Positions 1 through 32,000 of a stretch of 32,000 bases of DNA are shown here, piece after piece. The notes below the pieces were generated by a model that was not told the DNA's origin, ran no database searches, and saw nothing but the letters and a program-made list of their open reading frames with translations. Origin of the DNA: Fastidiosibacter lacustris (lineage in GTDB: Bacteria; Pseudomonadota; Gammaproteobacteria; Francisellales; Francisellaceae); contig NZ_QLIR01000011.1 of assembly GCF_003428155.1 (NCBI RefSeq), forward strand, positions 30,001 to 62,000, read 5' to 3'. The translations under genes were made by a program, and so were the position numbers. Numbering within the stretch: position 1 is the stretch's first letter; each line of letters begins with the position of its first letter.

Positions 1-489
1 TGGCTTAGTGAAAAACACGTTCAAGAATTTTATTATGGAGATGGGCTTAAAAATACGCTAAACAACCTTGAGCTTTATTGTCAGGGGGTTAATGATAATG
101 GGAGTTATACTTTCAACCAGTGGGTGGCATTTTGTAATGATAAACCGTTTGGTTTTTTAATTACCACTTTCATCAATGGACCATATGATCCAAACCATAA
201 TTATGATAAGTGGTATGTAGAAGGTAAAAAAATGTTGACGTTAGATCTTCTTATTGGTGCAAAAGAATTTCTTGACCAAGGGTTAAGTTATAAAATGATC
301 AAGGCGTTTATATTAGATCAGTTTTCAGAGGTTGATTATTTCATTATTAACCCAGAAAAAGCAAATACAAAAGCAATTTATGTTTATGAAAAACCCGGGT
401 TTAAGAGCCTTGAGGAGTTTCTCCCCACTAACAACCCTAAGCCACATTTAATGATGCGCTTAGCAGTAAAGGATTTAAAAAATGGATAG
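1..489 (+). CDS. GNAT N-acetyltransferase, aminoglycoside 6'-N-acetyltransferase (AAC(6')-Ib)-like; 5' end truncated by window edge
   Basis: Frame 1 is open from base 1 (WLSEKHVQEFYYGDGLKN...) to TAG 487-489. The track ORF 124..489 is only the part after an internal GTG. The C-terminal half (LDLLIGAKEFLDQGLSYKMIKAF...INPEKANTKAIYVYEKPGF) follows the acetyl-CoA-binding core pattern I recall for AAC(6')-Ib-type GNATs (..GKGLGTKLVRAL...DPSPSNLRAIRCYEKAGF). Substrate is not proven. Confidence 0.65.
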   Translation, partial: WLSEKHVQEFYYGDGLKNTLNNLELYCQGVNDNGSYTFNQWVAFCNDKPFGFLITTFINGPYDPNHNYDKWYVEGKKMLTLDLLIGAKEFLDQGLSYKMIKAFILDQFSEVDYFIINPEKANTKAIYVYEKPGFKSLEEFLPTNNPKPHLMMRLAVKDLKNG

Positions 490-1480
490 ACCGTTGCAAC
501 AAGAAGAAATGAAAATATCGGTGAATGACAATATAAAAAAAGGTTCTGCCTTTGCACCTGCAACAAGTGCTAACTTTGCTGTAGGTTTTGATTTAATGGG
601 TTTTGCTATTTCAGGTGTGGGTGATATTGTGCATTTAACACGTAGAGATGATGATCAGCTTGTCATTAAAGATATTAAAGGTGTGCTTACGAAGAACGAT
701 CTAAGTTTAAATATAGATAAAAACGTCTGTGGCGCAGTAATTAAGAAATTTATAAACGACCATCATTTAAAAATAGGATTGGATATCACGATTGAAAAAG
801 GCATTCCCATTGGATCAGGTATCGGCGGGTCTGCGGCCTCATCTGTAGCGGCAATCCTAGCGGTGAATGAATTTTTACAAGCGCCATTACCAAAGGAGCG
901 TTTGATTGATTATGCTATTTATGGTGAGAGTTTAACCTCAGGGGGCGCTTATCATGGTGATAATGCCGTACCTGCAATGTTTGGAGGTTTAGTTTTACTA
1001 CAAAACTCACAGCCATGCAAGTTTATTCAACTGCCAACGCTTGAGCTTTATGCCGCTGTTGTGGTGCCAAAGCTTCAAATAGAAACAAAAGAAGCACGTA
1101 AACTCATTGATGTGCCTTTTAATATAAAAGATTTTGTTGCCCAAAGTGCAAAAACAGCAGCTGTTATTAGTGCGCTTTATGAGAAAAATATAAAAAGGTT
1201 GACAGAAAATTTTATTGATATTTTAGTAGAGCCAAAGCGTAAACTCCTAATTAGAGGCTATGATCAGGCTAAGGATAAAGCTTTAGCGCTAGGTGCTTTA
1301 GGATTTGGGATTTCTGGCTCGGGACCTGCTGTATTTGCTTTGGCTTGTGAGCGACAAACATCTACATACATTGCATCGGAATTACAACAAATTTTTCAAA
1401 AAGAGGGCTTGGATAGTCAAGCTTATGTAAATCCACTTAACGTAGAGGGTGCAAGAATAATAACGCGAGAGGAAAGATGA
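482..1480 (+). CDS. thrB: homoserine kinase (GHMP kinase type)
   Basis: The N-terminus GSAFAPATSANFAVGFDLMGFA and the GHMP motif PIGSGIGGSAASSVAA fit homoserine kinase. An ATGA overlap (1477-1480) joins it to thrC. ATG 482 has AAGGA about 8 nt upstream and overlaps the GNAT stop. ATG 509 (MKISVN...) is an alternative start. Confidence 0.9.
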   Translation: MDRPLQQEEMKISVNDNIKKGSAFAPATSANFAVGFDLMGFAISGVGDIVHLTRRDDDQLVIKDIKGVLTKNDLSLNIDKNVCGAVIKKFINDHHLKIGLDITIEKGIPIGSGIGGSAASSVAAILAVNEFLQAPLPKERLIDYAIYGESLTSGGAYHGDNAVPAMFGGLVLLQNSQPCKFIQLPTLELYAAVVVPKLQIETKEARKLIDVPFNIKDFVAQSAKTAAVISALYEKNIKRLTENFIDILVEPKRKLLIRGYDQAKDKALALGALGFGISGSGPAVFALACERQTSTYIASELQQIFQKEGLDSQAYVNPLNVEGARIITREER

Positions 1481-2760
1481 ATTTTATTAGTACACGAAAT
1501 AAAAACACCTTTGTCACTTTATCTGAAGCATTACAAAATGGTTTAGCATGTGATGGTGGTTTGTATGTGCCAGAGGCTTTTCCAACTTTTGATTGGCAAT
1601 CTTTAACAACAGATCTTCCTTATGCTAAATTTGCAGTTAAATTACTCGAACCTTTTTTTGCAGATGATCCGTTAAAGGATAAACTTGATCAAATCTGTAA
1701 AGAGAGTTTTAACTTTGATTTACCCTGTCTAAGACTAGATCAATATAATGCAATGTTAGAGTTGTTTCACGGACCAACACTTTCATTTAAAGATTTTGGT
1801 GCGCGATTTTTGTCAAATTGTTTAATACATATTGAAACAGACAAAAGCTTTACCATTATGGTTGCAACTTCAGGCGACACAGGATCAGCTGTTGCTTCGG
1901 CATTTTATCAAAAACCAAAGATAAAAGTGATAGTACTTTTTCCAAAAGGTAAAATATCGCTTCGTCAACAACAACAGATTACTTGTTGGCAGGATAATGT
2001 GTGTGCAGTTTCAGTAAAAGGTACATTTGATGATTGCCAGACTTTGGTTAAAGCCGCTTTTGCAGATAGTTGGTGGCAACAAAATACCTACTTAAATACC
2101 TCAAATAGTATTAATATCGGTAGGCTTTTACCTCAAACAACATATTATGCTTATGTTGCTTGGCAGTACTATTTAGAGTATGGCAAAAAAGCAAATTTTA
2201 TTGTGCCATCCGGTAATATCGGTAATGTTTGTGCATGTTTTTGGGCAAAAAAAATGGGGTTACCTATTAATGAAATTATTATAAGTCAAAATGAAAACAA
2301 TGTAATTGGGCAATTTTTGGCTCATGGAATACTACCTAATAAACATAGCATTCAAACATTTGCTAATGCGATGGACGTTGGTAAGCCAAGTAATTTTGAA
2401 CGTTTGTATGCGTTATATAATAGCGTCGAGGATTTCCGGAAAAACGTTAAAGCATTTAAGGCAACTGATCAGGATATTGTTAATATGATTAAAGCAATTG
2501 AATCAAAATACCATATGTTGATTTGTCCACATACAGCAACTGCATTTTTTGCACGCGCATATTTACCAAAAAATCAGGATTTTATCATGGTGGCAACTGC
2601 ACATCCTGCTAAGTTTGAGCAAGTTTTAGAGCCAATTATTAACAAGGAAGTTCCAGCTCCGAAAGCTTTACAAGAGCTGTTAAACCGCAAACCTCACAAC
2701 GAGGAAATTATGCCTAAACTTGAAGATTTAACTCATTTATATCAAATGTACTTTAAGTAG
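1477..2760 (+). CDS. thrC: threonine synthase
   Basis: 427 aa. It carries the PLP-lysine motif FHGPTLSFKDFGARF. Length and N-terminal region (GLACDGGLYVPE) match the E. coli-type long threonine synthase. It is translationally coupled to thrB. Confidence 0.95.
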   Translation: MNFISTRNKNTFVTLSEALQNGLACDGGLYVPEAFPTFDWQSLTTDLPYAKFAVKLLEPFFADDPLKDKLDQICKESFNFDLPCLRLDQYNAMLELFHGPTLSFKDFGARFLSNCLIHIETDKSFTIMVATSGDTGSAVASAFYQKPKIKVIVLFPKGKISLRQQQQITCWQDNVCAVSVKGTFDDCQTLVKAAFADSWWQQNTYLNTSNSINIGRLLPQTTYYAYVAWQYYLEYGKKANFIVPSGNIGNVCACFWAKKMGLPINEIIISQNENNVIGQFLAHGILPNKHSIQTFANAMDVGKPSNFERLYALYNSVEDFRKNVKAFKATDQDIVNMIKAIESKYHMLICPHTATAFFARAYLPKNQDFIMVATAHPAKFEQVLEPIINKEVPAPKALQELLNRKPHNEEIMPKLEDLTHLYQMYFK

Positions 2761-2829
2761 ATTTAAACCTCTTAATTCCTGTACACTGTTGAATATTTCC
2801 AGCGATTATTGGCTATTAAGGTGTAGAGT

Positions 2830-4302
2830 TTAAATTTCTAATTCAGGCCACAACATATCTACTTTATCGATAATATCTTGACGCATGGTGATAACTTCTC
2901 CCCATTCACGGGTTGTTTCGCCAGGTAATTTATTGGTTGCATCTAACCCCATTTTAGAACCTAAGCTTGATACTGGCGAGGCAAAATCTAAGTAGTCGAT
3001 TGGTGTGTTATCAATAAGTGTTGTGTCTCGAATCGGATCCATACGAGTCGTAATCGCCCAGATAACGTCTTGCCAAGAGCGTATATTAATATCTTCATCG
3101 ACAACAATAACAAATTTGGTATACATGAACTGACGTAAGAATGACCATACTCCCATTATTATACGTTTGGCGTGTCCTGGATACTGCTTTTTAATACTTA
3201 CTACTGCCAAGCGATAAGAGCAACCTTCTGGTGGTAGATAGAAGTCGACAATTTCAGGAAACTGTTTTTGGATAATAGGGACAAATATTTCATTAAAAGC
3301 AACACCTAAAACGGCAGGCTCATCCGGTGGGCGACCAGTATAGGTACTATGATAAATCGGATTTTTGCGATGCGTTATTTTTTCAACTGTAAAAACAGGA
3401 AAGGTTTCAACTTCATTATAATAGCCTGTGTGATCACCATATGGACCTTCTTTTGCAGTTTCATTTGGATAGATATAACCTTCCAAAATAATTTCAGCAT
3501 AGGCTGGTATCATGATGTCATCACCGTGTAGTAAAGATGGTGTGAGCTCTGTTTTACTACCGCGCAAAAGACCTGCAAAGGCATATTCAGAAAGTGTATC
3601 AGGAACTGGAGTTACAGCAGCTAAAGTTGTAGCAGGATCTGCGCCTAATGCAACACAAACGGGGAAAGGTTGATCAGGATAAGTTTTACACCATGCTTGA
3701 TAATCAAGTGCACCACCTCGATGATGAAGCCAACGCATGATAAGTTTATTTTTACCAATCACTTGTTGGCGATAGATACCTAAGTTTAAACGCTCTTTCC
3801 TTATACTATTAGTAATAGTAAGTCCCCAAGTAATAAGTGGTGCAGCATCTTTTGGCCAACAGGTTTGAATTGGCATTTGATAAAAATTAATATTATCTTG
3901 CTCAATAATTACTTCACGGCAAGGTCCATTTTTTATGACTTTAGGTGACATCTTTAATACCTGCTTGAGAATTGGCATTTTTTCCCAAGCGTCTTTTAAT
4001 CCTTTAGGTGGTTCTGGTTCCTTAAGATAGGCTAAAAGCTTACCAATTTCACGTAATTTGTTGACATCGTCTGTACCAAGAGCAAGGGCAATACGCTTTT
4101 CTGTGCCAAATAAATTTGTCAATACAGGCATGTCATAACCTTTTGGATTTTCAAATAAGAGTGCGGGACCTTTTTGGCGTAAGACGCGGGAAGAAATTTC
4201 AGTCATTTCAAGGAATGGTGAGACTTCTTTGTAAATACGTTTGAGTTCATTGCGCTCTTCAAGATAATCTAAAAAATTTCGTAAGTCTTTGTAATGAAGC
4301 AT
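2830..4302 (-). CDS. ubiD: 4-hydroxy-3-polyprenylbenzoate decarboxylase (UbiD family)
   Basis: I trimmed track ORF 2830..4410 to ATG 4300-4302 ([23 protein letters not shown]). This aligns with the N-terminus recalled for E. coli UbiD (..YNDLRDFLTLLEQQGELKRI..). The result is 490 aa versus about 497 aa in E. coli. Confidence 0.92.
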
Positions 4303-4431
4303 GTTAAGCCTAAAGATATATCTATAAAGGCGTATAGTAGCGGCTTTGAATGTAAAATCAAGGGTAAGCAATAAGAGGGAATAAAAATTTGCAATTAGTG
4401 TAGATAACATAAAAATTCATCGGTAATTATG

Positions 4432-4469
4432 TACAATGACTTCATTTATCAAAGTGATGTGGTTAGAAT
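4432..4469 (+). promoter_or_regulatory. candidate fur promoter (-35 TTCATT 4441-4446, -10 TAGAAT 4464-4469, 17-nt spacer) overlapped by a Fur-box-like AT-rich element (TACAATGACTTCATTTATC)
   Basis: The hexamers and their spacing are read directly from the sequence and lie 32 nt upstream of the fur ATG. The 19-mer 4432-4450 matches 12/19 positions of the GATAATGATAATCATTATC consensus, slightly better with a 1-nt gap. This is a weak, motif-only call. Confidence 0.25.
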
Positions 4470-4501
4470 ACCCCAATTTATAGCTTAATATCGTTAAGTT
4501 T

Positions 4502-4936
4502 ATGTCATTAGGAAAAGAAGATCTTAAACAAGCAGGATTAAAGATAACGCAACAAAGGCTGAAAATATTAAGAATTTTTGAAAGTTCACAGCAGCGCCAT
4601 TTATCAGCTGATGATGTGTATAAAATTCTACAACAGAACAGTGAAGACGTTGGTATTGCTACTGTCTATCGTGTATTGGCTCAGTTTGAGTCAGCAGGAA
4701 TTTTGCAACGCCTTAACCTTGGTCGTGAACAAGCGGTTTACGAGCTAGAATCAGATGATCATCACGATCATATGATTTGCGTGAAATGTCATAAAGTAGA
4801 AGAGTTTATTGATTATGTCATTGAATCAAGACAAAATAAAGCAGTCGAAGAGCTAGGTGGTAGGCTTATTGAGCATAGTTCAGTGCTTTATATTGAATGT
4901 AAAGATTGTATAGCAGCAGATCAATCAAAAAAGTAA
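4502..4936 (+). CDS. fur: ferric uptake regulator
   Basis: 144 aa. It has the recognition helix VGIATVYRVLAQFESAGI, the metal-site block HHDHMICVKCHKVEEF and a C-terminal CKDC. These are the canonical Fur family layout. Confidence 0.93.
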   Translation: MSLGKEDLKQAGLKITQQRLKILRIFESSQQRHLSADDVYKILQQNSEDVGIATVYRVLAQFESAGILQRLNLGREQAVYELESDDHHDHMICVKCHKVEEFIDYVIESRQNKAVEELGGRLIEHSSVLYIECKDCIAADQSKK

Positions 4937-5052
4937 TAAAAAACTCATTAATGAAGTATATTTACCTAATTCAAATCATTTGCGGCTTTTATGCTAAAAG
5001 AATTGTGATGGGTTACACTTAAGCATGGTAACAGAACATACAGGGCAGAGCT

Positions 5053-5346
5053 ATGAACAAGATAGATCATGTGGCAATCGTGGTGGAAGATTTGGATACA
5101 ACGGTTCAGTGGTATTTGGCACATTTTAAGGCAAAACTTATTTATCAAGACAAGACGTGGGCAATGCTTGAGTTTGCAAATATTAAGCTTGCTTTCGTGA
5201 TATCCAATGAGCATCCAGCACATATTGCCTTTATTTCTAAGGATGCTAAACGATATGGAAAATTAAAACGTCATCGTGATGATACTTACTCATGTTATAT
5301 AAAAGATCCCTCTGGTAATGTTGTTGAGATTGTAAAATCAGAATAA
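5053..5346 (+). CDS. VOC-fold (glyoxalase/bleomycin resistance/dioxygenase family) protein
   Basis: 97 aa. The pattern IDHVAIVVEDLD...HPAHIAF...YIKDPSGNVVEIV is typical of single-module VOC proteins. No specific function can be assigned. Confidence 0.65.
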   Translation: MNKIDHVAIVVEDLDTTVQWYLAHFKAKLIYQDKTWAMLEFANIKLAFVISNEHPAHIAFISKDAKRYGKLKRHRDDTYSCYIKDPSGNVVEIVKSE

Positions 5347-5426
5347 CTTTATAGTGAGATAAAACAAAATTTGCTAGCACAAGAAGATGCTTTTTGTTAT
5401 GCTTTGCCAACATTAACAATGTTTAA

Positions 5427-7094
<1,668 letters not shown>

Positions 7095-7103
7095 GGTAAC
7101 AGG

Positions 7104-7394
7104 TTAAATAAAAACCTGATAAGCTGTAGCATACTTAATTGGATCAAAGCTGTGATAGCTATAGCTAGCAACGTTTTCGATTACAAATGGATCTTGTTTT
7201 ATGAGTTGTTTAATTTCATTTAAGTCCCCACTTGCTAAAATAACCCCTCCATTTTTGTCACTGTTTGGACCAGATGCGATAAATAGACCTGCCTCATAAC
7301 CTCGATCCAGAAATTTACGATGTTTTGGACGTATTTCATCAATAATATGGGTAGGTTGAGTGTAAGTAATTATAATAATATGAGTTTGTTTCAT
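7104..7394 (-). CDS. YciI-like protein
   Basis: 96 aa. The pattern RPKHRKFL...ASGP...GGVILA...IKQDPFVIENVASY..FDP follows the YciI family layout (R..H..L...GP...G...DP.V..GV). Confidence 0.7.
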   Translation of the reverse strand: MKQTHIIIITYTQPTHIIDEIRPKHRKFLDRGYEAGLFIASGPNSDKNGGVILASGDLNEIKQLIKQDPFVIENVASYSYHSFDPIKYATAYQVFI

Positions 7395-7640
7395 TTTGCT
7401 TGTGGGTTTATCGTCAAGGTTATATATTGTTGAGAATATACCTTAAGAAGCTGAAAAACCATGGATTTTCTCAGAATTCAATCATGCGAAAATGAATGGA
7501 TTTTATGGTAGTGTTTTTCAATAGATAGCATTACAGCGTTATCCGGTTTCTCAAGCCTATTTGTCCCTTGAGTTACCATATCGTTTAAATTGCATACATT
7601 TCTAGTTGCTAATGACTGTTAGGAATACGCTTCTAGTTTT

Positions 7641-10600
7641 TTAATTAACCCACTTGCGTGCATTCATAAACAAGCGCATCCATGGGGAGTATTCAAGGTC
7701 TTTATTGCGCCAATCAGCAGGATACCATGACATTTGGACGAGCCTAAATGCACGTTCAGGATGTGGCATCATAATCGTGACACGCCCATCTTGTGAGGTA
7801 AAACCTGTAAAACCACCTGCAGAACCATTGGGATTTAATGGATAATATTCAGTGGGATTGCTGTGGCTATCAATAAAACGTAAGGTTGTTTGTTTATTGA
7901 CTATCAACGAATTTAAATCATTTTGATGTTGATATTGAGTCCGTCCTTCTCCATGTGAGATGACGATTGGCATTTTTAAGCCTTGCATTTCTTGAAATAT
8001 AATAGAAGGTGTTTCCAATACTTCAACCATCGAAAGCCGTGCTTCAAACTGCTCAGATAGGTTTCTAACAAACCTTGGCCAATGCTCGGCACCAGGGATA
8101 ATATCTTTTAACTGCGATAGCATTTGACAGCCATTACACATCCCAACTGTGAATGTGTCGCTTCGATTAAAGAAATGTACAAACTGATCGTAGAGTTTAT
8201 TATCAAATAGAATTGACTTTGCCCAACCACCACCAGCGCCTAATACATCTCCATAAGAAAAACCACCACAAGTAGCTAAGCCTTTGAATTTATTAAGGTC
8301 AAGTCGATTGTACTGTAAATCACTCATATGGACATCAATTGCATCAAAACCACTCAAAGTGAAAGCAGCAGCCATTTCATTGTGGCTGTTTATGCCTTGT
8401 TCGCGCAAAATCGCAATTTTAGGTTTGATATTTAAATTTAAATAAGGTGCAGCAATATTTTCTTTATGGCTAAAAGGTACTTGGGCAAATAGTCCATGAT
8501 CGGTTAGACCCTTAATGAGTGTGTGTTCTTGATCGGCACATTGAGCATTGTCACGCATACGCTGAATTTGGTATGAAGTTTGTGACCACAGTGCTTGTAG
8601 TTCTGCTCTTGTAGCGCAGAAAATTTCGTCAATATCGTTGTAGATAATAAATTTCGCATCCTCAACTGAAGCATTTGGTTTACCAATTCGATGTGCTTTT
8701 AATTGGAAGCTTGTTAAAAGCTGCATAACGATATCGTGATCAATGTTGCGCGTTTGAATAACTGCACCAAGTTCTTCATTGAATAAAGCCGCATGTACAT
8801 CCTCGCCCAAAGCTTCAATATCAATATCAAGTCCACACTTAGCAGCAAACATCATTTCGCAGAGGGTCACAAATAACCCACCATCAGAACGATCGTGATA
8901 AGCAAGAATTTTATCGTCTTTAACAAGCTTATGAATAGCAGCAAAGAAGTTTTGCAAGTGTTTAGGTTCAATGTCAGGTGTTTGTTGTCCAAGTTCGTTG
9001 TAAACTTGTGCAAATGCGGAGCCACCTAAGCGATTTTTACCAATACCTAAGTCGATAAAAATTAAATCAGATTCAAAGGCTAAGCGCAATTGTGGTGTTA
9101 ATGTGCGGCGAATATCTTGTACGGGCGCAAAGGCTGTTGCAATTAATGATACAGGAGAGACCACTATTTTATCACCCTCTTCATCCTGCCACTTGGTTTG
9201 CATCGAAAGTGAATCTTTACCAACAGGAATAGTTAAGTCTAGCTGTGGACAAAATTCCATGCCGATGGTTTTAACCATCTCATATAACCTAGCATCTTCA
9301 CCTTTATGTCCACATGCTGCCATCCAATTTGCAGAAAGCTTAACGTCAGAGAGATGATAGATGTATGCTGCTGCAATGTTTGTAATTGCTTCACCAATTG
9401 TCATTCTGGCAGCGGCAGCTGGGTTCATCATCGCAAGTATGGGGCGCTCTCCCATTGCCATAGCCTCACCGTGATAATCAGTAAAACTGGCAGCTGTAAC
9501 AGCAACGTCAGCAACAGGTACCTGCCAAGGTCCCACCATTTGATCGCGCTGAGTCATGCCACCAACAGTTCTATCGCCTATAGTGATTAAGAATTTCTTA
9601 CTACCAACAGCAGGTAGGCGTAAAATGCGTTTAACTGCTTCATGCAAATTAATGCTAGAATAATCCCAGTTTGTTTTGTAATTTGGAGTTGAGCACACAT
9701 TTTTAAGAGTTTTAGGTGGTTTACCTAATAAAACAGACAGTGGCATATGGATGGGGTCAACAGCAGAAGCGCTGTCTTTTAAAATTAAGATTTGTTCTTC
9801 TATTGCTTCACCAACGATGGTATAAGGACAGCGTTCACGTTTAGCAATTTTGTCAAATAAGCTTAAATCTTTCCTTTCAATGGATAATACATATCGCTCT
9901 TGTGATTCATTGCACCATATTTCAAGTGGAGATAAGCCCTTTTCAGCAACAGTAATTTTATCTAACTCAAACACTGCACCTCGTGCGCAATCTGCAACCA
10001 ACTCAGGTAAAGCATTAGAAAGTCCACCAGCACCAACATCATGAATACTGATAATAGGATTATCTATACCCATTGACCAGCAGCTATCAATAACTTCTTG
10101 CACGCGACGTTCCATCTCAGCATTATCACGCTGCACAGAAGCAAAGTCTAATGCCTCATTCGAATGACCTGCATTAACAGAGGAGGCAGCTCCTCCCCCT
10201 AAACCAATCAGCATTCCAGGTCCTCCTAAGACAATGATTTTAGCACCAACTGGAATTTTGCGTTTTTCGATATGTTCCTCTTTGATGTTACCATAGCCGC
10301 CTGCGATCATGATTGGCTTGTGATAACCCCACACATCTCCATTAAAGGATTGCTCAAAGGTGCGAAAATAACCACATAGATTAGGGCGCCCAAATTCGTT
10401 ATTAAATGCAGCTCCACCTAATGGTGCTTCTATCATAATATCTAATGCTGAAGAAATATGTTTAGGTTTGCCGTAAGATTTTTCCCACGGTTGAATATCG
10501 TTTGGTAACAGAAGATTGGACACGGTGTAACCGGTTAAACCAGCTTTGGGTTTAGCACCACGACCTGTTGCACCTTCGTCACGTATTTCACCTCCTGCAC

Positions 10601-11528
10601 CTGTTGCTGCTCCTGGATAAGGTGCAATTGCCGTTGGGTGATTGTGAGTTTCAACTTTTATCTGAATATGGATAGGCTCTCGCTTAAAGTGATATAAACC
10701 ATTTTGATCTTTTTGCAGACGTTCAGCTGCGTACCCGGCAATTACTGCGGCATTATCATGATAAGCGGATAAAATATTTTCTTTGTGGTGATCATAAGTA
10801 TTTTTTATCATCGAAAATAAACCATTTGGTTTTGCTTGACCATCGATGATCCAATCTGCTTTAAAGATCTTATGTCGACAATGCTCAGAGTTAGCTTGAG
10901 CAAACATCATAAGCTCAACATCGGTTGGATTACGACCCAAATTTTCAAAGGCATGAGCTAAATAATTTATCTCGTCTTCCGAGAGTGCTAAACCAAGTCT
11001 ATTATTAGTGTCATTTAATGCATTTTTACCGTGTTCTAGAAGAGGGATGATTTTGAGTATCCCTTGACCATGTGTGTTAGCAAATGGATTAATAGTATTG
11101 ATGTCAAAACTAAAACTTTGCGTCATCCGATCATGTAATACAGAAGCCATTTTGTTTAAGTTTTCTTTACTTAATATAACATTGGTTTGAAGGTAATATA
11201 CAGTTCCACGTTCGACTCGTTTAAGATCAGTAAAGCCACAGTTATGGAGTATATCTGTTGCTTTGGATGACCAGGGGGAAATTGTTCCTATGCGTGGAAG
11301 GACGATCAATGAAGTCCCAGATTTATCGTTAAGCTTACCTTTATCACCATAGTCTAAAAGTGCTTCAAGTTTCTTTTGCTGTGTATCACTTAAAGTATTG
11401 GCATAATCAATAAAATGAAGATATTCAGCTTGAATATTGGTGATATTAGGTTCAATCGATTGTAATTTCTTAAGCAGTTTTTGTTGGTCAAAAGAGGATA
11501 AGGCATCGTTACCAAACATTTGTAACAT
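7641..11528 (-). CDS. purL: phosphoribosylformylglycinamidine (FGAM) synthase, single-chain large form
   Basis: 1295 aa, the same length class as E. coli PurL. It has the N-terminal ALSSF..QKLL, the central [24 protein letters not shown] block and a C-terminal glutaminase domain with GMCNGCQM. Confidence 0.97.
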
Positions 11529-11634
11529 CTTTGTACTCGTGGATGAAAGCTTAGCATGTCCTTATTTTGATAGATTTACCCCCAATTATAAAGTGCTAAA
11601 TGCGATTATTTTTTCTTGTGATTAGAAGCTTTTG

Positions 11635-13521
11635 TTATTGTCCTTCAAACTCAGAAAGCATTTCCCAGAGCTGGTATTTTTCATTTAGCAAGGTTGTTTT
11701 TTCTTCTAGTATCTGCTGGGTTTGTTGAATGTTGACTTTATCTTGTTGGTAAAATTGGGGTTCAGACATTTGTTGTTGCAAAGATTGAATTTCAGACTCA
11801 AGTTTTTCAATTTCATCAGGTAAGGCAGCAAGTTGTTTTGTTTGTGCATAAGAGAGCTTTTTTGGGGGATTCGCTTTATCTTTTATTGGCTGGACTGACT
11901 TTGGTTTTGATTTTTCAAGAACTTCAGATGCAAATTGTTTTTGACGCAGCCAGTCGTCATAACCACCGATGTATTCTTCCAACTTTCCATTGCCTTGAAA
12001 CACGATTGTGCTAGTAGCTATATTGTTAATAAAGCTTCGATCATGGCTAACGATAAGCACAGTACCGGTATAGTCAAGAATCAAACTTTCTAATACTTCT
12101 AAAGTTTCAACGTCTAGGTCATTAGTTGGTTCATCAAGTACCAAAATATTACTGGGTTTGGCAAAGAGTTTAGCAAGTAATAGGCGGTTACGTTCTCCTC
12201 CTGAAAGTGAGGAAGCGGGGCTTTGCATGCGTTTTGGGTCAAATAAAAAGTTTTGAAGATAGCCTATAACGTGTACTTTTTGATTATTGATATCAAGATA
12301 ATCACTACCTTCCGTTACATTATCAACTAACGATAAGTTGGGATTAATTTGATTTCGAAGCTGGTCAAAATAAGCAATTTGTAGGTTTTCACCGTGAATA
12401 ATATTGCCAAAAGAGGGAGGGCGCTTTTTAAGCAAAACCTGTAGCAATGTACTTTTACCACAACCATTCGCACCAAGGATTGCAATTTTATCTCCACGTT
12501 GTATTTCACATGAGAAATGATTAAAGATTGAGTTGTTTTGATAACTAAAACCAAGGTTTTCAGCTCGAATAACAACTTTGCTGGATTTACTACCTTGGGA
12601 TGCACTTAATGATACATTACCTTGTTGTTCTCGCCTTGCACTTCTTTGTTCACGCATGATTTTAAGCGCACGAACGCGCCCTTCGTTACGTGTGCGCCTG
12701 GCTTTAATGCCTTGACGAATCCAAGCTTCTTCTTGCTTAAGTTTTTTATCAAAATTGGTATTTTGCACATCTTCAGCGTGTAAATATGCTTCTTTTTGTT
12801 CTAAGAAGCGTTCATAATTTCCTGGAAAACTAAGAACTTTACCTCGATCAAGTTCCATAATATCAGTGGCAATATTTTGTAAAAAACTACGATCGTGAGT
12901 AATAAATAAAATACTACCTTTAAATTGCAATAAAAAACGTTCAAGGAACTCTATCGATTCGATATCAAGATGGTTAGTTGGCTCATCTAATAGTAATAAG
13001 TCAGGTGATTTTACAAGCGCCTTAGCTAGTAAAACTCGACGCTTAAGACCTCCAGATAAATCATCAAACGGAGCTTCTTTATCTAGTGATAACTTAGAGA
13101 GCACTTTTTCCACTTCAGTTTGAGCTTCCCAACCATGTGCATCGTCAATTTGTTTTTGTAAGTCGCTTAGTTTAGATAGGTTATCAGGCAAGCTTAAATC
13201 AGTTTGCAGTTGATGTTGATAACTTGTTAATATTTGACCAAGTTCCCCGAAACCCGCTAAAACAACGTCAAAGACCGTGCCTTTAGTATTTTCTGGTACC
13301 TCTTGTTCAAGCCATGCAATTTTGGTGTTATTATGAACAATTCGTTCACCACTATCAGGTAAAATTTGACCTTGTAATACTTTAAAAAGGGAGGATTTTC
13401 CTGTGCCATTTCGTCCAATTAAACAAATACGTTTATTGGACTCGATGTCTAAAGAAATATTATCAAGGAGTTTATGGTGACCAAAGGCAAGGTCGGCATT
13501 GCGTAAAGAGATAATAGCCAT
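11635..13521 (-). CDS. uup: ABC-F family ATPase, Uup-like (no transmembrane domain)
   Basis: 628 aa with two ABC cassettes (GRNGTGKSS/LSGGLKRR/LLLDEPTNHLD and GANGCGKST/LSGGERNR/LVLDEPTNDLD). It has a charged inter-cassette linker and a C-terminal coiled-coil-like tail. Size and architecture match Uup (about 635 aa in E. coli). Confidence 0.85.
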   Translation of the reverse strand: MAIISLRNADLAFGHHKLLDNISLDIESNKRICLIGRNGTGKSSLFKVLQGQILPDSGERIVHNNTKIAWLEQEVPENTKGTVFDVVLAGFGELGQILTSYQHQLQTDLSLPDNLSKLSDLQKQIDDAHGWEAQTEVEKVLSKLSLDKEAPFDDLSGGLKRRVLLAKALVKSPDLLLLDEPTNHLDIESIEFLERFLLQFKGSILFITHDRSFLQNIATDIMELDRGKVLSFPGNYERFLEQKEAYLHAEDVQNTNFDKKLKQEEAWIRQGIKARRTRNEGRVRALKIMREQRSARREQQGNVSLSASQGSKSSKVVIRAENLGFSYQNNSIFNHFSCEIQRGDKIAILGANGCGKSTLLQVLLKKRPPSFGNIIHGENLQIAYFDQLRNQINPNLSLVDNVTEGSDYLDINNQKVHVIGYLQNFLFDPKRMQSPASSLSGGERNRLLLAKLFAKPSNILVLDEPTNDLDVETLEVLESLILDYTGTVLIVSHDRSFINNIATSTIVFQGNGKLEEYIGGYDDWLRQKQFASEVLEKSKPKSVQPIKDKANPPKKLSYAQTKQLAALPDEIEKLESEIQSLQQQMSEPQFYQQDKVNIQQTQQILEEKTTLLNEKYQLWEMLSEFEGQ

Positions 13522-13531
13522 AATGATAAGG

Positions 13532-14122
13532 TTAGATGATTTTATTTAATTCGGCTAAACTGCGTGAACCGAAGTCATGACCAATGCTGGCCCCTAAGCG
13601 TTTAGCAATAAAGCTGGCTGAAATGATTCCACGAATAACAGCGTTACCATGTTTATCATATTCTTGAATAAGCAAATGATCAATTTGCTGATCGTGCATT
13701 AAACGTGCAAGATGTCCAACACGTGCATCTTTTAATACATCGTATTCTAGAACAGGTAGCGCATTGATTTTGGTCATAAGCATTCCACTCGTCATTTCTT
13801 TAAAGTGAACACCTTCTCGCTGTGCAACTTGTGTTCTATATACACCATGCAAGCGTTTTGCATTGATAAGACCAATGATTTGGTCATCATTATTAACAAC
13901 TAGTAAAGAATGTACTTCAACTTTTTGCATCTTTTGTAAGGCATCGTCAATTAAAGCTTTTACATGGATAGTGTATGGCTTTACGATATGAAAATCAGAA
14001 AATACGTCTAAAGCTCGTGTTTCAAGCGATATCACATCCATGCTTTCAGGGTGATAATAAGGAATACTTTTTTGTACTGTGTGAGTAATAGTTTCCAGTA
14101 GTTTATAATCTTTAAATGGCAT
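13532..14122 (-). CDS. CBS-pair domain protein
   Basis: I trimmed track ORF 13532..14191 to ATG 14120-14122 (MPFKDYKLL...), which has AAAGGA about 9 nt upstream. It contains two CBS-like repeats (..HSLLVVNNDDQIIGLINAKRL.. and ..IDHLLIQEYDKHGNAVIRGIISASFI..). It lies 10 bp upstream of uup on the same strand. Confidence 0.7.
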   Translation of the reverse strand: MPFKDYKLLETITHTVQKSIPYYHPESMDVISLETRALDVFSDFHIVKPYTIHVKALIDDALQKMQKVEVHSLLVVNNDDQIIGLINAKRLHGVYRTQVAQREGVHFKEMTSGMLMTKINALPVLEYDVLKDARVGHLARLMHDQQIDHLLIQEYDKHGNAVIRGIISASFIAKRLGASIGHDFGSRSLAELNKII

Positions 14123-14374
14123 AAATACTCGTCCTTTAATCTTTAGTGATAAGTCGCACATAAGTCTAATCAGGATTGCGCTACATTGCAAACCTTGTGA
14201 GATGTAAAGTTAACATATGTCTATCAGCTTGCTTGTAAAAACTTTGTAGCGTCAACCAAAATAATAGCCAATTGCCGGCAACAGTATTTTAGTCTGTTTA
14301 TTATCTGAGTTTTCTTATGCTTGAAAATATGCTTAAATCAAGCAGCTGTTTGATTATAAATGGAGTTAAATAAC

Positions 14375-15754
14375 ATGGGAATACGTATAGAAACTGATAG
14401 TATAGGTGAGATTGAGGTCAATAGTAACAAGTATTGGGGTGCGCAAACAGAGCGCTCATTGATACATTTTTCAATTGGGAACGATTTAATTCCACAGGAA
14501 GTCATCAAGGCGATGGCAATATTGAAAAAAGCATCTGCTTTAGCAAATTTTGAGTTAGGGCTTTTAAAAAAAAAATACAAGGATTTAATTGCTCAAGCAG
14601 CTGATGAAGTTATAGATGGCAAGCATGATGATCAATTCCCCTTACATGTGTGGATGACTGGCAGTGGCACACAATCAAATATGAATGTTAATGAAGTAAT
14701 TTCAAATCGTGCTATTGAATTAGCAGGTGGGATATTAGGTAGTAAAGATCCTATTCACCCTAACGATCATGTCAACATGTCTCAATCATCAAACGATACT
14801 TTCCCAACAGCTATGTATATTGCAACAGCAATCAGCGTAAAAAAGAAACTTGTTCCCGCTTTGCAAACGATATATACGGAAATGAATAGTAAAGTTAAAG
14901 AATGGGAAAAAATTGTAAAGATTGGGCGCACTCATATGCAAGATGCAGTGCCTTTAACGTTAGGGCAAGAGTTTTCAGGATATGCTGAGTTATTAAAGCA
15001 AGATATTAGCCGTTTAGAAGCAGCATTAACAGATGTTTATCAACTTGCAATTGGAGGGACAGCAGTTGGGACGGGATTAAATGCACCAAAAGAATTTGCA
15101 CAAAAAGCATGTAAGCATATTGCGAAAATTACGGGATTGCCTTTTATTTCTGCTGAAAATAAGTTCGCAGTACAAGGCTCACACGATGCTTTAGTAGCAA
15201 TGATGGCACAAATTAAAGTGTTAGCAAATTCATTATTTAAAATAGCCAATGATATCCGACTGTTAAGCTGTGGACCTCGCGCTGGTTTCCATGAACTTTT
15301 GTTGCCTGAAAATGAACCTGGTTCTTCTATTATGCCTGGCAAAGTTAACCCTACTCAATGTGAAGCGATGACGATGGCATGTGTGCAGGTTTTTGGTTAT
15401 GATCTGGCAGTAACCATTGCAGGCAGTGCGGGTTACTTGGAAATGAACGTTTATAAGCCGCTCATTATCTATAATATTTTGCAATCTATAAATATGTTAT
15501 CGGATAGCTGCATTAATTTTACACGTTTTACGTTAGCGGGCACAAAACCTAATAAAAAGAAAATTGAAGAGTATTTACATAATTCGTTGATGCTTGTGAC
15601 AGCATTAAGTCCCGTGATTGGGTATGATAAAGCATCAAAAATAGCGCATTATGCCGATAAACATAACCTATCCTTAAGTGAAGCAAATAAGGCTTTAGGT
15701 TTTTTGCCTGAAGATGAGTTTAATCAGGTGGTCGATCCTTATAAAATGGTTTAA
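14375..15754 (+). CDS. fumC: class II fumarate hydratase
   Basis: It carries the fumarate-lyase signature [19 protein letters not shown] and the N-terminus [27 protein letters not shown] trimmed the start from ATG 14360 to ATG 14375, which has GGAG 9 nt upstream. Either start is possible. Confidence 0.95.
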
Positions 15755-15788
15755 CAATGGATGGTTCTAAGAGTTTGTCGCACAACCC

Positions 15789-17198
15789 TTAGAAGTTATC
15801 ATAAAAGATTTTAATCACTTCGTTTTGGAAAATACGTGATTTCACACGTTGACTTTGGGTTAGGTTGTTAAGCATGATTGAAAAGCTAACCAGGTGATTT
15901 TTTTTGGTTAACAGATAACCTGATAGAGTAGACACCCCCGCAAGCGTACCAGTTTTAGCATGGACCTTGCCTTGGAGTTTCCCCACCATTCGATAAGCAA
16001 GTGAACCATCTTCACCTGAGCTAGGCAGTGCATTAAAAAACCGTTTACCAATTATGCTATTGTAAACTTTCGTGAGTAACTCCACCATAAAAATAGGGGT
16101 GACAATATCTAAGTGAGAAAGCCCTGAACCATCTTCCATGTGTAGCTCACCTATATTAACGCCATAGCTTTTTTGAATGATGGATTTGATTGCTTTGGTT
16201 GCACCTTCTGTTGTGCCACTGCCTAACAAGGTGTAACCAACTGTGCGTGCAAAGCTCTCAGCATATAGATTATCGGATTTTAGTAGCATGTGACTAATCA
16301 TATCATCGATTGATGCGGAGGTTAGTTTAACAAGCATGGTGAGTGGAGTTTTTATTGGTAGATTACCAAAGGTCACATTTCCTGAATAATGGATGCCAAC
16401 TTCACGCAAAAAATCTTTAATGGTGTGTTGCGTTTTAAGTGCTGGATTTGCAACTGCAAGGTTCAAATAAAACTCGGCTTTTTGTGGTAGACACCCAGAT
16501 AGGTTAAGCACATTATGATTGGTCATTTGGATATCAAAGGTACAGTTTTTACGCTCACTTGGTGGAGCAAGTCTTGTTGTATTATTGATTGTAATATTAC
16601 GGGTATTGGAAACCTCTTTAACAGTTGTTTTGTTGCCAGTTGTATTAATAAGCTTGATCACAAAGCAGTTTTTATTCACATTTAGACTTGAAGCAGGTGC
16701 TGCAAAACAGTAAGGAGTATCGCTTTTTGACCAGCCATTTGGAACGTAATCACCTGAGAAGTGATTGGCGATAATAACTGCATCGCCATTTATTTTTTGT
16801 ATCCCACGTTGTTTGATCTGTGAGATAAGGTTGTAAAGTTCTGAACCTGTTAAGCTTGGATCACCTGTAAACTCAAGGTAAAGATTGCCATTTAAGGTAC
16901 CATTGCTAAATTGTGACTTGTCATATAAGACCGAAGTTGTAAATTGGAAGTTTTTTGGCAAGGCTGTTAATGCAGCAATGACCGTGAAGATTTTATTGTT
17001 ACTTGCCGGAATAAACGGGAGATTTTCAGCGTATTTATAAAGCACTTGTCCAGAGCTCACACGTTGAGCAGCAATACCTATAGAGGCGTCGGATAAATGA
17101 TATGTTTTAACCAAAGATTGAATTTCACTTTGTACAGAGCCCATCGTTAGCGTAACGTTGCCAATAGTAAAAAATAAAAATAATGTTAATTTTTTCAC
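15789..17198 (-). CDS. dacB: D-alanyl-D-alanine carboxypeptidase/endopeptidase (PBP4 family)
   Basis: 469 aa with an N-terminal signal peptide (MKKLTLFLFFTIGNVTLTMG). All three penicillin-binding motifs are present: SNNK (SxxK), SDN (SxN) and KTGT (KTG). Confidence 0.87.
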   Translation of the reverse strand: MKKLTLFLFFTIGNVTLTMGSVQSEIQSLVKTYHLSDASIGIAAQRVSSGQVLYKYAENLPFIPASNNKIFTVIAALTALPKNFQFTTSVLYDKSQFSNGTLNGNLYLEFTGDPSLTGSELYNLISQIKQRGIQKINGDAVIIANHFSGDYVPNGWSKSDTPYCFAAPASSLNVNKNCFVIKLINTTGNKTTVKEVSNTRNITINNTTRLAPPSERKNCTFDIQMTNHNVLNLSGCLPQKAEFYLNLAVANPALKTQHTIKDFLREVGIHYSGNVTFGNLPIKTPLTMLVKLTSASIDDMISHMLLKSDNLYAESFARTVGYTLLGSGTTEGATKAIKSIIQKSYGVNIGELHMEDGSGLSHLDIVTPIFMVELLTKVYNSIIGKRFFNALPSSGEDGSLAYRMVGKLQGKVHAKTGTLAGVSTLSGYLLTKKNHLVSFSIMLNNLTQSQRVKSRIFQNEVIKIFYDNF

Positions 17199-17288
17199 AA
17201 TTATGGATCAGTTTAGACTATCGAATTTGCAGAATGTTGTTGATAATAGCAAGATTTTAAAAACCTTGTCACGTGTGATCTAGCGATT

Positions 17289-17651
17289 ATGTATAAACTT
17301 AAATTAAATGGTATAGCTTTAAATACTTATCTTGGTGTTTATGATTTTGAACAACAACAGATGCAAACCGTTCTAGTTGATGTAATTGTAGAGTTTAAAA
17401 ATATTCCCAAAGCCTGCATAAGTGACGCACTTGAAGATACTTTTTGTTACGCGCAAATAAACGAAGTGTTAATGAGAACGGCCGCATCAAAACGTTATCA
17501 ACTTATTGAGCATTTAGCGCAGTCTTTGCTAGATGCTTTGGTTTTACACCTTAATCATCCATTAAACGTCTATCTTGAGTTACATAAAACCCCACCTCTA
17601 GAGAATGTAGTAAATGCAAGTTTTTGTGTGGAGTATATATGCCAAAAGTAG
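17289..17651 (+). CDS. folB: dihydroneopterin aldolase
   Basis: 120 aa. The blocks LGVYDFEQ, D.FCYAQI, LIEHLAQ and ELHKTPP align with recalled E. coli FolB (IGVYDWEQ, DCLSYADI, LVERVAE, KLSKPGA). It overlaps the next gene by 13 nt. Confidence 0.82.
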   Translation: MYKLKLNGIALNTYLGVYDFEQQQMQTVLVDVIVEFKNIPKACISDALEDTFCYAQINEVLMRTAASKRYQLIEHLAQSLLDALVLHLNHPLNVYLELHKTPPLENVVNASFCVEYICQK

Positions 17652-18937
17652 TGTTAGGATTAGGGAGTAATTTAGGTGCTAAGCTTGATTACTTACGCAA
17701 AGCAGTTGATCTTATTGATAAACGTATAGCTAAAATCATTGCTACTTCAAAGATTTATCAAACATCAGCATTGTTGCCACAAAGTGCACCAGTAAGTTGG
17801 AATATAGATTACTATAATATGGCGCTTCTTATTGAAACAACGCTTGAACCACAAGCTCTTTTATTAGGGATTAAGGCAATTGAAACAGAAATGGGGCGTG
17901 ATGCACTACATGCGTTTTGGTCACCTAGAGAAATTGATATTGATATTCTGTGTTATGGAGATGTAACTTTAAGTAGTGATGCTCTTAATATTCCCCATAA
18001 GGCATTATTGGAGCGTAATTTTGCGTTAAAACCTTTGTTAGAGGTTTACCCTAATTGGCGTTATCCAAATAAAGACATAGATTTATATGAATACTTAAAA
18101 AAAATGGAAAAATTGAAGCTTGCCCCTTTTACTTTATCAGCAACTCAAATCATGGCAATTGTAAACTTATCAATAGATTCATTTTCAGCGGAAGAAGCTC
18201 AGCCACCAACTGTCGATGAATTTGCAGGTTATGTTATGAGATTGATTGAAGAAGGAGCGGAAGTCATTGATTTAGGTACAGAGAGTACTAAACCACAGGT
18301 AAAAGCAAAAACTGCTGAGAAAAATTGGCTCATGCTTCAGCCTTATTTAATTGTCTTAGATGAGTTGATAAAATATACTGGCTTATCAGTTACACCTAAA
18401 GTGAGCATTGATACCTACCATGCGCAAGTTGTTGAAAATGCCTTGCACTATTCATGTGTGAATATGATTAACGACGTTTATGGTATAGAAGCCCAAGCTA
18501 TTGCAAATCTTATTAAAGGCGCTGATATTAAATATGTCTTTATGCACCAATTAGGCAAAGCGGCGACAAACTACCTTGACATTAATCGCGATCCTGTTTT
18601 AGAAGTTATTGAGTATGCGCAACAAAGAATCGCGGATCTTATGTCGTGGGGGATGAAAAAAGAGCAATTAATATTTGATATAGGAATTGGTTTTGGTAAG
18701 CACGATTATCAAGCACGTGCCTTACTTAAGCATGTAGATAAAATTAAATCAGCGTTAGGCGTGGAAATACTGATTGGTCATTCGCGTAAGTCATCAGTTA
18801 TGCGAGTGGTTGAAGGCAAAAGCAATTTATACAAAGATATTGCAACGGCAATGATTGCTCATGAGCTTATCCAAAAAAATGTGGATTATCTTCGTGTCCA
18901 TAACGTTGATTTAACGAATATGGCAAGGCAGATATAA
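17639..18937 (+). CDS. folKP: bifunctional 6-hydroxymethyl-dihydropterin pyrophosphokinase / dihydropteroate synthase (HPPK-DHPS fusion)
   Basis: ATG 17639 has GGAG 5 nt upstream; the track start TTG 17624 is rejected. Residues 1-155 are HPPK (LGLGSNLG, FWSPREIDIDIL, LNIPHKALLERNFALKPL). Residues 156-432 are DHPS (IMAIVNLSIDSFS, SIDTYHAQV, MINDV, FDIGIGFGK, LIGHSRKS, LRVHNV). Confidence 0.9.
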   Translation: MPKVVLGLGSNLGAKLDYLRKAVDLIDKRIAKIIATSKIYQTSALLPQSAPVSWNIDYYNMALLIETTLEPQALLLGIKAIETEMGRDALHAFWSPREIDIDILCYGDVTLSSDALNIPHKALLERNFALKPLLEVYPNWRYPNKDIDLYEYLKKMEKLKLAPFTLSATQIMAIVNLSIDSFSAEEAQPPTVDEFAGYVMRLIEEGAEVIDLGTESTKPQVKAKTAEKNWLMLQPYLIVLDELIKYTGLSVTPKVSIDTYHAQVVENALHYSCVNMINDVYGIEAQAIANLIKGADIKYVFMHQLGKAATNYLDINRDPVLEVIEYAQQRIADLMSWGMKKEQLIFDIGIGFGKHDYQARALLKHVDKIKSALGVEILIGHSRKSSVMRVVEGKSNLYKDIATAMIAHELIQKNVDYLRVHNVDLTNMARQI

Positions 18938-18999
18938 GGCAGTCTAGATTGGTTAAACTAGCATGTTGTTATAGCTTCAAGTTTATAATTTGCTACAAT

Positions 19000-19037
19000 G
19001 TGTTCATTAGTCTTCAATGAACACTGGATTTTTGTTC
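19000..19037 (+). terminator. perfect 9-bp stem / 7-nt loop hairpin followed by a T-rich tract (folKP terminator or yadG 5' leader structure)
   Basis: GTGTTCATT (19000-19008), loop agtcttc, AATGAACAC (19016-19024), then tggATTTTTGTTCTT ending 2 nt before the yadG ATG. The stem is AT-rich with only 3 G:C pairs, so stability is modest. Confidence 0.35.
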
Positions 19038-19039
19038 TT

Positions 19040-19969
19040 ATGAGCTTTGAAAAAGCATTGTCGTTGGTCAATGTCAACAAAATTTATAAAGGTGGATTGC
19101 ACGCGGTTAAAGATATTAGTTTTGATGTTTATCCAGGTGATTTTTTTGCACTTTTGGGTCCAAATGGTGCTGGTAAATCAACCACCTTAGGCATGATTTC
19201 ATCTTTGGTTAACAAAACAAGTGGCAGCATAGAAGTGTGTGGTTTTGATACGGTAAAAGATGCGTATATGGCGCGTAAACATTTGGGTGTAATGCCGCAA
19301 GAAGTTAATGTAAATGTCTTTGAAACACCTTTACAGATCCTTTTAACCCAATCAGGTTTCTTTGGTATTTCACGTAATGAAACTGTTCCTTATGCAGAAA
19401 AGCTATTAAAAGACATGGCATTATGGGATAAAAAAGACACACAAGTCCGATTTTTATCAGGCGGAATGAAGCGCAGACTTATGGTTGCTCGTGCATTAGT
19501 TCATAAACCAAAGGTATTGATTTTAGATGAACCGACAGCAGGTGTAGATGTTGAGTTAAGGCAAATATTGTGGCAGCAGATAAAAGCTTTAAATGACAGG
19601 GGTTTAACCATTATTCTCACTACACATTATTTAGAAGAAGCAGAAAGCATGTGTAATCGTATTGCACTTATTCATAATGGTAAGCTTCATATCAGTTCAG
19701 ACATGAAAACTTTTTTGCGTTCGGTTGAAAAAGAAACTTATGTTTTTGATTTAAAGCAACCCATAAGCATGAATAAATTTAGTTGTGAATATGGTCAATT
19801 TACAGTTGTTGACCAGATGACTTTAGAAATTGAAGTAGGTAAAGATGTATCCTTGAATCAATTATTTGCAGGGTTATCCGAGCAAAATATAGAAGTGATA
19901 AGTGTTAAAAGCAAAACGAATAAATTAGAAAAATTATTTATTGATGTTGCTAGAGAAAAAGTGTGGTAG
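19040..19969 (+). CDS. yadG: ABC-2 type transporter ATP-binding protein (YadG-like)
   Basis: I trimmed the track ORF to ATG 19040 (MSFEKALSLVNVNKIY), giving 309 aa versus about 308 aa for E. coli YadG. It has Walker A GPNGAGKST, signature LSGGMKRR and Walker B LILDEPTAGVD. A YadH-like permease gene follows. Confidence 0.8.
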   Translation: MSFEKALSLVNVNKIYKGGLHAVKDISFDVYPGDFFALLGPNGAGKSTTLGMISSLVNKTSGSIEVCGFDTVKDAYMARKHLGVMPQEVNVNVFETPLQILLTQSGFFGISRNETVPYAEKLLKDMALWDKKDTQVRFLSGGMKRRLMVARALVHKPKVLILDEPTAGVDVELRQILWQQIKALNDRGLTIILTTHYLEEAESMCNRIALIHNGKLHISSDMKTFLRSVEKETYVFDLKQPISMNKFSCEYGQFTVVDQMTLEIEVGKDVSLNQLFAGLSEQNIEVISVKSKTNKLEKLFIDVAREKVW

Positions 19970-19974
19970 AGGAC

Positions 19975-20754
19975 ATGACAATTAAAGAATATTGGACGAT
20001 TTATTATACGCTTCTTAGAAAAGAAGTTGTGCGCATATTTAGAATATGGCCACAAACGATTTTACCATCTGCCATTACGATGAGTTTATATTTTTTAATA
20101 TTTGGCAAAGTCGTTGGTGCACGTGTTGGAATGATGGATGGCTTTGATTATATGCAGTTTATTACTCCAGGACTTGTTATTATGGCGGTGATTAACAACG
20201 CCTATGCAAATGTAGTTGGATCTTTTTATGGTGCGCGTTTTAGTCATTCAATCGAAGAATTACTTGTTTCTCCTGCTAATAACCATCTGATTATTTTGGG
20301 ATATATTTCGGGTGGGATTGTGCGTGGTGTAATTGTTGGTGTATTGGTAAGTATTGTTGCGGCACTCTTTGGTGGAATATCATTACATTTTCATAATCTA
20401 TTATTGATTATGCTTGCCTTTTTATTGTGTGGGGCGTTATTTTCATTGGGCGGGTTGCTCAATGGGATATTTTCCCAGAGCTTTGATGATACAACCATTT
20501 TCCCAACTTTTGTATTAACACCACTGATTTACTTAGGGGGTGTATTTTATGGTCTAAGCGTATTGCCGCCATTTTGGCAGCATATTGTTCAATATAATCC
20601 ATTGTTTTATATTGTTGATTTTGTGCGTTTTGCTTTTATTGGATATTCTTCAATGAACCCCACAATTGCTTTTGTTGCAATTATTATCTTTATCGTTGTT
20701 TTATATAGTCTTGCATGGTATTTATTATCGCGTGGTATTCGTCTGAAGTCTTAA
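19975..20754 (+). CDS. yadH: ABC-2 type transporter permease (YadH-like)
   Basis: 259 aa. It is collinear with recalled E. coli YadH (..RIWVQTLVPPVITMTLYFIIFG.., YMQFIVPGL, NAYANV.SSFFGAKF...IEELLV.P, FDD....PTFVLTPL.YLGGVFY....LPPFWQ). GTG 19963 is an alternative start. Confidence 0.82.
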   Translation: MTIKEYWTIYYTLLRKEVVRIFRIWPQTILPSAITMSLYFLIFGKVVGARVGMMDGFDYMQFITPGLVIMAVINNAYANVVGSFYGARFSHSIEELLVSPANNHLIILGYISGGIVRGVIVGVLVSIVAALFGGISLHFHNLLLIMLAFLLCGALFSLGGLLNGIFSQSFDDTTIFPTFVLTPLIYLGGVFYGLSVLPPFWQHIVQYNPLFYIVDFVRFAFIGYSSMNPTIAFVAIIIFIVVLYSLAWYLLSRGIRLKS

Positions 20755-20771
20755 ATTGAGTATTTTAATAA

Positions 20772-22421
20772 ATGAAAATTTCCATAGTTCAATTAAATTA
20801 CGTTATTGCTGATTTTGACTATAACTTTGAAAAAATAAGTAAAGCAATATATACACATAAAGATTCAGATTTGATCGTTTTTTCTGAACTGTGTATTACA
20901 GGTTACTATCCATATGATTTGTTAACTTATCCTGAAATTATTGATAGGCAAAATGAAGTAATTCAAAGAATTAAAGATTTAACAAAAAAATTACAGGTTG
21001 CTGTTATAATAGGTGCAGCTACAACAGTTTCAGCGCTTAAAAAGTTTCATAATAGTGCACTTGTAATTGATAAAGGTGAACTTGTATTTAGTTATCATAA
21101 GCAATTAATTCCAAGTTATGGTGTATTTGATGAAGCACGGCATTTTATTCCAGCTAAAAATAACCCCGTATTTTCATTTAAAGGTCAAAGCATAGCACTT
21201 TTGGTATGTGAAGATATTTGGTATGACAATCATCAAGGCTATGATTATAATCCTATCGACGCTTTATCGTCGATAGGATTAGACGTCACTATTGTATTAA
21301 ATGCCTCACCATCGATGTTAGGCAAATTTCGACAACGCCAACGCATTGTGTCTAATATTGCCAATAAACTAAAGTCACCTATTATTTATAGCTCACAAGT
21401 TGGTGGTTATGATGAGCTTGTCTATGATGGCGCAAGTTTTATTTGTAATAAAAAGGGCGAGCTTATCGCTCTAGCAAAGCATTTTGAAGAGGATGTAATT
21501 AGTGTTGACTTGGCAAATTTACCTTCTACGATATTGCCTTATCCTTATCAGAATCAGCCATATGCTTTAGTTTTAAAGCAGCTTACCTGTGGGCTTTATG
21601 ATTATGTGCATAAATGTGGTTTTAAGGGTGTGGTTGTGGGCTCATCTGGTGGCATTGATAGTGCTTTGACACTTGCTATTGCAACTTTAGCATTAGGTAA
21701 AGAAAATGTAAAAGCCATTACGATGCCATCAGCTTATTCTTCAGCAGGCAGCGTTGATGACTCTGTTAAGCTATGCCACAATCTTGAAATTGAGTTATTT
21801 ATCCGTGAGATCAAAGAAGAATTCTTATTAACTTGTCAGAATTTTGAAAAGGCATTTGGGCATCTACCTAAAAAACTCACCCAAGAGAATATGCAAGCAC
21901 GCATTCGTGGACGCATTGTGATGGAATATTCTAATGACAGCGGATTTTTGATGCTTACAACAGGTAACAAAAGCGAGTTGGCGGTAGGTTATGCAACCCT
22001 CTATGGAGATATGTGTGGTGCGTTGAATTGCATAGGTGATTTGTATAAACACGACGTTTATGCGTTAGCTGAATATATCAATCAATGTTATGGTGAGCTT
22101 ATCCCCAAAGCGATCATTGATAAAGCCCCATCTGCGGAACTTTCAGAAGGTCAGAAAGATTCGGATAGTTTACCGGATTACTACTATTTAGATGCTATGC
22201 TTAAACTCTATTTAGAACGTGATTTATTGCAAGAAACAGAAATTAAGCATCTACAAAAAATCGTTGATAAAGTGGATATAAAAGAGCAAAAACGCATTTA
22301 TAAAATGGTGGAATTTGCTGAATTTAAACGTAAGCAAGCACCACAAATTCTGTTTATTCAACGTCGACCTTTTGGAATAGGGCGCAGAATGCCAGTAACA
22401 GCAAAATTTCAAAAGCAATAG
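20772..22421 (+). CDS. nadE: glutamine-dependent NAD+ synthetase
   Basis: 549 aa. The N-terminal CN-hydrolase domain has a candidate Glu/Lys/Cys triad (FSELCITGY, YHKQLIP, LLVCEDIW). The C-terminal NAD synthetase domain has the ATP-pyrophosphatase motif VVGSSGGIDSAL. Confidence 0.92.
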   Translation: MKISIVQLNYVIADFDYNFEKISKAIYTHKDSDLIVFSELCITGYYPYDLLTYPEIIDRQNEVIQRIKDLTKKLQVAVIIGAATTVSALKKFHNSALVIDKGELVFSYHKQLIPSYGVFDEARHFIPAKNNPVFSFKGQSIALLVCEDIWYDNHQGYDYNPIDALSSIGLDVTIVLNASPSMLGKFRQRQRIVSNIANKLKSPIIYSSQVGGYDELVYDGASFICNKKGELIALAKHFEEDVISVDLANLPSTILPYPYQNQPYALVLKQLTCGLYDYVHKCGFKGVVVGSSGGIDSALTLAIATLALGKENVKAITMPSAYSSAGSVDDSVKLCHNLEIELFIREIKEEFLLTCQNFEKAFGHLPKKLTQENMQARIRGRIVMEYSNDSGFLMLTTGNKSELAVGYATLYGDMCGALNCIGDLYKHDVYALAEYINQCYGELIPKAIIDKAPSAELSEGQKDSDSLPDYYYLDAMLKLYLERDLLQETEIKHLQKIVDKVDIKEQKRIYKMVEFAEFKRKQAPQILFIQRRPFGIGRRMPVTAKFQKQ

Positions 22422-22763
22422 GAGTTTTAAATGAAAAAGGTAGCTGCGTTTGTATTATCATAAAATATGTTGATCTGTTAGATGAAATTGACAAGACCCA
22501 ATCACTTAAATATTTGAAAAAAGGTTAAATGATAAAGAATACTATAAAATATCAAAATACGATGGATTGGTAAGACAAAATTATATTACTTTATTTGCGA
22601 ATATCAGCATTCTTTAAATAAACTTGATAACCTTTTTACTAAAGGTTTAGAAATAACTCACAAAGATAGAAATAAAAAAGGCATCAAAATTTTATTGTGA
22701 CTGTGCTTTATCTCATTTAAGCTTGGAAGCTAAATGATATAAAGATGAAAGTTAGAAACCACT

Positions 22764-24029
22764 ATGTCAGTTGACAAACCAAAATATGCCATGTTATTTA
22801 CTCCAATTTTAAGCATGTGTATTTTAACTATTGGTAATACTTTTTATACAACTTATACCACGCTTGAATTAGAGCGTATGGGGCAGAGTAATTTTATTGT
22901 GGGTTTGATCTCTGCTGCTTATTTTACTGGAATGGTGCTAGGTTCTTATTTTAGTCAAAAGCTTATTTTGCGAATAGGTTATATTCGAGCATATGTCCTA
23001 TTTGCAACTTTGATGGGGTTAGGCGCTATCTCACAGGGTATATTCTATGACGTACCCATTTGGGGAATATCACGTTTTATTTGTGGTTATGCACTTGCTG
23101 GGCTTTTTATCGTTGTTGAAGCATGGTGCTTAGAGGGAGCAGGTAAGAGTCACAAAGGACTTGTATTGTCGATTTATTTGTTTATTTATTATTTTGTCCA
23201 AGCAAGCGGACAATTTTTATTAAATATTCCATTTAACAGCGTGTTGATGACCTTTTGTGTGATTTCCATTTTGGCATCGATATCGATTATCCCAGTGTGT
23301 TTGACACGTTTTGAAATGCCAAAACAGGAGCATCCTAATCTGCTTTCACCTGTTATCCTTTATAAAAAAGCACCACTTGGTATGTGGACAGCGCTTGTTG
23401 CCGGGATGATATTAGGGAGTATTTATACGATTTATCCATTATTTCTAAAACAAGCAAAGATTCCCATTGAAAGCATTTCGTATCTGATGTTTGCCATTAT
23501 TCTTGGTGGTATGTTGCTTCAATTACCAATTGGTAAAATATCTGATTTAGTTGATCGCAGGATTGTGCTTGTATCAATGTTGATAGGCTCGGTGTTTATT
23601 TCCATTTTGATTTGTATCTTTCATAATAATTTTTGGCAACTTGCGATTTTTTCATTTATCCTAGGTGGACTTACTTTTACTTTTTACCCTTTGTCTATTA
23701 GCTATTCTAGCGATTATTTAAGTGCCGATCAGTTGATAGGTATCGTTGGGATTTTAGCACTTTCTTATGGGATGGGATCAATGATAGGACCGCTTGGTGT
23801 GACTTGGCTTATGTCCTTGTTTGGACCGTTTGGATTTTTTATTTATGTTGGTTTTGTTTGTTTATTGCTTATGACTTACACTTTATGGCGTATACGTGTG
23901 CGTCAAGCACCCAATAATAATGAGAAGGTTGCATTTCAAAGCATGGCTGCTGAAACTTCTGTGGCGATAGAAGTCGTTTATGAACAGCAGTTAATGGAAG
24001 AAAAAGAAGCCCCTGCTCATAAGCAATAA
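22764..24029 (+). CDS. MFS transporter (YcaD-like)
   Basis: 421 aa and highly hydrophobic, with about 12 predicted TM stretches. The N-terminal half (AAYFTGMVLGSYFSQKLILRIGYIRAY...SRFICGYALAGLFIVVEAW) resembles the YcaD/YfkF-type MFS pattern as recalled. Substrate is unknown. Confidence 0.8.
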   Translation: MSVDKPKYAMLFTPILSMCILTIGNTFYTTYTTLELERMGQSNFIVGLISAAYFTGMVLGSYFSQKLILRIGYIRAYVLFATLMGLGAISQGIFYDVPIWGISRFICGYALAGLFIVVEAWCLEGAGKSHKGLVLSIYLFIYYFVQASGQFLLNIPFNSVLMTFCVISILASISIIPVCLTRFEMPKQEHPNLLSPVILYKKAPLGMWTALVAGMILGSIYTIYPLFLKQAKIPIESISYLMFAIILGGMLLQLPIGKISDLVDRRIVLVSMLIGSVFISILICIFHNNFWQLAIFSFILGGLTFTFYPLSISYSSDYLSADQLIGIVGILALSYGMGSMIGPLGVTWLMSLFGPFGFFIYVGFVCLLLMTYTLWRIRVRQAPNNNEKVAFQSMAAETSVAIEVVYEQQLMEEKEAPAHKQ

Positions 24030-24050
24030 ACTCTGCAAAATGATTTTTGA

Positions 24051-25106
<1,056 letters not shown>

Positions 25107-25153
25107 TAGATAAAAAGATCAAAGAAAATATAAAAAAATAAAAAGGTTTAAAA

Positions 25154-27535
25154 ATGAAATTCAGTCATCAATGGTTGAGCAATTATTTGGATGAAAGCCC
25201 CACAGTGAGTGTGCTTAAGGAAAAACTCACCACAGCAGGATTAGAAGTCGATTCAATTGAGGCGGTCGCACCACCTTTTAGTGGTGTTGTTGTAGCAGAA
25301 ATTAAAAGTATTGAAAAACATCGAGCTGCCGATAAGTTAAATATTTGCCAAGTAGATATTGGTGAAGATGAGCTATTGACTATCGTTTGTGGAGCAGGAA
25401 ATGTTTACGCCGGAATGAAAGCACCACTGGCAAAAATTGGAGCACGGTTGCCTGGTGATTTTAAAATCAAAAAAAGTGAGCTTAGAGGGCAAGAGTCTTT
25501 TGGTATGTTGTGCTCGGAAAAAGAGCTAGGCATAAGTGAAGAAAGTGAAGGTTTAATGGACTTACCTATTGACGCCCCTATTGGTATAGATATACGCCAG
25601 TATTTACAGTTGGACGATGATGTTATAGAAGTCGACTTAACGCCAAATCGCGCCGATTGTTTAAGTGTTTATGGTATTGCTAGAGAAGTGTCAGCCTTAA
25701 CAAGTTCAAAATTAATAAAATTACCAGTAGTTGAATTACAAGCAACACAAAAAGCATCTAAAACCATAATAAGCCAAGCAAGCACACTTTGTCCGCGCTA
25801 TTTTGGACGAATGATTAAAAGCGTTAATACTAAAGCTACAACACCTTTGTGGATGAAAGAGCGGTTACGTCGTTCAGGTTTGCGTTCAATTTCAGTTATT
25901 GTAGATATTACCAATTACGTTCTACTTGAACTTGGTCAGCCGATGCACGCATTTGATGCTGATAAACTAACAGGTAGTGTTTATACACGTATGGCAAAAG
26001 AGGGTGAGAAGATTATTTTGCTAGATGAGACTGAGGTGACTTTAAAAAGCAATACGCTTGTTATTGCTGATGATAACAAAGTGTTGGCAATTGCAGGTGT
26101 GATGGGTGGGCTTTATTCTTCGGTGACGGAAAACAGCAAGACTATATTCTTAGAAAGTGCTTATTTTACACCAGAGGCAATCGCAGGAAAAGCGCGTCAA
26201 TATGGACTTCACACCGATTCATCTCATCGATTTGAACGTGGTGTAGATCCTAATCTTTGTGCATATGCAATTGATTATGCAACTTATCTTATTCTTGATA
26301 TTGCTGGTGGAGAAATAGAAGATCTAGCAGTTGCAGATCACTATGTTGATGAAAACAAAATAATAACTTTGCGTTTGAGCAAGATTAATTCTATTTTAGG
26401 GATGAATTTTGAGACAAGTTATGTTGAGCAAATACTTCAATCATTGAATATCTCTATCAATAAATTATCACAAGATGCAAATGAAACACTTTGGCAGGTA
26501 ATCCCGCCAAGCTATCGTTTTGATATAGCAATTGAAGAAGACTTGATTGAAGAGGTTGGTCGTATTTATGGCTATCAAAACTTACCGATGAGTTTACCAG
26601 AAGTATCTTTGATACAACAGCAGGTATCTGAACAGGTAGTGGCGCTTAATCGTTTAAAAATAGTTTTGGTTGATCGTGGTTATCATGAGGTAGTGAATTA
26701 CAGTTTTATCGACCCTAAACTAGATGCTTTATTTTTTAACCAGGCGGGACTTACATTACAAAACCCAATTTCACAAGATATGTCAGTGATGCGCCAAGGT
26801 CTGATTCCTGGGTTAGTCAGTACTTTTAAGTTCAACTTAAACCGTCAACAGTCACGCATACGCATTTTTGAAGAAGGAGTGTGCTTTCAACCAGCTGAGC
26901 AGCTGGCACATGAATATTTGCATTTTGCAGGTCTTGCTTATGGCAATATCAATCCACTGAATTGGCAAGAAACAACTTTAGCAGACTTCTATTCTGTTAA
27001 AGCCGATGTGGAGGCGTTACTACAACTTAATAAAAAGTCGATTAATTATGTTACATGTGAAGATATCGATTGGTTGCACCCAGGTCAGTCTGCTTATATT
27101 TACCAAAACGGCGAGCAAGTTGGTGTGATTGGTATTTTGCATCCAAATATTATGAAAGTCATGCAGATTAAGGGGAAATCACCTGTCGTATTTGAGCTGC
27201 AAACTAGCAAAATTTCAAATCGAGATATTGCTAAGTTCATGGCAATTTCAAAATATCCAGCGGTTTCACGTGACATTGCGGTGATTGTTGATCGAAATAC
27301 AACAGCTCAAAGGTTAATCGATGCAGTGAATAAAGCAAATGTATCACATTTGAATCAAGTGGATTTATTTGACATCTATCAAGGCGAAAGCTTGCCTGAA
27401 GATAAGAAGAGTGTTGCTTTAAATTTAATATTTCAAGACAATACGCAAACGCTGACTGATGAAATGATGAATGAAGCAATTACTAAAATTCTTACCTCTT
27501 TAAAAACCCATGTGGATGCGAGTTTGCGTGAATAG
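25154..27535 (+). CDS. pheT: phenylalanine--tRNA ligase beta subunit
   Basis: 793 aa. The N-terminus MKFSHQWLSNYL matches E. coli MKFSELWLREWV. Total length and position immediately after pheS fit pheT. Confidence 0.96.
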   Translation: MKFSHQWLSNYLDESPTVSVLKEKLTTAGLEVDSIEAVAPPFSGVVVAEIKSIEKHRAADKLNICQVDIGEDELLTIVCGAGNVYAGMKAPLAKIGARLPGDFKIKKSELRGQESFGMLCSEKELGISEESEGLMDLPIDAPIGIDIRQYLQLDDDVIEVDLTPNRADCLSVYGIAREVSALTSSKLIKLPVVELQATQKASKTIISQASTLCPRYFGRMIKSVNTKATTPLWMKERLRRSGLRSISVIVDITNYVLLELGQPMHAFDADKLTGSVYTRMAKEGEKIILLDETEVTLKSNTLVIADDNKVLAIAGVMGGLYSSVTENSKTIFLESAYFTPEAIAGKARQYGLHTDSSHRFERGVDPNLCAYAIDYATYLILDIAGGEIEDLAVADHYVDENKIITLRLSKINSILGMNFETSYVEQILQSLNISINKLSQDANETLWQVIPPSYRFDIAIEEDLIEEVGRIYGYQNLPMSLPEVSLIQQQVSEQVVALNRLKIVLVDRGYHEVVNYSFIDPKLDALFFNQAGLTLQNPISQDMSVMRQGLIPGLVSTFKFNLNRQQSRIRIFEEGVCFQPAEQLAHEYLHFAGLAYGNINPLNWQETTLADFYSVKADVEALLQLNKKSINYVTCEDIDWLHPGQSAYIYQNGEQVGVIGILHPNIMKVMQIKGKSPVVFELQTSKISNRDIAKFMAISKYPAVSRDIAVIVDRNTTAQRLIDAVNKANVSHLNQVDLFDIYQGESLPEDKKSVALNLIFQDNTQTLTDEMMNEAITKILTSLKTHVDASLRE

Positions 27536-27541
27536 GGTTAG

Positions 27542-28063
27542 TTAATAACAGTACTCAATTGCTTTGAAAATTCCCTGTATGATTTGAACAGGTGAAGGAG
27601 GGCACCCTTTGACAACTACATCCACTGGAATAATCCCTTGAATTCCTCCTTCAACCGCATAACTGTCTTTAAAAACGCCTCCACAATGCGCACAATCACC
27701 TATAGCTAGAACTAACTTTGGATGAGGCATGGCCTCATAGGTTTTAACAAGCGCATCACGCATATTTTTGGTTATAGGACCTGTCACAAATAACATGTCG
27801 GCATGACGGGGACTTGCAACAAATCGTATACCATAGCTCTCAAGGTTATAAAAGGGATTGTTAGTTGCATGAACTTCAAGTTCGCAGGCATTACAAGAGC
27901 CGGCATCCACCATACGAATAGCAAGTGCTTTACCAAAACGTTGAGCAATTCTTTTTTCAAGTATCTTGCCAACTATTTCTAGATCATCAATATCATTAAC
28001 TATAGGGTTTATTTTTTCACTTTTAATACCTGTTTTAAGTAACTTTTTTGTAAACTTCCACAT
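27542..28063 (-). CDS. NuoB/HycG/HyfI-type small subunit of a group-4-hydrogenase-like complex ([4Fe-4S] ligands intact)
   Basis: 173 aa with the blocks DAGSCNACELE, SPRHADMLFVTGPIT, AIGDCAHCGG and GCPPSP. Cys57, Cys60, Cys124 and Cys154 show the canonical CxxC-(63)-C-(29)-CP spacing. GAGGA lies about 10 nt upstream of the ATG, and the start is 2 nt after the stop of the preceding gene. Confidence 0.88.
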   Translation of the reverse strand: MWKFTKKLLKTGIKSEKINPIVNDIDDLEIVGKILEKRIAQRFGKALAIRMVDAGSCNACELEVHATNNPFYNLESYGIRFVASPRHADMLFVTGPITKNMRDALVKTYEAMPHPKLVLAIGDCAHCGGVFKDSYAVEGGIQGIIPVDVVVKGCPPSPVQIIQGIFKAIEYCY

Positions 28064-28065
28064 GA

Positions 28066-29592
28066 TTAGCTGTCCTCACCACTGTAGCTTAAGTTAAAAG
28101 ATTTATTAATAAGTGGAAAATCAGCAACGATATTATTCATAACAGCATGACTTAATGCAGGCCAGTTTTGCCATGAAGGATCGTGGAAATGGCACCATGA
28201 AACTTTAGTATCATGAAGTTGGACTGCAATACATATAGGGCCTCTCCAACTCTCTACGCACATAATACTGATCTTTTCTGTTGAGGATTGATCTATGTCA
28301 AGTGCTTGTGTACAGTTATTGAATCCTAATTGCAAAAATTGTTCAATCATATCAATGCTTTGTAAGCATTCACGAAAACGCACATATACGCGTGCAGCGA
28401 CATCACCTGTTTCTGCCGTTATAGGTGTAAAATCAATTTCAGAATAAGGATAAAGTGTGCAGGATGCCCTGGCATCGATAGCAATGCCAGATGCCTTTGC
28501 GATTATACCTAAAACACCTAAAGATTGAGCAAGAGTATGCGTTAAAATACCGGTTGTTTTCAAGCGATCTTGAAGTCCATGGTGATCATGATAAATCTGC
28601 TCTAATTGGAACAACTGCTTTTTTACATCATTAAGGTGGTTGAGTAAATCATGTACTATAGATTTATCCCACATAGTCATATACTGTTGTGGGGAGATGG
28701 CATCCATCATATATCGATGATGTGTTAGCAGTTTATTCTCACGTACAAGTTTTTCTTTTAAGATGGAGAATTGCATTGCTAAGCTGATAAAACCGGTGTC
28801 GTTAATAATAGCACCAATATCACCGATGTGGTTAATCAAGCGTTCGCGTTCAAGTAAAATAGCACGTATACATTTTGTTTTAGCATCTATTTCAAAGCCA
28901 AGCTGCTTCTCACAAGCAAGTGCAAAAGCATAAGCATAAGCTACAGTAGTGTCACCACTTACTCTTCCAAGTAAAGAAGCTGCTTCTGACATGCTTTTAT
29001 TGATAAGTAAAGAATGAATGCCTTTATGTGTGTATCCCAATCGATCTTCTAGTTTTAAAATTCGCTCACCAACGATAGAAAAACGAAAGTGTCCAGGTTC
29101 GATAATTCCTGCATGCACAGGACCTACTGGAATTTCATGGACTCCTTCTCCTGAGACTTTGTTAAAAACATAATGTAATTTGGCAAAGCGACTTGATTTG
29201 CTGTAGGGATTTAAAATTCCCATTTTGAAATGACCATGATTTAGCCATGCACGTTTATCTTTTGCTTTTTTTGTTGGAATTTTGGTTAAATCGTGGATAG
29301 CTCTGTGTAATCTCTCATTTATAGGAAAGGCTTCACTTAAATCAATAAGCATTGGTCGTTTTGGATTTAGTCGAGACACAATGCAGAGCCAGTAGGCTTG
29401 ATAATAATACAATACATACCAGTTCGTTTCATTTGAAGAGGAGTCAAAAGCAATCCATTCTGTAAGCAAAAGACCATTTTGAGATTTAATTTCTTTAGCA
29501 AGAGGATATTGTAACCTAATATCAACAGATAAATATTGATAAGCCTTGATGTTATTAAAGTGTAAAAGATCATTCAGCATTGTTTTATTCAT
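28066..29592 (-). CDS. fused NuoC+NuoD / HycE-HyfG-type large-subunit homologue lacking the [NiFe] cysteine ligands
   Basis: 508 aa. Residues 1 to about 140 form a NuoC-like N-domain (PINERLHRAIHDL). The HycE/NuoD-type core follows (IPVGPVHAGIIEPGHFRFSIVGERILKLEDRLGYTHKGI). The L1 motif position reads RVSGDTTVAY instead of RxCGxCxxxH. The C-terminus reads NLSYSGEDS-stop instead of DPCxxCxx[H/R]. Confidence 0.88.
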   Translation of the reverse strand: MNKTMLNDLLHFNNIKAYQYLSVDIRLQYPLAKEIKSQNGLLLTEWIAFDSSSNETNWYVLYYYQAYWLCIVSRLNPKRPMLIDLSEAFPINERLHRAIHDLTKIPTKKAKDKRAWLNHGHFKMGILNPYSKSSRFAKLHYVFNKVSGEGVHEIPVGPVHAGIIEPGHFRFSIVGERILKLEDRLGYTHKGIHSLLINKSMSEAASLLGRVSGDTTVAYAYAFALACEKQLGFEIDAKTKCIRAILLERERLINHIGDIGAIINDTGFISLAMQFSILKEKLVRENKLLTHHRYMMDAISPQQYMTMWDKSIVHDLLNHLNDVKKQLFQLEQIYHDHHGLQDRLKTTGILTHTLAQSLGVLGIIAKASGIAIDARASCTLYPYSEIDFTPITAETGDVAARVYVRFRECLQSIDMIEQFLQLGFNNCTQALDIDQSSTEKISIMCVESWRGPICIAVQLHDTKVSWCHFHDPSWQNWPALSHAVMNNIVADFPLINKSFNLSYSGEDS

Positions 29593-31049
29593 GACTTTCC
29601 ACCTATGATGGAATATATAGCAGAATCAAGTAAGAAAATAGGCATATAAAGTCCTGCTATGATAACCAATATCAAATGAGCTCCCACTGTCCAGTAAATA
29701 TGTTTTGTATTTTTTAAATGAGTGATGGGAGTGTTTAATTGTCCAAAAAACAATGGCTGAGTTTTTAATAGTATGGCTAAAAATGCGAGTATCAGTCCTA
29801 CGACAAGCAAAATCATAAGACCAATATTAGCCTCCATTGCTGCTAGAATCAGTAGTAATTCACTTATAAACAATCCCGATGGTGGTAAACCAAGAATAGC
29901 CAAAAAAGAGATTAAAAATAAACTTGCGGTTATAGGAGATTTTTCAAATAATGCACGAATTTTTTGTAGTACTTGAGTATGAAATTGCTGAATTACTGTA
30001 CCAGATATTAAGAGCAAAGCAGTTTTAACTAAGGCATGTATCCAGATGTGTAGTATCGCTGTAAGTAATGCAAGCCTGTTGCCAATTCCAATTGCAATGC
30101 TGATAAGTCCCATGTGTTCAATTGAAGAGTATGCTAACAAGCGATTAAGTGTTCGTTGGCGAAATAGTGATAGGGCTGCAAAAAATAAGCTGATAAAGCC
30201 AAAGGTTAAGAAAAGGTAACAAGGAAAATTAATTAAGCCTGCGTTGGCAAATAATAGCTTAAACTTGAGCAAGGCAAATAACGCTAAATTAAGCAAAGCG
30301 CCTGATGATAAGGCATTTACCATTGGGTATCCTTCGGCATAGGCATCTGGCAACCAATTGTGTAATGGGACGAATCCGACTTTAGTACCATAACCAACAA
30401 AAAGAAATACAAAGCTGATGCTTAATAATTTGGCAGGAATTTGAGAGATATTTGTCATTAATTTTGTCCATAGTAAGCCTTCTTCTCCCAGACCATGAGT
30501 ATAAGCACCAAAATATAAAATCACAGTACCAAGTAGTGCAAACCCAATACCTACGCCGCATAAAATCAAATATTTCCATGAAGCTTCTAGCGCTTGTGGG
30601 GTTTGTCTTAATCCGACTAATGCAATACTGGAGATAGTAGCAAGTTCCATGGCAATCCACATCATGCCGATATTATTACTGAGTAATACAATCAGCATGC
30701 CTAGCAAGAACAATTGGTAAGTCGTATGATAAAAGCGATAAACTAAAGGATGTAAATGTGTTTTATTTTCATTATCCAGATAGCTAATGCTATAAAAACT
30801 TGTGCTCATTCCAATAAAGCTGCTAAGTATAATAAAAAGGACATTCAGTTTGTCACACATAAACCAGTCTTTGAAAAAAAATAGTGCTGTATCTTCAACA
30901 TATATTACATAGCCTAAAATAATGCTTATGATAAAGCTTAAACTGCATAATATAGCATTTACATGAGTCGCATATTTCCTGTTTTCTATCCAAGGCAATA
31001 GGACTAAAGCAATAACAGAAGGCAAGAGTAATAGCGTAATCAAGTTCAT
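29589..31049 (-). CDS. NuoL/M/N-type antiporter-like membrane subunit (HyfD/HyfF-like)
   Basis: 486 aa polytopic membrane protein. The family blocks WIAMELATIS (TM5-type Glu) and GYGTKVGFVPLHNWLPDAYAEGYPMVNALSSG (TM7-type Lys and His) are present. ATGA overlaps occur at both ends. Confidence 0.88.
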   Translation of the reverse strand: MNLITLLLLPSVIALVLLPWIENRKYATHVNAILCSLSFIISIILGYVIYVEDTALFFFKDWFMCDKLNVLFIILSSFIGMSTSFYSISYLDNENKTHLHPLVYRFYHTTYQLFLLGMLIVLLSNNIGMMWIAMELATISSIALVGLRQTPQALEASWKYLILCGVGIGFALLGTVILYFGAYTHGLGEEGLLWTKLMTNISQIPAKLLSISFVFLFVGYGTKVGFVPLHNWLPDAYAEGYPMVNALSSGALLNLALFALLKFKLLFANAGLINFPCYLFLTFGFISLFFAALSLFRQRTLNRLLAYSSIEHMGLISIAIGIGNRLALLTAILHIWIHALVKTALLLISGTVIQQFHTQVLQKIRALFEKSPITASLFLISFLAILGLPPSGLFISELLLILAAMEANIGLMILLVVGLILAFLAILLKTQPLFFGQLNTPITHLKNTKHIYWTVGAHLILVIIAGLYMPIFLLDSAIYSIIGGKS

Positions 31050-31699
31050 ATACGCTCCTTTAGTTTCTCAAATAACTGAACTTGGAAGGAACCATGCTCT
31101 TGCTGTATTCGGATTAAGAATAGTGTGAAAATCATAAAACCCATAAGGATATCAAAACTCATCCCAAGTTCGATTAGCCAAGGGAATCCTGTGCTTATCG
31201 CTGCGGCTAGAATAAAGATACTGTTTTCTAATACTAATAGACCCATTACTTGAGTGACAGTTTTTCTTCTAAAAGTAATGATTAATACAGCTACAAATGC
31301 ATTGGCAAGTCCAAGTGAAAATCCTGAAATGTAGCGATGAAGCATACTGTTGACCAACTGCTGTCCTAAAATTAATGCCAAGAGAATAAGCGCAGATGCT
31401 AGTAACAGTAGACTAGGCTTATTCAGTATTGGTTCAATACGTCCGGAAAGGTGTAAAAATTGAACTAATTTCCATAGTAAAAATGGTAAAAGAATAACTT
31501 TGATGCCAATGGTAATAATTAAAGAAATAAATACTTCCATGCTTGGTGCATAGATCGTTTCTGTGAGTATGTAACTACTTAAAAGCACATTCTGAATAAT
31601 TAAAAGTTTGATTACATTCGTAATGTAAGATTGGATTAACATTAAACTACTACATAGTAGCATTGAACTTATCAAAAAAAGCAACCAACTATGAATCAT
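31046..31699 (-). CDS. HyfE-like small membrane subunit (NuoK-related)
   Basis: 217 aa (E. coli HyfE is about 216 aa) and multi-TM. The membrane-embedded Glu block GLLVLENSIFILAAAI matches the recalled HyfE block GYCLMENGSHLVLALL. Its position between the NuoH-like and antiporter-like genes is as in hyf. Confidence 0.75.
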   Translation of the reverse strand: MIHSWLLFLISSMLLCSSLMLIQSYITNVIKLLIIQNVLLSSYILTETIYAPSMEVFISLIITIGIKVILLPFLLWKLVQFLHLSGRIEPILNKPSLLLLASALILLALILGQQLVNSMLHRYISGFSLGLANAFVAVLIITFRRKTVTQVMGLLVLENSIFILAAAISTGFPWLIELGMSFDILMGFMIFTLFLIRIQQEHGSFQVQLFEKLKERI

Positions 31700-32000
31700 G
31701 CTGTTGTTCCTATTAATTGTGTTAAAAGAATACCCAGAAAAGCAAGGAAAAGTGCTAAACCAAGGTACTCTGGTATTCTAAATATACGCACCTTAGTTTG
31801 TAGTGTTTCTGTAATTGCAAGTAGTGCCAATAATATAATAAGTTTGACTAAGGTTGTGATGAATCCAACTGTAATGGATAATAACGAAGTTTCTACCGCT
31901 AAACCAAAAGGAAAAAACAAATTGATAAAGATCAATAAAAATAATTCCAACTTTAACGCATTACTCCATTCTATAGCGGCTAAATATCTCCCTGAATATT
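31696..32000 (-). CDS. NuoH/HycD/HyfC-type membrane subunit, C-terminal part only (continues past window end)
   Basis: The minus-strand frame stays open from TGA 31696-31698 to base 32000 (..YSGRYLAAIEWSNALKLELFLLIFINLFFPFG...). The track's TTG start at 31950 is therefore internal. The (E)YSG-containing segment followed by TM helices is typical of the NuoH/HycD family. Confidence 0.7.
   Translation of the reverse strand, partial: YSGRYLAAIEWSNALKLELFLLIFINLFFPFGLAVETSLLSITVGFITTLVKLIILLALLAITETLQTKVRIFRIPEYLGLALFLAFLGILLTQLIGTTA

Follow-up and report, generated by a model that had tools for sequence, protein, structure and literature searches.

A probably functional Ehr-type relative of complex I and group 4 hydrogenases, without Ni-Fe ligands, in Fastidiosibacter lacustris

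A class of membrane complexes related to complex I and group 4 hydrogenases has been known for some 20 years from numerous bacterial genomes, and it has been described under three names: Ehr, "hyfBCEFGI" (Cupriavidus and Acidithiobacillus), and the Azorhizobium "Hyq endo-hydrogenase." The Ehr class was reportedly set out by Coppi in 2005 and Marreiros et al. in 2013, and its examples include Geobacter GSU0739-0745 and Nitrospira EhrL. Ehr is an umbrella term, and some of its clusters have extra subunits or lie beside formate dehydrogenase or NuoEF-like genes (PMC6349859). The Hyq genes of Azorhizobium caulinodans, hyqRBCEFGI, are AZC_4360-4355 (Ng 2009, PMC2650096; Sprecher 2012, PMC3357923), and deletion genetics suggested that they encode an H2:ubiquinone oxidoreduction activity (PMC2650096, PMC3357923). 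The hyfBCEFGI clusters are without hyfA, hyfD, hyfH, and hyfJ, and HydDB classifies their large subunit as a non-hydrogenase (PMC2864759, PMC7735108). Here we describe an operon of F. lacustris that probably encodes a functional, Ehr-type complex and so a new member of this class.

The window, which is the whole 32,000-nucleotide stretch of F. lacustris DNA that was analysed, carries the distal part of a six-gene hyfB-C-E-F-G-I operon on its minus strand (27542-32000), with four and a third genes inside. A sequence-only reading had described five consecutive minus-strand genes, with three ATGA overlaps and a single 2-nt gap at their junctions. The open reading frame coordinates agree with this exactly. 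The 4-nt overlaps (ATGA on the coding strand) are at 31696-31699, 31046-31049, and 29589-29592, and the gap between the small- and large-subunit genes is at 28064-28065. The operon start is supplied by a contig (L001) of "Ca. Nebulobacter yamunensis" that shares 99.85% identity with the window. Beyond the window, L001 contains the remainder of a NuoH-like gene, then a gene for a 645-aa HyfB-like protein, and then metK. The 95 nt between metK and the HyfB-like gene hold only a sigma-70-like match. On its other side the operon is bounded by the convergent pheT (25154-27535, plus strand), which ends 6 nt from the small-subunit stop. The same window also contains ubiD (2830-4410), which indicates that the organism makes ubiquinone.

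The absence of several genes was part of the earlier reading, and it was borne out. In the window the large- and small-subunit genes are direct neighbours. The operon, the 5 kb upstream of it, and the 10 kb downstream contain, in L001, nothing of the NuoI/HyfH or HycB/HyfA type and no hyp, hycI, or fdh gene. The sequence past base 32000 had been set beforehand as the place where the reading might fail, and what L001 shows there is the rest of the NuoH-like gene and the HyfB-like gene, with no NuoI, hyp, or fdh gene.

The gene at 27542-28063 encodes a NuoB/HycG/HyqI-like small subunit of 173 aa. It matches PF01058 (Oxidored_q6) in a Pfam profile search (2.5e-31) and the NCBIfam NuoB subfamily above its cut-off. 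Three of its cysteines (C57, C60, and C124) are shared by all 69 family members compared and a fourth (C154) by 68 of the 69, with the first two forming a hydrogenase-type CxxC motif rather than the CC of complex I. This pattern suggests that the four cysteines bind one [4Fe-4S] cluster.

The large subunit (28066-29592, 508 aa) is a fused NuoC-NuoD/HycE/HyqG-like protein, 100% identical to WP_116964181.1 of F. lacustris, which RefSeq names "Ni,Fe-hydrogenase III large subunit." It matches PF00346 (Complex1_49kDa; 4.1e-26, Pfam profile search), and its top sequence match in the PDB is HycE (7z0s_E, 2e-31). Its AlphaFold model (pTM 0.83, with low confidence at the interface segments 138-189 and 485-508) has E. 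coli HycE as the best full-length fold match in the PDB (7z0s_E, TM 0.78), with fused NuoCD proteins ranking next. The NuoC-like N-terminal domain is seen in this model. Pfam did not detect that domain in the window's protein but did detect it in relatives (PF00329).

The sequence-only reading had also relied on a loss of cysteines, and alignment of the large subunit to HycE 7z0s_E confirmed it. HycE RVCGICGFAH aligns with RVSGDTTVAY and HycE DPCYSC with NLSYSG, so that the Ni-Fe ligand positions are S212, T215, S502, and G505. All four cysteines have been replaced, and the family alignment contains no family-wide conserved cysteine in this subunit. The protein stops 3 residues past the DPCYSC-aligned motif and has no C-terminal extension that HycI could cleave. 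Because the cysteine loss is real, the proposed assignment to the Ehr type holds. The locus combines a large subunit homologous to NuoD and to group 4 [NiFe]-hydrogenase large subunits, from which both Ni-Fe-binding CxxC motifs are absent, with NuoB-like, NuoH-like, and Mrp/NuoL-type subunits in one cluster without a NuoEFG module.

Other sites in the large subunit are strongly conserved. In the family, 101 residues are at least 95% conserved, and these include RxSGDxT and DFPLINKSFNLSYSG, the motifs of the former active site. The invariant E165, in the beta1-beta2 loop, aligns with MbhL Glu21, a proposed proton shuttle that is structurally equivalent to Nqo4 His38 (PMC11228991). The complex I quinone ligand Nqo4 Tyr87 aligns with G213, and the His38 position is I164/E165. 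Because Tyr87 is replaced by glycine and the His38 position by glutamate, quinone binding is unsupported by the known ligands.

The HyfF/NuoM-N-type antiporter-like subunit (29589-31049, 486 aa) matches PF00361 (1.2e-45) and the NCBIfam model "hydrogenase 4 subunit F" (1.3e-128). Conservation is 95% or higher at E135, K223, H230, H312, H334, H338, K342, and E397. The claim that this subunit keeps its key Glu, Lys, and His residues is correct for the TM5 Glu, the TM7 Lys, the His residues, and the TM12 Glu, but not for the central Lys of TM8, which is an invariant asparagine (N254). Therefore, one proton path may be altered. The HyfB-like subunit, outside the window, matches the HyfB profile (5.6e-179), and 106-116 residues in the antiporter-like subunits reach 95% conservation or more, among them the TM5 Glu, TM7 Lys, and TM12 Glu.

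Two smaller membrane subunits complete the set. The HyfE/HyqE-like protein (31046-31699, 217 aa) aligns over 8-214 of 216 positions with the NCBIfam "hydrogenase 4 membrane subunit" (HyfE) model, with a score (1.8e-10) under the curated cut-off. It had no Pfam match and no sequence relative in the PDB, and it has conserved intramembrane glutamates (E89, E158, and E177). The last frame, from 31696, runs off the window end at 32000 and contains the 3' end (about 101 codons) of a HycD/NuoH/HyqC-like gene. This 100-codon fragment alone matched no family in the profile search. We identify it as NuoH-like because the full-length gene in the nearly identical L001 (6935-7897, 320 aa) carries PF00146 and matches HycD (7z0s_D, 1.8e-31). 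In the NuoH-like subunit, 70 residues reach this level of conservation (95% or more), and many of these are Glu, Asp, Arg, or Lys. Profile searches had been named in advance as another check that might overturn the reading; together with PDB searches they placed the subunits nearest to those of Hyf and Hyc, with no fit to an ordinary nuo or mrp operon.

We sampled 80 loci from at least 599 confirmed matches among species genomes. In all of the approximately 60 loci that span the operon's full length, these six genes recur in an unchanged order, and the remainder are cut contigs with a consistent partial run. The sampled loci span Beta-, Gamma-, and Alphaproteobacteria, Acidobacteria, and Nitrospirae. 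Fastidiosibacter and its low-GC metagenomic relatives (49-64% identity) form a separate branch, in which the NuoC-like domain has diverged past Pfam detection. Clustering of the genes within 6 kb on either side of the 80 loci revealed no conserved neighbour, and no candidate soluble partner is encoded nearby at any sampled locus. A small HTH gene is upstream in only five loci, including one from Bradyrhizobium (L078). That key residues and gene order are kept throughout the family backs the earlier view of a functional machine rather than a relic.

With moderate confidence, we propose that the operon encodes a self-contained, minimal relative of complex I and group 4 hydrogenases, of the Ehr/Hyq type, which couples single-cluster redox chemistry to ion translocation. 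The membrane arm would consist of the HyfB-like and HyfF-like antiporter-type subunits together with the HyfE-like and HycD/NuoH-like subunits, and the peripheral arm only of the fused NuoC-NuoD-like large subunit and the NuoB-like small subunit. The small-subunit [4Fe-4S] cluster would pass electrons between two partners. The first would be a substrate, most plausibly membrane ubiquinone/ubiquinol, that occupies the cavity where the large, small, and NuoH-like subunits meet. The second would be a diffusible soluble carrier (for example, a ferredoxin or flavodoxin), docking at the site that NuoI or HycF occupies in relatives. Coupling to proton or ion translocation could occur via the conserved beta1-beta2 loop (E165) and charged loops of the NuoH-like subunit. 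The complex might pump, or it might be driven in reverse by the proton motive force to make low-potential reductant. The replaced quinone ligands, the lack of a soluble-partner gene near any sampled locus, the TM8 asparagine, the low model confidence at the interface segments, and the H2 phenotypes attributed to the Azorhizobium orthologue weigh against this scheme.

A more specific proposal for the beta/gamma-type cysteine-free complexes, the window's among them, seems to us unlikely. They might be a distinct enzyme, a quinol:ferredoxin/flavodoxin oxidoreductase driven by the proton motive force, with an N2-like [4Fe-4S] cluster as sole cofactor and a free 2x[4Fe-4S] ferredoxin docking in place of the missing NuoI. 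As the alternative within this proposal, the Ser/Asp/Thr/Asn/Tyr pocket, which is invariant and stands in place of the Ni-Fe site, might support a proton-coupled chemistry not yet described. If the quinol:ferredoxin version is true, then it would be a third route, beside Rnf and Fix, to low-potential reductant in aerobes, and the Azorhizobium hyq phenotypes would be reinterpreted as effects on electron supply to nitrogenase.

The complex might instead be a redox-independent, Mrp-like cation/proton antiporter in which the NuoB/NuoCD module is only structural or gates transport as a sensor of redox state or iron. Consistent with this, the electron-input module, a NuoI-type subunit, and a conserved partner gene are absent family-wide, both antiporter-like subunits score against Mrp A/D models, and the known catalytic ligands (Ni-Fe cysteines and quinone Tyr/His) are all absent. 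However, the strict conservation of four cluster cysteines and about 100 large-subunit residues exceeds what a scaffold needs. Furthermore, equivalents of MrpB, MrpE, MrpF, and MrpG are absent, and the HycD-like and HyfE-like coupling subunits have been retained. We consider a redox-independent antiporter unlikely.

It is also unlikely, in our view, that the complex is a true H2-metabolising endo-hydrogenase, an H2:ubiquinone oxidoreductase with an unconventional site without Ni-Fe cysteines, as proposed for Hyq. We know of no hydrogenase without a cysteine-bound metal. Neither hyp nor hycI is at the locus, and the large subunit has no C-terminal extension. Three cysteines are conserved in alphaproteobacterial HyqG (A. 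caulinodans C258, C491, and C497, in GAICNDA and DFPLCNKSFNCSYSG). The window's clade lacks them, with I263, I495, and L501 in the window's protein; all three occur in only 14 of 81 family members (alphaproteobacterial-type loci) and are missing from the other 67. The gene set and order, the fused large subunit without CxxC motifs, and the four-cysteine small subunit are as in hyqBCEFGI (PMC3357923), and the proton-shuttle glutamate of group 4 hydrogenases is kept as E165. Deletion of hyq in A. caulinodans slowed diazotrophic growth and changed H2 evolution (PMC2650096, PMC3357923), but this support is from whole-cell genetics only. The Acidithiobacillus homologue is a non-hydrogenase by HydDB, and its subunits were undetected during growth on H2 (PMC7735108). 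The earlier statement that the class is without an established donor, acceptor, or role stands in part: the Azorhizobium deletions do suggest, on genetic evidence, an H2:ubiquinone activity. If the attribution to H2 is right, the site would have an unknown H2 chemistry.

A decaying, functionless remnant of a hydrogenase-4/formate hydrogenlyase operon that has lost hyfA, hyfD, hyfH, hyfJ, hyp, and fdhF is almost certainly not what we see: early genome papers called the cluster an "incomplete" hyf operon (PMC2864759) and RefSeq retains the hydrogenase name, but against this are six intact genes in fixed order across several phyla, their translational-coupling overlaps, hundreds of conserved residues, a GC content equal to that of the neighbouring housekeeping genes, and an operon intact both in F. 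lacustris and in "Ca. Nebulobacter yamunensis," an obligate endosymbiont whose reduced 2.1-Mb genome otherwise has 191 pseudogenes.

Returning to the Ehr-type complex that we favour, one of its closest described counterparts is Hyq. Both have six structural genes (B-C-E-F-G-I), no NuoI-type subunit, a fused NuoC::NuoD large subunit without either CxxC (about 504 aa in HyqG), and a NuoB-like small subunit whose four cysteines (N2-type 4Fe4S) are conserved. The window's protein as query recovered loci from the hyq-carrier genera Bradyrhizobium, Rhodopseudomonas, and Azospirillum. However, the large subunits are only about 38-43% identical. Hyq also has hyqR upstream and is under NifA/sigma-54 control (nif regulon), whereas the window's operon, with metK directly upstream, lies in no such context. 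Its host is a small-genome Thiotrichales bacterium that, unlike Azorhizobium, is not a known diazotroph. The hyfBCEFGI clusters of the aerobic Beta- and Gammaproteobacteria Cupriavidus metallidurans (Rmet_4666-4671), C. necator (H16_A2196-2201), and Acidithiobacillus ferrooxidans have the same six genes. Identity to this family is about 39-45%, with the Cupriavidus genes likened by published description, and the Burkholderiaceae and Acidithiobacillus loci in our sample have the same cysteine-free pattern as the window. With Ehr clusters in general the locus shares large and small subunits that resemble those of hydrogenases but have no Ni-Fe ligands, and also NuoL-, HyfE-, and NuoH-like membrane subunits. 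It stands alone, unlike those with extra subunits or neighbouring dehydrogenase genes.

E. coli Hyc (PDB 7z0s) is the closest solved structure for the large and NuoH-like subunits, and the B, E, and F subunits score highest against NCBIfam Hyf models. In contrast to Hyc and Hyf, the window's complex has no Ni-Fe cysteines, HyfD, HycF/HyfH, HycB/HyfA, or C-terminal cleavage peptide, and no fdhF, hyp, hycI, or 2x[4Fe-4S] gene is conserved across the 80 related loci. A group 4a [NiFe] hydrogenase is ruled out because the four metal cysteines, the C-terminal extension, and the maturation genes are all absent at the locus. The MrpA-G set of a Na+/H+ antiporter does not describe it either, as no MrpB/E/F/G-like genes were found and a peripheral arm of NuoB-like and NuoCD-like subunits is present. 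Nor is it complex I, being only six genes without NuoA, NuoI, NuoJ, NuoK, or NuoE-G as separate genes, and complex I has a tandem-Cys NuoB motif, Tyr87, and His38 where this complex has CxxC, G213, and I164/E165. MBH and MBS retain a NuoI-like subunit for ferredoxin input, whereas the window's complex does not. MBS is a precedent for a superfamily member that has no hydrogenase chemistry and reduces another substrate. Complex I, MBH/MBS, and the window's complex share one superfamily architecture, a NuoB-NuoD-NuoH junction coupled to antiporter-like subunits.

Five minus-strand genes were called at the end of the window. In order of transcription, they are a NuoH-like fragment (100 codons, from 31696 and running past the window end), a HyfE-like protein (31046-31699, 217 aa), a HyfF-like antiporter-like subunit (29589-31049, 486 aa), a NuoD-like large subunit (28066-29592, 508 aa), and a NuoB-like small subunit (27542-28063, 173 aa). 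ATGA overlaps on the coding strand join the first four (31696-31699, 31046-31049, and 29589-29592), and a 2-nt gap (28064-28065) precedes the small-subunit gene, whose stop lies 6 nt from that of the convergent pheT (27535). This layout had been described in a sequence-only reading, and the ORF calls confirmed it. Profile searches (Pfam and NCBIfam) gave Oxidored_q6/NuoB for the small subunit, Complex1_49kDa/NuoD for the large subunit, and Proton_antipo_M plus "hydrogenase 4 subunit F" (1.3e-128) for the HyfF-like subunit. The HyfE-like protein had a sub-threshold, end-to-end HyfE match in NCBIfam, with no Pfam family and no PDB sequence relative in searches of both. The window-edge fragment on its own had no Pfam or NCBIfam match.

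Contig JAMBMW010000008.1 (L001) is 99.85 % identical to window 18066-32000 and shows the whole operon: metK, a 95-nt spacer, the HyfB-, NuoH/HycD-, HyfE-, and HyfF-like genes, the large and small subunits, and then the convergent pheT. The first gene encodes a 645-aa HyfB-like protein ("hydrogenase 4 subunit B," 5.6e-179), and the second, now at full length, a 320-aa NuoH/HycD-like protein (PF00146; HycD of E. coli formate hydrogenlyase, 7z0s_D, 1.8e-31). We looked for NuoI/HyfH-type, HyfA-type, hyp, hycI, and fdh genes at the L001 operon locus and found none. The proposal of a compact module with no NuoI/HyfH, hyp, or fdh gene upstream of base 32000 therefore survives, because the extension holds only the NuoH- and HyfB-like genes and then metK. 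Together with the family assignments, this gene content also argues against an ordinary complex I or Mrp antiporter operon.

The operon is not a recent island. The surrounding window consists of housekeeping genes (thrBC, ubiD, fur, pyrG, purL, fumC, dacB, folB, folKP, nadE, and pheST) with the same GC as the operon. At 17289-18937 (+), folB is followed by one 437-aa ORF in which an HPPK (FolK) domain is fused to a dihydropteroate synthase (FolP) domain. No Rfam families or tRNAs were found in the window or in L001, and promoter and terminator scans gave matches at chance level. One such match, resembling a sigma-70 promoter (TATACA-17-TATAAT, L001:4944-4972), lies about 35 nt 5' of the HyfB-like start, within the metK-hyfB spacer. 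No terminator-like hairpin was found in window 27200-27900, between or around the convergent stops (27536-27541). Therefore, any termination signals of pheT and the small-subunit gene must sit inside the opposing coding sequences.

The large subunit has lost the hydrogenase active site. Aligned with E. coli HycE (7z0s_E, 2e-31), it has RVSGDTTVAY for RVCGICGFAH and NLSYSG for DPCYSC, and the four Ni-Fe ligand positions are occupied by S212, T215, S502, and G505. The protein ends 3 residues past the second motif, so it has no cleavable C-terminal extension. The complex I quinone ligand is also missing, with Tyr87 of Thermus thermophilus Nqo4 aligning with G213. The invariant E165 aligns with MbhL Glu21, a proposed proton shuttle in the beta1-beta2 loop that is said to occupy the Nqo4 His38 position (PMC11228991). 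An AlphaFold model (pTM 0.83) has a fused NuoC+NuoD architecture; among PDB structures, HycE matches it best (TM 0.78), and the fused NuoCD proteins of Aquifex and E. coli come next. The interface segments 138-189 and 485-508 are modeled with low confidence. All 69 family members have the small-subunit cysteines C57, C60, and C124, and 68/69 have C154; the motif is a CxxC of the hydrogenase type. WP_116964181.1 (Fastidiosibacter lacustris, Thiotrichales) matches the large subunit at 100 % identity, and RefSeq names the protein "Ni,Fe-hydrogenase III large subunit" or "hydrogenase large subunit," whereas names given to relatives include "NADH-quinone oxidoreductase subunit C." All four Ni-Fe ligands are absent, and both the hydrogenase name and the one given to relatives are misleading.

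Conservation was assessed in 80 related loci (81 large subunits), with a threshold of at least 95 %. The large subunit has 101 residues conserved at this level, with zero cysteines among them. Among the membrane subunits, the counts are 70 (NuoH-like, rich in Glu, Asp, Arg, and Lys), 106 (HyfF-like), and 116 (HyfB-like), and the HyfE-like subunit has three conserved intramembrane Glu residues. The sequence-only reading held that the antiporter-like subunit keeps its conserved Glu, Lys, and His. This is largely so, because the HyfF-like subunit has E135 (TM5), K223 (TM7), several His residues, K342, and E397 (TM12). However, the central TM8 Lys of MbhH, MbsH, and NuoM is replaced by N254, and this Asn is itself conserved family-wide at the same threshold.

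Two short large-subunit motifs had at least 600 matches in GTDB contigs (one genome per species), of which at least 599 were confirmed; the scan took in relatives at 38-45 % identity, and the window's own clade was not among the matches listed. The 80 loci that we kept come from Burkholderia, Paraburkholderia, Rhodoferax, Gallionella, Thiobacillus, Acidithiobacillus, Rhodanobacter, Steroidobacter, Bradyrhizobium, Rhodopseudomonas, Azospirillum, Acidobacteria, and Nitrospirae. The six genes are in identical order in every locus long enough to tell (about 60/80), and the rest are cut contigs with a consistent partial order. When all ORFs up to 6 kb from the operon were clustered across 83 loci, no family-wide partner gene emerged. 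There were only scattered families: histidine kinases in 16 loci; metG and a spermidine-synthase-like methyltransferase in 9 each; and SulP transporters, a pyridine-nucleotide-disulfide oxidoreductase, and a small HTH gene in 5 each. With the same gene order and no conserved neighbor, the absence of both a donor module and a NuoI-type subunit is characteristic of the family rather than an accident of the window's locus. We also considered a CO2-hydration or carbonic-anhydrase module (CupA/DabA-like), but the operon has no such ORF and no such family is common to the flanks. In Aquabacterium and Methylibium MAGs (L013:2-3491 and L038:7-2704), a second, paralogous Ehr-like cluster (HyfF-like, large, and small subunits) lies immediately upstream of the six genes. 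The large subunit of this second cluster shows a third cysteine pattern, ending in DFPICNKSFDLSYCGNDL.

The operon has a defined subunit set and order, no Ni-Fe or complex I quinone ligands, and no conserved partner gene, and it retains the cluster cysteines, the loop Glu, and the channel residues. The small subunit probably carries one [4Fe-4S] cluster, a cavity is predicted where the large, small, and NuoH-like subunits meet, and redox chemistry may be coupled to ion movement as in complex I, MBH, and FHL. A single cluster and the absence of NuoI mean that each redox partner needs direct access to that cluster. In the best explanation, one partner would be a membrane quinone or quinol and the other a small soluble carrier that would dock where NuoI is missing; both the partner and the direction of the reaction are guesses. 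A quinone is suggested by ubiD in the window, by the aerobic, ubiquinone-containing hosts, and by analogy with complex I. The window's UbiD-family decarboxylase gene (2830-4410, -; 526 aa), adjoined by a Fur-family regulator (4502-4936, +), indicates ubiquinone biosynthesis in the organism and bears on a quinone-linked role. One rival to this redox scheme is an Mrp-like antiporter that would work independently of redox chemistry and have a sensory arm.

Another explanation is an unconventional hydrogenase, as claimed for Hyq, the Azorhizobium caulinodans "endo-hydrogenase." Deletion of hyqRBCEFGI slowed diazotrophic growth, expression was NifA dependent, and microaerobic H2 evolution was credited to the operon, for which a six-subunit H2:ubiquinone oxidoreductase was proposed (PMC2650096, PMC3357923). 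HyqG is without both CxxC motifs, its authors called the Ni-Fe site "uncertain, if not unlikely," and C258, C491, and C497 were reported to be conserved in all HyqG proteins (PMC3357923). In our alignment of 81 large subunits, they coincide exactly with the cysteines within GAICNDA and DFPLCNKSFNCSYSG in 14 alphaproteobacterial-type loci. (Loci listed for the three-cysteine large subunits are L041, L061-L066, L069, L073, L075-L078, L081, and L082, with the genes at about 10001-11260.) The trio is lacking in the other 67, including the window's, which have Ile/Gly/Ala/Val, Ile, and Leu there; one keeps the first Cys only. The family therefore has two branches, an alphaproteobacterial one with the three cysteines, which is the true Hyq, and a far larger cysteine-free one. 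The window's complex belongs to the latter, and the Azorhizobium results should not be transferred automatically. A Hyq-type hydrogenase is weakened here by the missing cysteines and by the missing nif context at the window's locus.

[quoted passage not shown] Window 18066-32000 and L001 differ at 21/13,935 positions. Seven of the differing nucleotides are in the operon, and 5/7 are non-synonymous (G423E in the large subunit; R325K, T330A, and T430I in the HyfF-like subunit; and P173A in the HyfE-like subunit), a divergence too low to estimate selection. That the operon is a non-functional remnant is very unlikely, because it is intact in both F. lacustris and the endosymbiont, with no frameshifts, no disrupted gene, and residues conserved family-wide. 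This supports the earlier view of a working machine.

Among the known relatives of complex I, the Ehr/Hyq-type complexes are the simplest, with six subunits and probably one iron-sulfur cluster. Their operons occur in hundreds of aerobic bacteria, including the tractable Cupriavidus necator, Rhodopseudomonas palustris, Bradyrhizobium, and Burkholderia. We know of no demonstration by anyone of what they oxidize or reduce, and the sole experimental claim for the class, that of a hydrogenase lacking Ni-Fe ligands, poses a chemical puzzle. Knowing their function would bear on redox/ion-pumping coupling across the whole superfamily, on the evolution of complex I from hydrogenases, and on a possible overlooked energy-linked redox route in aerobes. 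To this, the window's locus adds modest points: retention in a 2.1-Mb genome and its obligate endosymbiont twin, a misleading RefSeq name, and the two-branch split.

The loss of the Ni-Fe ligands and the operon content support the Ehr-type assignment made from sequence alone. That reading rightly called the class known but missed its one contested experimental claim, Hyq. Ehr complexes have been reported in Geobacter, Nitrospira, and candidate phyla. The literature on H16_A2196-2201 and hyfB..I yielded no work on the function of the aerobic six-gene clusters. In Cupriavidus metallidurans CH34 and C. necator H16, "hyfBCEFGI" was read as an "incomplete" hyf operon (PMC2864759). The Acidithiobacillus ferrooxidans cluster was initially taken for a group-4 hydrogenase; HydDB later assigned it to the non-hydrogenases, and proteomics of cells grown on H2 did not detect it (PMC7735108). 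The window's locus is a new member, in a new host lineage, of this already described class, not a new kind of complex.

Follow-up and report, generated by a model that had tools for sequence, protein, structure and literature searches.

A hydrogenase-like large subunit without the [NiFe] cysteine ligands in an Ehr/Hyq-type operon of Fastidiosibacter lacustris

A 32,000-nt stretch of the Fastidiosibacter lacustris genome (the window) encodes on its reverse strand a protein that NCBI names 'Ni,Fe-hydrogenase III large subunit'. The original prediction, made from the sequence of the window, held that all four Ni-Fe cysteine ligands of this protein are substituted while the reading frame is intact. 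The locus thus raises the question of what a hydrogenase-type subunit is, and what it might do, when the residues expected to bind its metals are gone. We find its identity as an Ehr/Hyq-type subunit to be near certain, and are highly confident that it serves, as a NuoC-NuoD fusion, as the large subunit of a membrane complex of six subunits without a canonical Ni-Fe centre.

The large subunit and its substituted ligand motifs

The large-subunit frame is unbroken from ATG to TAA, as had been claimed. The protein matches Pfam Complex1_49kDa (E=4e-26), and a phmmer search of the PDB returned HycE (7z0s_E) as the top sequence match (E=2e-31); HycE scored 247 bits when the PDB was searched with a profile of 30 family sequences. 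The AlphaFold model (pTM 0.84) also has HycE 7z0s_E as its top fold match (TM 0.82); the monomer is confident overall, with pLDDT below 50 at residues 139-189 and 504-508, segments that form the pocket. The profile alignment to HycE begins near residue ~22, and the fold search matched fused NuoCD chains across the full length. The nearest relatives are metagenomic sequences with 60-64% identity, and the window lineage (Fastidiosibacter-like, 36% GC) is a more divergent branch.

Table 1. Features of the large-subunit locus in window coordinates
Feature	Position	Strand	Remarks
hyfI/ehrS/hyqI-like NuoB-type small subunit	27542..28063	-	173 aa; [4Fe-4S] Cys C57, C60, C124, C154
hyfG/ehrL/hyqG-like large subunit, NuoC-NuoD fusion	28066..29592	-	508 aa, ATG start, TAA stop; no [NiFe] cysteine ligands
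L2-motif equivalent NLSYSGEDS, residues 500-508, extreme C-terminus	28069..28095	-	Cys531->S502, Cys534->G505
L1-motif equivalent RVSGDTTVAY, residues 210-219	28936..28965	-	Cys241->S212, Cys244->T215, His248->Y219
Ligand-column codons	28957-28959, 28948-28950, 28087-28089, 28078-28080	-	
beta1-beta2 conserved segment IPVGPVHAGIIEPGHFRF, residues 154-171	29080..29133	-	hydrogenase-type Glu E165 kept
N-terminal NuoC/HycE-N-like domain, ~residues 1-140	29173..29592	-	PF00329 in most homologues
hyfF-like antiporter-like membrane subunit	29589..31049	-	486 aa; Pfam Proton_antipo_M
hyfE-like small membrane subunit	31046..31699	-	217 aa; operon position conserved
hyfC/NuoH-like membrane subunit, 3' part	31696..32000	-	320 aa in full, extends past window

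The registration of the two metal-binding motifs was examined with phmmer against PDB HycE 7z0s_E, with MAFFT including native E. coli HycE and HyfG, and with the 30-sequence profile against the PDB. The three alignments are concordant: RVSGDTTVAY lies under HycE R239-V-C241-G-I-C244-G-F-A-H248, and NLSYSGED under D529-P-C531-Y-S-C534-T-D536. At the first of these motifs MbhL reads RMCGICSFSH. All four cysteines are therefore replaced as predicted, the L1 histidine is a tyrosine, and no method placed a cysteine of this protein in a ligand column; Y503, S504 and D507 are retained relative to HycE, again as predicted. The reference motif given in the prediction, DPCYSCTDR, agrees exactly with HycE and with HyfG. 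Codon arithmetic puts R210-T215 at 28948-28965 and confirms the positions given for the last nine residues before the stop, and the flanks described as conserved, IPVGPVHAGIIEPGHFRF and DFPLINKSF, are both present.

The cysteines that the protein does carry (70, 227, 241, 378, 409, 427, 445, 454 and 467) form no CxxC pair, as had been noted, nor any C-x(1-5)-C pair when the whole protein is scanned. Its end lies one residue past D507, at the MAFFT equivalent of HycE R537, after which the maturation protease cuts; the subunit therefore has no C-terminal extension, as originally proposed. The prediction had also asked about the quinone pocket of complex I, whose head-group ligands we take, from complex I structures, to be His38 and Tyr87 of Nqo4 (T. 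thermophilus numbering). Both equivalents are absent: a gapless HMMER alignment to 2fug_4 places I164 in the His38 column and G213 in the Tyr87 column, so that a quinone site, if present, must be differently built.

Operon organization and partner subunits

The gene belongs to a six-gene operon, hyfB-hyfC-hyfE-hyfF-hyfG-hyfI (L001, 5007-12051 of the source contig), whose order is kept in essentially all complete loci (80 genomes). The hyfB-like gene (645 aa) lies upstream of hyfC, beyond the window edge. All six frames are intact and tightly coupled: the hyfF stop and hyfG start overlap as ATGA, and the hyfI ATG follows the hyfG stop by 2 nt, with an SD-like GGTGAGGA within the last hyfG codons. 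This is in line with the translational coupling that had been proposed. Upstream of hyfB, across a 95-bp spacer, lies metK; a promoter scan of this spacer gave only a sigma-70-like match that was no better than chance. The GC content of the operon (35.5%) matches that of the window (36.5%), which argues against recent import.

The operon partners appear functional. The hyfI-like subunit matches Pfam Oxidored_q6 (E=2.5e-31) and exceeds the cutoff of an NCBIfam NuoB subfamily; among its orthologues C57 and C60 are retained in 79/79, C124 in 78/79 and C154 in 76/79, the exceptions being gaps and one Leu. Both antiporter-like subunits, HyfB and HyfF, retain the TM5 Glu, TM7 Lys and TM12 Glu, which in the hyfF-like protein are Glu135, Lys223 and Glu397, as in E. 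coli HyfF and NuoM. The hyfF-like protein scores 430 bits against NCBIfam 'hydrogenase 4 subunit F', under the equivalog cutoff, and the hyfE-like protein matches 'hydrogenase 4 membrane subunit' over its full length (E=1.8e-10), likewise under cutoff. HyfC retains the residues common to NuoH, HycD and HyfC (R41, D103, R136, E145, PFD200-202, E209, EYSG220-223, K272 and R291).

We searched for further partners by clustering the ORFs of 81 loci all against all and by using E. coli proteins as tblastn queries; antisense shadow ORFs of high-GC loci (clusters 5, 6, 8 and 11) were discarded. Neither a seventh gene nor any of the partners sought (formate dehydrogenase, hyp, protease, NuoI/HycF, NuoEFG or ferredoxin) proved conserved in these loci. 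HycI, HypA/B, HycB/HyfA and NuoE/F/G were absent from the window and from +/-10 kb at all 81 loci, and neither hyp maturation genes nor a C-terminal endopeptidase occurred in the window, in 21.5 kb of the source contig or within +/-10 kb of the 80 related loci. The operon and the 10 kb around it hold no nuoA/E/F/G/I/J/K. A ferredoxin-like HycF/NuoI match was found in 2/81 loci only, and came from a separate paralogous operon; no conserved ferredoxin or flavodoxin gene sits beside the operon in the 81 loci. The sole recurring neighbour is a spermidine-synthase-like gene, at nine loci, which is absent from the window genome. The window encodes UbiD, which indicates that the organism makes ubiquinone.

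Conservation and relation to known systems

The replacement motifs R[VI]SGD[ST]TVA[YF] and NLSYSGxD are found in 120/120 of the closest database homologues and, with minor variants only, across 81 genomic loci. D214 and T216 are invariant in the family, as are N500, Y503 and D507, and upstream E165, H160 and H168. A longer signature, R[VI]SGD[ST]TVA[YF] ... HDPSWQNW ... DFPLINKSFNLSYSGxD, which was derived in this analysis and has no published definition, describes the window protein and 120/120 top homologues. Invariant positions number 38 that are family-specific, including the acidic residues D214, D258, D265, D297, D342 and D471, and 63 that are common to hydrogenases. The motifs are thus not degenerate, as the prediction had worded it, but swapped for a different signature, SGDxTVAY and NLSYSGxD, whose very strong conservation speaks for a functional pocket that has been remodelled.

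Pairwise dN/dS is 0.09-0.24 in 13 independent, moderately diverged pairs taken from elsewhere in the family, the nearest homologues with DNA being ~60% identical and saturated. The purifying selection that was to be checked is therefore apparent in these pairs. By this sequence evidence the large subunit is a real, selected protein and not one in decay, and the core of the prediction, cysteine-free ligand columns in an intact, operonic and selected gene, is upheld. At least ~600 loci were matched among species-representative genomes; the carriers among the matches listed include acid-tolerant or lithotrophic taxa (Acidithiobacillus, Gallionella, Thiomonas, Acidobacteria, Rhodanobacter and Nitrospirae).

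Relatedness to known systems was judged from profile bit-scores against solved structures, in the order HycE (247) >> MbhL (151) > Nqo4 (136) > MbsL (101; 6u8y_L) > E. coli NuoCD (85), and the fold search ranked the known structures identically. Published work places the class near group 4f/4a (PMC10284858, PMC10432482). By sequence and fold the closest solved relative is E. coli HycE of hydrogenase-3 (formate hydrogenlyase, PDB 7z0s). HycE and HyfG of hydrogenase-4 have the N-terminal NuoC-like domain and the 63 invariant positions in common with the window family, and the membrane subunits are most similar to E. coli HyfB/C/E/F. Identity to HycE/HyfG is 23-24%, other residues stand in place of the L1 His and of all four Ni-Fe cysteines, and the operon lacks HyfA/D/H/J, FdhF, Hyp and the protease. 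It is near certain that the lineage derives from Hyf/FHL-type group-4 [NiFe]-hydrogenases by loss of the four cysteine ligands, and therefore of the canonical Ni-Fe centre. MbsL/MbxL, NuoD/Nqo4 and the window protein are Ni-free descendants of one hydrogenase fold, each seated on a NuoB-type cluster and a NuoH-type membrane subunit. Complex I differs in having the His38/Tyr87 quinone ligands and a NuoI/EFG electron-input chain, both lacking here, and Mbs in having 13 subunits rather than six genes.

The phenomenon itself is not new, having entered the literature as Ehr, as 'non-hydrogenase' hyfBCEFGI and as Hyq (PMC4378227, PMC10284858, PMC7735108, PMC2864759, PMC3357923). The window system belongs to this known class, which includes the clusters of Acidithiobacillus, Cupriavidus and Nitrospira. 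Ehr denotes a group-4-like large subunit without both CxxC motifs (PMC4378227, PMC10284858, PMC6349859; the reference, Marreiros 2013, BBA 1827:198, is given here as cited in PMC6349859), and is described as of unknown function (PMC4378227, PMC10284858, PMC10432482, PMC12542776). Its hosts include Sulfobacillus, Nitrospira, ammonia-oxidising archaea, Geobacter and Margulisbacteria (PMC4378227, PMC10284858, PMC10432482, PMC7894505, PMC6349859). The window operon resembles Ehr in its large subunit without CxxC, in its NuoB-like small subunit and in having membrane subunits of both the NuoH-like and the Mrp/NuoL-like kind. The name Ehr nonetheless covers a heterogeneous set: certain clusters comprise seven or more genes or adjoin fdhA/nuoEF (Geobacter GSU0739-45, Margulisbacteria), whereas the window operon, with six genes in the order B-C-E-F-G-I and no partner genes, is the minimal form.

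That form, without hyfA/D/H/J, matches published descriptions (PMC2864759, PMC7735108, PMC2650096). The same six genes in identical order make up the hyfBCEFGI clusters of A. ferrooxidans (DN052_15040-15065), C. metallidurans (Rmet_4666-4671) and C. necator (H16_A2196-2201) (PMC7735108, PMC2864759), whose large subunits are ~40-43% identical to the window protein; HydDB classes the A. ferrooxidans catalytic subunit as non-hydrogenase (PMC7735108). Our family patterns recovered an Acidithiobacillus locus and many Burkholderiales loci carrying the motifs. Hyq of Azorhizobium caulinodans, described as an 'endo-hydrogenase' though this is disputed (hyqRBCEFGI, AZC_4355-4360; PMC2650096, PMC2930871, PMC3357923), also has the six structural genes in this order, and HyqG, a 504-aa NuoC::D fusion, likewise lacks both CxxC motifs. 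HyqI has four Cys for an N2-type cluster (PMC3357923), a description that C57, C60, C124 and C154 of the window small subunit match. Alpha-type loci carry SGDSxVAY and N[LC]SYSGxD. They differ from the window protein at three further columns: Cys258/491/497 of the Hyq clade correspond to I263, I495 and L501, cysteines that are present in 14/14 alpha-type loci and lacking in the other 67. Hyq also has a hyqR regulator and a NifA/sigma-54 promoter, where the window genome has metK and the sigma-70-like match.

Candidate functions of the complex

The complex is probably a Ni-free, single-cluster, ion-translocating oxidoreductase linking a carrier to quinone. To this explanation as a whole, blended with the identity of the subunit, we assign a probability of roughly 0.55; the particular scheme, electrons passing from a soluble low-potential carrier to quinone, is held only tentatively. 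The former active-site pocket has in all likelihood been rebuilt with a conserved hydroxyl/carboxylate set (S212, D214, T215, T216, N500, S502, Y503, G505 and D507), while E165, R210 and R450 of the hydrogenase scaffold are retained. The [4Fe-4S] cluster of the NuoB-like subunit would be the sole remaining redox centre. Because the operon encodes neither a ferredoxin subunit of the NuoI/HycF type nor a dehydrogenase module, a soluble one-electron low-potential carrier of the ferredoxin/flavodoxin type may exchange electrons with this cluster directly. The cluster would in turn exchange electrons with a substrate, most plausibly a membrane quinone because the organism makes ubiquinone, bound in the remodelled pocket where HyfG, HyfI and HyfC meet. 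Redox-linked charge changes could then be coupled, as cause or as consequence, to ion translocation through the NuoH-like HyfC, HyfE and the antiporter-like HyfB and HyfF, and the complex may run either way. Donor, acceptor, direction and pumping are here proposed from sequence.

Genetic studies assign both H2 uptake and H2 evolution to Hyq, the alphaproteobacterial orthologue (PMC2650096, PMC3357923), and a plain ferredoxin:quinone model leaves these observations (PMC3357923) unexplained. An unorthodox H2:quinone 'endo-hydrogenase' would make or split H2 at a site without the four canonical cysteines. Consistent with it, in-frame hyq deletion hurts diazotrophic growth and changes H2 evolution, with the operon under NifA (PMC2650096), and high microaerobic H2 output requires hyq and survives nifK mutation (PMC3357923). 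The window protein falls in the Hyq family by gene order and motifs, and keeps a hydrogenase-specific scaffold (E165, R210, the 'PRG-type' arginine R450 and D507). We nevertheless consider this distinctly unlikely. In the words of the Hyq authors, a Ni-Fe site is 'uncertain, if not unlikely' (PMC3357923), the claim of H2 activity is one of genetics only, and the three cysteines peculiar to the alpha clade are missing here and in the other 67 loci. Furthermore, hyp or protease genes lie near none of 81 loci, HydDB classes such subunits as non-hydrogenase (PMC7735108), and the Nitrospira moscoviensis complex is reportedly unexpressed under H2-oxidising conditions, as cited in PMC12542776. We found no later functional work in the literature on the Cupriavidus locus tags or hyq. 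The original statement that this cannot be a conventional H2-evolving or H2-oxidising subunit stands for the canonical [NiFe] site, for which it has no cysteines; inactivity toward H2 is the consensus inference. It is improbable, though conceivable, that the rebuilt pocket forms a new catalytic centre, either a Cys-independent metal site or a metal-free site beside the [4Fe-4S] cluster, which would include the retained proton-relay Glu165 and pendant Arg450 and perform H2/H+ or other small-molecule redox chemistry, coupled to ion pumping, in oxygen-exposed bacteria.

The same architecture might also serve different chemistry, acting on a non-quinone substrate, in parallel with the Ni-free Mbs/Mbx of Pyrococcus that reduce sulfane sulfur, or as a cation/proton transporter with a structural or regulatory cluster. 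The complex I quinone ligands are missing, the family-invariant acidic residues could form a cation/proton path, Mrp-type antiporter modules are present, and many of the carriers listed are acid-tolerant or lithotrophic. We regard this as unlikely, since 76-79 of 79 orthologues retain each Fe-S ligand, beyond the usual need of a purely structural cluster, neither the subunit set nor close similarity is shared with Mbs (MbsL 101 bits), and no conserved sulfur-metabolism genes lie near the operon in 81 loci. Two further readings are very improbable. Absent catalytic ligands and the loss, relative to E. coli hyf, of hyfA/D/H/J and fdh partners might mark a hydrogenase operon adrift after loss of function, but its six coupled frames are intact, dN/dS is low, the substituted positions are near-invariant and the family is widespread with conserved gene order. 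A NuoCD subunit of a genuine NADH:quinone oxidoreductase would agree with the Complex1_49kDa and NuoB-family matches and the fold match to NuoCD chains; the NuoD equivalogs score far under cutoff (NF004739, 144 vs 360 bits; TIGR01962, 112 vs 459), the operon and the 10 kb around it lack nuoA/E/F/G/I/J/K, both quinone ligands are missing, the membrane subunits are nearer Hyf than Nuo, and the profile is far nearer HycE than NuoD. A conventional [NiFe]-hydrogenase, whose cysteines had been missed through misregistration or sequencing error, fits the NCBI name and the proximity to HycE, but we give it a negligible chance: phmmer, MAFFT and the family profile all reject misregistration, no CxxC exists, and the occurrence of the same motifs in 120/120 best homologues and in 81 loci of other genomes contradicts codon errors.

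Weighed against these alternatives, the Ni-free oxidoreductase remains our preferred reading. Aerobic bacteria of soil and freshwater commonly carry complexes of this type, as do iron and sulfur oxidisers, rhizobia, Acidobacteria and nitrifiers. They are routinely annotated 'hydrogenase 4', 'Ni,Fe-hydrogenase III' or 'NADH-quinone oxidoreductase subunit C', so that H2 and formate metabolism predicted from genomic and metagenomic data is inflated or distorted. Evolutionarily these complexes stand where hydrogenases that reduce protons meet complex I, which reduces quinone; their true reaction is described as still open in reviews up to 2025, over a decade past recognition (PMC10432482, PMC12542776). 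The present analysis adds a family-wide signature at the 'ligand' positions, the strict retention of only the NuoB-type cluster ligands, and the lack of an encoded electron-input subunit. These additions narrow the mechanistic options and single out D214, E165, S212/T215 and S502 as candidate targets for mutagenesis.

Ligand positions and conservation of the hyfG-like subunit

The hyfG-like ORF is an unbroken 508-codon frame running from an ATG start to a TAA stop, as originally predicted. Residues 210-219 read RVSGDTTVAY and the final nine residues NLSYSGEDS, both at the coordinates given originally, and the flanking strings IPVGPVHAGIIEPGHFRF and DFPLINKSF were both found in the protein. E. 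coli hycE and hyfG each encode exactly RVCGICGFAH and DPCYSCTDR (HycE residues 239-248 and 529-537); the latter motif agrees with the original prediction. The motifs were registered by phmmer against the FHL structure 7z0s_E, by MAFFT with HycE and HyfG, and by searching all PDB sequences with a family profile built from 30 sequences. In all three independent alignments the window motifs fell under the HycE and HyfG ligand motifs, which excludes misregistration. HycE Cys241, Cys244, Cys531 and Cys534 correspond to S212, T215, S502 and G505, and His248 to Y219, whereas HycE Tyr532, Ser533 and Asp536 are retained as Y503, S504 and D507. The claim that all four Cys ligands and the His of the first motif are substituted was thus upheld, and the lack of canonical Ni-Fe ligands in these alignments supports the original inference that the protein is no conventional hydrogenase subunit. 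The protein has nine Cys, yet a scan of all 508 residues found no CxxC, as had been stated, and no C-x(1-5)-C pair. Its C-terminus lies at the position of HycE Arg537, the maturation-protease cut site, and therefore it has no C-terminal extension, again as proposed.

The description of the C-terminal motif as degenerate did not survive comparison with relatives. R[VI]SGD[ST]TVA[YF] and NLSYSGxD occupy these positions in all of the best 120 database homologues (100% down to 41% identity); a minority retain Cys, and then at the first position alone. D214, T216, N500, Y503 and D507 are invariant in the 30-sequence alignment, and conservation reaches 90% or more at S212, G213, S502, S504 and G505. 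A one-genome-per-species scan gave at least 598 confirmed loci; the same motifs were seen across the 80 loci kept, which came from Burkholderiales, Paraburkholderia, Bradyrhizobium, Azospirillum, Steroidobacter, Rhodanobacter, Gallionella, Acidithiobacillus, Thiomonas, Acidobacteria and Nitrospirae. Thirteen independent, moderately diverged family pairs from related genomes gave dN/dS values of 0.09-0.24, confirming purifying selection; together with the intact ORF and the conserved replacement motifs, these values exclude pseudogene decay. Sixty-three family-invariant positions are common to HycE and HyfG, including the proton-relay-type Glu165, Arg210 and Arg450 (E-x-x-R-G motif). A further 38 are specific to the family relative to HycE and HyfG, and are often polar (D214, N254, D258, N264, D265, D297, D342, H468, D471, N496, K497, N500). 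Judged from these sequences, the former active site has been rebuilt in the Ehr/Hyq-type family and afterwards kept constant.

Relationship to hydrogenases and complex I

The family profile scored highest against HycE (247 bits), followed by MbhL (151), Nqo4 (136), MbsL (101) and E. coli NuoCD (85). An AlphaFold model of the protein (pTM 0.84, mean pLDDT 79) found its best fold match in HycE (TM 0.82) and then in fused NuoCD chains, and the protein fell far under the cutoffs of the NuoD equivalog models. I164 and G213 stand where Nqo4 has the quinone ligands of complex I, His38 and Tyr87; the quinone-pocket His and Tyr raised in the original prediction are absent. The profile and fold rankings, the low NuoD scores and these two residues indicate that the protein is a Hyf/FHL-derived, Ni-free large subunit, not NuoD. 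A true complex I NuoCD is excluded by the sub-cutoff NuoD scores, the ranking of HycE above NuoCD, the missing quinone ligands and the lack of NuoE, NuoF and NuoG within 10 kb. We rate the family identity and the lack of a canonical Ni-Fe centre as near certain (about 0.95).

Operon structure and partner subunits

The operon has six genes in contig GCA_024208055.1, and the window covers the last four together with the 3' end of hyfC. A protein encoded on that contig shares a cluster of 90% or higher identity with Fastidiosibacter lacustris WP_116964181. The B-C-E-F-G-I order is retained in essentially all complete loci among the 81 compared, and no conserved seventh gene was found beside the operon in these loci. 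Searches by tblastn with E. coli queries found no HycI, HycH, HypA, HypB, HycB, HyfA, HyfJ, NuoE, NuoF or NuoG in the window or less than 10 kb away at any locus. A ferredoxin match of HycF/NuoI type appeared within 10 kb on either side in two loci only, each time as part of a separate paralogous operon.

The predicted translational coupling was evident on both sides of hyfG: the hyfF TGA stop overlaps the hyfG ATG as ATGA, and the hyfI ATG follows 2 nt past the hyfG TAA. The final hyfG codons ggt gag gac (G-E-D) form a Shine-Dalgarno-like GGTGAGGA just 5' of the hyfI ATG, so the C-terminal residues are doubly constrained, as protein motif and as ribosome-binding site. The GC content of the operon (35.5%) matches that of the window (36.5%). 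At the 3' end of the operon, pheT and hyfI converge with stop codons 6 bp apart, leaving no space for an intergenic hairpin.

Locations of features in the window and in compared loci
Feature	Location	Strand	Type, size or remark
hyfB-like			NuoL-type, 645 aa
hyfC-like			NuoH-type, 320 aa
hyfE-like			small membrane subunit, 217 aa
hyfF-like			antiporter-like, 486 aa
hyfG-like	window 28066-29592	-	ORF under study, 508 aa
hyfI-like			NuoB-type, 173 aa
hyfF/hyfG overlap	window 29589-29592
hyfG/hyfI junction	window 28061-28095
hyfI stop	window 27542-27544	-
pheT stop	window 27533-27535	+
UbiD-family decarboxylase	window 2830-4410	-	ubiquinone biosynthesis
Fur	window 4502-4936	+
Class II fumarase (fumarase C)	window 14360-15754	+
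metK	L001:3751-4911		L001, contig GCA_024208055.1
Spermidine-synthase-like genes	L006:3811-4638, L010:11907-12938, L011:3119-3955, L015:3516-4271, L024:3688-4446, L036:2507-3343, L041:2716-3540, L053:3987-4727, L063:3991-5019		PF01564, weak
Second Cys-less complex (end)	L041:222-2704		Methylibium
Second Cys-less complex (end)	L015:1239-3491		Aquabacterium
Alpha-type loci, hyfG-like gene	~10001-11300 in most		L044, L061, L064-L066, L068, L069, L072, L076, L078-L081, L084

The four cluster cysteines of the hyfI-like subunit are kept almost throughout: of 79 orthologues, all have C57 and C60, 78 have C124 and 76 have C154, with gaps and one Leu accounting for the rest. Its remaining two Cys vary freely. 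The Nuo/Mrp antiporter-like residues of TM5 (Glu), TM7 (Lys) and TM12 (Glu) are present in HyfB and HyfF, in the pattern of E. coli HyfB and HyfF, and HyfC retains the residues shared among NuoH, HycD and HyfC.

Gene content around the operon varied in several ways. A partial second copy (hyfF-hyfG-hyfI or hyfG-hyfI) directly precedes the complete operon in 2 of the 81 loci, and a few others have extra hyfB-like or hyfC-like genes. A spermidine-synthase-like gene of ~250 aa adjoins the operon in nine loci of unrelated lineages (Burkholderiales, Acidobacteria, Steroidobacteraceae), and metK, for S-adenosylmethionine synthetase, lies directly upstream of hyfB in the window's own genome; a SAM/polyamine link is conceivable. 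In Methylibium and Aquabacterium, the final part of another, divergent Cys-less complex lies directly upstream of the operon. Next after its large subunit (IVGDSSIAY and DLSYCGNDL; 29% identity to the window protein) comes a small subunit in which a NuoB-like part is fused to a 2x[4Fe-4S] ferredoxin domain; the Aquabacterium ORF call merges the two into one 750-aa frame. This complex represents a paralogous Ni-free lineage that carries an electron-input module.

Published relatives and possible function

Ehr complexes, which have group-4-like large subunits without RxCGxCxxxH and DPCxxCxxH/R, NuoH/NuoL/HyfE/HyfB-like neighbours and no assigned function, are described in Sulfobacillus (PMC4378227), Nitrospira (PMC10284858, PMC12542776), ammonia-oxidising archaea (PMC10432482) and Margulisbacteria (PMC6349859, which cites Marreiros et al. 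2013). The exact six-gene form occurs in Cupriavidus metallidurans and C. necator (PMC2864759) and in Acidithiobacillus ferrooxidans, whose catalytic subunit HydDB placed among the non-hydrogenases (PMC7735108). The window protein belongs, as an ordinary case, to this known and widespread family and is neither novel nor a degenerate oddity. What the window adds are sharper constraints on Ehr/Hyq function: the replacement signature is conserved, one cluster alone is retained and an input module is missing.

An unorthodox hydrogenase has been claimed for the orthologous, NifA-controlled hyqRBCEFGI operon of Azorhizobium caulinodans. There, deletion slows diazotrophic growth, and high microaerobic H2 output needs hyq even in a nifK mutant. 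A reversible H2:quinone 'endo-hydrogenase' was the authors' proposal; they also reported that neither CxxC motif is present in HyqG, and called a Ni-Fe site 'uncertain, if not unlikely' (PMC2650096, PMC3357923). The alphaproteobacterial HyqG clade has conserved Cys258, Cys491 and Cys497 (PMC2650096, PMC3357923), and exactly these, inside the string DFPLCNKSFNCSYSG, were carried by 14 alpha-type loci. The corresponding columns, window positions 263, 495 and 501, hold Gly or Ile, Ile and Leu in the window protein and the other 67 loci. Thus, although it belongs to the same Hyq/Ehr family, the window protein falls outside the sole clade with an H2 phenotype and lacks its three extra Cys, and we consider a hydrogenase function here distinctly improbable. 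The alpha clade could have a different, perhaps metal, site from the remaining members. One of its Cys directly precedes the former third Ni-Fe ligand position.

Our own scheme starts from the missing Ni-Fe ligands, the remodelled conserved pocket, the one [4Fe-4S] site in the partner subunit and the intact coupling and antiporter residues; the two loci with a paralogous operon aside, the surroundings of the operon in the compared loci and the window hold neither an electron-input subunit nor a dehydrogenase. A soluble low-potential carrier of ferredoxin or flavodoxin type would dock at the place of HycF/NuoI and exchange electrons with the HyfI cluster, which in turn would exchange them with a substrate, most plausibly ubiquinone, in the pocket where HyfG, HyfI and HyfC meet. 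Ion movement via HyfC, HyfE, HyfB and HyfF would drive, or be driven by, the redox-linked charge changes. This is the simplest arrangement with one cluster and one pocket, and we offer it tentatively as the likeliest mechanism. The UbiD-family decarboxylase in the window indicates that Fastidiosibacter makes ubiquinone; with Fur and fumarase, it is consistent with an aerobic ubiquinone-using heterotroph, no obvious host for an H2-evolving enzyme. Another substrate, or a chiefly transport function, we regard as unlikely.

Public databases name the protein and its relatives inconsistently and probably misleadingly, among others as 'Ni,Fe-hydrogenase III large subunit', 'hydrogenase large subunit', 'NADH-quinone oxidoreductase subunit C' and 'hypothetical protein'.
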